From Macrostomum hystrix (lineage: Eukaryota > Animalia > Platyhelminthes), in the NCBI GenBank assembly GCA_950097015.1, contig CATNEN010000041.1, forward strand, positions 248,001 through 312,000: a DNA stretch of 64,000 nt. Direction: 5' to 3'. Below are positions 1-64,000 of the stretch, one piece after another; the first letter of the stretch is position 1, and each line of letters opens with the position of its first letter. Both the position numbers and the translations under genes were made by a program. The notes under the pieces are model-generated. The model was not told where the DNA came from and ran no database searches. It saw only the letters and a program-made list of their open reading frames with translations.

Positions 1-1931
1 CAGCCGCTCCATCTCTGTCTCTCCCAGCCGCTCCATCTCTGTCTCCCACCGCTTCCACTCCATTTGTCACTTCTTTTATATTTTTCCTATAGAATTCGAA
101 GGATAGAGCTAACAATGCTCTAAAAGGCATGGCGCTGCGCCCTTCATCCGTTTTAAATAGAACCCGTGCTAGATAAGTGAGCTGAATCCCTTCGCTACAG
201 TCCTCACCGGGCTTGCCAACGGCAAAGCGAGGATGCTGTGAGAAGCGTTTGCGCGGGCTTCGCTCTTATTGTGCAATTTTTTTTCTAACAAAAATGGGTC
301 GCGCGCAGCTCTCGCTGAAGTGGCCGGAGTCAGCGCTGGCGCATGACAATTAGTTGCACTTTTTCACAAGGAGAGGAGGACACGGCCTGTGTCCCCATTG
401 AAGTGGCGTGCTAATCCCTGCTCCAGCCGTTAATTGCGCGCGCGCGCGCGTTTGTTTCGGGATTTCTTTCTCTTGACTCTTCCCTGCATCCCCCGAGGAA
501 ATCAGCTTGCCGCGCAGTCCGGGATGACGCTGACGCATGCGGCGCTCCTCAGTGTTGTTTCCGCGGCAATGCTGGGGGCTTTTGATGCCGCGAATCCCCG
601 GAGCGGAGGGTGAGAGATGTTTTGCAGAATTTCTGACAGCCCTGCCTTCCCAAGCCATCTGTCAAATCCCAGATGGAGCTGGAAGCAAATGAGGGCGGGA
701 GAAAACGGCTCGGGAGATGAGAGAGAAGAATGAGGAAGGCGGCGGAATCTGGCTTTGCGATTTCGAGATTCCGGGATCTGATCTGTGGGCGGTGCGTTTG
801 GCCACGGCAGACAGTCGATTGGAAACACAAGAAGAGAGAAAGTTCGGCCTCTGTGATGCTGCTCAATGCGTACCACTGGAGCAGCTCAGGCGTTTGAAGA
901 ATGAAGGGGATAAGCTCACGAGGCTGGCAGGGGCCTTGATTTTCCTTGCTGTCTTCAGAGGCCTCAGAGAAGGCATTTGCTCTCCATTCTTCTATAACCT
1001 ACAGCCTCGATTAGCTCGCAATTTCTGGGGCTGTGGAGGCTTTGCTAAAAGTTTCCCCGACATTTCTGGCGCAGGCAAAGCTGCCCTGCCCTCCTTGGCA
1101 GTTATTGTTCAGCCTCTAATCCCTTTCTCTATCTCTCGGCTGGCCAGCTCACTCTGCGATTTTCCTCGTCATTTCCAGTTGCGGTCCCGACTGTGGGGAC
1201 TCGCAGCCATTAGTGCCGGCCACCGGTAATTGGATTTCCGCGGCGCCCGCCCTGTCCCCTGCCCGCGGGGCCACTGTGATTAAGTGCGAATGCCAGAAAA
1301 TTGTGCAACTCCGGGCTGGGCTGCGCGACAGTCGCACTCGCCTGTGTGTCGGCTCCAGAGGGCATAAGAAACTGACCGGCTCGCGAAGCACCCCCGCCCG
1401 CTCATCGCGTCCCATCCATTATCTTGCTGCTGTGCGATCTTGGACAGTTGCCCCCCTCAGTGTCCGGGTTGGGCAGCGCAGTGTTATAACAAAAACTGAG
1501 GCAAATATTCTTGCCGCTCTGGCTTGATCATTTTCGCTTTTGTTTTATTATTAAGTTAGCTTTAGGCCTCAAACTCAATGACACTTAAAGGGGCCAGTGC
1601 AGCTACACTGGGCAAACTGACAACTCAATGTGATTGGCCTGCTCGAGTATGCCCCTTCCATTTCGATCTGAGCTCTCTAGCCCTTTATTTGTATGGCTTT
1701 AAAAATAATTTTAGGCTGTCCACTTCAGTTGGCCTGCCTATCGAAGCTATTTACATGAGCCCTGTGCCTGAATTATCGGTGCCCCTGAGGACTTTTGAAC
1801 AGGTTTTGCCATGAGGAACTAACTCCCCTCTCCTGAGAGCAAAACTGAGATAGGATCATAGGTGCTTGGATTAAAACTGGAGGGTGTGATTAACCCGCTA
1901 AGACTTTCCACTTTAGAATGGCCCAACGCAC

Positions 1932-2607
1932 CGGGGGCAGCAGCGCGTGCTGCACCAGCAGGCAGCAGACGAGACCCAGCGGGCTGGTGAAATGCGGCCG
2001 AGCCAGTCGCAGGTCTGTCATGCAGCCCATGCACATGGCCAGGGTGCAGGCCACCAGGCCGATGGCCCAGTCGAATGCAGCGTCGATTAGTCGTGGCTTT
2101 CGCAGTGTCACGACGGCCACTTGCCGTTCGGCCACTGTTTTGGGGTGCAGGCCGCCCAGTGCGATTTCCTCCGGAGCCGTGGGATTCTCACTGGCCTCGG
2201 TGGTGCTGGAGTTCCAAGCCACCAGGCGCAGCAGCACCGCGGTGCGGCCCACGTTATTGGCCTCAATGTAGATCGGCGTGGCGGCCGGGAAGTCCTTGGC
2301 GGTGCAGAGGTCGCCACCGAAGTCGCCGCCACAATTTCTCTTTGGCGTGGCGTGCTGCTGCCGTTCGCGCCGTCCGCTGGCTGTGACAGCGACGATCTGC
2401 GCGTTGCTGACCATGGCTCGGGTGCCGAGCCGGTAGCCGCGGCGCATCAGCTCGGGGCAGCAGGAGCAGTTTCCACTGCAGCCGCTGGTAGCGGCCTACG
2501 GTCAGGCCCATCACAGTTGCCGGGACTGCCGTTAGTTCGCAGGCATCTTCAATTGCTGCCGTGGGTTGCCAGAGCCAAATAAGCAATAGAAGCAGCGTCA
2601 GTTGCAT
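1932..2607 (-). CDS. SLC10 (bile acid:sodium symporter)-family transporter, first coding exon with long N-terminal ectodomain; gene continues toward/beyond the left edge; one +1 frameshift at 2454-2457
   Basis: Signal peptide MQLTLLLLLIWLWQPTAA at ATG 2607. Removing one base from the 4-base homopolymer at 2454-2457 joins ORF 2263..2607 to ORF 1890..2447 and gives 225 codons. The exon ends TLRKPRLIDAAFDWAIGLVACTLAMCMGCMTDLRLARPHFTSPLGLVCCLLVQHALLPP, matching the SLC10 TM1-TM2 pattern (MGCxxD...PxG...Q+xxxP). GT donor (gtgcgt) follows 1932. Confidence 0.7.
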
Positions 2608-4619
2608 TTTCGCTTTGCTCTCTGCGTACTCGTATGTCTGAGGAATGAGGAACGTCTGAGTATGTCTGAGGACGTGTCATATAGCATTTTAAGTCAGAAT
2701 CTTTGATTTTAGTGTCAGTGAGCTGCCATCATTCGGCCAGACTTACTTTGCACTCTGCTGGCTAAGCGCCTTCTGACCCGCCGTCGTATCCTGAAGTTGT
2801 GCCAAGGAAATCGCCAAACAACAGCACGCGCACGCTAGCGCAGACAAGAGCAGAGTTTTGCGTCCAAAGGGACAGGCTGTCTGTCCGGTATGTCCGTCAT
2901 CCGGATTGCCGCGCTTTTCATTCCCTGTCCATTTTCATCTAGCCTCAACGCAGCCTCTTCTGCTCCCCGACGTTTATTGGAGGCGGCTGGATTCCCCGTT
3001 CCCTCGGTCGCCATCCACCTCTCCCCTCTGTACGCTGAGTTCCGAATGGCCCACATGGCCTGCTTACTGAGGCCTGCGTCACAGCTTCGGCTTTAATATT
3101 CAGCCAGTCAGTGGCAGCTGAGCCGACTTCAGCTACATGGCGTGCCCCTTAACAGTATCGATGTCTGGCCATTCTTTTTTCCTTTGTGAGGCGTTCATTC
3201 TGATTCTGAAAGCAGCACGTTTCATTCCAGGAAAATGTCACTGAGGCTGCCTGCTGCAAGAGCCTGCGAGGCTGTCCAGTTCAATCGCTGCACCGAAGCT
3301 CAGATCAGAGGGGGGCATTACGCATTCTCCCTTGATGCGGGACTGCAGCAATGCTAAATTAAAGATAGAAAGGAGGCACATGTCCCCCGGACACAGTCCG
3401 GCATGCTTCCCCTAAGGGCCTTTCAGTTCCAGACCTTTCTCTCCGTCTTTCACTCTTTTGAGCGGCCGGAAATTCTCAGTCGCTTTTCTTTACCTTCCCG
3501 TTGCCTTGGCGTCTGTCCGTTCTCGGCGTTCAATTTTCCGCGCTTCAAAGTCGGGCTGAAATGAATGGAAAATGAGTGCGCAGCTGCTGAAGAGTGTAGC
3601 CAGTCAGACGAGGGAGCAGTGCAGCCGTGACATTGCTCCAATGAGCTCAAGTCCCCGACTGCCCGCCTGCATGATTTGGGTCCCGTCATGCTCTGTCAGT
3701 CAAGCCTTCTCATGCACTTCACCATGCGACTCAGCTCGCCAGTCCGCCTACCTTATGAAGCCTCTAATTTATTCAGCGCCTTAATTGCGGGCATAAAACT
3801 GGTCCTCGTCTTCAGTGGGGCGGACGATTTTGCAACAATCGATTTCGATCTGTGCTCGGCGCGTCCCCCAAGCTGTGCAGATACACACGCTTTTCTCTAC
3901 CACTCTGAATATTCTATGAACGCAACCAGATTCCTGCGCCGGCGGGCAATAGCTGACCGCAACTGTGCTGTCACAGAAGCAAACTATAGTCGCAATCTTT
4001 CAACGGTGAATCGTGAAACTTAGTGCCATTGAAGCTAGTTTATCACTCTATCAGACAGAATCGGCTTGTACGAGGCTTTGACATATATTCCGCGATGGTG
4101 TTTTATTCTCACTTTTGCGATAGACAGCTTTCGAGCTGATAAGTGTTGTGTGTCAGTCACAGCCACAAGCAGGGTTTCAAAGTGTTGATTTGCATGCAAC
4201 ACGCACAGACTGACCGTTAATCACATTCTGGCAAGCCTGCGAGCCGCTCTCTTCCCAGCCTCTGCCGTCTCTCTATCCACAATCGCAATCACTAGGCGCC
4301 GCGAGCTGCGAGAGAAGCGGGGCAGCCAAGATACAAGGGCTGGCGCTGGGGGATGCCCGGCTGGGCTATAAACTGTCGGATTAGGAATGCCGGTCGTGGG
4401 GAGTAAAATAGTCGGCTGCGGGCCCTGGGGCCCGGATCAGAGCGGGATCTTGGAGGGTTGGAGGGGATCGCCTCAGCCGCCAACAGGCACTCTCGTCTCT
4501 TCATCTCAATTCGGCTATCTTCCGGCCGTCCCCTCCGAGTGGGCCGCAGTGACGCGTACAGAAATTCGAATAAAGCTAGAGACCAAGGCGGTCAGAGACG
4601 CACAGAAAGCCAACCGACT

Positions 4620-7600
4620 ATGGAACGCCTCTACCTTGTAGTGATGCGCCTGACCCGGCCCTCCTTTGTCACGGAGACGCCTCTGGTGACGTACGACCCG
4701 CGCGACCTGTTTGCCCAGCCCGCTCCCGAACTGTCGCCGCAGAAATGCGCCGCCAACCAGCGCGACATTACCGAGGGTGCCGGGCATCAGAAGATAAACC
4801 TGACTGACATGCTGAGCCTGCCGCAGAACTTTGGCAACATCTACCTGGGCGAGACCTTCTCGGCTTACGTGTCGGTCCACAACGACTGCAACTTTCTCTG
4901 CCGCGACATCATCGTCAAGGCGGACCTGCAGACCAACTCCAGCAAGGTGGCCATGACTGCCGGTAGCGCCGAGCCTGTGTCCGAGCTGCCTCCGGACCGC
5001 TCCATTGACGAGGTGCTCACTCACGAGGTCAAGGAGCTTGGCCCGCACATCCTGGTCTGTACCGTCTCCTACACTTCGCACTCGTCTGAGAAGCTGTACT
5101 TTAAAAAGTACTTTAAGTTCCAGGTTAGTTTTGGCAGGCCTCGCGCTGCACAATTGTAATTGCTTGATCGTCTGAGAGCCCTTCACGTTGGCTTTTATCT
5201 TGCACTATCAGTTCATGCACGTTAAATATTCTCAGGTTCAGCGACCGCTGGATGTGAAGACTGACTTCGCACTACGGAGACCGACGAAGTGTTCCTAGAG
5301 GCAAAGATCCAGAACATCACCTCGGGCCCGATCTTTCTCGAGCGGGTCTTCCTGGAGCCCGCGCCCAACTTCCAGCTTCTAGACACGCCCTCTGACAGAG
5401 AGGAGTGAGTGATGTTGGGTAGGGGAGTGACTGAGGAGTGAGTAGGTGGGGAGCGACTGAGGATTTACATTTGGTCGGGGAGTGATTGAGGAGTGACATT
5501 GAGACGGGGAATTACTGAGGAGTGAAATTTGGTAGAGGAGTGACTGAGGAGTGACATTGGGTCAGGGAGTGATTTGGACGGGGAGTGACTGAGGAGTGAA
5601 ATTTGGTCGGGAATGACTGAGGAGTGAAATTTGGTAGGGGAGTTACTGAGAAGTGGTTATTAGATGCTATGCATGTCTTGTGGCGGCAGTTCCGCATTCT
5701 GGACCCAGTCAGACATGCCCGGCCTTCTTTGCCCGCCCGTCCAGTGACAGCGGAGTGCGCGTCCCGGAGTGCCTGCGCGAGCAGGAGATTCGCCAGTTTC
5801 TCTACCGCCTGCGGCCGATCAGTTCCGTAGAATCACAGGAACAGGAGCAGCAGCAGCAGCAGACCGTGGGTGCCTCGGTCACTGTGGGGAAGCTGGACAT
5901 CACGTGGCGCAGCCAGATGGGCCAGCGTGCTCGGCTGCAGACCAGCCCACTGTCCACTGCTGTGAGTGCCCCACGCTACCTTGACGAATGGGATTTGAAC
6001 CTTTAAAGTGCATTTTGGAATTATATTTGCCTTGTTAGTCTAGGACGTAGGGAGTTCAGCTCTAAGTGTATTTAAATATTAGGGATTTGAGTATCCAGTG
6101 CATTGGGGTAGTGGGGATTTCAATATCCAGTGTATTGGGTAGTGGGGATTTCAATATCCAGTGTATTGGGGTAGTGGGGATTTCAATATCCAGTGTATTG
6201 GGGTAGTGGGGATTTCAATATCCAGTGTATTGGGGTAGTGGGGATTTCAATATCCAGTGTAATTGGGTAGTGGGGATTTCAATATCCACTGCATTGGGGT
6301 AGTGGGGATTTCAATATCCAGTGTATTGGGGTAGTGGGGATTTCAATATCCAGTGTATTGGGGTAGTGGGGATTTCAATATCCACTGCATTGGGGTAGTG
6401 GGGATTTCAATATCCAGTGTATTGGGGTAGTGGGGATTTCAATATCCAGTGTATTGGGATAGTGGGGATTTCAATATCCACTGCATTGGGGTAGTGGGGA
6501 TTTCAATATCCAGTGTATTGGGGTAGTGGGGATTTCAATATCCAATGCATTGGGGTAGTGGGGATTTCAATATCCAGTGCATTGGGGTAGTGGGGGATTT
6601 CAATATCTACTGCATTGGGGTAGTGGGGATTTCAATATCCAGTGTATTGGGGTAGTGGGGATTTCAATATCCACTGCATTGGGGTAGTGGGGATTTCAAT
6701 ATCCAGTGTATTGGGGTAGTGGGGATTTCAATATCCAGTGTATTGGGGTAGTGGGGATTTCAATATCCAGTGTATTGGGGATAGAGTCGGTTGAGCCTAT
6801 TGTTTGACAGATTTCTTGACATTTGAGCATGTTTAAAGCGCACAACCCGTTCCTTTCACGCAAATGCTCACAACACCAACAGGCCTACGTGAGTGATCTC
6901 ATGAGTTTATTTGTCGGTTACTTCAGTGTGGCGTGCCTTTTGCCTCAGCAATACTCGGATAGATTTTGTCTAAGTCAGATTTGAGTTTCAAAAGGACTCA
7001 CTCTGAGTCTCACTTCGCTCCCTCAACCTTGTAGGCTGACCCGGGCAGGAAGGTCAGTTTGAGGCGGCCCTTGTTCGAAACTCACAGAGAGCTCCACTGC
7101 TCACATTTCATTCGATTTTCCTTTTTACATTTTTTTCTCACAATTTTCAATACTTTTCTTTGCATTAAGAAGTGTCAAAGTTTGAAGGTAAAAATCTGTC
7201 TTTTGTCACTACTTGCAGTAGTCACAACTGAGACTGCTGTCAAATTTCCGCTTGTTTTTTATAACTGAAGGTTTTTATCGGTGGCTGGCGGGACGCGTTT
7301 GGGGAAATTTTTTTTGTTGAAGTTTTCTGAAGTTAACGGACCTCCCTGACAAAACAATTAAGACAACTGAGTCCTTTGAAAATGTCTTTTTGACTAAACC
7401 AACGTGCCCAGATACTGCCTCGGGCCTCTTTTTCCTTCATTTTGTGCACTTTTTTGTTTCTTCGCGATCACTTCCACACTGACTTCACTCCTGTCTGTCT
7501 CTGCTCTCTCTGCCTCTCCTCTCACCCTCTCTGCCTCTCCTCTCACCCTCTCTGCCTCTCTCTCTCACCCTCTCTGCCTCTCCTCTCACCCTCTCTGCCT

Positions 7601-10600
7601 CTCCTCTCACCCTCTCTGCCTCTCTCTCACCCTCTCTGACTCTCTCTCTCACCCTCTCTGCCTCTCTCTCACCCTCTCTGCCTCTCTCTCTCACCCTCTC
7701 TGCCTCTCCTCTCACCCTCTCTGTCTCTCCTCTCACCCTCTCTGCCTCTCTCTCTCACCCTCTGCCTCTCCTCTCACCCTCTCTGTCTCTCCTCTCACCC
7801 TCTCTGCCTCTCTCTCACCCTCTCTGCCTCTCTCACCCTCTCTGCCTCTCTCTCACCCTCTCTGACTCTCTCTCACCCTCTCTGCCTCTCTCACCCTCTC
7901 TGCCTCTCCTCTCACCCTCTCTGCCTCTCTCTCACCCTCTCTGCCTCTCTCTCACCCTCTCTGCCTCTCTCTCTCACCCTCTCTGCCTCTCCTCTCACCC
8001 TCTCTGTCTCTCCTCTCACCCTCTCTGCCTCTCTCTCTCACCCTCTGCCTCTCCTCTCACCCTCTCTGTCTCTCCTCTCACCCTCTCTGCCTCTCTCTCA
8101 CCCTCTCTGCCTCTCTCACCCTCTCTGCCTCTCTCTCACCCTCTCTGACTCTCTCTCACCCTCTCTGCCTCTCTCACCCTCTCTGCCTCTCCTCTCACCC
8201 TCTCTGCCTCTCTCTCACCCTCTCTGCCTCTCCTCTCACCCTCTCTGTCTCTCCTCTCACCCTCTCTGCCTCTCTCTCTCACCCTCTGCCTCTCCTCTCA
8301 CCCTCTCTGTCTCTCCTCTCACCCTCTCTGCCTCTCTCTCACCCTCTCTGCCTCTCTCACCCTCTCTGCCTCTCCTCTCACCCTCTCTGCCTCTCCTCTC
8401 ACCCTCTCTGCCTCTCTCTCACCCTCTCTGCCTCTCTCACCCTCTCTGCCTCTCCTCTCACCCTCTCTGCCTCTCTCTCACCCTCTCTGCCTCTCCTCTA
8501 ACCCTCTCTGTCTCTCCTCTCACCCTCTCTGCCTCTCCTCTCACCCTCTCTGTCTCTCCTCACTCTATCTGTCTCTGTCTCTCCTCTCACTCCCTCTGTC
8601 TGTCCTCTTAAATAATGATAATAATTGCAGGAGGGCTGCGGGCAGTGGCACATCATTTAGTGACACTAGACCCGCAGCCAGCGAGGAGGCAATTCTGCCC
8701 ATTTCGCTGACTCCTGAGCATACACGTACACAGATACTGTACGCAGGCATACGCTCACACAGGTGTGTACATCTGCCCTGACTTTCTCATCGTACATTTT
8801 GTACGAGGCTCGTACATTTTACTGTGCCTTTGAGGTTGGCCCTCAAGGGCGTAAATTGCACGACAAGCCCCCAAGCTTTCTCTCCGCGGCTGCGCCCCAA
8901 ATAAATGTGGCCTCGCCGTGGAATCAAACTTAGTGACCTTGGTGCGAGAGGCAAACGCGATAACCGCTCTGCCACCGACCCCTTGCCTCTCCTCTTACTC
9001 TGGCTCTCCTCTTACTCTGGCTCTCCTCTTACTCTGCCTCTCCTCTTACTCTGTCTGTCCTCTTACTCTGTCTGTCCTCTTACTCTGTCTGTCCTCTTAC
9101 TCTGTCTGTCCTCTTACACTGCCTCTCCTCTTACACTGCCTCTCCTCTTACTCTGCCTCTCCTCTTACTCCTGCCTCTCCTCTTACTCTGTCTGTCCTCT
9201 TACTCTGTCTGTCCTCTTACTCTGTCTGTCCTCTTACTCTGTCTGTCCTCTTACACTGTCTCTCCTCTTACACTGCCTCTCCTCTTACACTGCCTCTCCT
9301 CTTACTCTGTCTGTCCTCTTACTCTGTCTGTCCTCTTACTCTGTCTGTCCTCTTACTCTGTCTGTCCTCTTACTCTGTCTGTCCTCTTACACTGCCTCTC
9401 CTCTTACACTGCCTCTCCTCTTACTCTGCCTCTCCTCTTACTCTGCCTCTCCTCTTACTCTGTCTGTCCTCTTACTCTGTCTGTCCCTCTTACTCTGTCT
9501 GTCCTCTTACTCTGTCTGTCCTCTTACTCTGTCTGTCCTCTTACACTGTCCTCTCCTCTTACACTGCCTCTCCTCTTACACTGCCTCTCCTCTTACTCTG
9601 TCTGTCCTCTTAATCTGTCTGTCCTCTTACTCTGTCTGTCCTCTTACTCTGTCTGTCCTCTTACTCTGTCTGTCCTCTTACACTGCCTCTCCTCTTACAC
9701 TGCCTCTCCTCTTACTCTGCCTCTCCTCTTACTCTGCCTCTCCTCTTACTCTGTCTGTCCTCTTACTCTGTCTGTCCTCTTACTCTGTCTCTCCTCTTAC
9801 TCTGCCTCTCCTCTTACTCTGCCTCTCCTCTTACTCTGCCTCTCCTCTTACTCTGCCTCTCCTCTTACTCTGCCTCTCCTCTTACTCTGTCTGTCCTCTT
9901 ACTCTGTCTGTCCTCTTACTCTGTCTGTCCTCTTACTCTGTCTGTCCTCTTACTCTGTCTGTCCTCTTACACTGTCTCTCCTCTACACTGCCTCTCCTCT
10001 TACTCTGTCTGTCCTCTTACTCTGTCTGTCCTCTTACTCTGTCTGTCCCTCTTACTCTGTCTGTCCTCTGATTCACTCGCCGCTCTCGGTCTATTCTGGT
10101 CAGTGTTTCCTACCATTTTCTTTCTTAGCTTTGCTGTTCTGATATAAATCTGTCTGTCCATCTCTGTTCTTAGAGCAGAGGACATGCAGCAAAGCCCCTT
10201 GGCATCAGTGCTGCGCTGAAGAGCACAGCGCCTCAGAAATCAAGAGGAACTGCCTTTCTGTGTGAACCTCTTCTTCCGAGCCTTCCGCCATCATAGCCGC
10301 ACCGCCCTAACCCAATCCACAGTTGGCCCCCTCCGAGGACATCCGCGTCACCGTCGAGGGACGCACCCTCCGTGGTCCGCCTGGACTCGCTCTTCCGCAT
10401 TGTCTGCCGCGTCACCAACAACAGGTTCGGGCTGGTAGTCCAGGTTCTCACAGGCCACCGCCCAGCTCAGAGCTGCACTGAATAACGGCCCTATCCTGAT
10501 ACCGGAAACCCTATCCTGACACCGGCAACCCTATCCTGACACCGGCAACCCTATCCTGACACCGGCAACCCTATCCTGACACCGGCAATCCTATCCTGAC

Positions 10601-11295
10601 ACCGGCAACCCTATCCGACACCGGCAACCCTATCCTGACACCGGCAATCCTATCCTGACACCGGCAACCCTATCCGACACCGGCAACCCTATCCTGACAC
10701 TGACAAACCTATCCTGACACTGACAACCCTATCCTGACACTGACAACCCTATCCTGACACTGACAAACCTATCCTGACACTGACAAACCTATCCTGACAC
10801 TGACAAACCTATCCTGACACTGACAAACCTATCCTGACACTGACAACCCTATCCTGACACTGACAACCCTATCCTGACACTGACAACCCTATCCTGACAC
10901 TGACAACCCTATCCTGACACTGACAACCCCTATCCTGACACTGGCAACCCTATCCTGACACTGACAACCCTATCCTGACAACTATATCCTCCCAATTCCA
11001 AATCTTTTGCCTCTGCAGCAGCCGGTCCGTAAACCTCCGCCTGAGCACCAGCAATCGGCAACACGTGCAGCAGCAGCAGCAGCAGCAGCCGGAGCCGCAG
11101 GTGGCCATGCATTTCTGCGGCAAGGTTGCTCGCAGCCTCCAGGAGCTGCGGTGTGGCGAGAGCACGAGCCTCAGCCTCGAGCTGCTGCCGCTGGTGCCAG
11201 GCCTGCAGTCGGTCAGCGGCCTGGTGCTGACGGACACTCTGCTCAACCGGTCCTACGAGTTCGACGAGCTGGCCCAGGTGCTGGTGCAGCCTTGA
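4620..11295 (+). CDS. TRAPPC13: Trafficking protein particle complex subunit 13; exons 4620-5123, 5236-5404, ~5664-5961, 10323-10424, 11019-11295; two single-base frameshifts (~5269, ~10358)
   Basis: Recognisable motifs in order: [125 protein letters not shown]. All introns are GT-AG with consistent phases once the two indels are corrected (~449 aa). The exon 3 acceptor is the least certain. Confidence 0.93.
5405..5650. repeat. Degenerate tandem repeat (core gagtgactgaggagtga) in TRAPPC13 intron 2
   Basis: The core recurs several times with variable spacers immediately after the exon 2 donor. Confidence 0.75.
6090..6780. repeat. 32-bp G-rich minisatellite (ccagtgtattggggtagtggggatttcaatat), ~21 copies
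   Basis: Direct tandem unit read from the sequence; intronic in TRAPPC13. Confidence 0.95.
7490..8575. repeat. Pyrimidine-rich minisatellite, ~18-23-bp unit (ctctcaccctctctgcct...)
   Basis: Continuous array with variable ct copy number within the unit. Confidence 0.95.
8810..8982 (-). mobile_element. tRNA-derived SINE, family A (tRNA-Val-like head), copy 1
   Basis: The reverse complement starts ggggtcggtggcagagcggttatcgcgtttgcctctcgc...gtttgattcc (A- and B-box-like). The body aligns to 30590-30780, including caatttacgcccttgagggcc..aacctc.aggcacagt. Confidence 0.75.
8983..10070. repeat. 17-bp minisatellite (ctcttactctgtctgtc and variant ctcttacactgcctctc)
   Basis: Direct tandem array; explains ORFs 8905..10071 and 8918..9613. 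Confidence 0.95.
10490..10985. repeat. 20-bp minisatellite (accctatcctgacactgaca / ...accggca)
   Basis: Tandem array filling most of TRAPPC13 intron 4. One variant occupies the 5' half and the other the 3' half. Confidence 0.95.
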
Positions 11296-11519
11296 TGACT
11301 TTATTAAAGTCTATTCGCACCGATGATGACGGCCCGCAGTCTTTCAGTCACGCTGGCCGAGTCGCGCACTTCAGAGCCAGCCATAGAAATTCTTAATCAA
11401 TTTTCAAGAACCGATCCCGCTTACTGCTTTAAACCCATCTAGCATGCTTGAAATCGCTGCTCGATTTCGTTACGCCTAACGTTTATTTTTGCGTCTTGAA
11501 AACTGCAATGAGTTACTGC

Positions 11520-11900
11520 TAGAGATGGGGTGGATGTTCTTGGATTCCCTGATGTACGTACACTCGAAATTATCTGATGGGGTGGATGTTTTGGATTCCC
11601 CGATGTACACTCGAAATTATCTGATGGGGTGGATGTTTTTGGATTCCCCGATGTACACTCGAAATTATCTGATGGGGTGGATGTTTTTGGATTCCCCGAT
11701 GTACACTATAGACAATCTGCAGATAGGTGGATGGTCCTGGATTCCCGGATGTACACTCTTGACAATCTGCAGATAGGTGGATGGTCTTGGATTCCCCGAT
11801 GTACACTCTTGACAATCTGCAGATGGGTGGATGGTCTTGGATTCCCCGATGTACACTCTTGACAATCTGCAGATGGGTGGATGGTCTGGATTCACCAAAG
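11520..11900. repeat. 48-50-bp minisatellite (gatgggtggatggtcttggattccccgatgtacactcttgacaatctgca)
   Basis: About 7 tandem units in two subtypes, downstream of the TRAPPC13 stop. Confidence 0.9.
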
Positions 11901-12362
11901 TACACTAAGGATGAACTGTAAAAAGTGATCGCTGCTATGCGATATTTCTGCTCTCTTGCACTTAATTCGTAATATTACTAAAAGTGTTTCTAAATGCTGT
12001 TTCTCTGTACTCGAATGCGGTCCATGCTAGTGATATTCCCCTATTCGGGTAAAGATCGAGTTCATTCGCTGCCTATTAGCGAATGCTGCAACACTGCTAT
12101 CTATGTAGCTACGCTCGTATAACCATCATAAATGCGCTTGAGATCACATTATCGCTGTTCTAAAATAAAGTATCGAAGAAAAAATAAGGCGTTATGCCGA
12201 AAGAATTTTCGTAGCTGGCTGCAAACTTCTCTATTTTATTTACCACGAATAGTAGAATGTATTGTGATAGTGAATTTCAGTGTAATTTCAGCATATTTTG
12301 CATTTGACTGACGCGGGCCAATGAGTTTAGAACTCTCGGAATGCCCATAGCCAGCTCAGTTC

Positions 12363-14585
12363 TCAGCTGTCCTGTGCGACCTCCAGCTCACCAGCCAGGT
12401 CCGGCCTCTCAAGCCGCCGCAGCTGGCGCCACACGGCCAAGCGAGCTGCCGCGCCGCGCCCGTCCAGCGCGACCAGCCAGTCCTCCAGCTGCCCGACCGG
12501 CTCCGGCAGGGCTTCGGAGTCTCTTGTCGTGGCGTTCATCAACTCCTCCAGGCCGGTCCGCAAGCTGCTCAGCAGCTGCCCGGCGGCGAGATCTTCGGCC
12601 AGACGGCGCAGATTGTCCCGCGGCACTTCGGCCATCGGCTCCAGCAGGCCCCGGCTGTGATGGCAAAGCAGGCGACGTACTGTCGGGGCCGGAACCGCTC
12701 GCAGCCACTGGTCGTCCTCTGGGTCCACCTGAAACCGCGTGGTGTCGCAAATTCGCTCAGTGAAGCCTTTTTTAACACTTTGGCCTTGAACTTGTTGGAT
12801 AAAGCAACGCGATGCTTAAAGTAAAAATAAAGCAAATTTTCACCTTCGCACGGCCGGCGTTAAGCAGCAACTTGCAAGCCTCGATGTTGCCGGCTTCGGC
12901 TGCGGCAGCCAGCGGGCTGAGGCCGCGCCCGCCTGCCTGACGAGCCTCCCAGTCCGGTCTCAGACTGTGCCGGCCGCACAGCTCCAGAAGCTGGCGCAGA
13001 CCCGAGCCGTCGACACCGCGGGCCATCCAATGCACTGGCGTCCAGCCATCGCTGTCCGCTGAGTTCAGCGCCTCCGTCAGGCTCTCCATCAGGCTCTGCA
13101 GCTGGGCCTCGGCTCCGTCCTCCTCATCTGCCTGCGGCTGCTCGCTTGACTGGCTGGGCGGCCTGAGCAACGAAGAAGGCTGATCACTGCAGAACCGAGG
13201 CACGAAAGCACGAAATTCGTTTAATATTTATGATAAGACACTAGTATAGGGCTTGATGGACGTCAGTGGATTGCTAGTCACATGTGAATTACTTTGTACA
13301 TCGAGAACATTGTTAGAAAGTAATGATTAGATAATACGCTCGTAGAATACATGAACCACGGGATTTACAGTAGGACTACCAAGCCATTTTTCAGCAAGTT
13401 TTTATACGAAGGGCGATTTCTCCCCTCAGCCCTGAAAATATTTTGGCAGCGCCCGAATGCTAACAGCCTTGGGTGTTGACTGATTGGTTGACAGACTAGG
13501 CGAGGGTGTCCTGTGGTTCAGCTGCGCCTAATATTTAGGCTTGATCGGTGAAATCGGAGAGGTGTCCATAGTGGCCTAAATCCACCTGTTGTAGTCCTTG
13601 AAGGTCCAGCTGTCCATCTAGACGTTACCACCGAAGACGGAGTTTCTGGCCCGTGTTCTTGTGCTTACGTTGCTCCGTTCGGGCGCAGCAAAAAAAGATT
13701 TCACCGGGGCCGCTTGCTAGTTCTACTGTTATGAGCTTGTTCAAACGAATCCAGCTGATTAATGAGCTTAAGGTCCATGGTCTAAAATAGACTAAAGCTA
13801 ATCTCTGATGGGAATTGAATCATTTTAAAGGCCTTAACCGATTGGCATCAGAGGACGATGCCGGCTTCTTGCTCGCTACCCTCCGCCGCTGCTCCAGCAG
13901 GTCGAGCACTGCACCTAGCTCGTCTAGCACCAGGCCAAGGTCGCGCGGACGCCCTGCAGCGGCAGCTGCAGCAGCTGCATGCAACACGTTCCGTCCATGT
14001 ACATTTATGCCAAAGCGGCAGCAGTCAGAGGACGCCTTGGGTTTGGCACCTCGGCATTGACAGCAGCATCGGCAGCCGCAGTGCATGGCCTGGAGGCGCA
14101 CCAGCCTGCGAAGAACGTATTCGTCAGTTGCCGGCTCGTCGCCAACTGCCAGCGTGAGGGCGTCCTCGCCAGTGTCGGGCGCTCGTTGCCTGGCAGAGCG
14201 CGAGTTGCCGGACGTCTCCGCCAAGGAAATGAAATACCTGGCCGCTGACCAGTTGTCGGCGGCCACTGCGGCTGCTAAAGGATTCTGGCCGTGGCGGTTG
14301 GGGGACCGCAGGACCTCCGGGGTACTGCCGAGCAACTGTGCCATGGTGCAGGCAGCATCGCCGTCTGAGTCGCAGAATGCGTAGTAGGCCTCCTGCAGTA
14401 CGGGCAAGTACTTGAGCATTGCAGCCTGGTGCTGGGACCACAGCTTTAATTCAGCCTGTGTCAGCTGCTTGGGCTTTGTTGCCTCTGCATCGCACTCGAC
14501 TCCGCGTCCTGCGTGTGTTGTTGATGGCAGCGCGGGTCATCATTGATAATTCAGCTGCGAGAGAAAACGAGGACTCACCTTGCAT
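12363..14585 (-). CDS. Ankyrin-repeat protein with C-terminal death-domain-like module (family member 1), ~461 aa; exons 14585-14579, 14508-13839, 13186-12844, 12728-12363
   Basis: All three introns are GT-AG with matching phases (1, 2, 0); total 1386 nt. Ankyrin motifs: NRHGQNPLAAAV, GRNVLHAAA, DSDGWTPVHWMA, GLSPLAAAAEAGNIEACKLLLNAG. The C-terminus PVGQLEDWL...AVWRQLRRLERPDLAGEL resembles death-domain helices 5-6. The 7-nt first exon is the least certain part. Confidence 0.8.
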
Positions 14586-15976
14586 TTCCCAGCCTGCAGA
14601 ATGACTGAATTGAGTGTGAGTAGTCTGGCTACTTGCAGTTTCTCCAGGCTGTGTGATTCGAGTGCTCTCAGCTTACTTTATGCAGCCTGGAATCCTGGCC
14701 ACCCCAGCTACTCCTTGCGGATGGATGCGGCCGACAGCCAATAAGAAATAAACTGAGGTAGGTGGGGCAGGCTGGGGCAATGCGCGAGTGTGCTGAGTCA
14801 ACAAACTGGCAAGTACAAGTTCAGGCACCTTAGCTCTTGCAGTAGCTTTCTCTCCTCCCTCTGAATTTCTAGCTTTAGCATTCGGTCGGTTTAGCTGTGT
14901 AGAACTGTGAACCAGGCCTTGCACATCTGGGTTTGAGTGGCCGGATAATCGTTCAACACTCGGGTGGCTGCAGCTGCAAAGTGGAAAGCTTTCGTTTACA
15001 ATAACAGTTGCCAGGTGCAGAATAGGACAGTAAATGTATGCACAAAACAGCAGAGATTCGCATTCGACACCAAACCTTTGCAATCCAATGTGTATCTGAG
15101 CGGCTAGTTTTACGAGCTGCGATCCTTTTTCTGAATCTGAACTTCTATAATATGCATGTACAACCCAATCTAAACATGCAAGGATAGCCTTTCCGATGGC
15201 CATATGCAACGACAAATTCGGGTTTTCAGTCTGAGGTCTCATAGCGGGCTTTCAGGTTGGACAAATTTTCTAAAAGTAGAAACTCGCCGTGCTATCTTCG
15301 GCTAAACAGCGTCATGCGTATCACGGAGGCACTAACACATGCAGCCTTTCTATCCAGAAAGCATCTGCCGCATCTGAGACTGTCTGCATTAGTACGGACT
15401 TCTGACTAGTCAATTCCAGCCCTTATGGGCCCAGCCTTAAGATCCCAGTAGATGATCCACGTCCATCATGGTAAGGGCCTCCATCCATTATTGTTGATAC
15501 AGGCTTGCAGTAGGAGTTCCAGTTTTCCTGGCCCTGACCGGTTTAAGCGGTATCTCCTGCCGCAGAGTCCATCGACTGACTGATCCGCGAGGGCAACCTC
15601 ACAACCTCGGTTCTACAACAAAATTCTAAAACAATTGCTTCAAGGCAGTAAATACTCAATTCTGCACCAATAAAAGGATGCCAATTATATTTATCTCACA
15701 CTTTTTTAGCAACTTTGAGCAATTAACCAATGTTTAAAACTCGGCAAGTACGAGCGTAAAAATCACATATATTGAGCGAAATACAAGTAAAAGGCTTTTT
15801 TCGCAAAAAAATTCCGTAACAAAGAACTTTCATTCGCTGATGGTAAAACGCTTAGTGCAGTTAGCTATGGGCTTGAGCTAGTGAGAAATTGAGTCGAGAG
15901 AAATAGAGCTAATTAGCAAATTTTAAATTCTATTAGCATGGTCAGTGACAGGCGCCCAGAGCCAGTCCTCTGTGCA

Positions 15977-18900
15977 TTAAGTGTACAGCGCCAGCTGAAG
16001 GAACTGAAAGTTAAGAGCGAAATTCAAAGATAGAAGTTAACATCTTTTTTTAAACGGTCGAGTTGTTGCAACAGTGGCTGGTCTAAGCACTTACCTCATC
16101 CAGCCCAAACGCAGCCTCGGCCTTGCTGTCGCTGTCCTGGGCTTTGAAGCTCTCCAGGATGGTCTTTAGACGAACACAAAGGATGACAAAGTCGTCAAAC
16201 TTGATGGATCCGGACTTGTCCGCGTAGCGCATCACCAGCGATTGGTAGATCTTGTTGGGCACTCTGTAGCCTGCAATTATCAAGGCCTTGTTTAAGTCAG
16301 TGCGTCAGTGAGCTCAAATTTCACCGATTAGTTTACGAGCATCAAAGGCTTCGAGCTAGCGGAATGGGCGACCCCCCGCCTCCCCGCTGTGTCCATCGGA
16401 CCGCCCTGCAAGGCTTCGAGCTATTAGTAGCTCGTATGAATTAGTACTTATTGCTTTCGGTTTAAAACTCTGGCTGAAAACATTACACTATAGCTCGTAT
16501 TATACACTTCGAAGCTAAAGCTCGGCAGAACGAAAGTACATCGTACCCATGCGGCCCAGCGCGGCCCGCAGCTCAAAGCTGTTGAAGTCTCCGGAGTTGT
16601 CAGTGTCGAAGGCCTTGAACACGGCGCTCCAAAGTCGAAGGCATTTCCACAATGCCTTGAACTCGTCGAACTGCAGATAGCCGCTCTGGTCCACATCGAC
16701 AAACGCCAGAAGCGAGCGACAGGCCTCTTTGGAGAAGCCTTTGAATCCCTTGGGACCTGAGATTAGTTGGCCAGTTATTACATTTGCTTTTACTTCTAAG
16801 AATGCTAAAAGTGAGCTACGAGCTCGTAAATTAGATGGGGTTCTTTCCTAACCCTAACCCTAACCCTAACCACGACCCCGCAAATAGCATATCCCCTAAC
16901 TCTCTTAACTCTTGAAATTTGGAGGATATTAAATTTGAGGGATGGTAAATTTTGAAGTTGGGTAATTTGGGGGTGTGAACTTTCAGGGATATAAAATTTA
17001 AGGGATTTGAAAATTAAAGGTTGTGAAACACGCATGCGGAGTCATTACGGCTTTGCGTGGATTGTCCCAGCCCATACCTGATCTGGTGAATGCCTGGTTC
17101 AGGATCTCCATCAGGTCATCCACGACGAAGCCCGGCTGCTCGCCCATCAGAATGGCAAACGCTTTGCATGCGGCTTCCTCGAGAAGTTTTTCCCTCTCCA
17201 TGAGCTTTGTGTCCGTCTTCACGGTGTCTGCCTCACCATCGGCAATTCCCATGTCCTGAATTTCGTTGAAGTTTACATGGCTAGGTTTCGAGTATGAACC
17301 CAAGCTATCCCGACTTAATAGATCATATCACTTAACTCACTTTGATATCCGGCACGTTCACGACATCGTCTACTTCTTCCGACTCATTTGGCTGCTCGGA
17401 GTAGATCCTGAGAAGGAACTCAGCCTCCATATTGGGATCGAAGGTGCTGGGCACTATTATGTAGGTACCTGGTGCTAGCTTGTGGCGCCCTGTGATCTCT
17501 CTGCTGTCTCCAAAAGTTGGCGACCTCGCCGCACTGGCCTGATACTTAAAGAAGTTCATGTCCTTCGGACCTGGCGGGTCAGACTCGTTCACCTGGTAGA
17601 GGATGTAGCCGATGAAGTTGTTTGCAGCGCCTTGCTTTCGCATGTTCTTCTGCATCAGACCGATGATGATTGACCCCAGGTCCTCGTCATCTCCCTCATC
17701 AGGATCCACTACCTTCACACGGAACTGTGGATTCAGCCAGAAGGAGTCCAGGTATTTGCGACAGCCTCCGGCGTTGACGTTGCGAGTCCAGCTGCCGTGA
17801 TGTGTGATGGCCTCCCAGCGCGTCTTGCCCGCAGTACCGTCCTGCCCACTTGACAAGGAGTCCGGTCCAAGGTGGCAGATCTCCACTTTGTGGAAGTTTT
17901 CCACGAAGTCCGAGAAGCTCATCCAAAACTCACCATCGTCCTCGTTCGACAACCCGATGCGTTGCTTTTCCTTGTCACTGAGCTGCTCCCATTCGCTGGA
18001 ATTGTCGCCCCAGCTGCCCTTCCACTCTTCCTCATTGCCCCAAGGATTTCTGATTCTAACGAGAGACTCTTGCTCACTAGAGAGAAGTTCCACCTGAAAG
18101 TGCGAAATTCAGACTAATATGAAAACTTGGCACAATAGTATTAAAACATCAGGCAGAGAGTACAGACCTTCTCAACGGCTGTGATGGAGTACGCGTGCCC
18201 CATGATCAGTCCATTGTCCAATCGGGCTTCGATTTGACTTGGATTTGCGTTGATGCCGCAGCCCATCAACGAACACCTCTTAGTTGCCTTGTGCATGGTC
18301 TCAAACAGGTCAGCAGGGGATGCATTAAGAAGGTCAAAGAACTCGGTGATTCCGCCCGTGAAGTCTTCCATAGCCTCCGAGCTGGAGCCGCCAATAAGAG
18401 CTCGGTAACTGCCCATCGTTTTTGCGTAGGCCTTCTCCAACAGGGCCGACCAGAACTCGTCCGAGTCTGTCGAGTGCATGAAGATCAACCGGTCGCCACA
18501 GGTTGGCAACCGGTCATCAATCCAGATGTCCTTCCACTCGCCGAACATCCAAAAGCGAAATTTGAACATACCACAGTAGCTTTGGTCAAGGAACTCCTGA
18601 TCGATTGGTACCACTTGGTTGAACAATTCCTGGTGCATCGAAAGTGAAGCAACGGCTGCCAGTAACCAGCAGTCCCCTGATACAATGGAAAAAATATTAT
18701 ATCACAATCTAATCTCACACTGCAATTTCCAGATGAAACATAAGAGCAACATTCTGACTGACCAATGGCACCTTGACGAACATCAAATCGGCTTGTTCCA
18801 TCGCTGACAAACTTTGCAGTGTCACAAAACTCCTAAATTGTTGCGTTAGCAAATAGGTTCCTTGTACTTCTAAACAAAAGTATATGAAGTGTCATAAAAT

Positions 18901-19134
18901 TTTCTCGAACCTTTGCAACTTATATCTTACCAGAGGTCGCTTCCAGACGATTTCAGCTCCAGGCGGAAGAGCCTCGTACACATCGTCTGGCAGTACAGAG
19001 TCGTCGGCGGGAAACTCCTGGTCCACGAACAGCTTGCCTTCGGACCGCAGCTCGTCCTGCTGGGCAATTAGATTCTGCTGACTTCGCCGAAGCTCCTCGG
19101 AAATTTTGACCATCAAACGACTTGAGGCTTCCAT
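15977..19134 (-). CDS. Classical calpain large subunit (CysPc + C2-like + penta-EF-hand), ~708 aa; exons 19134-18931, 18832-18763, 18676-18168, 18093-17341, 17255-17078, 16756-16547, 16270-16095, 16003-15977
   Basis: Catalytic triad intact: QGAIGDCWLLAA (Cys), GHAYSIT (His), RIRNPWG (Asn). Domain III motifs AGGCRKY..FWLNPQF and PSTFDPNMEAEFLLRIYSE. EF-hands DVDQSGYLQFDEF and DTDNSGDFNSFEL. C-terminus FLQLALYT*. All splice phases are consistent. Confidence 0.96.
16847..16871. repeat. Short interstitial (CCCTAA)~4 telomere-type repeat in a calpain intron
   Basis: cctaaccctaaccctaaccctaacc read directly. Confidence 0.7.
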
Positions 19135-19888
19135 TTTTGCCTTAGCAAGGCGCGTCTTGGGTTAGATGAAACAGCTCAAACTCGTGCTCGATCTGTCTGC
19201 TCTGCTCTAATATTTTATGAGTGTAGGGCGCACTGGGTGAACGCACGATGCACACGCGACACACACTTATTCTCGCGACTCCATTGTCCTTCGAGGCTTC
19301 CAACAGCAAGTCTCAATTGGTATCATTTTGAGTCTTGAGGGTCTGGGGCATTGTGGGCACTTTTTAACCATTTCAGGCTGCCTAGGCTTGCTGCACCTGC
19401 TGCAATGGAAAGCAATGCGCTCAGAAGGAAACTAGAATAGCTAAATGAGGCCCCTTGAAGAGCGAATCATGCGTTGCAAACCCCCTGCATATTCTACAAG
19501 CATCATGAGAACACCTCGCTGTATATGTTCATATACAGAATTATAACAACAATTAGCTCATCCATAAATAATTTGTGCATTCGAAAAATGCACATAAAAT
19601 GCGAAAAAATATAAATGGGACGTTTTTATTGCGCTGGACTGGATAAATAGTCCGGTCAGTAATTCTATAGTAGGAGAGCTCCTGAAAGAATTATTCTTTA
19701 TAAACTAATGTTTAAATGTACTTCTTAGGTGTACAGTTTACCAGTTTGAGCGTGTACACGTGTCAATTTCACAAATTAAACGAATTATGAATGAATCACT
19801 TTTGCCATACTATTAATATTGAGCTTATTCAGAAAAAAAACTAACGGAATCGATAAAGTGGCAGTACAGGCCATATTAAGCTGTAGAG

Positions 19889-20306
19889 CAGGGGTCGGCA
19901 AACTCCGGCCCGCGGGCCAGATGCGGCCCTCGAAGCCCCTAAATATGGCCCGTTGCCCCTTCCACCACCTATAGTATCCTATCTCATCTCTCCAGTGTCT
20001 TATCTGTCCAGTGTCTAATTATCTCTCCCCTGTCTCATCTCTCCCCTGTCTCATCTCTGCCGTGTCTCCCGTCTCTCTCCAGTCTTATCTATTCTCATCT
20101 CTGGCTCATCCCTCCCCTGTCTAATCTATCCGGTGTCTCATCTCTCCCATTTCTCATCTATCCTGTGTCCAATCTCTCCCATTTCTCATCTCATCTATCC
20201 TGTGTCTCATCTCTCCCCTTTCTCATATTCCTACAGTTAATACGGCCCGCTGTCGTCCTATAGGTTCTCTCCGTGGCCCGCTAGCTAAAAAGTTTGCCGA
20301 CCCCTG
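19889..20306 (+). mobile_element. hAT (Charlie-like) MITE, copy 1
   Basis: TIRs caggggtcggcaaact...agtttgccgacccctg; perfect 8-bp TSD ctgtagag (19881-19888 and 20307-20314); no coding capacity. Confidence 0.92.
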
Positions 20307-20841
20307 CTGTAGAGTGTAGGTTTAAAAAGTATTTCCAGTTGATTGCCCCAGTGTATACGTAGCTTGGCAATAAAATAAATTTTCAAAACAAGCTTTATCA
20401 TTGAGAATCGAGTCAATGCGTTCACGTAAAAAATATCACCTACTTTAAGTCTGAGGATTTCAATTTTTTCGTTCAAACCCATTTTTATTAAGTTGCACAT
20501 TGGCAACCAATTTTATACATTCGGTGATACTACTAACAGCAGAATAACCTGCGTAACTGGATTGTCAGAAGATAGACAAGAGCAGGCTTCTTAGCGTATA
20601 ATGAGCATAATGTATTGTTCTGCAGGTTGCTCACTGAATTTTTAACAAGCTGTGCATATTCCAAACGTCTGCAATCAAAATACTCGTAAGGGCATAACTT
20701 TTTTCGACTGTTACAGCGATTTTTCGTCCAAAAGCATGTTCTACCAGCGTAGACAAATATTTCTCATTATCGTTTGACTCTGCAGCAAGCAGGATCGGCT
20801 ATCATTCGCGCTAAATTTTGTAGAATTTATTTCGTCCATGG

Positions 20842-21226
20842 CAGGGGTTGGCAAACTTATTAGCGTACGGGCCACGGAGAGAACCTAAAAGACGACAGCG
20901 GGCCGCATTGACTATAGGAATATGAGAAAGGAGAGAGATAAGACAGGGGGAGATGAGACACAGGAGAGATAAGACACGGGTCGATGAGACACGGTATAAA
21001 TGAGACACGGGATTAGATGAGACAGGGGATAGACGAGAAAGGGAAGAGATGAGACGGGGGAGAGACGAGAAAGGGAAGAGATGAGATGGGGGAGAGGTGG
21101 GAGACACGGGAGAGATGAGACAGGATATATGAGACAGAATACTATTGGTGTTGGAAGGGCAACGTGCCGGATTTGATAGCTTCGAGGGCCTCATCTGGCC
21201 CACGGGCCCGAGTTTGCCGACTCCTC
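20842..21226 (-). mobile_element. hAT (Charlie-like) MITE, copy 2 (opposite orientation, older)
   Basis: TIRs caggggttggcaaact...agtttgccgactcctc; TSD gtccatgg/gtctatgg (1 mismatch); internal sequence is the reverse complement homolog of copy 1. Confidence 0.85.
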
Positions 21227-21229
21227 GTC

Positions 21230-21970
21230 TATGGTCTATACTCTATGGTTGCACAGTTACGTTAATTTTGTAACCCCGAGGCAGGGACAACTAAAACCCT
21301 CGGGACGCGAAACGAGCCAATTCATGGCAAAAAATCTGAGGGGCTCGCTTAAAAGTATTGTTCTATGGCTATTTCAAGTCTTCTCTGCTATCAGGCATTA
21401 TAAGGCTTCAGCAACGTATTATGGTATAAACGATCACTCAGCGATAATGGCATGTCTATGGCACAAACTGCGCCAATCCGCCATGAGCCAGAAGCTGACA
21501 AAATTTGGACGCTTATATTTGTTTCTTTTAATTATCAATTAAAGTATTTTACTAACCGGTAAAAGCATTATAAGGCTTCAGGCCATAGACAAATCAACTC
21601 CCCCTATAACGCCGTTGCTTGTCGACCGACAGCCGCCAGATAGCGTTATAGGGGGAGTTGATTTGTCTATGGCCTGAAGCCTTATAATGCTTTTACCGGT
21701 TGGCTGCCTCGCAGTTAATGGCGATTACGATCTCGGCGCTACGCGCCTCGATCGACCGCCATTAACTTGCTCGGCACCCAACCGGTAAAGTTCCATTATC
21801 GGTTAGATTAAATAGTAAAGCGAGGCAATGTCGAGTATTTAATTTAAAGAATAAGAACCAGTTTTAGTTTTAGTTGTCCCTGCCCCGAGGCATGCAGAAT
21901 TGATTGTGTCTATGGTAGAATGATGTGAGTCAAATGAGAATGTTCATAAACGCCAACTCGTGCCTCTATG
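21230..21970. mobile_element. Putative foldback/palindromic element with a perfect 59-bp inverted repeat core
   Basis: Arms 21554-21612 and 21643-21701 are exact reverse complements around a 30-bp loop. An outer inverted pair, ggcagggacaactaaaac, lies at ~21280 and ~21866. Element boundaries are approximate. Confidence 0.55.
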
Positions 21971-23583
21971 GCAAAAAGCACACGCTAGCACTCTTTAATA
22001 TTTTCAGTCTCACTCTATTAAACTTTGGACTTTTAGCCTTAGCTTTGATCGCACTTATAAGTGCGACTTCACTTCACTAAAATAGTTGTTTAAAATGGCC
22101 CGATTGATCGTCAGTTGGGTCGAGTCCAGTGGTGACTGCATGTACTTTGACCTTGGGCCGCCTTTTGACACAAAAATATTGACACCTGGCATTGCCATTG
22201 CCCCAATTAATCCAGTTTTCGCCCTTGGACTGGCCTGGCCGCGTGACAACAGACAACAGGTGGGACCGTGGGAGGGTACTACAATAATTATAAAGCAAAT
22301 GGTATTGAAAATTAAATAATTATGCCTCTTTGAGTCGGCTACTGCCAAGGTTCTGACTTCTGAGACAGGCCGTTTTATCACTTTTACAGTTTCCTTTTGG
22401 CTTCAATTCAAGCATAATAAATTTAAATCTTTGAAATTCGATTCAAAAATAAAATAGAACTGAAAATGTAAATGCCCTGTGCATTCAATTCTAGACTTAT
22501 AACTCGTAGACGTAGTTGTCAGATAAAAGAGGTACAAGTACAACTGCCAACCGAAAAATCGTGTGAGGCTGAGAATGAGAACTATACACGTAGAATAGTA
22601 GACATAGAGACAGGCAGGCAGTAGACGGGCGGGGCTGGAGGCAAACACTGTGAGCACTGGGCGGAGTTACCATACCAACAGAAATATCGGGTTTTTTCGT
22701 GAAGACCATTGTACACTATACACTGTACAGTATCGCATGCGTATACAGTATTCAAAGCCTTGCTTTGCCAACGGCCCACATTTTCGCTTTCTCGAGTCAC
22801 ATGAAATTAAATCGATATTTTCATTTCCTGTCCCAGTCTCATCCAACCCACAAGCCTGGGCAGGGCTTGGAAGGGCCTGAGTGCAGTACGTTGAGTGCAT
22901 GTACGTTGTTTTCCTGCACGTACAAAAATTCTTAGCAGTCAGCTGTTCGCTGAGTGGCTCACTCCTTCTCCCTGTGCGGCAGCGGGCAGGAGGGTAACAG
23001 GGGACGTTATCGATTTTTGTCCCTGCCTCGGCCTGTCCCGGCCTCTCACCCCTTTCTCTCCAATGCGTCTGCTGTATCTCCATTCTTTCCTTCTTATCGC
23101 CCCCTTCCTTCCTGCCTTTGCAGAAGCTGCTGCAAGGCCTGCAACTGCTAGGGGCTAGGGCTGCTCCATTTTGTCATCGCTGTCCTTAGTAAAATTAAGA
23201 TTGCACCGGATATGCGCAATATGAACAATTGAGCCTTTGAAACTATCAAGATTTTCGACTGCGGGTTGATGGATGAATTCATTATTTGGCGCAAGGTGTA
23301 TTACAAGGTGCATTACAAAATAACGTGTAGCAAACTAACAGCATTAGAAAATACAGACACTTGTCTTGGTACAGTTCAGTTAAGAAATCGAGATAGGTAG
23401 CGAAGCGATGACAATTCTGATTAGGAGAACTAGTCCGTAAAAAACTAGTCCGCAAAAAACTTAGATTCAGTGCAGAATTCACATATTGATTCTTGTGTTT
23501 GAAATGTTTTTTGTTTCCATCAGTTTAGCATAACGCTTAACTGTGGACTGGAGAGAATAATTCATTTATTTCCATACTGATGT

Positions 23584-23936
23584 TTCACGAATCTCACGAT
23601 ATTTCGAGAAACTGAAAATAAAGTTCCACATGCCCAACAAGCAAGGTGGACTGAGTGCGTATGAAGGACGGAAAATCATGTGACTAAAGAGAGGGAGGAG
23701 GTTGACGTGGCGTCACCCCACCCCGAAGACCCTCCAACTCCGAAACCCACCCAAACACGCGTGTAGCGCGTGACAGAATGGGCGGCTTTGTACACTCAGG
23801 CCATTCCAATTGGCTTACCAAAAGGCCACCCAACGCACAAGATTCAACGTCAGACACTCGTAGTCCTAACGACGCGTGTAAAAATAAAGATTGAATCATA
23901 GACAACTGCGAGCACCCCCAAAACTCCACTATAAAG
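23584..23936 (+). promoter_or_regulatory. Putative polyubiquitin promoter: two TTCnnGAA heat-shock-element cores (23584-23591, 23603-23610) and a TATA-like box (tataaag, 23930-23936)
   Basis: Motifs read directly upstream of the ubiquitin ATG. Heat-shock elements are typical of polyubiquitin promoters; function is not shown here. Confidence 0.45.
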
Positions 23937-24022
23937 CTAACCACGGCGAGCGCGCTTACAACCAAGCTCCTATTTTCTAACAAGAAAACTTCATTCCTAG
24001 CTGAGCTTTTAATTGCAAGTAA

Positions 24023-25183
<1,161 letters not shown>

Positions 25184-25589
25184 AGAAGCTGGAGGAGCTA
25201 ATTTGCGATAGTGACGCAATGAACATTTTATGTCTAACAGTTTAAAGCAAAATATCCCCAGTTCTATTTTTGTCAAAGCATAGAACAAGCAATTTCTTTA
25301 AATCCAGTCAATAAGATAATAGCCTCAATCGCTTTCTCAAGTTATGCTCTCGAAGGATATCCTGTCAAACAAATGCTTTTAAATAGTTTAAATCGAAAAA
25401 TACACCCTTTTCGGTGTTTCTACGCCTAACAAAGCAAAATAAGTGTTCGAACTCTCGGTACAAGAATTATTTTCTGTTGATTTTCTTTTTGTTAATGCTT
25501 GCGAGCGCCTCGTGATTGTTTGCTTGTGATCCTACAGCGATTTTGCGCCTACTCTCATCGCCCTCACTCCCACTTCCTTGACTCACTGT

Positions 25590-26520
25590 TCTCAGCCTCA
25601 CTGTCCTCATCATCACCCTCACTGTCCTCACTCTCACTGTCCTCACTCTCACTGTCCTCACCCTCACGTCCTAATTCTCGCTGTCCTCAATCTCGCTGTC
25701 CTCACTCTCGCTGTCCTCACCCTCACTGTCTTTACTCTCACTGTCCTCACCCTCACTGTCCTCACCCTCACTGTCTTTACTCTCACTCCTCACCCTCACT
25801 GTCCTCACCCTCACTGTCTTTACTCTCACTCCTCACCCTCACTGTCCTAATTCTCGCTGTCCTCACCCTCACTGTCTTCACTTTCCCTATCCTCACTTTC
25901 ACTGTCCTCACCCTCACTCTCGCTGTCCTCACCCTCACTGTCCTCACTCTCACTGTCCTCACCCTCACTGTCCTCACCCTCACTGTCCTCACTCTCACTG
26001 TCCTCACCATCACTCTCGCTGTCCTCACCCTCACTGTCCTCACCCTCACTGTCCTGATTCTCGCTGTCCTCACTCTCGCTGTCTTCACTCTCGCTGTCCT
26101 CACTCTCGCTGTCCTCACCCTCACTGTCTTCACTCTCACTGTCCTCACCCTCACTGTCCTAATTCTCGCTGTCCTCACCCTCACTGTCCTCACCCTCACT
26201 GTTTTCACTTTCACTGTCCTCACTTTCACTGTCCTCACCCTCACTCTCGCTGTCCTCACCCCCACTGTCCTCACCCTCACTGTCCTCACTCTCACTGTCC
26301 TCACTCTCGCTGTCCTCACTCTCGCTGTCTTCACTCTCGCTGTCCTCACCCTCACTGTCCTCACCCTCACTGTCTTCACTTTCACTGTCTTCACCCTCAC
26401 TGTCCTCACTCTCACTGTCCTCACTCTCACTGTCCTCACCCTCACTGTCCTGATTCTCGCTGTCCTCACTCTCGCTGTCTTCACTCTCGCTGTCCTCACC
26501 CTTACTGTCCTCACTCACAG
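25590..26520. repeat. 15-bp minisatellite (cctcactgtcctcac with tc/tt variants)
   Basis: Tandem array; explains the TVLTL, VRTVR and SEDSE low-complexity ORFs. Confidence 0.93.
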
Positions 26521-26919
26521 TGAGGACTGTGACTGTGTCCTAACTCTCAGTGCCGCAACGCAACCGCCACAGTTACGTCGGTTTGGCTCACAGTTTAGAA
26601 AGCTTTGCAGCTACGTATCTAATTTTGCTAATTCTAAAATTGTCGCATCTTAGGAAACGCATCTAAACACTTCTAGGATACGCTGCCAGTAGCCATTATA
26701 GAGTTTTGGTCCCTAGACAGACCTAGAGATTACATATTCTCTTCAGACAGAGCACGCAGGAGTAACAGATTCCTCAGCAGCCCGACTTAAACTCCACTAC
26801 TCCCTTCATCAGCTCAGTTTAAAAGGACTCCTAAATTAGCTCGTGTACCAAGAATAAACCCTCAGCTGCTCAGAGCTCCCCTAAAGCTCAGCCGCAGCCA
26901 TCTCAGAGCAGTCAGCAAT

Positions 26920-27200
26920 GGCCCTCTCGGGGCATGGCTGATTCTGTATAGCCACTGTTTCCTTCAAGGCCAAGTTCTAGCGGATAGTTTTGCGTCTCTT
27001 GTGCAGCTTTGACTGTGAAACGCGGAGAACTTTATCTGCCACTGCCCGGTCTTGGCCAGGGCTCAAGACTCAAGTATCTCAAGCCAAACCCAGCGACCTC
27101 TCCAACTCTTGCAGACAACAGAACATCTACCTGGTAGGCCGATACCTGCGGCACACCGTAGATCGACGGGTCCCTCGATCGGAGCGGCACTGCTTCTTCT
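26920..27200 (+). mobile_element. Decayed non-LTR retrotransposon 3' fragment (ORF2 C-terminal Cys/His region)
   Basis: Across frameshifts it reads approximately ALSGHG...HCFLQG...CSFDCET..ENFICHCPVLAR..LKYL, the pattern of the C-terminal CCHC region of LINE ORF2. Confidence 0.5.
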
Positions 27201-27973
27201 GCGAAGCGTAGGTAGCCAGCCGCCGGTCGGATGCACGCTACAGCTAAGTCAAATCAAGGAAATACTCTAACAGTGACGTCTATATGAGCAATGTGAAGAA
27301 AACGTATAATACGAGTATTTCGAAAGAGGAAGTGGCCACTTGAGTGACTGCCGAGCAGTGGGAAAATGAAGCTCCCCTCTGATTAAAATTACTGAGGCAA
27401 ATTTCCGCTCCGAGGTGGAACTCTGCTATCGCTGGTCCAGAATGACTGTCTGAAGCTCGAATTCAGTCTGGTTCATTTCTTATCGAATGGTTCGAAACTG
27501 ATGAAGCGGTGTGGGCCTACACCCCTGACCGGATGTTGGCAATCGGCTGAGCCGCGCGGGCTGCACTTTTGCGTACGACCCTGTCCGCTGCACCCTGAGA
27601 GAGCTGTGGACTGTTGCATTGTGCCGAACTGGCAGCGGTGTGCCTGTCAAACCGTCTGGCAGCTCGGCATGTCCCCTCCGAGCATGAATAATATGCAAAT
27701 CCATCTGTGACAAGCCAATGCACTTTAATTCCCGTGTGATCAATGCGGTGGACAGGGCATCGGTTTTTCTTTCCTGAAGCAACATGTCACATGGCCGCTG
27801 AATTGATTCCTAATTACTTATTCATTTTTTCGTGACGCTTTGCGCTTCTCAAAAAGTGCTTAATAAAATAATCCTGACTTCAGCCATGTTTCCGTTGACT
27901 GCTTATCTACAAGTGCTTGATGGCAAAATGCTATAGATATGATATTGATCTCACCCTCAGTGACGTCTCTCGC

Positions 27974-29648
27974 CCACTCTCAAACCCAACTACCTGCATC
28001 TGTTCCACTCTCAAACCCAGCTACCTGCATCTGTTCCACTCTCAAACCCAACTACCTGCATCTGTTCCACTCTCAAACCCAGCTACCTGCATCTGTTCCA
28101 CTCTCAAACCCAACTACCTGCATCTGTTCCACTCTCAAACCCAGCTACCTGCATCTGTTCCACTCTCAAACCCAGCTACCTGCATCTGTTCCACTCTCAA
28201 ACCCAGCTACCTGCATCTGTTCCACTCTCAAACCCAACTACCTGCATCTGTGCCACTCTCAAACCCAACTACCTGCATTTGTTCCACTCTCAAACCCAGC
28301 TACCTGCATCTGTTCCACTCTCAAACCCAGCTACCTGCATCTGTTCCACTCTCAAACCCAGCTACCTGCATCTGTTCCACTCTCAAACCCAGCTACCTGC
28401 ATCTGTTCCACTCTCAAACCCAACTACCTGCATCTGTTCCACTCTCAAACCCAGCTACCTGCATCTGTTCCACTCTCAAACCCAACTACCTGCATCTGTT
28501 CCACTCTCAAACCCAACTACCTGCATTTGTTCCACTCTCAAACCCAGCTACCTGCATCTGTTCCACTCTCAAACCCAGCTACCTGCATCTGTTCCACTCT
28601 CAAACCCAGCTACCTGCATCTGTTCCACTCTCAAACCCAGCTACCTGCATCTGTTCCACTCTCAAACCCAACTACCTGCATCTGTTCCACTCTCAAACCC
28701 AGCTACCTGCATCTGTTCCACTCTCAAACCCAACTACCTGCATCTGTTCCACTCTCAAACCCAACTACCTGCATCTGTTCCACTCTCAAACCCAGCTACC
28801 TGCATCTGTTCCACTCTCAAATCCAGCTACCTGCATCTGTTCCACTCTCAAACCCAACTACCTGCATCTGTTCCACTCTCAAACCCAGCTACCTGCATCT
28901 GTTCCACTCTCAAACCCAACTACCTGCATCTGTTCCACTCTCAAACCCAACTACCTGCATCTGTGCCACTCTCAAACCCAACTACCTGCATCTGTTCCAC
29001 TCTCAAACCCAACTACCTGCATCTGTTAAACTCTCAAACACAGCTACCTGCATCTGTTCCACTCTCAAACCCAGCTACCTGCATCTGTTCCACTCTCAAA
29101 CCCAGCTACCTGCATCTGTTCCACTCTCAAACCCAACTACCTGCATCTGTTCCACTCTCAAACCCAGCTACCTGCATCTGTTCCACTCTCAAACCCAGCT
29201 ACCTGCATCTGTTCCACTCTCAAACCCAGCTACCTGCATCTGTTCCACTCTCAAACCCAGCTACCTGCATCTGTTCCACTCTCAAACCCAACTACCTGCA
29301 TCTGTTCCACTCTCAAACCCAGCTACCTGCATCTGTTCCACTCTCAAACCCAACTACCTGCATCTGTTCCACTCTCAAACCCAGCTACCTGCATCTGTTC
29401 CACTCTCAAACCCAACTACCTGCATCTGTTCCACTCTCAAACCCAACTACCTGCATCTGTTCCACTCTCAAACCCAGCTACCTGCATCTGTTCCACTCTC
29501 AAACCCAACTACCTGCATCTGTTCCACTCTCAAACCCAGCTACCTGCATCTGTTCCACTCTCAAACCCAACTACCTGCATCTGTTCCACTCTCAAACCCA
29601 ACTACCTGCATCTGTTCCACTCTCAAACCCAACTACCTGCATCTGTGC
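27974..29648. repeat. 31-bp minisatellite (ccactctcaaacccagctacctgcatctgtt), ~54 copies
   Basis: Highly homogeneous array with a main a/g variant; explains three overlapping long ORFs with a 31-aa period. Confidence 0.97.
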
Positions 29649-30279
29649 CAGTGGACCAGCAATAAAGCGAATAGCTCCAGATAAAGCGTTTGGCGCAAAT
29701 ATTATGCAATACTTTGCGTTATATTTTTACTACAATTAACGAACAGAAATAATATATTACAGCATGCTGATGCAGTAATCCTTAATTAGTAATTTCGGCT
29801 TCGACTTGAAGCGACCATTAGTCTGTCAAAGATAAGAGTGTTGTAAATTTTGGTACCCTTAGAGATAACTTTTTGTTTACAAATTTGATTGATTATAGCA
29901 ACTATTGGACATGAAGCAACAAATAACGGTTTCAAAATCCTATTTTTCGTTTGTTGAAATGTGCTTATGTCATAAGAAAAAAATGGTGCAATTTTTATGT
30001 CAAAAGGCGAGTCCAAAGCAAGAAAAAATTGGGAATCGAAATCAATTACTCAAAATTGAACTGAAATTTATCTGCAAAATGTGGGACCTGGTTGCGATTC
30101 GGGTATGAGTACGAGCTGCATGGGGTTAGGGATGCATCCTTAATCCTGATTCGCTCGATAGGAACCGGTTCTAAGGAAAGCATCGCTGAACACTCAGCTT
30201 TTCAGGCTCCGACTCAAACTGGGCGCATCGCGCGGGCGGAAGTTCTAAGGCTGCAGCGGTGCTGAGGGCACCTGTCGCT

Positions 30280-33200
30280 TCATGGCTTGGCTTCCTGTAG
30301 CTCCTCCTGCTTGAAGTCCGAGCGCATGATGTAGAGCAGGAAGGCCAGGAACTGCAGCACGGAGGCGGCCACGGCCACCCAGTAGGACCAGCGCAGAGAG
30401 TTCCGGTGCGCCTGGTTCGCTTCGCCGTGGCTGACGAAGTCGCCCCAGACCGCCACAGCGACTAGCAGGCACAGGACTGCGGGTCCGGGTTGGGTGGAGC
30501 TCTGATAATTTTCTACTCAAGTGGAAGCTGGGGCGAGCCTCACACAGATGCCATCACACAGATGCTACACTGGACCATCACACAGTGTCGGGGGTGAGTG
30601 GCAGAGCGGTCCAACGCGTTTGCCTCTCGCATGAAGGTCCCTGAGCTCGATTCAGCATCGAGGCCACATTACATTGAGGGCGCAGTCGCGAAGAGAGGGA
30701 TGGGTGGCTTGCTAGGACCACTAAAGTCTCAATTTACGCCCTTGAGGGCCCCAACCTCTAGGCACAGTGTAAACGTACACTACCTGACGATGACACAACA
30801 AGGACCATCGCACAGTTTCCCCCGAAATGACCATCACTTAGTGCCACTCCAAAGACAATCGCAGTGCCACTCCAAAGACAATCATCGCACAGTTACATCA
30901 GACAATCGCACAATTACATCAGAAAATCGCACAGTTACATCAGACAATCGCACAGTTACATCAGAAAATCGCACAGTTACATCAGACAATCGCACAGTTA
31001 CATCAGACAATCGCACAGTTACATCAGACAATCGCACAGTTACATCAGACAATCGCACAGTTACATCAGACAATCGCACAATTACATCAGAAAATCGCAC
31101 AGTTACATCAGACAATCGCACAGTTACATCAGAAAATCGCACAGTTACATCAGACAATCGCACAGTTACATCAGACAATCGCACAGTTACATCAGACAAT
31201 CGCACAGTTACATCAGACAATCGCACAGTTACATCAGACAATCGCACAGTTACATCAGACAATCGCACAGTTACATCAGACAATCGCACAGTTACATCAG
31301 ACAATCGCACAGTTACATCAGACAAGGCCAGTCCAACGCACCGATTAACTCTGCATGCATTAGTTAAGACAAGCAGTAGCAAAGCACGTGTGCACTCACA
31401 AGAAGCCAGCAGGCAGCTGACGAACATGAGGCGCACAGTCTTGCTGTGCTGTGCGCTGTCCAGCCTGAGCCGCACCAGTCCGATGACCAGGGAGGCCGCG
31501 GAGGCCGCCAGCCCCAGGATGAAGGCCGCCTTGGTCTTAGCAAAGTCGGCTAAGCAAGCGAAATAAGAGGGAGGGAAAAAGGCTGCGTCAAAGTACGCAC
31601 GGCTTAGCCAAGGCTTCATTGACCCTCAGCAGCCGAGCTTATGCCCCCCCCCCCGGAGCCGGGCTGGCTGATCCGCTATCTAAAAGTGATTATTATTGGA
31701 TTGCTGCTCGCTGCCCCGCTGAGATCTGAGATGAGAAGTGCCGGCGGGCAATGCAATTTAGCGCATGCAGCCGTTCGGGTCGCCTCTCCGCGGATTGCAT
31801 GGGGATTTCGAGCGACGACAAATCCGGCGCCCCAAATGGCTTTGGGGAGAAGCTGGGAGAACTGCTCGGGAGCAAAAAATTGGTTGCTGTATGCGAGCAG
31901 GCCCCACCCCGCAGCCTGCCGATGTCAGCTGAATGCCATGGCGATAACAGGCGGCCTGAAAATAGGCCTTTAATTAGGCGATTGCTGCTCCCCGGCTTTT
32001 CAACAACCGACCGCGTGACTCCAGGGCCAGTCAGCCGAGCCGCTAAAAGCGGGTCGAGTGCTTCACGTTAGCGTATTCAGAGGGGCTGGCGAGTCGCTAA
32101 AGAAATAAGAGAATTTACTTATTTGCTTCGTTGGACTGGGCCCGCACATTTTAAAATTAGATGGGATCTACGCTGCGCTGCCGAATTTGCAAGTCAAAAT
32201 TCGCCAAGCTGGATCGCGAAGGATCTCATAGCTCGGGCGTGTGGCTGAGTACTGCCGACCGCTGTAGCTGCGAAGGCGGAGCGACCTCACACTTCTCCCC
32301 GCTCCCCCCGGAGAGCATCCCATCTATGTTTGGTTTCCCGCAGGCTCCATGCGCAGAAGCCGTAGGTCTCTCTTTCTGGCCGTTATGCAGGCTGAGAACT
32401 GTGATCACATTGGGGAGCCATTAAATTCGCAGCCCCCAGACGTCCTAGGCGGATCGAGGCTGCTCTCTATCGCACAGACGCCCGGAGTCGCTATCGAAGC
32501 AGATGAGGAAACGGCCCAACAGATTGCCGTCCACCTGGGCTGGGCGAGGCGAATAGATCCGCAGCTTTCAGCGGGCGCTACCGGCAGCTGGGCCCACGGC
32601 ATCCGCCTCAGCTCACCTGGAGCGAGTCTGGCCCCGGAAAAGCACTCCTTACGTACAGGGTACATATCTCGCTGCTTCAAGACAAGGTTTAAAGTTCACA
32701 GACTACTCAAGCCAACTGTACTCATTGACTGACCGAATTCAATGAATACAGTATGAAATGCCACCTGCGCAATCCTGCAGATTTAAATAGTGTGCCTAGC
32801 AATGATGACTATCCGAAACTGAAGTGGTGGGGTATAGCTTGGGATATAGCTTGTGGCCCAGTGGCCAGAGCCTAGACTCCTGACTGCGAATGGTGGGGTA
32901 TAGCTTGTGGCCCAGTGGCCAGAGTCTAGACTCCTGACTGCGAGTGGTGGGGTATAGCTTGTGGCCCAGTGGCCAGAGCCTTAGACTCCTGACCGCGACA
33001 GGTCTGAGGTTCGAATCTAGCCCAAAGGAAATAGTTCATCGTTGAGCAAAATTTTTACAGTTTTACAGTTACAGACACTTCGACCGTTAACAGCTGCAGT
33101 TCAATCAGCTGTGAAATGAGTACCAGAAAGGTCCGTGAGGCATCCCTCCCCCAGTCCAAAGACTGAACAGAATAGATAAGCTGTAGGTAGTTTCCAACGG

Positions 33201-33377
33201 GTGTTACTCAAGGCTTGCATGCGATGTATCTGCGGGCAACTCACGCTCGCCGGAGTGGTCCTCCTGCAGCACCACTGGCCAGCGGGCCAGCTGCGAGATG
33301 GACACAACAGCCGCCGCGAAGCCGGTCACGCACATCGCCAGGATGGTCCGGTCGGCAGCCTTCACGCTCAGGCACAT
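30280..33377 (-). CDS. Small four-transmembrane claudin/PMP22-like protein, ~159 aa; exons 33377-33245, 31549-31400, 30476-30280
   Basis: The joined phase-1 exons give MCLSVKAADRTILAMCVTGFAAAVVSISQLARW...KTKAAFILGLAASAASLVIGL...MFVSCLLASFLCLLVAVAVWGD...SLRWSYWVAVAASVLQFLAFLLYIM, i.e. four hydrophobic segments with the WSYW/V TM4 pattern. The link from exon 1 is less certain than exons 2-3. Confidence 0.6.
30590..30780 (+). mobile_element. tRNA-derived SINE, family A, copy 2
   Basis: gtggcagagcggtccaacgcgtttgcctctcgc...gagctcgattc head; aligns to the reverse complement of 8810-8982. Confidence 0.75.
30884..31323. repeat. 21-bp minisatellite (cgcacagttacatcagacaat), ~21 copies
   Basis: Tandem array within the last intron of the 4-TM gene. 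Confidence 0.95.
32822..33170 (+). mobile_element. tRNA-derived SINE, family B, with a triplicated 54-bp 5' (A-box) segment
   Basis: Three copies of tggtggggtatagcttgtggcccagtggccagagcctagactcctgac, one B box (ggttcgaatc, 33008-33017), then cagttcaatcagctgtgaaatgagtacc and ccccagtccaaagactgaacag, both shared with 52290-52575. Confidence 0.75.
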
Positions 33378-34055
33378 CCCTTGGGATCGGCTGTCGGTGT
33401 GTGGGTAGTCCCGGCAGTCAGCAATCGCATCGACAATTTCAATGCAGATCCGCAAGCGGAGTCGAAACCGAGCCGGGCCTGGCTGCCTGCGATTGGCTGA
33501 AAGCGCTGATTGGCTGAAAGAGACCTGCAGATAACAATAAGCACACCTTATCCAGCAATGTCTAGGCAAAGCTCAGGTTAGACTAATCCACTTGTCAGCT
33601 TGAGTGTATTCAAACATAGATAACCAATGATGATTTGTTGGTCCTGCTGGGATGCTTGAACATCAGGAAATCTCATTGGCCGTTGCCTCAGTCCACAGTC
33701 GGTTTGATTACCGCACATTATCCGCGGCCTTGAGCACGGACTCACTGTGGCGCACAGCGGTCCCACAAACTCTCCAGTTGTTGAGAATATACTTTGAGCA
33801 AGCGGCGCCACTAACCGCCGATCAGCACAGGCCATCTGGCTCAGCTGTGGCTAATTGTGCGTCTAGGGAAACAATTCTTACTAAAACATGCGCAATCAGA
33901 TTTACAGCACTACTGAAAGTAGCGGGATCGGAATTAAACCAGAATTCTTAATAAAGTATATTTATTTGTATACATCTGGTTCAAGTGAAATCGGCAATGC
34001 TGGTTCATAACACAATTGGATGCAGGCAAGAGGTGAATAAGGAGTTCTTTGCAGG

Positions 34056-37000
34056 CTAGTATTCCGGCTCGTCATACACATTCTCCTCGTTGGCATTCAG
34101 AAATCCCTCTGGCCGGGCCGTCGTACAAATCTCGCAGCCTGGCCGCTCCGGCCGGTTCCGGTAAGTACAAGTCGGGCAGTGCCAGCCGGGCTGTGTGCGG
34201 GCGGGACAGCCGAAAATTATAATTAGAGCAATTTTAACAAAATTCAGTTCTGCGCGCTAATTTGAAAAACCTATATAAAAAAAAACTCTCATGCGGTTGT
34301 TAAAATTGACACCGACACTGCCTTCTGTGACTTGCATAGAATGGAATAATTCCTCAGGTGTAGGAAATTGCAGACATTCTAGCTCGCATTGACGCACCTC
34401 CTGCACTTTCGGTGCCTCTGGCTGCTGCTTCGGCAGAGGCTGCGGCCTCAGCGACTGCTTCTGAGGACGCGGCTCGGCCCAAACTTTCTGAGCGGCAGCG
34501 GCGGCGGCGGCAGCAGCAGCAGAAGCGGTCACGGCGGTGGCGGCATCGGCTGCAGCCTGTGGAAGTCTCTCACGATCCCATCGATAGCGGAAGATGTCCT
34601 TGGTGAGCAGGTAGAGATGGACGACCACCTCATGCTGCTGCTCAAGCTCGCCAAGTGGCGTGTCGTCCGTTGGAATTCGGCCGCAGGCGATGCAGCACTG
34701 CGACTGGCGCGGAATCTCCAGCTCGGCGGCCACGCGCATCTTCAGCTCCGCCACGGTGCTGGCTGTGCTGAATTTGAACAGGCGGGGCTTCTCCAGATCG
34801 CTATCCTTGTCGTGGAAGAACACCTTCACAAGGAGGCCTTCCCCGGACTGCGGGAACACACGGATGGCGCCGCCCTGGCGGCAGAGCTGCCCAACCACCT
34901 GCTTGGCTCCAGCCGAGTCGCCATTGCAGATAGCCTCCTGCAGCCGGCTGGCTAGATCGGCTGGTGATTGCTGGCCCATGGCATGAAGCTGCAATAGATT
35001 GAGGCTGAGTTCACATTAATTTTGTGAGCAGGAACCTTTTGGATTGAATTTGCAATAAACACAATGAATTCACTCATAAATTATTTGGTTATAACTACTT
35101 AAACTATATATTTGTATAATTCAAGTGATCTTGAAATCATTGCTACTGGGTATTCAACTAATAGAAAGAGAAAGTTCATAAACCTGTCATTAAAGTAAAT
35201 GGAACAATAATTTGTATAGAGGTGTCTAAAACTTGTTGCCTGCATATTTTTGTTAAGTGATTAAATTTTAAAGGATATGTTTCTCCCTAAAGTTCAAATA
35301 TTATTAGAACTAAGCCTAAAAATTTCCGACTGAATTCATTATCCTGCATTTAAATGTTTCGTTGATTTATTTTTATTTTCTGGCTTCTGTAGCACCAGCA
35401 TTTGTAGCATAAGCTTATTTGTAACACATTATATATCATGTTATAAGTAAATTGACAGACTGTTTTAAGTCAATAAAATGATAGATAATAACTGCAAAAT
35501 AGAAAGCACATGCTATATGTTTTTATCATATTTTTATATAATATTTTTTAATTATATCATTTATATTATATATATACCGACAGATAATATAATGATACAG
35601 TGAAAAAGTAACAAAAAGCTAAGTAAAAAAGCTAGAGACCAATGAATTTGAGTCATGACATTATGTGTTCTAGGAAGTTTTAAAAAACAAAGCTCTGTAT
35701 CTGTGTATTTGTATTGACTTAAAATAACACCATATCCTTTTGATTGAAAATGATCGAAATCGAAAATATCAAGGTACCAAGTTAAAACTTCACGGTACCC
35801 TCATTTTTCTAAATCAAAATGCGCACACAGAAGAGTTAGTTCTTAAAAAATATTTTATACTTACTATTAAATGCATTAGTTATTACTATTTTTGTTCAAT
35901 TTTCTTTAAAATATATTGTTCTCGTTAGCTTTGTTAGTCTTGTTTACTTCCGCTCAAAAAACGTCTTGAAGTCAAACGTGTTTCACCCTCTAAGCCACCA
36001 GGGTGCACGAATAATGCAATAGGAGTTTAGAAACAATTTGTATAAACTCCACATGAAGACTTATTCTGAATCGAATTTGCCCACCATCATTTACGTGACG
36101 CATGGATCGAATCACACTTGGCATCCTATTGTACTTCTACGATTAATTTAGTTTTTCCCTTCTGCCAATAAATTTATTTTGTAATTAAATAAAGAAAGTC
36201 TGCATAGGACGGTTAGGTTACCTCGCTAGAGGTCGTCTGGTTGCCAGGGGATAGCGAAATGGGCGGCTCCTCAGCTGCATCCACTCGGCCAGTGCGCCCT
36301 GCAGCTATAAGTCAAGATGGATTTATTTAGGGTTTGCCGGGGCTTATGCTGTTTCGTCGCAGGCGCCGGTCAATCATCTGAAGGATTTGCGTTATAATTA
36401 CCAAAATAAGGTGTCAGGAGTCAGGTTGGGTTGCATCCAACAGTCTAAGTCTAAACAGTTAAAGCAATTAGTTCTGAGCATGTTGGTCGCTCAGCAAAGT
36501 TTTAGTCAAGCGTAACGTACTTGGGAGCATCCATCGGCATGTACTCCTTGCGTATATAAACACACATGCATAAGATTGTCGTTGCAAAGAAATTTATTTT
36601 CATCATCATCATTTCTTCATCATCTCTGCTCGCTGATCTCTTATTCTCTATCCTTTCCTCCATCCTGATTGGTCGCTGTTCTCCCCAATGCTATGCGTAA
36701 TCGTATTGTGTATTGTGTGTGTATTGTGTATATTATGTATTGCGTTAAGTTATGCGTATGCGTAATAATCTAATGCTAATAAAAAAATAATTATAATGAG
36801 GCCAAAATTTGTACTCGTAGCATAATTTATTTTACTGTCAATTGGGGCATAACCCCTTAGTGTTACGAGTGTTACTATACCGCCTACTTCAAGTAGCTCG
36901 TACAATGCCGCGTTCGCTCCACGGCTCGTCACAGCTATCATGATAATTTCTCTCTAAAAGGCGGCCAGCAACTAGGCCAGCAAGTAAATGCCACTCCCTA

Positions 37001-37307
37001 CGAGCGTATTTCCTCGACATAGACAGCCTCCCCATTGAGCATATTTTAGGTAATGGTTCAAGATGGCTTAGTCGGCATGTCAATTCTAAACGTCAATTCC
37101 ACCAACGCAGCAGAGTGCGTGCCATTATCGCTGGGCAAAGATTTGCAGATCAGAAAATGAAATGGAATACTCAGAATTGAGTCCTGACTAAAAGCTGATA
37201 AGCCGCTCTCTGATCGGATTTCCCTTCACCCCAGGGCGTGGCAGTGGGCGAGGCACCTGATGAGCCTGCTAAAAAGGAACTACTTCACCTGAGCTGAAGT
37301 TCAGCAT
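34056..37307 (-). CDS. SHARPIN: SHARPIN/HOIL-1L-like protein (LTM + UBL + NZF, no RBR), ~273 aa; exons 37307-37289 (tentative), 36298-36222, 34988-34398, 34190-34056
   Basis: [24 protein letters not shown] (LUBAC-tethering-motif-like); [20 protein letters not shown]...DDTPL...HLYLLT (HOIL-1/SHARPIN-type UBL); [26 protein letters not shown] (NZF), with a stop 20 codons later. Splice phases are consistent. The two 5' exons are weaker calls, and SHARPIN versus HOIL-1 orthology is unresolved. Confidence 0.78.
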
Positions 37308-37659
37308 GGCAGAGGCACGGCAACAGTCTTGAGCAGCAGCTGGTGAGCACACTACCGACTCCTACGGCATCTCTGCTCGATGCAGTCAGGTGAGCTTCTG
37401 CTTTGGCGCCGATTCCGGCTGAGAAAGTACCTTCCAGCTGGGAATGCATGTTGACTCGCGGCAAATTTATTCAGGGGGTGGGCAAGTGGCGGGAGAGGCA
37501 GTTGCAGCGCAAACAGCCGTTTGCCGTTTGCAGAGTGACTTGAGCCGCGGCCACCGGCCGTAGAGATAGAGCAATGCCTGGCCTGCTGAATCGGACTATA
37601 AAAAAATGAGTGAGCCAGTGAAGCAGGGAGAGGCTGGCATTTTCAAAGCGTTGTGAGCC

Positions 37660-38787
37660 ATGTCGGGCGAGATGATTCAAGCCAAGCTCAAGAGCTTCCG
37701 CGAGCTAAAGGCCGAGAAGGCCAACCGCCTGGAGACCTGGCGCCTGCAGCTGCGCCTTCGCCTCATGGACAAGGAGTGTGGCCACCTGGTCCACCTCAGC
37801 TACCTGGAGCGGAAGACCATTGTGAGGCAGATGGAGTCAGTGCGCCGCACCACCGGGTACAGTCCGCTCAGCGTGCCGCCGCTGCCCGCCGACCGCGCGC
37901 TGAAGGAGAGCCCGTACTTTACATCGAGCAAGCGCGTGAGCGAACGTGCAATGGGAAAGTGGCGCGTTCAGGAGGCGCTGCTAGAGCGGGACTTGCGACT
38001 GTCGGACCTGGAGGTGCGCAAGCGGGAAGAGCAGCAGGCGGCGTTGGTGCGGCTGCTCATCGACCTGGGTGTCATTGCGGAGAGCTCGCAGATTGAAAGT
38101 CTGCCGCAGCAGCCGCTGGCGCTGGGCTCCGAGTCGGCCGGCCGGAACAAGCAGCCACAACAGAAGCGACTGCAACGGCCTGTCACCGCAGCCGCAACTT
38201 CGGGCCCGCTGCCGCCGCTAGCCGAGGCTAAGGAGAAGCGAACTTCCTCAGCAGCTGCTCAGACTCCGCAGCAGCGGCAACAGCAGCAGCAGCAACCACC
38301 GGCACAGTATCAGCGTCGAGGCGTCACTTTCAGCGCCGATTCAAAATCAAACGAGGACGCGCCGGACGGCGGTCAGGCGCAATCGGCGGCATCGGCTGCT
38401 GCTGGAATGCCGCTGTCATCCATGCCTCAGTGGAAGCGGCAGCTCCGGTACGATGCGCCGCCGGCACTCGGAGCTCAGCGCGAGTCGGCGCGCGTTCGCT
38501 TGGCCGTTTCCAAGTCGGCGCTTCGCCGCGAGCTACAGCAGATGGTGGAGGCGCACGAGAAGGATCCGAAGAAGATCGCGCAGGCGGAGGCGGCTCGCCG
38601 CGAGCAGAGTCGGCTGGCGATGCAGCAGACCGTCAGCCACATGCGCAGGATGAGCATGCTGCCTCCTGACGACCACGACCCCAGCAGGCGTGGCTCCCTG
38701 CCTGCCATGCTGCAGCTGGACCGCGACAGCAGCGGCGACGAGAATGACGAAGCTGGCGACGGGGCTGTCTTAGGGGAGGAAGGCTGA
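37660..38787 (+). CDS. Single-exon coiled-coil/low-complexity protein of unknown function (N-terminus loosely CCDC190-like)
   Basis: 375-aa ORF with strong GC3 codon bias, N-terminal helical segment ELKAEKANRLETWRLQLRLRLMDKEC, Q/A-rich linker and acidic tail. Confidence 0.7.
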   Translation: MSGEMIQAKLKSFRELKAEKANRLETWRLQLRLRLMDKECGHLVHLSYLERKTIVRQMESVRRTTGYSPLSVPPLPADRALKESPYFTSSKRVSERAMGKWRVQEALLERDLRLSDLEVRKREEQQAALVRLLIDLGVIAESSQIESLPQQPLALGSESAGRNKQPQQKRLQRPVTAAATSGPLPPLAEAKEKRTSSAAAQTPQQRQQQQQQPPAQYQRRGVTFSADSKSNEDAPDGGQAQSAASAAAGMPLSSMPQWKRQLRYDAPPALGAQRESARVRLAVSKSALRRELQQMVEAHEKDPKKIAQAEAARREQSRLAMQQTVSHMRRMSMLPPDDHDPSRRGSLPAMLQLDRDSSGDENDEAGDGAVLGEEG

Positions 38788-38998
38788 CCGACTGCCTCGC
38801 GAAAACATTGAAAAATGATTCATGTATAAATACGCTACTGAAAGAATTCGAATCAGTCAGTGGCTATTGTTTAAACTATTCTTTCTTAAAAAAAATATCA
38901 TAAATACAAGACAGTCAAGCTATAAGCACAGTAAAGTGTGTCACGAGTCATTGAAGCCTCTCAAGCCATTTCACTTAATTTCGCGGAACGCTCGCCAG

Positions 38999-40040
38999 AT
39001 CGTGCGCCACTCGCAGAGACGCCAGGCCCGCACCGACTGGTCAACATCTGCACCCACCTGGCTAAAAAGACGGAAGAGTTGAAGTCGGCCCGGCTGCGCT
39101 TCTGCTACGAGTCGGTGCGCGACGCCACGCTAAGCATTCGCAAAGGCAGCTCGGAAGTTGCCTCCCTGCTGTGCGGCAGGTCGCAGAGTGAGCTCAGTGT
39201 GACAGAGTGACTTAATTACTGAGTGCCGGAGAAACTGAGTAACTGATTACCTGAGCTAATGACTGAAAATGTGCGAATGAATAACAGGGTGACTGAGTTC
39301 ACTGATTAGATACGAGGTATGTGATCTACGAGTCATACGAGCGTAGAGACACCTATGGAACGACGTCAGACCAGTGAAATTCCTTTAATCGTTACTTTCA
39401 GTTCTAATTTTTGGAATAGCCCCGTCAAAGTGTTGCGCTTATACCCTGAGCTACATAAGCTTTTACTGCGGTACCTGGACCAGACACAGCATCAATGGAA
39501 AAGCCTTCCCCTTGGAGGTGACAAAAAACGTTTTTACAAAAAATAATGTGCTTGGGATGCAATAAGGTTAATAAGACACTTGGCTAGTGCTTTTCTATGC
39601 AACTTTGCAGATCCACTTTGTTCACCGATTGAAGGACGCTGCACCTGACTCTGAAGGTAGGCCTGGAACAGAAGTTTCCACGAAACAGAATTTTCCATGA
39701 AACCGAAATGTCTAAGAGAGTCACCGCACCGATCGACTGCTTGACCGCAGGCGTCACCCTGACGATCAGCGTCCTGTGCAGCGAATGCGGCGGCTGCAAC
39801 GGAGCGGGCAGTGAAGAATATGGCCTGCAGCCGGTCTGCCACGCGTTGAAGCAGCTGATGGCTTCTGGCGGTGGCAGATTGGCGACTTCGCTGACGACTT
39901 TGTTCAGCCCGGCTTCGCTCCTGCCGCCCTCCGACAGGTTTGGCGAGTTCTGGTTCTATGTGGACCCCCGAGGGGTCGGCCCGGCCAGACCGACAGAATG
40001 GATTGTCATGCGGTACCCGCTGCAGACCAGCGGGGCCCAG
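38999..40040 (+). CDS. Alpha-carbonic-anhydrase-related protein, predicted acatalytic; exons 38999-39187, 39420-39517, 39611-39656, 39751-40040; first and last exons unresolved (possible start 38822, possible end near 40340-40450)
   Basis: Four phase-consistent GT-AG exons give VNICTHLAK...HSINGKAFPLEIHFVH...GVTLTISVL...FSPASLLP...FWFYVDPRGVGPARPTEWIVMRYPLQTSGAQ. This follows the alpha-CA motif order (PIDIxT, HTxDG..YPxELHxVH, YWTYxGSLTTPP, VxWIVxxxPIxxSxxQ). Confidence 0.75.
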
Positions 40041-40134
40041 GTACTTCAGCTATGTTACATTTTTCAAACTACGCTACATTAAGGAACAAAAAAGACTAAC
40101 ATTGTTTTAAACAATGTACAGCAGCCAGATTGGT

Positions 40135-40290
40135 TTCTACGAGGGTAAGAACCATGTTGATTGGTTTCTAAGAAGCAGGTTAATTGGTTTCTAAGAAGTA
40201 GATTGATTGGTTTCTAAGAAGCAGGTTGATTGGTTTCTAAGAAGTAGGTTGATTGGTTTCTAAGAAGCATGTTTATCGGTTTCTAAGAAG
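40135..40290. repeat. 23-bp minisatellite (tggtttctaagaagcaggttgat), ~6 copies
   Basis: Tandem unit read directly. Confidence 0.85.
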
Positions 40291-40754
40291 TAGTTTCCCT
40301 ACCCACCCTATCCAGCTTAATCTGTTTCATCAAGCCGCAGCCAGATCCGAGGTTCGAGTCAGGTCAGGTGGCATCAACCGTTCCGAAGTGCCGCTGGGCC
40401 GTCTGTTCGCCACATTCAGCGCTCCATGATGCCTGGTGGCCTGGATTAAGGGATCGATTAATGAAATTGAATAAAGAACCATGCAGTTTGAATGAAAAAT
40501 CGCAGATTGGCGTGCACAAACAGTCAGATGTTGGACGCTCGCGTTTTTTTCTGTTTCTATTTCTTATTATCATGTAAAATGATGTCAGCTGAACAATTAC
40601 GACAGTACACGCAGTATATTAAAGACAGCCAAGGTCTCAGGATGCCTGTCAGTCTTAAATCACTCCTGCTCCTGCTGTGAGCAATCTAACCATTAGCAAA
40701 ATTAAGCAATCTAAAACGCCAATAATTCAAGGCACCCATCGTCAGAGAAAGCCA

Positions 40755-41756
40755 TTACGCGATGGACGCGAAAAACTCGCGGATCTCGGCCTCAGACATT
40801 GCGCTACTGGCCAGGCCGAAGGCAGCCAGAGTTCCCGAGAAGTATTCGCCGGGAACGCGCATGCCGAAGAGCATGCACACCTGGTTGACTGCAGGTAATG
40901 TGTTCGGATCAGGCGAGGAGGTGATGGTACTCCTGGGAAGAAAAGCACTTCCCAGGAAGAAGTCCGCGGAGTCGCCTGAAGCAGTGGTCGTGAATCCGAT
41001 GTTCAGCCAATCCTCTGAGCTGGCCGAGAGCTGGTTAGTGCTTGAACGACGATATGGAAGCACGCTTCCGGTCACGCTGCCCGTCCTCGCGTACAGCTGC
41101 CTAGCCTCCCCGGACTCCCAAATGTGAACGGCATACATTTGGCTGGTGCCGAGGGTGCTGCAGTCTATGAACTCTGCGATGGGCTGCACTCTCGGCTGCC
41201 TCTTAATCCGAAGCAGCCAGGTAAGACCAGTGAGAAAACTGATGCTGGTCTTGTTCAGCACGGCATATGAGCTGGTGCCGTCAAACACTGCTCCATCACT
41301 GGTCCACTGAACAGCCGCTGGATACAGCTGGTTAATGTCTTCAGCAGCCTGGCAAACCAGATTTTCAAGTCGGCTCACAGAACTGGCGATCCACAAATTA
41401 CTGAGCTTCGGGCTGATCGATCGGTGGTCGATGGGAAATCGAAAGAACACTTCACAGTTGGGACTCGCTCCGGTAGAGAGTTGCCGGCAGACGGACTGGT
41501 AGTTAAACACAATGCACGATCGAGTGAGCGAGTTAAACTGTGCAACTAGAGCTCCTGTTCTGCCCTTTGACGCTTCCTGCATGCAGTGAATCACTCCGAG
41601 CGAGTCCCAGCGACCGATGGCAGCCGGCGCATCATCTGGCACGCATCGCACACTCGCCTGCGTCCAGACGGGAGCAACTGAGGTCAGCGGCGACTGGCAC
41701 TGAACGGTGCCGCAGGCAGCCAGAGCGCCGATGCTGAGCAGCACAGTGAGCACCAT
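40755..41756 (-). CDS. Secreted protein with a PAN/apple-like Cys module followed by a LamG/pentraxin-like (ConA-fold) domain
   Basis: Signal peptide MVLTVLLSIGALAACG; C...C(MQE)...AQFNSLTRSCIVF; then VFDGTSSYAVL, TWLLRIK, WLNIGFT, FSGTLAAFGL...MSEAEI, a pattern typical of LamG-like folds. Single exon, 333 aa. Domain calls are by eye. Confidence 0.7.
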   Translation of the reverse strand: MVLTVLLSIGALAACGTVQCQSPLTSVAPVWTQASVRCVPDDAPAAIGRWDSLGVIHCMQEASKGRTGALVAQFNSLTRSCIVFNYQSVCRQLSTGASPNCEVFFRFPIDHRSISPKLSNLWIASSVSRLENLVCQAAEDINQLYPAAVQWTSDGAVFDGTSSYAVLNKTSISFLTGLTWLLRIKRQPRVQPIAEFIDCSTLGTSQMYAVHIWESGEARQLYARTGSVTGSVLPYRRSSTNQLSASSEDWLNIGFTTTASGDSADFFLGSAFLPRSTITSSPDPNTLPAVNQVCMLFGMRVPGEYFSGTLAAFGLASSAMSEAEIREFFASIA

Positions 41757-43973
41757 GTTGTCTCTAAAGCAGCAGTTACAAATTGAAGCTGACTTCTGTA
41801 CTAAATTTGGTTGACTTTGAGTCTCAAATCAAATTGAAACTGTACCTGATTGCACAGAGCAGAGAATTTCGTTCGTGCTCTGCTGTGCTCACTTCCTTGT
41901 GTTTGAAGCACAAAGGCTCGCAGAATGAAGTTTACCCCTCATTTAGACCCCGCAGTCTGCAAGTTTAATGGGCGCAGGAGCGACGCATCTTTTGGTTGGC
42001 GATGGTTGGGGGACGGCGCTTGGTAACAGCTCCCCCAAACGTGCAGTAAACATGCAGTAAATGTAAACAGAAGTAAACGGCAACCAGAAGTCAGCGGCTG
42101 CAGTCTTGGGGGAGTGCAGAAATAATTTGAGGCTAATCACGCGAGTATCGTTACGCACATGCTGGATGGGTTGCTGAGCCCTCCTGTTGCCATGCACCAG
42201 CTCCCGTGTCTTACATTCATGCAAACCTTCCTTTTTGTTCGTTTGCAGTACCCAAAGGCTCCAGCAGAAGTCTATTGCATTATTCACAAGCTTCAAATGG
42301 GATTCTCTTCCTACCTGCAAATTATTATTTCCTTAAATAATTCCTAGTCGCATCGGAGCAGCAAGAAAATGAATAAAGTGTCTGCTTGCCTAAGTTTCCC
42401 CCTTTTATTGACATGGTTTGTCAAGAATACACGTCCCTCTGATAATAATTCATATACGGTATATAGTCCCTGTACATGTAATACAATTATAGCCCTTGAA
42501 ACTAAAAATTTAGTTTCATTAACCACATTGCAATAGACTTTAACCGAAACGTGCCGCAAAGTAGAATTATATGGTCATAAATATTTCGCCGCAGCTGAAC
42601 ACAAACCTAACACTGAACACGAGCTAGAATCCAAGTCTATGCTTCCAAGTCTCTCCGCTGTTCAAGAGAACATTGGTTCTTTGTTAATTCAGCAGTCTTA
42701 ACCTGGTCTTGTTTCTTGAGTTAAGTCATTTAGACTCAGTAGTTAGATTTAGCCTCCGGGGTGGTTTGATTACATTCCGAGCTGTATGAATGATGCAGAT
42801 AATGTAAAATATTAAGCGCAAATTTCTATTTTTGTCGCCCTAGAGTCCAGTCGGTATCAAATTAACACTGATTAGAGATCATAAATATCATTGTTAATAC
42901 ATTTTAGTGATACTAATTATTCTAATAAAATTTATTATGAAAATGGGACATCGAATTTTATAACAAATTTTTCGGTATATATCAAACGCTTTAAAAAAAT
43001 TGTTTGTTTGATTTGCACGTGTAGTTGATTTTTTTGATTTATTGAAATTCCAAGAATGACCAAGCTAGAATGGTTGAAATATCGCTTATATGGATGGATT
43101 TATATTGTTTGTTCTGGTTCCGTCAACAATTTTTATAACTTCGCAAGTCAATGTGTACTTTTTTATAAAACTTTCATTTTGCAATCTTAAAACATTATAA
43201 GCAACATATATAAGTAGCTTAAGTATATTCATAATTTTCAGCTAGCCAGCAGCTAGACAATAATAATAAGCTATGTAAGATACATCTTTTTAGTTTTAAG
43301 TAAAAATTCACCTGTTTATAAAACAGCAGTTATCATTACTAAGGTGTTAAGCTCTCCCTTAATAAATTTTATTATTATTACTATTGTTAATTTGGCACTT
43401 CAACTTTATGAACTTTATTTGTGCTTCAATGTCTGAATATCTAAAATTTGTGTCATCGTCCCTTGAGCATGTCTCGTATTTATAGTTCTTTGATTGAATG
43501 CATATACAGGGTTCCGACAAATCAATGAATAAGTTTTCTATTTTTTAAAGCATACATTGCCCACTATGAAGAGCATGCATTATGATTAGTTTTATACTGA
43601 AGGTGTGTTTTGTTATCTAATGTCTTATTAATCTATAAAAATTTATTATACAGCTATACACGAGAAAAGTTACACTATAATTTAAGTATTATAAATAGGC
43701 AGTTAACGTAAAATAATTTTTTAGAAATGTAACTAATACAGCACATAAGCTTACCTTATAGTCTTTTATATCTTCAAACTCCAATTTTTATGCTCCCAAA
43801 AGTAAACATGTTTTCTAATTGTATTTTCTCTATACTGTCTAAAAAATTGCTGTGTAGCTGCAACATTTAAGACAGTTCCATAATAACAGTAAAGAAATAT
43901 TTGAAACATTTTATTTCTGCACTATCCATCATACACTTCTACTTGCAGCTGAAGCAATTCTGGACCACTAGAA

Positions 43974-45377
43974 ATGTATCGCCAAGCTACACGCGTAAGC
44001 TACTTAGTAGTGCAGCAACAGCACCTGCTAGCTTTGACTCTGCTGCTGCTATGGGCCAGCCTAGCAACTGCCGCGCCAGACAAATGCAGCGTCTGTAACA
44101 AGCTGACCGAGGCATTCGAGAACGGCCTGCAGCGTACGGCCAAGGACAACTTCGGCGGCGGAAACACGCACTGGGAGGAGAGCCGGCTGGGCAGCTGGGC
44201 GCACAGCGAGACCCGGCTGGTTGACATCCAGGTTGCATAATCTCATTTTTTCAATGCCAATACCAAGTCACAGGATATATTCACAATCATACGATCCCGA
44301 TTATCTAAACCAAATCCCAGAATAAATTATGTCAGTCTTAGGATCCCAATGCTCATTCTCAGAATCCTCTACGATCCCGATTCCTGATCCTAGAAACTAG
44401 ACAGATCCGATCACTCTACTTATGAATACTGCATGGCAGTAGTAGTATGGTAGGAACATACATTCTGATTTCCACAGGAGCGGCTTTGCCAGGGCGAAGG
44501 CAAGGAGGAGACGGCTGTATGCCACGCCCTGTTGGAGCAGTTCGAGGAGGCCCTCGAGGCCTGGTGGTTCGGCGATTTCCGTCGCGATCCAGCCGGCTCA
44601 TCAGCCGTAGCCGCCGCCACCCTGCGCAGCCTTCTTTGCGTGGATCGAGGCCAGCTCTGCTGCCCGCATGGCTCCTTTGGGCCGAAGTGTGCGGCCTGCC
44701 CCGCCTGCGGTCTGCGCGGTGACTGCGACGGCAACGGCACCCGATCAGGCAGCGGTCGTTGCAACTGCCACGTCGGCTACGGGGGCGATCTGTGCGACAA
44801 GTGCGATGCGGGCCGCTACCTGGCCGACAGCTCGCCGCTCTGCCTCGCCTGCCATCCGGCCTGCGGACCTGCCGGCTGCGTAGCTGGCTCCGGCGTCAGC
44901 GACTGCCGCGACTGCGCCGCTGGCTACGAGCCCAGTGCCGACACCACTGCCTCCGATGCCGACGGTCGAGTCACCTGCATTGACGTGGACGAGTGCGCAT
45001 CCGTTACCAGCCCGTGCTCTGGGCCGCACGAGACCTGCGTGAACTCTCCCGGCAGCTTCGCCTGCCACTGCTTGTCTGGCTATCGGCGACCTGCGGCTGG
45101 TGGCGACTGCGAGCCGGAACCTGCGGAGACTCCCCGCCGTGATTCCGTGGAAACTCCAAGTGTAGATTTCACGGAGACTCCCAGCGGCGATTCCGTGGAA
45201 ACTCCAAGTGTAGATTCCACGGAGACTCCCAGCGGCGATTCCGCGGAAACTCTCAATGGGGATTCCACGGAGTCGACAGCCCCAGAGGAAAGGGGTGAGT
45301 TTGAATTGCACAAATTCCTAGGTAGTGAAGATGTGCTCGTTAAGTCCTACTTATTTAATATTTCAGACGAGTTGTGA
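43974..45377 (+). CDS. CRELD2: CRELD (cysteine-rich with EGF-like domains), soluble ER-type (CRELD2-like), ~361 aa; exons 43974-44231, 44478-45294, 45367-45377
   Basis: Signal peptide; CSVC motif; RTAKDNFGGGNTHWEESRLGSWAHSETRL (CRELD hallmark); CCPHGSFGPKC and laminin/EGF/furin-like repeats; calcium-binding EGF CIDVDEC...CVNSPGSFAC; no TM segment; the spliced C-terminus is RDEL. Confidence 0.93.
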
Positions 45378-45844
45378 CAGCCGTTGAACCTGAGCTAGGC
45401 GCAGACATGGAGCTGGGGCTGGCTGTGCCTGCAGATTTATAGTGCCAATTCATGGACTGATTTGTGTTCGCGAATCGCCTTGAGAACATTTTTTCTCTTT
45501 CGTTAACTTGACTTCATTAGCGAACCGCAGGATTAAAGTACATTGTGCGCTTTCCTCCCCATTGGTTTTTCAACTGTTGCTGTGCTGTTATGCCATTTGC
45601 TTTTGCCTCTTCGGTCGCCGCTCTTCTTAATTGTCTCGTCTGATTGCTTTCTGCAGCATTTTATCTTTTCAAATACAAATCAAATAATTAATTGTGAGTG
45701 CCGCTGTTGATTGCGCCGGCTGTGGACATCTGACTGAATTACTGCACTGCATGGATGGCCATGTTCTGGTATTACTTTCTCAAAAAACGTTTTCTCAAAA
45801 CTTTACATTGGTTCTTTATTTAATCATTCTGCTTATGAATGTCA

Positions 45845-46260
45845 CCTGTGAATGGGGTTTCACTGAATGGGGTTCATTTGAACCAGGGTGTTTCACTGAA
45901 TGGGGTTCATTTGAACCAGGGTGTTTCACTGAATGGGGTTCATTTGAACCAGGGTGTTTCACTGAATGGGGTTCATTTGAACCAGGGTGTTTCACTGAAT
46001 GGGGTGCATTTGAACCAGGGGTTTCACTGAATGGGGTTCATTTGAACCAGGGGTTTCACTGAATGGGGTGCATTTGAACCAGGGGTTTCACTGAATGGGG
46101 TTCATTTGAACCAGGGGTTTCAGCGAATGGGGTGCATTTGAACCAGGGGATTTCACTGAATGGGGTGCATTTGAACCAGGGGATTTCAGTGAATGGGGTG
46201 CATTTGAACCAGGGGATTTGAGTGAATGGGGTGCATTTGAACCAGGGGTTTCACTGAATT
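45845..46260. repeat. 33-bp minisatellite (tgtttcactgaatggggttcatttgaaccaggg), ~12 copies
   Basis: Tandem array; explains the FTEWGSFEPGC ORFs. Confidence 0.93.
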
Positions 46261-46705
46261 TTAGTGAATGAGGCTAATTTGAACCATATAAACAATAAAG
46301 AACCGAGCAATGTAATGACATTTTACTGGCAGTTATATTTATAAATTTGCATTCTTATATATTTCTTTTATTTCAGGTGAAATATAGTTGTCTTTTCTTC
46401 TAATTAAAATCCATTTACACTGAAAGCAGAAAAGCTGGGTCAAACACATTTTGCTAATTATGAAAAGTAACTGTAGAGATAACTGGAGTAACAGTTAAAT
46501 AAAACCAAATCCAAAGCTTTGTGCCAGCAACAATGCGTCGGAACACGCATTGCCAGATATTCCCTCATTTGCTTTATAAAAAGAGTAATAAAACAGCTAA
46601 GCAGTGCACTTTTTACACGCCTCAAATTGTAAAGAAAGCCACCCAAAACGCCTTGGGCCAGGAGATTAATTATCTACACACTCAAGCAGCTCTGGTCGCA
46701 GCAGA

Positions 46706-48058
46706 CTAGGCCAGGAGGTCCTCCGCGCCAATGCTGCACAGAGCCTGCTGAATAAGACCGCTGAAGCCTGGCTCGTGGGCCAGGCTCGTGATCAGGGACT
46801 CAATCGGCTTCTCCGACATCCTGGCCAGAGTCACCGTGTCTGCGTGGCTGCGGGTGAAGGCCTCAACGAAAGCCAATTCCTTGCCACGCTGGGTGAGGCT
46901 CCGGACGAGGTGCTGCTGCTCTTCGGTGGACAGGCTGCGGACCGGCGCCGGAGTGGCGGCCGCCGACTGTTGCTGAAGCTCGCCAGTGGTGCCCATGCCG
47001 CTGTCCACCGTGCGCACCGGCGGGCCTTGCGTCATCCATGGCGCGGCCTCTCCAGCTGCAGCCGCCTCCGGCTCCGGTGGATCAGAGCCAGCAGCAGCAG
47101 CCAGGCCGTCAGCCACGCCCTCGCGGAACAGCTCAGTAAGCTCCGGACTTCCTGTTGCCGCAGCCATTTCAGCGACGGTGACGCCTTCGCTGTCCTCCTC
47201 CAACGGGTCGGCGCCGTTGTCAAGGAGGAATCGAGCTGCTCGAACCGCGCCGGCATTCACTGCTGACATCAGCGGCGTCCAGCGATTGCCGCGGTGCTGC
47301 CTCTCGTCAAGGTTGACGTTGATGCCAGTGTCGGTTGCGAAATCCAACAGCAGGCTCAGCATGTCAGTCCGGTCTCGAGTCGCCATCAGGTGAAGCACCG
47401 TGTCTCCAGCACGGTCATTCATGTGGATGGCGGCAGCTACCTGGCCTGCCACAAGCCTGCCCTCCTCGATCAGAGTCCTTGTTATTCTCAGTCCGGCTTC
47501 GAGGACCTCAACAGACTCCTCCTGTGCGCAGTGGTGCAGGAAGTTTCGGCCGTTGTTGTCGTACAGTCGGTGAAGCTGAGTCGGCTCTCTGACCAGCAGG
47601 CGCTCCATCAACTTCTCAGCTGAGCTGCCACTCGATGTGCTCAGCATGAGCATGGTTTCCCTACTCTGCGAACGGTCGTCAAGAGCCTCGGGATTTCGGC
47701 TAGCCGCAATGTCCAACAGCTTCTCGGCCCGCTCGCCCTGCTGCCGCAACAGAGCAGACGCCACGGGATTGTCGCCGTCGCTGTTGCGAACTCTCAGCCT
47801 GTCGGAGCTGCTGTTAAACACCTGCAAGAGAATTTCTTCACAGTTGGCGCCCTCGCTGTACTGGTGAATTGCAGTGGCCAGAATGCGCGGATAGTCTAGC
47901 AGCAGGCGTCGCTGAATCGCCTGTGGCAGAGCGCGGAACTTCAGGGACTCGGGCGTCTCGCCCTGGGCTTCAGAATCCAGGTTCAGCTGCTGCATCCGGC
48001 CCTCCAAGCTGGCAGGCTGCTGCCTGGTCTTGCTACTTCGAGGTGACTGGCCTTGCAT
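46706..48058 (-). CDS. Ankyrin-repeat protein with C-terminal death-fold-like module (family member 2), intronless, 450 aa
   Basis: Ankyrin motifs NSDGDNPVASAL, DNNGRNFLHHCA, DRAGDTVLHLMA, WTPLMSAVNAGAVRAARFLLDNGADP, EGVTVAEMAAATG. The linker contains VDSGMGT and is followed by a helical ~75-aa C-terminal domain. Confidence 0.88.
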   Translation of the reverse strand: MQGQSPRSSKTRQQPASLEGRMQQLNLDSEAQGETPESLKFRALPQAIQRRLLLDYPRILATAIHQYSEGANCEEILLQVFNSSSDRLRVRNSDGDNPVASALLRQQGERAEKLLDIAASRNPEALDDRSQSRETMLMLSTSSGSSAEKLMERLLVREPTQLHRLYDNNGRNFLHHCAQEESVEVLEAGLRITRTLIEEGRLVAGQVAAAIHMNDRAGDTVLHLMATRDRTDMLSLLLDFATDTGINVNLDERQHRGNRWTPLMSAVNAGAVRAARFLLDNGADPLEEDSEGVTVAEMAAATGSPELTELFREGVADGLAAAAGSDPPEPEAAAAGEAAPWMTQGPPVRTVDSGMGTTGELQQQSAAATPAPVRSLSTEEQQHLVRSLTQRGKELAFVEAFTRSHADTVTLARMSEKPIESLITSLAHEPGFSGLIQQALCSIGAEDLLA

Positions 48059-49539
48059 TGTGCTGAAAGTATTTTAGAAATGAAAAGCTCATGATATTGA
48101 GTATGCAGCTTAAACTGAACTTGATGTTTTTCATTTGAATTTAGGGTATAAAAAGTAGACTAGAGACATTTTATATTGAACAATAGCCAACAAGGAAATC
48201 AATTAGTAATTATCAATTAGCTTTAAAAAAGCTTTATCCAAAGGTTCTATATTCAGATTCTTGGTCTACATAGGCCACACAATTGGTAATACCATTGACA
48301 TTGTAATGTTTATGACCTTTCCTAAGATTATAAGTTGATGTATTATCAATTCTAGCTACAGGGGCCTACCTATAAATATTAACAACCAACCAACCAATAG
48401 CTAGCTAACCTACTTGTTTCAGATATAAAAATAATTTAATTGAAAGTGAAAATGACTGTATTTACTTTTTCAGATAATAAACTGTTAAGATAAGCTAGAA
48501 GTTATATTTTCTAATGAGTTTAATAGTTAGCTACAGTACTATTTCAATACACTATAGCTACATATAGTTATCACAATGTAAGGCTGAAAGTTTTTTCCCA
48601 GAACTATTTCCCAAATGTTATAGGAAGTACTATGCAACTGATTTATAATATTGCTAATTGCTAACATCAAGAATCATTGCAAAAATATTTTTATACTAGT
48701 AAAGTATCTACTAACCTAGTTACATGCTGAAATGTAAGTATCTATCAAGATTCAAGAAAGCTTGGGCCTAGCTATGACTAGCATAAATATGGGCCAGAGG
48801 AAATCTGCATTTGCAGAGGCCATAGGCTCTTAATAATATATAGATTGGAGCTTGTTCCTAATTATTTAATAGCTACTTGATAATTATAAATGTAAGATTT
48901 GATACATAGTTTAATAAGCTATAAAAACTGTTTTTAAGAGACAAGTAAAAAACTACAGTTTGCTCAGGTTTTCCTGTGTGTGTGCTGTGTGCTAGGCTTA
49001 GTTTGTAAGTGTAAGCTAAGCCTAGTACCTACAGTCATGAGTTAGCTACTTAAACTGTGAATAAACTAATAATTAGGCCTAAAAACTAATGTTCACTTAT
49101 TGCTTCGTTTTGTTTTTCGTCTGTTATATTATCTTCTTTTTTGTGACACCAATTACCAATAACTTAAAAAAATAATTTACTTATAACAATAATTACTTAG
49201 CATAGATTCATAGAACAAGGTACTAAAAATGGCACAGAGCTTTTAATCTACAGCAGTGTGTACGACTCCGCGGTCAGTCCGCGGCCAGTCCGTGGCAAGT
49301 CCGTGGAACGTTTTAAGTTAATTTTCTCGCCCCGGCAATTCCGCGGAAAATCCACAAAATTGATGCTTTTCTAACAAGGCCATTTGTGAATTTTGCGTGT
49401 TTTAATTTATTTATTTAAATGTCCCCAATTTATTTAGGCCTAGTTATGTGTGAGGCAGCGAAGAAATGAAGAACGGAGCACTGGGTTAGAAGGTTGAAAA
49501 AACTCGAGCCCTCCAAGGGCCTTGCGCACTAATATATAT

Positions 49540-52230
49540 TTTAGTCAGTCAGAGAAAACAACAATTACCCCCTATCCCGGCATAGACTGGTTTGGACAGA
49601 CCGACCCCCAGCCAATCAAAAAGCGCCACGCGCACTCTAAGGCGGCATGTAAGCCGCATACACAGCATCACCCCCTTCGAAAGCAAAAGGGGATTAACGG
49701 ATGGGGAAAACAACAGTCCATTGGTGCGCAAATTCAACAGTTCATTAACTTCATTTGCAAATTGCATATCAACTCGGGCTGAACCGACTTGGCGGTCTCC
49801 GGACCCGGCTGCCTCGCCTAGGCTGTGGCAGCGGCCTCTCGTTGCCCGGCGGCCTCACCGGTGGCTCCGGCAATGGTGTCGGCGCCATCAGTGTGCCGAG
49901 TCCAACGTCGGACGCGTCACTGGTCCGCCGCTGGTGTACTGGGTACGCTGTCCAGGTTATCGGAGTGCCATCGCGAGCCGTCTTCGAGCAGCCAGGACTC
50001 GGGGCCCAGCCGACGAATGATTTGCCGAACGTCGCCCAGCCATGTCGCAGCTTGTGAGCAGTCTGTGGCCGGCGGACGCGCACAGTGTCGCCAGCCTGCA
50101 GTCGTGAAGGTCGGGCGCCTCGACGACAATCGGTGGCTAGCCTGGCCTTCTCCTTGTTGGCTTGGTCTCGTCGCTCCGTGGCCTCCGCTGATGTCGCTTT
50201 CGATGTCGGCTGGCGGATGCCTCGGCTCCACTTGTTGAGTGGCCCTCGGAGCGGCCGGCTGATCATCAGCTCTCCAGGCGTCAGGCCCGTGGTCGCATTC
50301 GCCGTTGACCGGTAGCACTGCAGAAACTCGCGGAGCGCCTTCTTGAAGCTAATGCCGACCTTGAGATGGGCCTTCAACGACTCCTTCAGCGTACGGTTGA
50401 GCCGCTCGACATTCGAGTTCGACTGCGGATGGTACAGCGAAGTCTTGATGTGCTTCACGCCTTGGCCGGCCAGGAACTCCTCGAATGCGTGGCTGGTGAA
50501 CTGGGGCCCGTTGTTGTTGTTGTTGGCGTACGGATCCCTCGCTAGGCATATGGGGGGCAGCGCGCCGTCGCCTCGATGAAGATCCGCACCCGATTCTCTT
50601 GATTCTCTCTCCCTGTGGGTCCTCCCACAGGAGGGACATTGAGCCAGAAGAATGGAGGATGTTGCGGCGTTGATCGGCCCACCTGGGGCAGTCGAGCAGG
50701 AAGTTCCGCGTGTCCTCCTGGGGAGCGTTGCAGTGGGGGGCAAGACGCAGCGGGTACCTTGCCCCAGCGGTGTAGGGTAGCTTGCAGGAAAGGCGCGCGG
50801 TTCGCCGAGTTGGAACAGCGCCACCTCCGCCGCACGAGGCCAGGCATGGCCGACCTGCAGCCGCTTGCCACCGCTGAGTCGATGTGGATGGTCCAGAGGG
50901 ACTAGGTATTCGAATGCTCGGTACGTTGTCGGTCATAATCTTGGATGGCAGCTCTCTTCGACGTTCCTCCTCCCCGCTCTCTATTTTTGGTTGCTTTAGA
51001 GTTTTTACTAGTTTTTGTTTCATTTTGCCTTTTTTTGTCGTTCTTCTTCCGTCTTCTGTTTTGGTGTTCTTAGCCTGTTCGCTCTTCTTCTCCTCTGTTG
51101 TCCGGTTGAACTTACTGTTGTTTTTGGAGATGCTCGGTTTAGTCACTTCCGGGCCGCTCCGTTGAAGGAAGGTTTGCCTACAGAACCCAGTTGTTACTCT
51201 GAGTCTATAGGCCTCTCCCCCCAACTTCTTCTTTGCCAGCCTGGTCCAGGCCGCTCGGCACTGTCGCGGAAGTGAGAAATCTTGGCCTGGCAAACTGTAG
51301 ACACCTCGAATGGCTCATTGTCGTCATCGTCATCCTTGACGGTGCGGACCTTACGTCGCTGTCGGCAACATGACTTGAAATGACCGACCCGGTGGCAGTG
51401 CAGGCAGGACTTGTCCTTCGCTGGACACTCAATGCGCAGGTGGCATGCCCAGCCAATCCGCAGTTGCCGCATCGCGCGTCCGAGCTAGATTTCTGCGGCA
51501 TCGCATGCTTGGGACCCTTGCGTGGCGGACGCTGGCTGATCTTCTGGATGCGGGACTCCTGCTCCTTGTCGCTCTTGCCGTCGCGCAGGTTCTTGGCGTC
51601 GTTGATGGCGGATTCGACTTGAATCGCTAGGGCTGTGGCTGTCTCCAGCTCGAGCACCTTCTCCATGAGCAGTCGCTCTCTGATGCGTGGCGAATGGGTC
51701 TTCTCTATGATCTGGTCCCTGATCATCTGGTCTTGAAGAGCGCCGTATTCGCAGTCTGCTGCGAGTTCGCAAAGGGCGTCAACGAACTGGCTGATCGGCT
51801 CGCCAGACATCTGGGCGCGTGACTTAAATCTGTAGCGGTTGCTGATGGTGCTATGCGACTCGCCGAAGATCGTCTTCAGCTCTTTCACCAGCTTTGCTCC
51901 TGAAAATCTTTCACCAGTCAAAGGTGCCGACGTTTGCCGTTGGCAGATTCCTCAGCGCGTAGATTCGCTGGCCCTCCTCGCCAAGCAGATGGATGAGTAT
52001 CGCCTTCTTGCGTGCGTCCGATGCTTCGTTAAGGTCCAAGGCCTCCAGGTAGATCTTGAATCCTTCGATCCAACGATTCCAAGGCGTGTGTGGCTGTCCT
52101 GGGTAGGCGAGAAACACGCGTGGCACGGAAATGCTCAGGCTCGTCACCATGTTATGTGTACACAACAGTATCCGTATCTGTAAGTGAATGACAGCAAGCG
52201 AATCGTATTTCCCTCACTGAAGCTGGATAG
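49540..52230 (-). mobile_element. Decayed, internally deleted Ty3/Gypsy LTR retrotransposon (gag + integrase C-half)
   Basis: Gag motifs WNRWIEGFKIYLEA...KKAILIHLLGEEG, RYRFKSRAQMSGEPISQFV..L..LAADCEYG..QDQMIRDQII and zinc knuckles (CxxC..GH). Integrase NGPQFTSHAFEEFL...YHPQSNSNVERLNRTLK. PBS-like tggtgacgag (52149-52140) follows CA, and PPT-like aagggggtga (49677-49668) precedes TG. Protease, RT and RNase H are absent, and the two LTR remnants could not be aligned to each other. Confidence 0.9.
50510..51200 (-). mobile_element. Non-LTR retrotransposon (LINE) remnant nested in the Gypsy element
   Basis: Across frameshifts it reads EVALFQL.ANRAPFLQATLHRWGKVPAASCPHCNAPQEDTRNFLLDCPRW (ORF2 C-terminal CCHC region). 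It ends in an (aac)5 tail that abuts the integrase NGPQF. The 5' boundary is approximate. Confidence 0.7.
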
Positions 52231-52289
52231 GATAGCTGTGGGGAAGTGAAACAAACACAAATTTACGTATGAAATATAGGAGTTTTTTA

Positions 52290-52575
52290 ACTCCATCGGG
52301 CCAGATGTGCAGCCGACAGCGCAGCCGTAGCTATTGCGCATGGACTGAATGCTGCGTACGGCTGTTCAGTCAATGGACTGGGGGGGGACGCCACGCCCAC
52401 CCTCAATTACTCCAACTGCTGCTGGTGCCCATCCCGTTTAACAGATGGGTGAACTGAAGCAATGCAGAGATGTATCTAATTGCTAAAGGACACAAATTGT
52501 TTCTGTGGAGTTGTAAGTGCCTCACGACCTTAAAGTCGTAAGTCCGACGCTCTAGCCACAAGGCTACAACCCCCT
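52290..52575 (-). mobile_element. tRNA-derived SINE, family B, copy 2
   Basis: The reverse complement begins gggggttgtagccttgtggctagagcgtcggacttacgact (tRNA-like) and contains cttcagttcacccatctgttaaacgggatgggcacc (CORE-domain-like) and ccccagtccattgactgaacag, shared with 33090-33170. Confidence 0.7.
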
Positions 52576-53570
52576 TCCACCTATAAGAGTGGAAGGACAA
52601 ATGCAACGTTTTCAGAAAAATTTTGTGAGTCTTGTTTTCACCAAAAGATTGAGATTGGAATTTTTTACATGAAAATTAAAAGATCATTGAATGGTTTTGT
52701 TTTTCATTTTCATCATTTTTGTAAGCTGATCTATAAAGCTCTTATTAGCATATGATGTACCTTACATGTTGCTTCCAGGAATTTCACACAGCTTTATTTC
52801 TGAAAACCTTATCTTCGTGTTTTTTCACTACTAGGCCTTTATTAATAACAGTGACAGGGCTTAAACAATAAACGAGTCATAAGGCTTGAATTCCATATTC
52901 ATAAATGTATTTGATAATTGATCAGATTATCAAATTAGAGAAAACAAATAGCTTGTTTCTTAGTGGTTTTGTTGTTTCAGGAGCATAGGTATTTTACACC
53001 GCACACGGGACAGCATGTAGAGAAGCGGAAAATGGATATGAAACCTTTGACAGAAAGCTTTTAAAGCTTGACAGAAATCGATGAAGAAAGCTAATATCAA
53101 AATATGAGCCCTTAATCCGCTTCCAAACAAAAACTGTCACTAAATTTGTGCAGATAAACTGAAAACCTCTTGTCCCCGCAGCGCATTTTTAGGCGAAAGC
53201 AGCCTCCTAAACTCTAGAGTTTTAAGTTTCCTGTCCCTCAACTCCCAGTCTCTAGTCAGTGAGCGTCTGCACAATGTTGATTTCAGCCCAATCTGGAACT
53301 GCAAGCGCGCACTGCTGTATGCAGACACTGTCCAATGCCTGACAAGTAAGAAGCGAATTCGTAAGATCTAAAAATAGAAACGTTCTCCACCCGCGGATTG
53401 TTCACGGCGAGCCCAGCTAACTAAATTGCTAGAAACTATTTCGCATGTAACCCGCGACCCTGCATTTCATATAAATACTGCAGAGCCTCAAGACGAAATC
53501 AAACGCAAGGCGAGATCCATCAAAGAGTTTTTATGACACAAAAAGTCCTTTAAAACTTAAACTCGAGCAA

Positions 53571-54860
53571 ATGAATCTTCAAATGCAGCAGCTGAACCTA
53601 GATTCTGAAGCCCAGGGCGAGACGCCCGAGTCCCTGAGGTTCCGCGCTCTGCCACAGGCGATTCAGCGACGCCTGCTGCTAGACTATCCGCGCATTCTGG
53701 CCACTGCAATTCACCAGTACAGCGAGGGCGCCAACTGTGAAGAAATTCTCTTGCAGGCGTTTAACAGCAGCTCCGACAGGCTGAGAGTTCGCAACAGCGA
53801 CGGCGACAATCCCGTGGCGTCTGCTCTGTTGCGGCAGCAGGGCGAGCGGGCCGAGAAGCTGTTGGACATTGCGGCTAGTCAAAATCCCGAGGCTCTTGAC
53901 GACCGCTCGCAGAGTAGGGAAACCATGCTCATGCTGAGCACATCGAGTGGCAGCTCAGCTGAGAATTTGATGGAGCGCCTGCTGGTCAGAGAGCCGACTC
54001 AGCTTCACCGACTGTACGACAACAACGGCCGAAACTTCCTGCACCACTGCGCACTGGAGGAGTCTGTTGAGGTCCTCGAAGCCGGACTGAGAATAACAAG
54101 GACTCTGATCGAGGAGGGCAGGCTTGTGGCAGGCCAGGTAGCTGCCGCCATCCACATGAATGACCGTGCTGGAGACACGGTGCTTCACCTGATGGCGACT
54201 CGAGACCGGACTGACATGCTGAGCCTGCTGTTGGATTTCGCAACCAACACTGGCATCAACGTCAACCTTGACGAGAGGCAACACCGCGGCAATCGCTGGA
54301 CGCCGCTGATGTCAGCAGTGAATGCCGGCGCGGTTCAAGCAGCTCGATTCCTCCTTGACAACGGCGCCGACCCGTTGGAGGAGGACAGCGAAGGCTCCAG
54401 TGGCGAGGATCTGTCTCTCAGCAGACTCGAGAATGAAGAGTCCGCTGTTGAGATGGACTTTGAGGAGCAGCAGGACCCCATTACTCAAAGCACTGTTGTT
54501 CCTGCAGTGATGGCAAGCTTCAGAATCGAATCATGGATGAAGCCCGTGAACTCGGTCGACAGTGGTGTGGCCTCTGTACCCAGTGTGCTCGACAACATCC
54601 CTACAGCTCTGCCTTTACTGGACGAGGAATATTCAGCAGAGGAAATGGCCGAGCTGGAAATTCGATTGCTGCACAGTGGACAAACTCAGGACTTCCTTGC
54701 CAAACTGATTCGCCAAGACGAACAGCTGAGCGATGTAGGTCTGGCTGGAATGTCTGACAAGCCGGTTAGTGCTGCCTTCAGCATCTGGGCGGCTCAAGGA
54801 GTTCAAGTTAGACGGCTAGTCGTGCTGGCGGCTCTTAAGGAACTTTATGAAAGCCCATGA
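53571..54860 (+). CDS. Ankyrin-repeat protein with C-terminal death-fold-like module (family member 3), intronless, 429 aa
   Basis: Residues 5-275 are near-identical to member 2. The linker contains VDSGVAS. The C-terminal helical domain YSAEEMAELEIRLLHSG...MSDKPVSAAFSIWAAQG is homologous to, but diverged from, that of member 2. Confidence 0.88.
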   Translation: MNLQMQQLNLDSEAQGETPESLRFRALPQAIQRRLLLDYPRILATAIHQYSEGANCEEILLQAFNSSSDRLRVRNSDGDNPVASALLRQQGERAEKLLDIAASQNPEALDDRSQSRETMLMLSTSSGSSAENLMERLLVREPTQLHRLYDNNGRNFLHHCALEESVEVLEAGLRITRTLIEEGRLVAGQVAAAIHMNDRAGDTVLHLMATRDRTDMLSLLLDFATNTGINVNLDERQHRGNRWTPLMSAVNAGAVQAARFLLDNGADPLEEDSEGSSGEDLSLSRLENEESAVEMDFEEQQDPITQSTVVPAVMASFRIESWMKPVNSVDSGVASVPSVLDNIPTALPLLDEEYSAEEMAELEIRLLHSGQTQDFLAKLIRQDEQLSDVGLAGMSDKPVSAAFSIWAAQGVQVRRLVVLAALKELYESP

Positions 54861-56086
54861 AGTACAGGAAAAACTGCGCTGCTGTACAGGAACTCATACT
54901 TCAATTGAATCATAACTGTTGCATCATGTGCATATGTGCCATGAATTGGTTCGCATGTTCTGTTCCATTCCATCGCACTTTAATGTAGATTTAAAGTAAA
55001 TTCACATTTGGATTAAATTTTATTTGGATAACTTGGCCAGTTTGGCAAATATTGAAGCTGCATCGTTTTGTGATATTGAAACTCGCAACTTTTTTAACTT
55101 CTGGTTGCAAAAGTTGTAGGCAATAACAAACTCATGGAACCGAGATAATAAAATATGTTTACATTTCTCACTAAATTTCACTAAACATAAATTCAGCGAG
55201 TTGTTTGAGAACCCGTTCATTTTGGAATGTACATTTTAGCTTTTAAGCTTTGCTGATCTTTCGCCCCTTTCAAAGCTGTAGGCCATTGATTTTATTTAAA
55301 TGAAAGCTAATTAATGTAGGGTTTAAGTTTGATGTAAATTGCCGATAAACTGCAGGCATGACGATCTAGCCTATAAGCCTACGCCTAGTAACATACAAAT
55401 AATAGAAACATTACAACGCGAATGAGCAATGTCCACTATACTATACGTTAAATGCCTTGCGAGTATTAAATGCCTTACGTTGTGCCCGCTGCCTACCCAC
55501 TTCCTACCCACTACCTATCCGCTTGCCTACCCACTGTCTAGGCTTAGTGAGCCCACTGCTAAAATTCGTGAGTCAATACCGTTCAATGCTACTCACCAAC
55601 AGTCAATAGCAAGTCAGTAGCATTTTGCTAAGCTAAAAAGCAGCAAAATTAGCGTTTGCACACCCCATAGCTTCTTCCATTTCCTAAGCTCCGCAACTGG
55701 CCCAGCCAATAGAGTCCACTCCATCTCACCTTGTCTCCCCACCCCTCCGCCAGCTCTGCCCTAGCGTACACAATTCGCCTCACCCACTCCTTACCACCCA
55801 AACTTTTGAGTATGAGCCGCATGCGAGTGGAAGCGTCTGCGTACATTGAATCACCCGCACTACTTCTCGTAGGGCAGAGAGTGAATGAGGCGTGTACAGT
55901 GCGGGCGCCCACTTTCACATGCAGGTGTTAAGGCGAGCGAGAGCAAGAAGGCTAAAGAGTTGAGATAGAGGGAGAGAGTGGCGAGCCAGTGCGCCAGATT
56001 GGCTGCTCGCAGTCTTTCCACCTGGGCCCATTCGAGTTTCTGCGTCTCGCGCTTACCTGCCATGTCATTGGCGCCGCGCGAACAGC

Positions 56087-57372
56087 ATGGCTTCCAGACG
56101 GAATAACCACGCTGCGGACAGCGATGGCAGTGACATACTGGACGGCGAGGATCCCAGTATCGAGGACTGCAGCTGCTCCGACAGCTCGCTGGAGTCCGGT
56201 AAGGCAGTCTTGGAAGATCCGATGCTGGTGGGGAGAATTTGTATGGGATAAGATACGCAGGCTCCTTAGTGTTTAAAGACTACCGCTTTTCTTAATTTTA
56301 TTATCAGCCATAGAGCCCAACGACGGCAGCTTCAGTCTGCATGTCTTTTCAAAGGATTTCGCCAGCTCTCCGGTGTACCGAGCCATTGTCAGCTGCAGTC
56401 TGTCTGCGCTGTACCACGCCATCTACTGTCAGCAGCAGTCTGTCACACTCACCGACTCCAACTTCGGCGTGAACTTTCTGCACTTGGTGGCATCCACAGC
56501 GGAGCACCAGACAGAGACCGCCTTCGAGCCGTTCATCTACGCCCTCTCGAATCACCACGTGGACCCAAGCGCCGAGGACGCCAGTGGCGACACCCCTTTG
56601 CGTCGCGCTCTGCGTCGGCGCCTTCCCCTATTAACGCGAGCCCTCCTGCGCTGCGGTGCCCGCCAGGAACCGTCGGCCGACTTTGCTGCTCTAGTCGATT
56701 CTGCTGAAGAGGCTGCTACCACCGAAGATGAGGAAGCACGTTCAGCGGCGGAGGCTGCGCGCAGCGCATACGAAGAGTTTCCTCCAGGCGGACTGTGGGC
56801 CGCCGTTAAGGTAGGCCCGACTGTCCGTGATTTTCGTCGATTTATATGTCCCCTAATCCTGTTCCGATCCACTGCAGGCAAGCGACTATTTCCTGGTGGA
56901 TCGGCTGCTGGGCTGCTGGTTTCGAGTCCGCATCACCCGCACTGACGGAGAGAGCCTCATCAGCTTCGCCCGCCATGTCGGTGCCGGCAGCCTGATTGTG
57001 GACCTGCTGGAGGGCAGCCGCGCCACACTCGAGTTCGTGCACGCCACTCTGGCTGGTGACACTCGAAAGATGGTACAGCTGCTGGCCAACCGCAACGTCA
57101 ACGCCGAGATCCGCGATCGCGGCCACCGGTCTGACAGTTTAACTGCGGGGACTGCGGGGTCGGCGGTGGCGGCTGGGGCAGCAGCGGCGATGCCTTCTAG
57201 CAGGCCGAGGTCGCTGCGTGAGACGGCAACAGCCATGGGCCATCGGCGCCGGGTGCTGAAGCTGCTGCCGCCTGACCGTGGACCGCCGACGGCCAACGGG
57301 CGAAGGGGCGGGCCCGCAACTGCCGGACGGGCCGGTCGGCCGACAACATCCACGGTCTGTGGCGTGATGTAA
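56087..57372 (+). CDS. Ankyrin-repeat protein of a different subfamily; exons 56087-56198, 56314-56810, 56878-57372
   Basis: Phase-consistent GT-AG introns (68-115 nt); motifs GVNFLHLVA, DASGDTPLRRAL...ALLRCGA, GGLWAAVKASDYFLVDRLLGCWFRV, DGESLISFA, SLRETATAMGHRRRVLKLL. Confidence 0.78.
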
Positions 57373-58974
57373 GGTCGACCGACAACATCCACGGTCTGTG
57401 GCGTGATGTGAGGTCGACCGCGCCGCCCTTTACCACATGTCGGACACAAATTAGTCAGTTTATTTCGATTGATAAGTATTCGTAGGTTTTATTCATTTCT
57501 TCCGTTCTCAACGTTAAATTTCTTCATGTGCACTCTTCTTTCCTTTGTCTTGCTTTTGACTTCTTTAGGCAGCGAGATTTAAGATTCTTAATCCATCAGG
57601 CGTTTTTCACCTCTGAATCTCGCCAAATTCTTTATCGTTAGTCTTTCTTTGTTTTAACCAGGTATATTTTCCCTACAAGGGTAGCTCGTGTTTCCCTTCT
57701 GCTCCTTAATTCCACATCAAGTCAGTTGTGTCGCGCCGCAGCGTAATTTTGTTTTGTTTTGTGGTTTGTGATTCTCCACAAGTGCTAGCCCGCATGCGGG
57801 TGGGACAAACAGTGGATGGAGAAAGTCACGTGCCCTGTTTCTAAAAATGACGGTCGTGATGGGCGCGTGACGCAGTGTAAATGTTGTTTTTCGATTATCT
57901 TTTGCCATTTTAGTGATGTGATTTACTGATGATATTTTTCAACATGCCTCTCTAATGAATCTGGTGCTTGCAACTACGGCTAGTGTACGTTGCCTTGTGC
58001 CAGGTTTCCGGGTTTGCGAGGTCATGAGACCAACAGGAATGTTAACCCTAACCCTTGTCCAGTTCCGTCCTTGTCAGTTAAATCCCTAATGGACTAAATG
58101 ATTGTGGGGTTCATAAGCTTATTATTAACTTGTGATTTTGTCTTTTTTGTTTCCATGTCGCCGTGAAATTTCACGAACTCCGTCTGCCACAATTTCCCTC
58201 TTTTGCAATAGTGCAATTCACTGCGTTGTTGACTTCCTTGACTTGTGATTTGTGTCAGTTGCTTTGAGTTGTTAGTCAGCTTTGAAATGTACCGTAATAT
58301 TGCTTTTTGCAACTTTATTTCATTTTTACCCACTTTTTTATTCAACTGGCTTTGGTTTTTGGGAGTTGGCAGGTGCAAGAACGAGTCTTGCTTGTGGGAT
58401 TTTGCTCTAATTAGGCATGTTTTTGTTCAGCACATTCTCATGAAAGAACTGAGCTCAATTTTGGCTCATCTGGCTAACATCACAAGTAGACAAGCCGAGA
58501 AGAACATGAACAAGAACATTGATTGGTTAGCTTTACAATAGAGTAGTGACGCAACGCATGGCAATTTTCTAGGTAAGTTACGCGTGCACGCGTCTCTGGA
58601 GGACTTGCTAAAAGTGCATATCTGATTGCTGACCTGGAGCTGGATGACCATTTGCAACTTATGGAAATAAAACGCGGAGGGGAAATAAGACCGTCAGATG
58701 ACGAATTATCTTGAGCAATAATTTCCCCTTTGAAAACTGCATGTTTGCAATGAAAGATGATTGAAAGCCATTCGCTTAATTTCCTTTATGCTGATTGAGC
58801 TGCTGTAGCAGGAGGTATGACAGTTTCCTGCTCGCTTCGTTGCTAATCCCCTGCAGTAATCTCTCGCCTGTCCCTCGGCCGATTCAAATGAAATCTTGGA
58901 AATCCCCGCCCTCATCTCATCCAGATTTTCTTCCTGCACCGCCGGATCAGTTTCATGATTTGCTTTTCCACCCC

Positions 58975-59488
58975 CGAGCCAAACTGCAGATGACGTATTT
59001 GTGTAGCCGGGCAAAGCGATGCCGAGCTCGACTCGCTTTATTCGCCTGAAGCTTGAATTCGAGCCAAACTGCAGATGACGTATTTGTGTAGCCGGGCAAA
59101 GCGATGCCGAGCTCGACTCGCTTTATTCGCCTGAAGCTTGAATTCGAGCCAAACTGCAGATGACGTATTTGTGTAGCCGGGCAAAGCGATGCCGAGCTCG
59201 ACTCGCTTTATTCGCCTGAAGCTTGAATTCGAGCCAAACTGCAGATGACGTATTTGTGTAGCCGAGCAAAGCGATGCCGAGCTCGACTCGCTTTATTCGC
59301 CTGAAGCTTGAATTCGAGCCAAACTGCCGATGACGTATTTGTGTAGCCGAGCAAAGCGATGCCGAGCTCGACTCGCTTTATTCGCCTGAAGCTTGAATTC
59401 GAGCCAAACTGCCGATGACGTATTTGTGTAGCCGAGCAAAGCGATGCCGAGCTCGACTCGCTTTATACGCCTGAAGCTTGAATTCGAG
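58975..59488. repeat. 85-bp tandem repeat, 6 copies
   Basis: Unit aaactgcagatgacgtatttgtgtagccgggcaaagcgatgccgagctcgactcgctttattcgcctgaagcttgaattcgagcc; successive starts at 58981, 59066, 59151... Confidence 0.95.
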
Positions 59489-59669
59489 CAAAAAAACAAG
59501 CGGATAAATGCGACACTAAGACTCCTACTAAGGACTGACAGTTATAGAATGCTGCTAACAAATATGGCAAAAAGGCAAGAAGCCTTGGCTTTCTATTGTG
59601 AGTGAAATTTTGCAATGGGAAAATTGCAGCTTGATTTAATAATGCCTTACGTCTGTATTAGATGTAAAG

Positions 59670-60572
59670 CAGGGGTCGGCAAACTTATTAGCTAGCGGGC
59701 CAAATAGAAAACATAAAAGACTACAGCGGGTCGCATTGATTGTAGAAATGTGATATAATGGAGAGATGAGACACAGGAGAGATGCGACACAGGAGAGATG
59801 AGACACAGGAGAGATGAGACACAGGAGAGAAGAGACACAGGAGAGATGAGACACAGGAGAGATGCGACACAGGAGAGATGAGACACAGGAGAGATGAGAC
59901 ACAGGAGAGAAGAGACACAGGAGAGATGAGACACAGGAGAGATGAGACACAGGAGAGATGAGACACAGGAGAGATGAGACACAGGAGAGAAGAGACACAG
60001 GAGAGATGAGACACAGGAGAGATGCGACACAGGAGAGATGAGACACAGGAGAGAAGAGACACAGGAGAGATGAGACACAGGAGAGATGAGACACAGGAGA
60101 GATGAGACACAGGAGAGATGAGACACAGGAGAGAAGAGACACAGGAGAGATGAGACACAGGAGAGATGAGACACAGGAGAGATGAGACACAGGATAGAAG
60201 AGACACAGGAGAGATGAGACACAGGATAGATGAGACACAGGAGAGAAGAGACACAGGAGAGATGAGACACAGGAGAGATGAGACACAGGAGAGATGAGAC
60301 ACAGGAGAGATGAGACACAGGAGAGATGAGACACAGGAGAGATGAGACACAGGAGAGAAGAGACACAGGAGAGAAGAGACACAGGATAGAAGAGACACAG
60401 GATAGATGAGACACAGGATAGATGAGACACAGGAGAGAAGAGACACAGGAGAGATGAGACACAGGAGAGATGAGACAAGATACTATAAGTGTCGGAAGGG
60501 GCAACGGGCTGGATTTTGGAGCTTCGAGGGCCGCATCTGCATGGCCCGCGGGCCGGAGTTTGCCGACCCCTG
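59670..60572 (-). mobile_element. hAT (Charlie-like) MITE, copy 3, carrying an internal 16-bp satellite (gagagatgagacacag, ~45 copies, 59760-60478)
   Basis: TIRs caggggtcggcaaact...agtttgccgacccctg; perfect TSD atgtaaag (59662-59669 and 60573-60580); subterminal regions match copies 1 and 2. Confidence 0.92.
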
Positions 60573-60804
60573 ATGTAAAGCCACACAATGAGTTGCTCCA
60601 TTCAGTCAGCCATTTTATCTCGCGTCATCGTCATCCTTCGCCTGTCCTGCTGCACATCGCCTGCTTCAGCATCACCTGCTGAGTCGCCATCCTCATCCGC
60701 TGTTGGACGGAGTGGCACCTAGACTCGACTATAGATACCGCCGAGCAAGCCTACAGATTGCATCCAGCCCTCGATGTGGAGCAGACCCACGCGTGTCTCA
60801 CATA

Positions 60805-61010
60805 GACACACACACACCACACACACACACACACCACACCACACAACACACACACCACACACACACACACCACACACACACACACACCACACCACACAAC
60901 ACACACACCACACACACACACACCACACACACACATACACCACACACACACATACCACACACACACACCACACACACACACCAAACACTCACATACACTC
61001 ACACACACAC
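60805..61010. repeat. Imperfect (CA)n/(CAC) microsatellite
   Basis: Read directly; explains the HT/VC-rich ORFs. Confidence 0.95.
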
Positions 61011-62191
61011 GCCCGCATGCACACAGACACCAGTTCTCAGATGTCCCACAGACATGCGAAAGGTTAGACGCCGAACTGTTGTCTGCAGTAAGCCTGTCTG
61101 CTGGATGAGCACAGCATTTCAATCCTATTTTAGGCAGAATATGAATTGTCAAGGACATGGCATTCGAAGGAGCAGTACATGGCTGGAGGGAATTTAATTT
61201 CTTATTAATAGCTTTTTTAGAAAATTTGGCAATCGGAACAGATTTCCTGACCGATAAATAAGCTCAGAAATATATTTTGAGTGTTAATTCTTTGGTGAGG
61301 CAATTCATCCTCTCATAGCTACTAATTCAGTAGGGTCATACGCGTACTCGTATATAAACTGGGAAAATGCAACTGCCCTTGCCGTGAGACCACGCCGCGA
61401 GAATGCCTTGTTGTTGCAAAGGGGAGGGGTTGCAGGAACCGGTTCCAGACCGGACTGGGGTGTACGCGGCGCGCGGAGGGGGAGGGGCGCCCCAAAGCCA
61501 GTCGGGGCCGGTCCGGGGCCGCTCCAACCCCTCCGAGGCGGCCTTATTTAGGCAGGCACCGCCCGCCCCTCATGGCCCCCGCCTCCCGGCCCGTTCCGAG
61601 ACAGAAAGAGAGAAAAGAGGGAGGGAGAGAGGGAGAGAGCGTGCGCACAAGGAAGAACAAGCACTAGCCCTCAGCACACCCTTTGGCCCACGAGACTCCA
61701 ATGTAAGTTGCACTTCATTTTGCCCTATTAATCAGGCATGGAAGGATGCAGATGCCATTGTAGCAAAAGCGGTCTTTGATGCATGCCACAGGAATGAATA
61801 TTGAATCACCAATCAATCTGTCGTTGCGTTTTAAATCATGCGAAACTAACTAAACTAGAATCCAGACTAGAGCGAAGTGACAATGCGCAAATCTGAAATT
61901 TTACAACTTGTGGTCTCCATTATCTAACGAGTTACGTGAGCTATTTGCAATTGTAATTCTATTTTGCACTCTTATTATTGGTCAGTTCTGCAAGCTCGCA
62001 TCACAGGAGAATCTCAGCAACTGGCTTCATTTGTAGCAGAGTGAATCTAGGAAATTTCGCGATTTGTCTGAGGTGGTTAGCCCTGGGTCCCTGTTTGAAA
62101 TCAAAAGTGCACTAACGGAGCATCAGAGAGTACTATAAGATATTGCTGACTGAAACACCGCCTTACAGACTACAGCCTTACTAGACTGACC

Positions 62192-63580
62192 ATGGCGCTG
62201 TTCCAAGATCCGGGCTCCGGGCGACCGTTGGATGGCATCAAATTCGAAATCGACAGCGACAGCGCCAGCGACGAGGACGACGATGTCCCGACGCCATGCC
62301 AGACGCCGACTGGCGAAGAGGCAGCAGCTGAACGTCGGCGAGGCCTTCTTAGCCGCATCGCCTTCCTGGAGGCCGAGGCAGAGAAGCTCATGGAGCACAG
62401 CCGCGGCTGCCTTGGCCACGCCGCCGAGATGCAGTCTCTGCTGGCCAGGCTGGACGACCAGAAGGCCGCCCTGCAGCGACTGCTCGGCACCGAGAACGCT
62501 GGTCCAGAGCTCGATCCCTGGGACGAGCCGTGCGATTTGACGGAGCACACGGCGCGCACCTACCTGCTGTGGCTGCGGCGACTTTTGCATGATCTGTCCC
62601 AGGCGGTGGACCAGTCCGCCAGCGGCAGCGCCACCGCCGCCCCATCCTCCTCCGGCGGGTCGCGGCTGAGCGGCCGGCGTCGTCGAGACGCGCCCAATCG
62701 AATTTTTCCGAACCTCGAGGCGCTTGACATCGCTGCCGTCGCGAACGACGCTGGCGACGTGTTTTACCGGCCCAGTGAGGAGGGCGACCTAAGAGACTTC
62801 GCACCGGTCGAGCCCGGCTGGGAGCCGCTGCCACGCCAGACTCTGTACTGCGTGGTCGGCGACGGCCGTCAGGTAGCCGTCGTCGCGCTCGGCGGCGAGA
62901 TTCTGGCGCGGGCGCGACTGACGGGCGGAAGCGAAGCGGACCAGGCGGCCGATAAGGACGCCGGCGTTGGACGCAACCTGGAACGCATTAACTACCTCCG
63001 CTGCTCTGGGCGCCTGCTGTTCTCGGACTACCAGAGCCTCTACATCTGCGACCGCTGCTGCCGCGTAATGCGCAGCCTTCACGGCTTCAGCTGGATGGTC
63101 GGGCACTGCATCGACGAGCCAGCTGACCGGCTGTATATTGTCGACCGCGTCAACGAGTTTGTCTCCGTGTACGGCCTGGCCAGCCTGGAAGAGCGCGGCC
63201 GCCTCGCCCACCGGGACTTTACCGACGGCATCAGCTCGGTGTGCACCCTGGCGCAGACTCTGTTCGTCTCCGACCGCGGTGCCAACGCCATCTTTGCGTT
63301 CAGTGTGGACTCACTCGAACTGGCCTTCCGGGTGCCGCTGCGCAACCCGCTGTTCGTCACTACGGACTGGTCCGCCTGCCTGTACGTGACCGTGGGCGGC
63401 AGGGACAACACCGTCCGGATCCTTGACACTCAGGGTCAGCTGCGCCGGTCACTCTCCGGCGGTCGCGGCTCGCAGCCTGGACAGTTCGGCTCGCCAGGTG
63501 GCCTCACCGTCTCCCTGGACGGCGCCGAGCTATTCGTGTGCGACCTGGACAACCGGCGCGTCCAGGTGTTTCGCCTGTGA
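62192..63580 (+). CDS. NHL-repeat (beta-propeller) protein with N-terminal coiled coil, single exon, 462 aa
   Basis: Coiled-coil LLSRIAFLEAEAEKLMEH...LLARLDDQKAALQRLL; C-terminal repeats LYIVDRVNEFVSVY, LFVSDRGANAIFAF and GSQPGQFGSPGGLTVSLDGAELFVCDLDNRRVQVF (canonical NHL). Confidence 0.88.
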   Translation: MALFQDPGSGRPLDGIKFEIDSDSASDEDDDVPTPCQTPTGEEAAAERRRGLLSRIAFLEAEAEKLMEHSRGCLGHAAEMQSLLARLDDQKAALQRLLGTENAGPELDPWDEPCDLTEHTARTYLLWLRRLLHDLSQAVDQSASGSATAAPSSSGGSRLSGRRRRDAPNRIFPNLEALDIAAVANDAGDVFYRPSEEGDLRDFAPVEPGWEPLPRQTLYCVVGDGRQVAVVALGGEILARARLTGGSEADQAADKDAGVGRNLERINYLRCSGRLLFSDYQSLYICDRCCRVMRSLHGFSWMVGHCIDEPADRLYIVDRVNEFVSVYGLASLEERGRLAHRDFTDGISSVCTLAQTLFVSDRGANAIFAFSVDSLELAFRVPLRNPLFVTTDWSACLYVTVGGRDNTVRILDTQGQLRRSLSGGRGSQPGQFGSPGGLTVSLDGAELFVCDLDNRRVQVFRL

Positions 63581-64000
63581 GCGCGCTCGTGTGCGTCAGA
63601 GTTTGTCTTCGCTGCTGACAGCGCCCATCGCCATCGTCCCGAATCTCTCCGTCACGGAGCGCGCAAGACGAAAGAAATTCACCCAGAGAGTTTCGCGAAC
63701 CTCACTGTCTTAGGACAAAATCCCATGCTGTCTGGACCTAATATTTTTTGAACATTCACATCCAGGATGCCGCCACCGAAGCTCCCCAGAGTTCCACCTC
63801 GTTAGCGAGCTCCGCGTCGTCAGGCGATCCGTCTGTTGGCGAATTTTTAATCCTTCGCTGTTTTCTAATGCACTCACTTTGCCATGCTTATGCGCGTCTA
63901 GCCCGATTTTCTACGCTATCCGCCACGGTTCGGACTCATGAGCTGCTTTTTTGAAGAGATCTCATAATGGTAACCTACGATTCACTCAGCTTTTGCAAAA

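Follow-up and report, generated by a model that had tools for sequence, protein, structure and literature searches.

How do two neighboring genes come to share an almost identical front part while the rest of their coding sequences can barely be aligned? The question is raised by a 64-kb window (64,000 nucleotides, to which all positions here refer) of the Macrostomum hystrix genome. In an ungapped comparison on the reverse complement, positions 47183 to 47995 of the minus strand (arm A) and 53583 to 54395 of the plus strand (arm B) differed at 11 of 813 positions, with no indels, which corresponds to 98.65% identity. Nei-Gojobori counting divided these mismatches into 4.0 synonymous and 7.0 nonsynonymous differences, identical to the count of a first-pass annotation of this DNA. 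Each arm spans 813 bp, or 271 codons, and covers essentially the whole ankyrin domain; both start with ATGCAGCAG and end with GACAGCGAAGGC. The third-position GC content (GC3) is 0.72 in arm A and 0.70 in arm B, compared to 0.53 in B's own tail. A repeat search recovered the same pair as an inverted repeat (47162-47995 and 53583-54416) that is 97% complementary, with 5587 nt between its arms, and found no further inverted repeats of at least 40 nt between 44 and 58 kb of the window.

The tract ends abruptly on both sides. The 300 nt 5' of the two arms are 22% identical, which is the random level, and on the 3' side identity is 39% over the first 100 nt and random further on, so the sharp borders and unalignable flanks described in the first-pass annotation are real. 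The 3' border lies inside the last ankyrin repeat, which A continues as VTVAEMAAATGSPELTELF and of which B keeps a diverged remnant, SSGEDLSLSRLENEE. We also considered splicing or trans-splicing as the cause of the border at the ATG and dropped it, as neither gene has an AG directly upstream.

The arms belong to two intact open reading frames arranged head to head, for which the only Pfam matches are ankyrin families. Gene A (46706..48058, minus strand) encodes 450 amino acids in what reads as a single exon, with an ankyrin solenoid, a linker containing the motif DSGMGT, and a predicted A-type death-fold tail; the ATG at 47995 (MQQL) is the first of its start codons to be conserved. Gene B (53571..54860, plus strand) encodes 429 amino acids, with the same solenoid minus the last half repeat, an acidic linker containing DSGVAS, and a predicted B-type death-fold tail. 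Weak homology between the two tails at the protein level, which had been noticed by eye, was recovered by both BLASTP and MAFFT (W..V..DSG, followed by LS.EE..L..G..F..LA.MS(E/D)KP). The 5.6-kb spacer between the two heads contains degraded remnants of an LTR retroelement (49769..51921, minus strand), with gag-like and integrase-like reading frames and weak Pfam matches to PNMA/gag and rve_3, and no counterpart of these remnants was found in the Macrostomum lignano loci L001 to L003.

The only relatives of A and B that we found are hypothetical proteins of the sister species M. lignano. In a full-length word search, coverage exceeded 38% only in proteins of this species, and an exhaustive HMMER search of 1.84 billion representatives with a profile of the tails matched M. 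lignano proteins only. The annotator had not recognized the system as described, and we likewise found nothing in the literature on these genes or on a Macrostomum IkB, and no database name other than "hypothetical protein." By these sequence searches, A and B belong to a small, new protein family that is restricted to Macrostomum. Its members have an ankyrin solenoid of about 270 amino acids, a predicted disordered, partly acidic linker with DSG(V/M)x(S/T), and a predicted C-terminal death-fold domain of about 75 amino acids. The ortholog of A is M. lignano P0001, which has kept its place beside an EGF_CA gene, and that of B is P0002 (L002 4373-5716). Synteny with M. lignano is retained in the order EGF, A, B, gene Y, NHL; B alone is flipped, and the flanks are collinear. 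In M. lignano, loci L001 to L003 carry B and then A in tandem, and L003 also has a third copy (1171-2529), a mosaic gene with a B-type upstream part and an A-type tail, of the kind of mixed ankyrin-tail combination that the first-pass annotation had suggested looking for. A third paralog, P0014, is unlinked and has a B-like tail; its ankyrin part is just 51 to 53% identical to those of A and B.

The comparison between species showed that the two parts of these genes have different histories. Within the ankyrin tract, dS and dN between A and B are 0.021 and 0.011 in M. hystrix and 0.010 and 0 in M. lignano, compared to 0.76 to 0.84 and 0.13 between the species, so paralogs within a species are closer to each other than orthologs are between species, synonymous sites included. 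In M. lignano, the three copies of the locus have all been homogenized. In the tails, computed separately, dN is 0.46 between A orthologs and 0.55 between B orthologs, compared to 0.80 to 1.0 across types, where dS is saturated (at least 1.9). Maximum likelihood trees reflect the same difference: the ankyrin parts of each species fall together, whereas the tails cluster according to type, the M. lignano A-type joining A and the B-type joining B, each with a bootstrap of 100. With P0014 added, the tail tree reads A | (B,C), with a bootstrap of 99. The first-pass annotation had proposed, from M. hystrix alone, that A and B are old paralogs whose ankyrin part was recently homogenized by gene conversion or swapped by recombination. 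The sorting of tails by type across two species and the saturated dS between types support their age, and the low dS within each genome and the grouping of ankyrin parts by species support the recent homogenization. The contrast in dS, the tail tree, and the diverged ankyrin part of P0014 together give strong support to gene conversion.

Thus, we consider it probable (about 0.8) that A and B are old paralogs whose ankyrin part has been homogenized recurrently and independently in both species, mainly by interlocus gene conversion, while their death-fold tails were kept. The duplication into A-type and B-type genes would have preceded the split of M. hystrix from M. lignano. Since then, nonallelic homologous recombination, mainly interlocus gene conversion, would have copied the ankyrin-coding part of one linked gene over that of the other again and again, independently in each lineage. 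In every case the tract begins at one conserved ATG, since the DNA upstream of it is unrelated; beyond its 3' end, the tails would be too diverged for conversion and probably also protected by selection. The pair is head to head in M. hystrix because B was inverted in one or the other lineage, as judged from its orientation in the two species, and conversion would also act across inverted arms. In formal terms, a small number of larger recombination events would be indistinguishable from repeated conversion.

The phenomenon is of a known kind, and it is the protein family that is new. Partial gene conversion has classic examples in primate gamma-globins, RHD/RHCE, opsins, and MHC genes. As in classic interlocus conversion, the copies here are closely linked and are nearly identical within a species over a sharply bounded tract, while the flanks keep an older orthologous signal; conversion is seen in both tandem (M. 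lignano) and inverted (M. hystrix) pairs. This case differs from the classic ones in that the tract takes in one complete protein domain, beginning at the start codon and ending in the last ankyrin repeat, that homogenization limited to this domain is independent in two species across a change of orientation, and that the unlinked paralog P0014 provides an unconverted control. Two species, both gene orientations, a polyploid genome with three copies of the locus, and such a control make the family a clean natural experiment in concerted evolution limited to one domain, and show to what extent the two domains of a single gene can be given separate histories by recombination. There is a warning as well: trees of the A/B family based on the ankyrin part would be wrong.

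AlphaFold (AF2) models of the A-type domain (46709..46939, minus strand; residues 374-450; pLDDT 90 to 95, six helices) and of the B-type domain (54633..54851, plus strand; residues 355-427; pLDDT 82 to 91) are compact six-helix bundles, and their structural matches span the whole domain. When the A tail was compared by VIA-align with 48,161 PDB representatives, the best 50 matches were almost all CARD, DD, DED, or PYD domains (69 to 84 residues aligned) at Z scores of 8.1 to 6.2, a range (6 to 8) that by the tool's own warning may reflect a common helical arrangement, and for models built from an alignment of five sequences. The highest identity among these matches was to the death domain of NF-kB p100 (23% over 79 residues). 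For the B tail, the best 25 matches were all death-fold domains, with Z scores of 6.6 to 4.6. At the level of the fold, and with moderate Z scores, both tails are thus predicted to be death-fold domains, of a subclass (DD, CARD, or DED) that the fold search is unable to tell apart; the first-pass annotation had called them so from the letters alone. Sequence searches missed the fold: none of the five tails matched Pfam Death, CARD, DED, or PYD at an E value of 10 or lower, the matches obtained (HTH_22, LETM1) being due to chance, and a PDB profile search with the tails found no death-fold chain at that threshold. That PDB search returned CHMP1a (E value of 0.007) and NAT10, both of which we judged spurious. 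In the ESM Atlas, a feature search with the whole protein led to generic ankyrin (with or without SAM) clusters and one with the tail to SAM-like and unrelated clusters at scores of 0.82 or lower, while a fold search returned just bacterial entries with a TM score below 0.45. A reading of the tail as a SAM domain was dropped, since the unbiased search of PDB structures gave death-fold domains and no SAM domain.

The linker that joins the two domains carries a second feature of interest. The D-S-G of DSGMGT (46988..47005, minus strand) in A and of DSGVAS (54558..54575, plus strand) in B is invariant in all five aligned tails and in P0014, that is, in all three paralog types, with the variants DSGVAS, DSGVSS, DSGVQS, DSGMGT, and DSGMCT across types and both species. 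Both motifs lie in linkers predicted to be disordered (pLDDT is below 50 around DSGMGT). DSGVAS fits the DSG-hydrophobic-x-S consensus exactly, and DSG(V/M)x(S/T) is a candidate beta-TrCP-type phosphodegron, as a short motif that matches a consensus.

We infer from this architecture that A and B, with their alternative death-fold ends, are cytoplasmic signaling adaptors or inhibitors that could be degraded upon a signal. Both proteins would use the same ankyrin surface to bind a single partner, each type of end would engage its own death-fold partners, and phosphorylation would expose the proteins to degradation through the DSG motif. Of the earlier idea of one input wired to two outputs, the shared ankyrin part and the two tails are observed, and the role in signaling is suggested by the architecture. 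Ankyrin repeats followed by a C-terminal death domain are already known from p100/p105, ANKDD1, ankyrins, and DAPK1. ANKDD1A, ANKDD1B, ankyrins, and DAPK1 resemble A and B in this order of domains and in soluble products of about 450 to 520 amino acids, whereas the linker motif and the N-terminal segment (TPESLRFRALPQAIQRRLLLDYP...) are specific to the A/B family, and neither the tail profile (1.84 billion representatives) nor the full-length word search detected homology to ANKDD1 beyond the domain types.

A and B are possibly IkB/p100-like. Such a reading, a functional refinement that is compatible with gene conversion, would make them flatworm counterparts of IkB or of the C-terminal half of NF-kB p100/p105, encoded as stand-alone genes and holding divergent Macrostomum Rel-homology proteins inactive until phosphorylation triggers their degradation. 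With p100/p105 and IkB they share the ankyrin solenoid, the acidic region, and the DSG-type beta-TrCP degron consensus (DSG-hydrophobic-x-S/T), and with p100/p105 the death fold; the p100 and p105 death domains were among the best structural matches of the tails, and the p100 ankyrin domain was matched at an E value of 1e-6 (rank 21). Planarians, in which divergent RHD genes only are reported and IkB is not mentioned (PMC13563047), fit the same picture. However, the ankyrin part has no preference for IkB or p100, since Ankyrin-1/2, NOMPC, DARPins, tankyrase, and TRPA1 rank higher, and IkB-alpha/beta and Bcl-3 were absent from its best 60 PDB matches in single-sequence and profile searches; the ankyrin profile gave generic ankyrin matches only, which do not place the family. 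The tail lacks sequence similarity to any death domain in the Pfam, PDB, and tail-profile searches, the structure search does not separate DD from CARD or DED, the candidate degron lies between the ankyrin part and the death fold instead of after the death domain as in p105/p100, and, unlike p100/p105, the A and B genes have no Rel-homology domain. On balance, we regard this reading as possible but doubtful. A fuller version is slightly more tentative still: A and B, perhaps with C, would be the missing flatworm IkB-type inhibitor, in which conversion keeps a Rel-binding ankyrin surface identical in the linked copies, the death-fold ends connect one cargo to different death-fold signaling hubs, and kinase input leads to its release through the DSG motif. 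As a further part of this reading, a crossover between the head-to-head arms would exchange the promoters of the two tails. To our knowledge, canonical NF-kB and IkB components are hard to find in the flatworm phylum. The family is expressed and uncharacterized and appears to join three hallmarks of innate-immune or NF-kB-type systems (ankyrin scaffold, degron-like motif, and death fold), so its members are candidates for functional work in M. lignano, a transgenic model.

For the history of the pair, the closest competitor to recurrent conversion is that, in each species, one recent domain swap, or one unequal crossover, placed a single ankyrin segment on an older tail. One event per species would be enough for a dS of 0.01 to 0.02, and M. 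lignano does contain a crossover-type product, the extra mosaic copy, with B-upstream satellite DNA on both sides. Nevertheless, a single swap is improbable. All three comparisons place the 5' border at the same ATG, but the 3' ends differ (+813 in M. hystrix, +864 and +1332 in M. lignano), which makes at least three independent tracts, and the differing ends among the M. lignano locus copies support conversion indirectly; homogenization extends to each of the three M. lignano locus copies, and both species reached the same state independently despite a dS of about 0.8 between them. In addition, a crossover in an inverted pair would invert the spacer and not transfer sequence, so conversion is needed in the window itself.

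We also weighed an assembly artifact, in which a collapsed or chimeric repeat or a misoriented contig created them. The inversion of B is present in this assembly only, and short-read contigs break at the tract: those mapped on gene B were built with k = 31 and stop 30 nt inside the 3' border, leaving the 3' junctions unbridged. In runs X1, X3, and X5, the 11 variable sites show seeming mosaics, which are uninterpretable given how bubbles are handled at k = 31, with no phasing beyond 31 nt. The arms are not one collapsed copy, because 11 sites differ between them. A DNA contig of run X1 spans 53000 to 53630 and links the unique DNA upstream of B with the tract, including the B-specific base at 53600; both continuations of the tract were found in contigs of four runs from three studies; and both types of ankyrin-tail junction are kept in the independent assembly of another species. 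RNA-type contigs contain the A leader and the A tail, and in run X3 a contig terminates at 55227 in a nontemplated A18 tail, which marks the poly(A) end of gene B and shows that B is transcribed. An artifact is thus very improbable. Finally, a recent duplication of the whole gene, after which the tails alone diverged very rapidly, is an account for which the tail dN/dS of about 0.5 between A orthologs (0.17 for the ankyrin part) could be cited. It is refuted by the tail tree, with tail types common to both species; the saturated dS between the types and upstream DNA that is unrelated right up to the ATG also speak against it.

Genes A (46706-48058, minus strand) and B (53571-54860, plus strand) are intact, divergently oriented ORFs of 450 and 429 aa, respectively. 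The first-pass annotation had claimed that they share an 813-bp near-identical tract, and we recovered this tract at 47183-47995 on the minus strand and 53583-54395 on the plus strand as a gapless alignment with 11 mismatches (98.65% identity), its identity running from ATGCAGCAG to GACAGCGAAGGC. Nei-Gojobori counting gave the same numbers of synonymous (4) and nonsynonymous (7) differences as had been counted by eye. The borders also proved to be as sharp as claimed: the 300 nt upstream of the arms are only 22% identical, which is random, and downstream there is 39% identity over the first 100 nt and random identity beyond. In a repeat search of 44 to 58 kb, the sole inverted repeat of at least 40 nt had arms at 47162-47995 and 53583-54416, which are 97% complementary at a spacing of 5587 nt. 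Pfam searches of the A and B proteins returned ankyrin families alone, and PDB sequence searches matched tract residues 40-159 to TRPA1 repeats and residues 139-271 to ankyrin or DARPin repeats. These matches indicate that the 271-codon tract is mostly ankyrin-like.

Using a word-based protein search, we found full-length relatives in M. lignano alone, namely, P0001 (63% identity) and P0002 (61%), both annotated "hypothetical protein." Alignment placed an A-type tail (the C-terminal part beyond the tract) in P0001 and a B-type tail in P0002, and the ankyrin parts of the two are identical in protein sequence. An exhaustive HMMER search of 1.84 billion representative proteins with a tail profile built from five sequences returned P0002, P0014, and nothing else. 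P0014 (Mlig006948, 412 aa), the third paralog in M. lignano, carries a C-type tail, and its gene stands alone, with an acetyl-CoA synthetase gene on one side and an MFS transporter gene on the other. Within the reach of sequence-based detection, the family is restricted to Macrostomum.

An independent sequence check was made with Logan contigs (k = 31) over a single stretch, on gene B. A DNA contig from run X1 covers 53000-53630 and joins the unique upstream DNA of B to the tract, and its base at 53600 is the one specific to B. The k = 31 contigs end at the 3' border of the tract, in the 30-nt overlap that a repeat would produce, leaving the B junction unbridged; continuations into both tails, A and B, were found in 4 runs from 3 studies. 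Coverage in run X3 was limited to 53583-55227 and terminated in 18 non-templated A's, showing that gene B yields a polyadenylated mRNA with a 3' untranslated region of 367 nt. Contigs for the A leader and A tail were present in the same RNA-like runs. That an assembly chimera created the two ankyrin-tail junctions is argued against, the stronger counter-argument being that both junction types are kept in the assembly of the other species.

Between A and B, the ankyrin tract has a dS of 0.021 and a dN of 0.011 in the window genome and values of 0.010 and 0, respectively, in M. lignano, while between species its dS is 0.76 to 0.84 and its dN is 0.13. In the tails, dS is 0.85 (dN, 0.46) for the A orthologs, saturated (dN, 0.55) for the B orthologs, and saturated at 1.9 or more (dN, 0.80 to 1.0) across types. 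Maximum-likelihood trees conflict, with the ankyrin part grouping by species and the tails by type (bootstrap, 100 each). The dS contrast between tract and tails and these incongruent trees support the earlier proposal of old paralogs with a recently homogenised ankyrin part. When the C-type tail is included, the tail tree separates A from a B-C group (bootstrap, 99), and the C-type ankyrin part is 51 to 53% identical to those of A and B, which are 97 to 100% identical to each other within a species; thus, had homogenisation not occurred, the expected divergence between A and B would be about that of either from C. Nucleotide-level purifying selection as the cause of the tract identity is ruled out by the incongruent trees and the C-type comparison, and a recent whole-gene duplication is ruled out by the same trees and the diverged C-type ankyrin part. 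With both excluded, recombinational homogenisation remains, and these comparisons show, at the level of sequence, that the ankyrin part of the linked pair was homogenised by recombination independently in each species. Gene conversion that affects only part of two linked paralogs is well known; what is new here is that the homogenisation is unusually clean, domain-precise, and twice replicated, across a changed gene orientation.

The tract of identity in M. lignano begins, like that in the window, at the corresponding ATG (MQQL), and its 3' end lies at +864 in one copy of the pair locus (L002) and at +1332, the whole coding sequence plus 12 nt, in the extra copy within another (L003). The fixed 5' border would reflect unrelated upstream DNA stopping heteroduplex extension, and the variable 3' borders would reflect separate, independent events. 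A mosaic ankyrin-tail combination, as the first-pass annotation predicted, is found in this extra L003 copy, a third gene of that locus (1171-2529), where a B-type upstream region and leader are joined to an A-type tail. Satellite-rich B-upstream sequence lies on both flanks of this copy, which suggests an origin by unequal crossing-over within a duplicated unit. Every M. lignano B-type gene is preceded by a long satellite array (L002, about 2200-4000; L003, 1-820 and 2537-3996). Tract GC3 is 0.70 to 0.72 in the window and 0.81 to 0.82 in M. lignano, equal to that of the A-type tail (0.74 and 0.86, respectively) and above that of the B-type tail (0.53 and 0.64) in both species, a pattern that fits either A usually acting as donor or a GC bias in conversion.

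In all three M. lignano copies of the pair locus (L001-L003), B and then A stand in tandem on one strand, adjoining an EGF_CA gene. The window order of EGF gene, A, B, gene Y, and NHL gene is as in M. lignano, and orientations are kept except that B is inverted. The EGF_CA-domain gene is at 44532-45377 (plus strand), and its ortholog adjoins the A-type gene in M. lignano also. Gene Y, the conserved neighbour 3' of B (56307-57307, plus strand), is apparently multi-exon, with translated segments 75 to 84% identical to L001 4909-6100, and has a weak ankyrin match (E = 0.09). The NHL-repeat protein gene (62192-63580, plus strand) has its syntenic counterpart in the NHL gene that terminates locus L001. 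In the spacer between the heads of A and B are decayed LTR-retroelement pieces (49769-51921, minus strand), with ORFs that are gag-like with a zinc knuckle and integrase-core-like; the M. lignano spacer has no counterpart of these pieces, which may be associated with the B inversion. In L001 of M. lignano (contig NIVC01001583), a frameshift near 16332 interrupts the A-type copy (15646-17060), reflecting either an error in the assembly or a homeolog in decay. The end of the EGF_CA gene contains 24-bp tandem repeats (45124-45267; 8 aa, ETPSxDSx-like), and a 33-bp tandem-repeat array of at least 8 copies in two blocks (45821-46292) lies between this gene and the 3' end of A.

Sequence methods (Pfam and PDB sequence searches) found no known domain in the tails. 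In AlphaFold2 models made on five-sequence alignments, the first 35 to 40 tail residues are predicted to be disordered and hold a conserved W...V..DSG block, followed by a six-helix bundle in the A tail (residues 40-116; pLDDT, 90 to 95) and a helical bundle in the B tail (residues 41-113; pLDDT, 82 to 91). The top Foldseek rows were death domains of p75NTR, UNC5H2, TRADD, and p100, with weak E-values. With VIA-align, which is independent of Foldseek, a comparison to 48,161 PDB representatives gave CARD, DD, DED, or PYD structures for nearly all of the best 50 A-tail matches (Z, 8.1 to 6.2; rmsd, 2.1 to 3.4 Å for most; 69 to 84 residues aligned) and death-fold domains for 25 of the best 25 B-tail matches (Z, 6.6 to 4.6), these Z values being moderate and the tool cautioning on helical bundles. 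The highest identity to the A tail was that of the NF-kB p100 death domain (23% over 79 residues). Despite the moderate Z values, the near-exclusive match lists and full-domain coverage favour the death fold claimed in the first-pass annotation, and the best-supported reading of the models is that the tails adopt it, a call made at the level of the fold and not of the subfamily (DD, CARD, or DED).

The D-S-G motif is invariant in all tails; the next position is V or M, the one after it is free, and the third is S or T (DSGVAS in B and DSGMGT in A of the window genome; DSGVSS, DSGVQS, and DSGMCT in M. lignano B, C, and A, respectively). The motif sits in a disordered linker that is otherwise unalignable. 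DSG-hydrophobic-x-S is a degron bound by beta-TrCP once phosphorylated, as in IkB-alpha, p105, and beta-catenin, and the motif of this family matches it as a candidate beta-TrCP-type degron. Proteins combining ankyrin repeats and death domains are already known; new here is an uncharacterised Macrostomum-restricted family with predicted cryptic death-fold tails and a conserved degron-like motif.

Between species, the ankyrin part is under purifying selection (dN/dS of about 0.17), and the death-fold tails are fast-evolving (dN/dS of about 0.5). Judging from architecture, the shared ankyrin surface, which has stayed identical between the linked copies, would engage a partner common to them, the alternative death-fold ends would link it to different death-fold partners, and the DSG motif would permit signal-dependent destruction. 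We consider it possible, though unlikely, that the family is a stand-alone inhibitor, resembling IkB or the p100 C terminus, of divergent flatworm Rel proteins: a SHARPIN-like gene lies about 10 kb from the pair, but the ankyrin part shows no particular closeness to IkB proteins, and the domains come in another order than in p100/p105. Also in favour of such an inhibitor, the RHD genes of planarians are all divergent, in a paper that does not mention IkB (PMC13563047). In the SHARPIN-like ORF (34257-34994, minus strand), a ubiquitin-like domain was matched at E = 2e-5 and the LUBAC-tethering motif (LTM) weakly, at E = 0.0024. Elsewhere in the window, two 2-kb bins (8001-10000 and 28001-30000) have an extreme GC skew of about -0.6; they overlap long ORFs at 8905-10071 and 27939-29684 and probably represent coding sequence that is repetitive or of low complexity.

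Follow-up and report, generated by a model that had tools for sequence, protein, structure and literature searches.

A conserved DSG motif, possibly a beta-TrCP-type phosphodegron, in the linker of Macrostomum ankyrin-death-domain proteins

Two genes in a 64,000-nucleotide stretch of the Macrostomum hystrix genome (hereafter the window, taken at its full length) encode proteins in which a short DSG motif lies between an ankyrin-repeat stack and a C-terminal helical tail, and the question that this locus raises is whether that motif is a phosphodegron and, if it is, whether its bearers belong with IkappaB and p105. Genes A and B are intronless paralogs in head-to-head orientation with intact open reading frames (450 and 429 aa), and their parts are as follows.

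46706-48058, minus strand: gene A, 450 aa, ankyrin stack followed by acidic linker and death domain (from the ORF, its translation and Pfam ankyrin hits)
53571-54860, plus strand: gene B, 429 aa, A-like architecture with a different type of tail (from the ORF, its translation and Pfam ankyrin hits)
53733-54386, plus strand: ankyrin-repeat stack of B, about residues 55-272 (Pfam; AlphaFold pLDDT 80-97; Foldseek matches to ankyrin proteins of many kinds)
46928-47161, minus strand: acidic Ala/Pro-rich linker of A, about residues 300-377
54417-54635, plus strand: acidic linker of B, about residues 283-355, mostly predicted disordered, following a short capping helix
46709-46927, minus strand: predicted death domain of A, about residues 378-450, an A-type tail (from alignment with the B tail within a profile that matches death domains; not folded separately)
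54636-54851, plus strand: predicted death domain of B, about residues 356-427 (from a profile against PDB sequences and a model of the tail)
46988-47008, minus strand: motif in A, V-D-S-G-M-G-T, residues 351-357
54555-54575, plus strand: motif in B, V-D-S-G-V-A-S, residues 329-335, with pLDDT below 50 around it

The first-pass annotation had located the hexapeptides DSGMGT at 46988-47005 on the minus strand and DSGVAS at 54558-54575 on the plus strand, and both translate exactly, inside the intact reading frames. It had also put them in an acidic linker between the ankyrins and a helical tail, which agrees with what we find: the Pfam ankyrin hits end near residue 289 in A and residue 272 in B, the linkers are 18-24% D+E with 3% K+R, and in the AlphaFold model of B the pLDDT is below 50 for residues 290-350 and the linker is docked on nothing. 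The motif segment is accessible and disordered in this model.

The C-terminal tail is a death domain as judged by profile and predicted fold. A profile of 10 tail sequences compared with PDB sequences found its best matches, over the whole domain, in the death domains of p75NTR and NRADD (E = 1e-4 and 0.034), though these are the cytoplasmic tails of transmembrane receptors that have neither ankyrins nor a degron. The model of the B tail has a pLDDT of 83, and the top VIA-align rows for it are almost all death-fold domains, with Z scores of 7.2 for TRADD, 6.7 for RAIDD, 6.4 for MALT1, 6.0 for p105 and 5.5 for p100; the top Foldseek rows are the death domains of TRADD, UNC5H2 and p75NTR, with weak E-values. 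A Pfam scan of six tails gave no match to a death-fold family at E up to 10, the tails being too diverged for a single-sequence scan of that kind.

Three M. hystrix proteins share this organization, since a third member, paralog C, lies on another contig of the same genome, and a search of the whole genome with a linker-plus-tail profile matched A, B and C only, with the motif present in all three. Each comprises about seven ankyrin repeats, an acidic disordered linker of 70-90 residues and a C-terminal death domain, and each has an ortholog in Macrostomum lignano: P0002 for gene A, with which it is colinear, P0001 for gene B, covering 99% of its length, and one of its own for C. These orthologs found no mention in the literature. 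An exhaustive profile search with linker plus tail returned only M. lignano P0001 and P0004 from a library clustered at 50% identity, so that closer Macrostomum orthologs would be hidden inside the P0001 and P0004 clusters. A word search with whole B gave at least three matches among 8000 candidates, the number being small because ankyrin words saturate those candidates, and a word search with the tail region of gene A gave no match, a result that is uninformative on absence, as the candidate list was probably filled by Ala-rich words. The best explanation is that A, B and C are adaptor-type proteins of a small subfamily restricted to Macrostomum.

A more distant relative of these genes also lies in the window:

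12363-14585, minus strand: Member 1, a spliced paralog with ankyrin repeats and a death-like tail, given here as context only

The first-pass annotation described it as lacking the motif, and there is indeed no DSG in any minus-strand frame of that interval. In the M. hystrix genome as a whole, proteins with ankyrins plus a death domain have undergone a large lineage-specific expansion.

The motif, in the form [VI]-D-S-G-[VM]-x-[ST], is kept in 6/6 proteins compared, that is, A, B and C each in this genome and in M. lignano. The hexapeptides are DSGMGT and DSGVAS in the A and B of the window and DSGVQS, DSGMCT, DSGVSS and DSGVQS in the other relatives, and the conservation check proposed at the outset thus came out positive in three paralog types and two Macrostomum species. 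In alignments of five and of six proteins, no column between L286 and L362 of B is invariant except D330, S331 and G332, which bears out the earlier remark that this is almost the only conserved motif in otherwise diverged linkers. Orthologs agree at 20-35% of flanking-linker positions and paralogs at fewer (10-35% overall), compared with 4/7 to 7/7 in the motif, where the substitutions are confined to exchanges of V and M in the hydrophobic residue and of S and T in the second phospho-acceptor, as a phosphodegron predicts. Among the six-frame open segments of the window (26,967 residues) DSG..[ST] matches only the A and B motifs, shuffled linkers match the motif in 0.5-0.7% of trials, and VDSG is a 4-mer common to the linkers of all three M. 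hystrix paralogs, where any shared 4-mer arose in 28 of 20,000 shuffles (0.14%). Another short element, [ST]-W-[LM], is conserved 9-15 residues upstream of the motif in the A and B orthologs and is absent from paralog C. Candidate LIR, TRAF and pLxIS motifs in the linker were rejected on inspection of the alignments. With two species, three paralog lineages and a motif 6-7 residues long as its basis, the pattern is best explained by a motif that has stayed constant, apparently under purifying selection, while the disordered linker around it evolved fast.

One important consideration for genes A and B is that much of their ankyrin-coding sequence has been homogenized, in the two arms of an inverted repeat:

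47162-47995, minus strand: arm in gene A, 834 nt, 97% identical, the homogenized ankyrin-coding tract, ending 157 nt before the motif
53583-54416, plus strand: arm in gene B, matching the gene A arm and ending 141 nt before the motif

Past the 834-nt tract the tail DNA of the two genes diverges abruptly, and within VDSG A and B use different, synonymous codons at three of the four positions. Because the motif lies outside the tract and its codons differ at three synonymous sites, these sequences indicate that the shared motif is not an artefact of gene conversion.

We tentatively favor the reading that the motif is a phosphodegron of the beta-TrCP type through which the turnover of a lineage-restricted adaptor with ankyrins and a death domain is controlled, a proposal drawn from sequence to which we give a little less than even weight. 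Ser at position 2 of the motif and Ser/Thr at position 6 would be phosphorylated by a kinase, giving a doubly phosphorylated turn to which the WD40 face of a conserved flatworm SCF-beta-TrCP would bind; ubiquitination of the bound protein would follow, and then its degradation or clipping, so that a signal would be linked to how much of an ankyrin/death-domain scaffold is present. The sequences show the architecture, the predicted disorder, the conservation and the existence of a beta-TrCP in the genome; the kinase and its pathway, and with them phosphorylation, binding and turnover, are what we infer. The motifs of A, B and C fit the beta-TrCP consensus DS(P)G-psi-X-S(P) (PMC10487276) at all constrained positions in 6/6 proteins. 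A candidate reader is encoded in the M. hystrix genome, where the D domain (Beta-TrCP_D, 67.9 bits), F-box and WD40 exons of beta-TrCP are readable; the gene is spliced over at least three exons and was compared exon by exon, and its WD40 exon scores 377.6 bits against human FBXW1A with about 86% identity (counted from the printed alignment). Thr at the last position of the degron is rarer than Ser. A lysine stands upstream of the motif at -7 in B, at -19 in M. lignano B and at -12 in M. lignano A; the linkers of A and C have none upstream of the motif, the gene A linker has no Lys at all, and no upstream Lys is conserved, with lysines present in the folded domains. The conserved Val or Ile before the motif Asp lies outside the degron consensus, and would also fit a protease site.

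It is possible, though on balance rather unlikely, that the motif is a short linear motif of another kind, with no control over degradation: it might serve as a docking or phosphorylation site for some partner that is not beta-TrCP, or it might fold back to lie against the protein's own ankyrin groove or death domain. Conservation speaks of constraint and not of the identity of the reader, the upstream [ST]-W-[LM] element suggests a longer binding epitope in the A and B orthologs, and ankyrin grooves do bind extended peptides, complexes of the AnkB autoinhibition segment being among the fold matches. Nonetheless, all constrained degron positions are kept, and we know of no reader other than beta-TrCP for D-pS-G-psi-x-pS; the AlphaFold model of B, in which the linker is docked on nothing at a pLDDT below 50, gives no sign of a fold-back, and the Trp element of the supposed longer epitope is missing from paralog C.

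A site for a caspase or other Asp-specific protease, [VI]-D|S-G, at which a cut would part the ankyrin stack from the death domain, has a known parallel in the cleavage of Relish by Dredd, and we regard it as improbable here. The position in a disordered inter-domain linker would suit such a site, as would the invariant P1 Asp, the small P1' Ser and P2' Gly and the Val or Ile at P2 in 6/6 proteins, and unusual caspases, including ankyrin-prodomain caspases, occur in this genome (PMC11463336). The P4-P2 residues, however, are NSV, RTV, ESV, RYI, GTI and SLV, with P3 never Glu and P4 inconsistent, and a protease site leaves unexplained both the hydrophobic residue at +3 and the Ser/Thr at +5 after the Asp. 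Caspases prefer DExD or (I/L/V)ExD.

A stronger form of the phosphodegron reading would make these proteins true, diverged homologs of the IkB/p105 C-terminal half, similar to IkB-gamma, which retain Rel-homology factors in the cytoplasm and undergo signal-induced destruction, and this we consider very improbable. A, B and C resemble the C-terminal half of NF-kB1 p105 or NF-kB2 p100 (and IkB-gamma) in carrying, on a single chain, an ankyrin stack, a death domain and a DSG motif of the beta-TrCP degron type, and in p105, where the three co-occur, the death domain mediates interaction with IKK (PMC8286839; PMC10487276). Unlike p105 and p100, they have no Rel-homology domain or glycine-rich region; their motif sits in the linker that leads from the ankyrins to the death domain, whereas the p105 degron follows the death domain, and it has the canonical DSGxx[ST] spacing in contrast to DSG(X)3S in p105. 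The classical IkB proteins (IkB-alpha/beta/epsilon and Cactus) resemble A, B and C in the length of the ankyrin stack and in having a DSG-psi-x-S sequence within a disordered stretch; their degron, though, is N-terminal to the ankyrins, and they have no death domain. Neither the ankyrins nor the death domain showed specific sequence kinship with p105/p100 in our searches: in PDB, the ankyrin region matches ankyrin-1/2 (61 bits), NOMPC and DARPins best by sequence, with p100 at 32 bits and about rank 50, and the tail profile, which matches p75NTR and NRADD, hits neither p105 nor p100 at E up to 10, even though both death domains are among the fold matches. Foldseek with the full model and an atlas feature search gave generic ankyrin proteins only, and IkB-beta, which ranks second in Foldseek, matches B no better than do DARPins, gankyrin and Notch. 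The view of the first-pass annotation that these are not simple IkB or p105 orthologs is sound; of the IkappaB/p105-like logic that it proposed, the fit to the beta-TrCP consensus, the death-domain tail and the conserved beta-TrCP stand, and a specific IkB/p105 link of the ankyrins or death domain is not supported. A death domain C-terminal to ankyrin repeats is likewise found in ANKDD1A/B and in canonical ankyrins, which also have ZU5-UPA modules and whose death domains are among the fold matches. To our knowledge, no conserved DSG degron occurs in the linkers of ANKDD1A/B or canonical ankyrins.

The suggested check for Rel and IKK partners had a mixed outcome. Tandem arrays on C7 and C1 contain Rel-like exons that cover positions 1-88 of the 169-position RHD_DNA_bind model with up to 46.7 bits, above the Pfam cut-off, and best match p65, RelB and p50, which would favor homology to IkB/p105. 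Against it, they encode half of a DNA-binding domain with no dimerization or ankyrin domain seen downstream, and the strong RHD_dimer match that was checked is NFAT5-like, such that half-domain Rel-like exons and NFAT5-like genes were found and a complete Rel protein was not. The IKK-specific domains IKBKB_SDD and TBK1_ULD gave no match in the genome search, which does not show that IKK is absent, and a NEMO-type CC2-LZ match was below cut-off (31.8 compared with 35.3 bits). Platyhelminthes have been reported to lack p50/p105 (PMC11432056), as well as FADD and CRADD (PMC11432056; PMC11463336). An IkB-like switch in split form can be envisaged, in which free-standing ankyrin-degron-death-domain proteins resembling IkB-gamma would hold the divergent Rel-like (C7, C1) or NFAT-type factors and be destroyed via beta-TrCP once a kinase recruited by the death domain, serving as a kinase dock as in p105, phosphorylated the linker, and we accord this arrangement a correspondingly small probability.

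That the motif is a functionless, neutral leftover of common ancestry is scarcely credible, for even with three independent paralog lineages, two species and a short motif to go by, its flanks have decayed to 10-35% identity around a segment that shows conservative changes only and three synonymous codon changes within VDSG, and a 4-mer is so seldom shared by shuffled linkers.

Flatworm innate-immune and cell-death signaling is poorly mapped, and a conserved putative beta-TrCP-type degron in three ankyrin-death proteins is a concrete and cheaply testable hypothesis in M. lignano, a laboratory model in which RNAi works and which has orthologs of all three. If the phosphodegron reading is true, a lophotrochozoan would be shown to destroy a death-domain scaffold in a regulated way, and the trio of ankyrins, death domain and degron would have been assembled independently of NF-kB p105 or would be a split p105 remnant; if it fails, the motif would still mark a conserved interaction site of another kind.

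Four public runs, of unrecorded or guessed type and read as contigs, contained contigs for gene A and none over the gene B tail, and the contigs over the shared tract had gene A flanks at both ends. The word share of X5-X8 was 0.79, which is above the roughly 0.4 that we estimate gene A alone could give, and B-specific words are therefore probably present.

Genes A and B form a head-to-head pair of ankyrin-linker-death-domain genes, separated by a 5.5-kb spacer with weak retroelement-like ORFs, and each carries a DSG-x-x-S/T motif in its linker. Both hexapeptides lie where the first-pass annotation had placed them, and the translations of the window DNA are exact.

Features of the A/B pair in the window
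46706-48058, minus strand: gene A, intact intronless ORF of 450 aa
46988-47005, minus strand: motif DSGMGT of gene A, by translation
47162-47995: inverted-repeat arm in gene A, 834 nt, 97% identical to the gene B arm
53571-54860, plus strand: gene B, intact intronless ORF of 429 aa
53583-54416: inverted-repeat arm in gene B, 834 nt, 97% identical to the gene A arm
54558-54575, plus strand: motif DSGVAS of gene B, by translation

Pfam recognizes ankyrin repeats and nothing else in either protein, with no family in the tails. An AlphaFold model of B, built from 12 sequences, has a confident ankyrin stack at residues ~55-272, a stretch with pLDDT below 50 at residues 290-350, and a helical domain after the linker at residues 356-427. 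The model places the motif between the ankyrin stack and the helical tail, and the linker is acidic in both A and B (D+E 18-24% versus K+R 3%), as had been described. For the tail, a 10-sequence profile matched the entire death domain of p75NTR (E = 1e-4), and also NRADD. Folded alone, the B tail reached a pLDDT of 83, and nearly all VIA-align matches to it were death-fold domains, including TRADD (Z = 7.2), RAIDD (6.7), the caspase-8 DED (6.5), MALT1 (6.4), the p105 death domain (6.0), Pelle (5.8) and p100 (5.5); the best Foldseek rows were death domains too, with weak E-values. On the profile match to p75NTR and these fold matches, we accept the tail as a death domain.

The nearest database proteins come from Macrostomum lignano, with 59-62% protein identity, and both tail types occur there (P0001 is B-type, P0002 is A-type). 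In the 220-Mb, 42-contig M. hystrix assembly, where the window lies on contig C41, the pair is repeated on contig C10 (C10:374711-382858, spanning the counterpart of window 46706-54860) with 100% identical proteins, either as a haplotig or as a very recent segmental duplication. C10 also holds a third paralog, C, orthologous to P0004 of M. lignano; the M. lignano orthologs of the trio carry the identifiers Mlig014147.g1, Mlig031275.g2 and P0004.

C10:1,109,033-1,110,034: paralog C

A linker-plus-tail profile matched A, B and C alone in the whole genome, and an exhaustive profile search of 1.8 billion representative proteins returned matches from M. lignano only, so the subfamily appears, as far as the libraries searched show, to be small and confined to Macrostomum. 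More distant paralogs sharing the ankyrin-plus-helical-tail plan are numerous, and include member 1 (12363-14585, minus strand) and a six-gene tandem array on contig C39; none of these has the motif, and inspection of the translated member 1 sequence bears out the earlier statement that it is missing there.

In an alignment of the six proteins (A, B and C of both species), no column from the ankyrin cap to the first helix of the death domain (L286-L362 of B) is invariant except the D, S and G of the motif, in keeping with the annotation's view of the motif as almost the only conserved element of the linker. The extended pattern [VI]-D-S-G-[VM]-x-[ST] is kept throughout, as VDSGMGT and IDSGMCT in the A type, VDSGVAS and IDSGVSS in the B type, and VDSGVQS in both C proteins. 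Identity within the motif is 4/7 to 7/7, all exchanges being conservative; among the positions that the degron consensus constrains, only the hydrophobic one (V or M) and the second acceptor (S or T) vary. The linker flanks are identical between orthologs at 11/35, 11/43 and 9/26 positions upstream and 4/20, 4/20 and 8/14 downstream, and between paralogs at fewer still. Shuffled linkers matched DSG..[ST] in 0.5-0.7% of trials, and three shuffled linkers shared any 4-mer in 0.14%; within the window, the open segments of all six frames, ~27,000 residues in total, match the pattern at these two motifs alone. A and B, but not C, share a second small conserved element, [ST]-W-[LM], which precedes the motif by 9-15 residues.

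Concerted evolution is evident in both species. Over the ankyrins, A and B agree at 210/216 positions here and at 215/216 in M. lignano, against 170/216 for orthologs between the species; the tails, by contrast, group by type across species, A with A and B with B. The genes therefore duplicated before the two species separated, and gene conversion with a sharp 3′ border has homogenized their 5′ halves independently in each lineage. Past the inverted-repeat border the DNA diverges abruptly. The motif sits 141-157 nt outside the homogenized tract, and A and B use different synonymous codons at three of the four VDSG residues (GTG/GTC, AGC/AGT, GGC/GGT), which argues that it is old and under selection and not a recent conversion product. 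Public sequencing runs containing A/B sequence, of unrecorded or guessed type and kept as contigs, have gene A flanks over the shared tract; no contig among them covers the gene B tail, and a word share of 0.79 suggests that gene B may be present in the runs.

The motif follows DS(P)G-psi-X-S(P), the sequence published as the one that beta-TrCP recognizes (PMC10487276), and the V/M and S/T exchanges are of the kinds that a phosphodegron would be expected to tolerate. A candidate reader is encoded on contig C24.

C24:5042100-5046036 (L031): beta-TrCP ortholog, at least three exons

Compared exon by exon, the spliced flatworm beta-TrCP has a dimerization (D) domain (67.9 bits), an F-box and the first WD repeat, then a WD40 exon that matches human FBXW1A at 377.6 bits (~86% identical over 168 residues, hand-counted), and finally the terminal WD repeats, after which comes an acidic tail rich in Gly and Asp. 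The motif pattern, its exchanges and the presence of beta-TrCP together favor, tentatively and at a little short of even confidence, a phosphorylation-dependent beta-TrCP degron that would regulate an ankyrin/death-domain scaffold, through either its abundance or its clipping. Somewhat unlikely is that another partner reads the motif, or that it contacts its own protein intramolecularly; the upstream [ST]-W-[LM] hints at a longer epitope in A and B, though its absence from C counts against this reading. We consider it improbable that the core is a caspase site, [VI]-D|S-G, even though P1, P1′ and P2 fit and odd caspases are abundant in the genome (PMC11463336), because none of the proteins has Glu at P3, P4 is inconsistent, and cleavage would leave the conserved downstream hydrophobic and Ser/Thr residues unexplained.

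The annotation had further proposed IkB/p105-like logic, and the shared set of domains stands, as the C-terminal half of p105 likewise combines ankyrins, a death domain, which mediates IKK interaction (PMC8286839), and a DSG degron. The position of the motif, however, is unlike that in either IkB or p105, the ankyrin sequence is far closer to ankyrin-1/2, NOMPC and designed repeats than to p100, and the tail profile reaches p75NTR/NRADD and not p105/p100, so that IkB/p105 membership is not supported and true homology is very improbable. Overall, the annotation's observation holds, and its interpretation is borne out in part. Least probable of all is neutral retention of the motif, which fits poorly with the decay of its flanks.

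The suggested search for a Rel protein and IKK found no IKK-specific domain in the genome, and a NEMO-like coiled coil matched below threshold. Rel-like exons covering half of the DNA-binding domain are present, which is unexpected in Platyhelminthes, a phylum from which p50/p105 is reported to be missing (PMC11432056).

Rel-related exons in the genome
C7:389919-407456: Rel-like tandem exons, three copies
C7:12.50 Mb: Rel-like tandem exons, two copies
C1:23.99-24.02 Mb: Rel-like tandem exons, three copies
C24:2419740-2420027 (L027) and C38:8417063-8417353 (L028): strong RHD_dimer exons, ~76 bits

Of the 169 positions in the Rel-homology DNA-binding model, the C7 and C1 exons cover 1-88 and no more, at up to 46.7 bits (above the Pfam cut-off), with an RFRYE[ST]E core and best PDB matches to p65, RelB and p50; the sequence downstream of them showed neither a dimerization domain nor ankyrins. 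RHD_dimer exons occur on C24, C38 and C26, and the C24 exon, the one checked, is NFAT5-like (64 bits to PDB 1imh).

The array on C39 (C39:14701192-14713759) comprises six related ankyrin genes of the wider family (L009-L011, L013, L014 and L016); L009 still has a death-like tail, with TVDSLPRT in place of the VDSG of A, B and C, and the other five end soon after the ankyrins. In the A-B spacer, overlapping long ORFs on the minus strand (49769-51921), with weak matches to an rve_3 integrase core (E = 0.008) and a PNMA/gag-like domain (E = 0.0025), are probably a decayed retroelement. Just past the 3′ end of gene A, the opposite strand carries an ORF (44532-45377, plus strand) that encodes a calcium-binding EGF domain (E = 4.6e-10).
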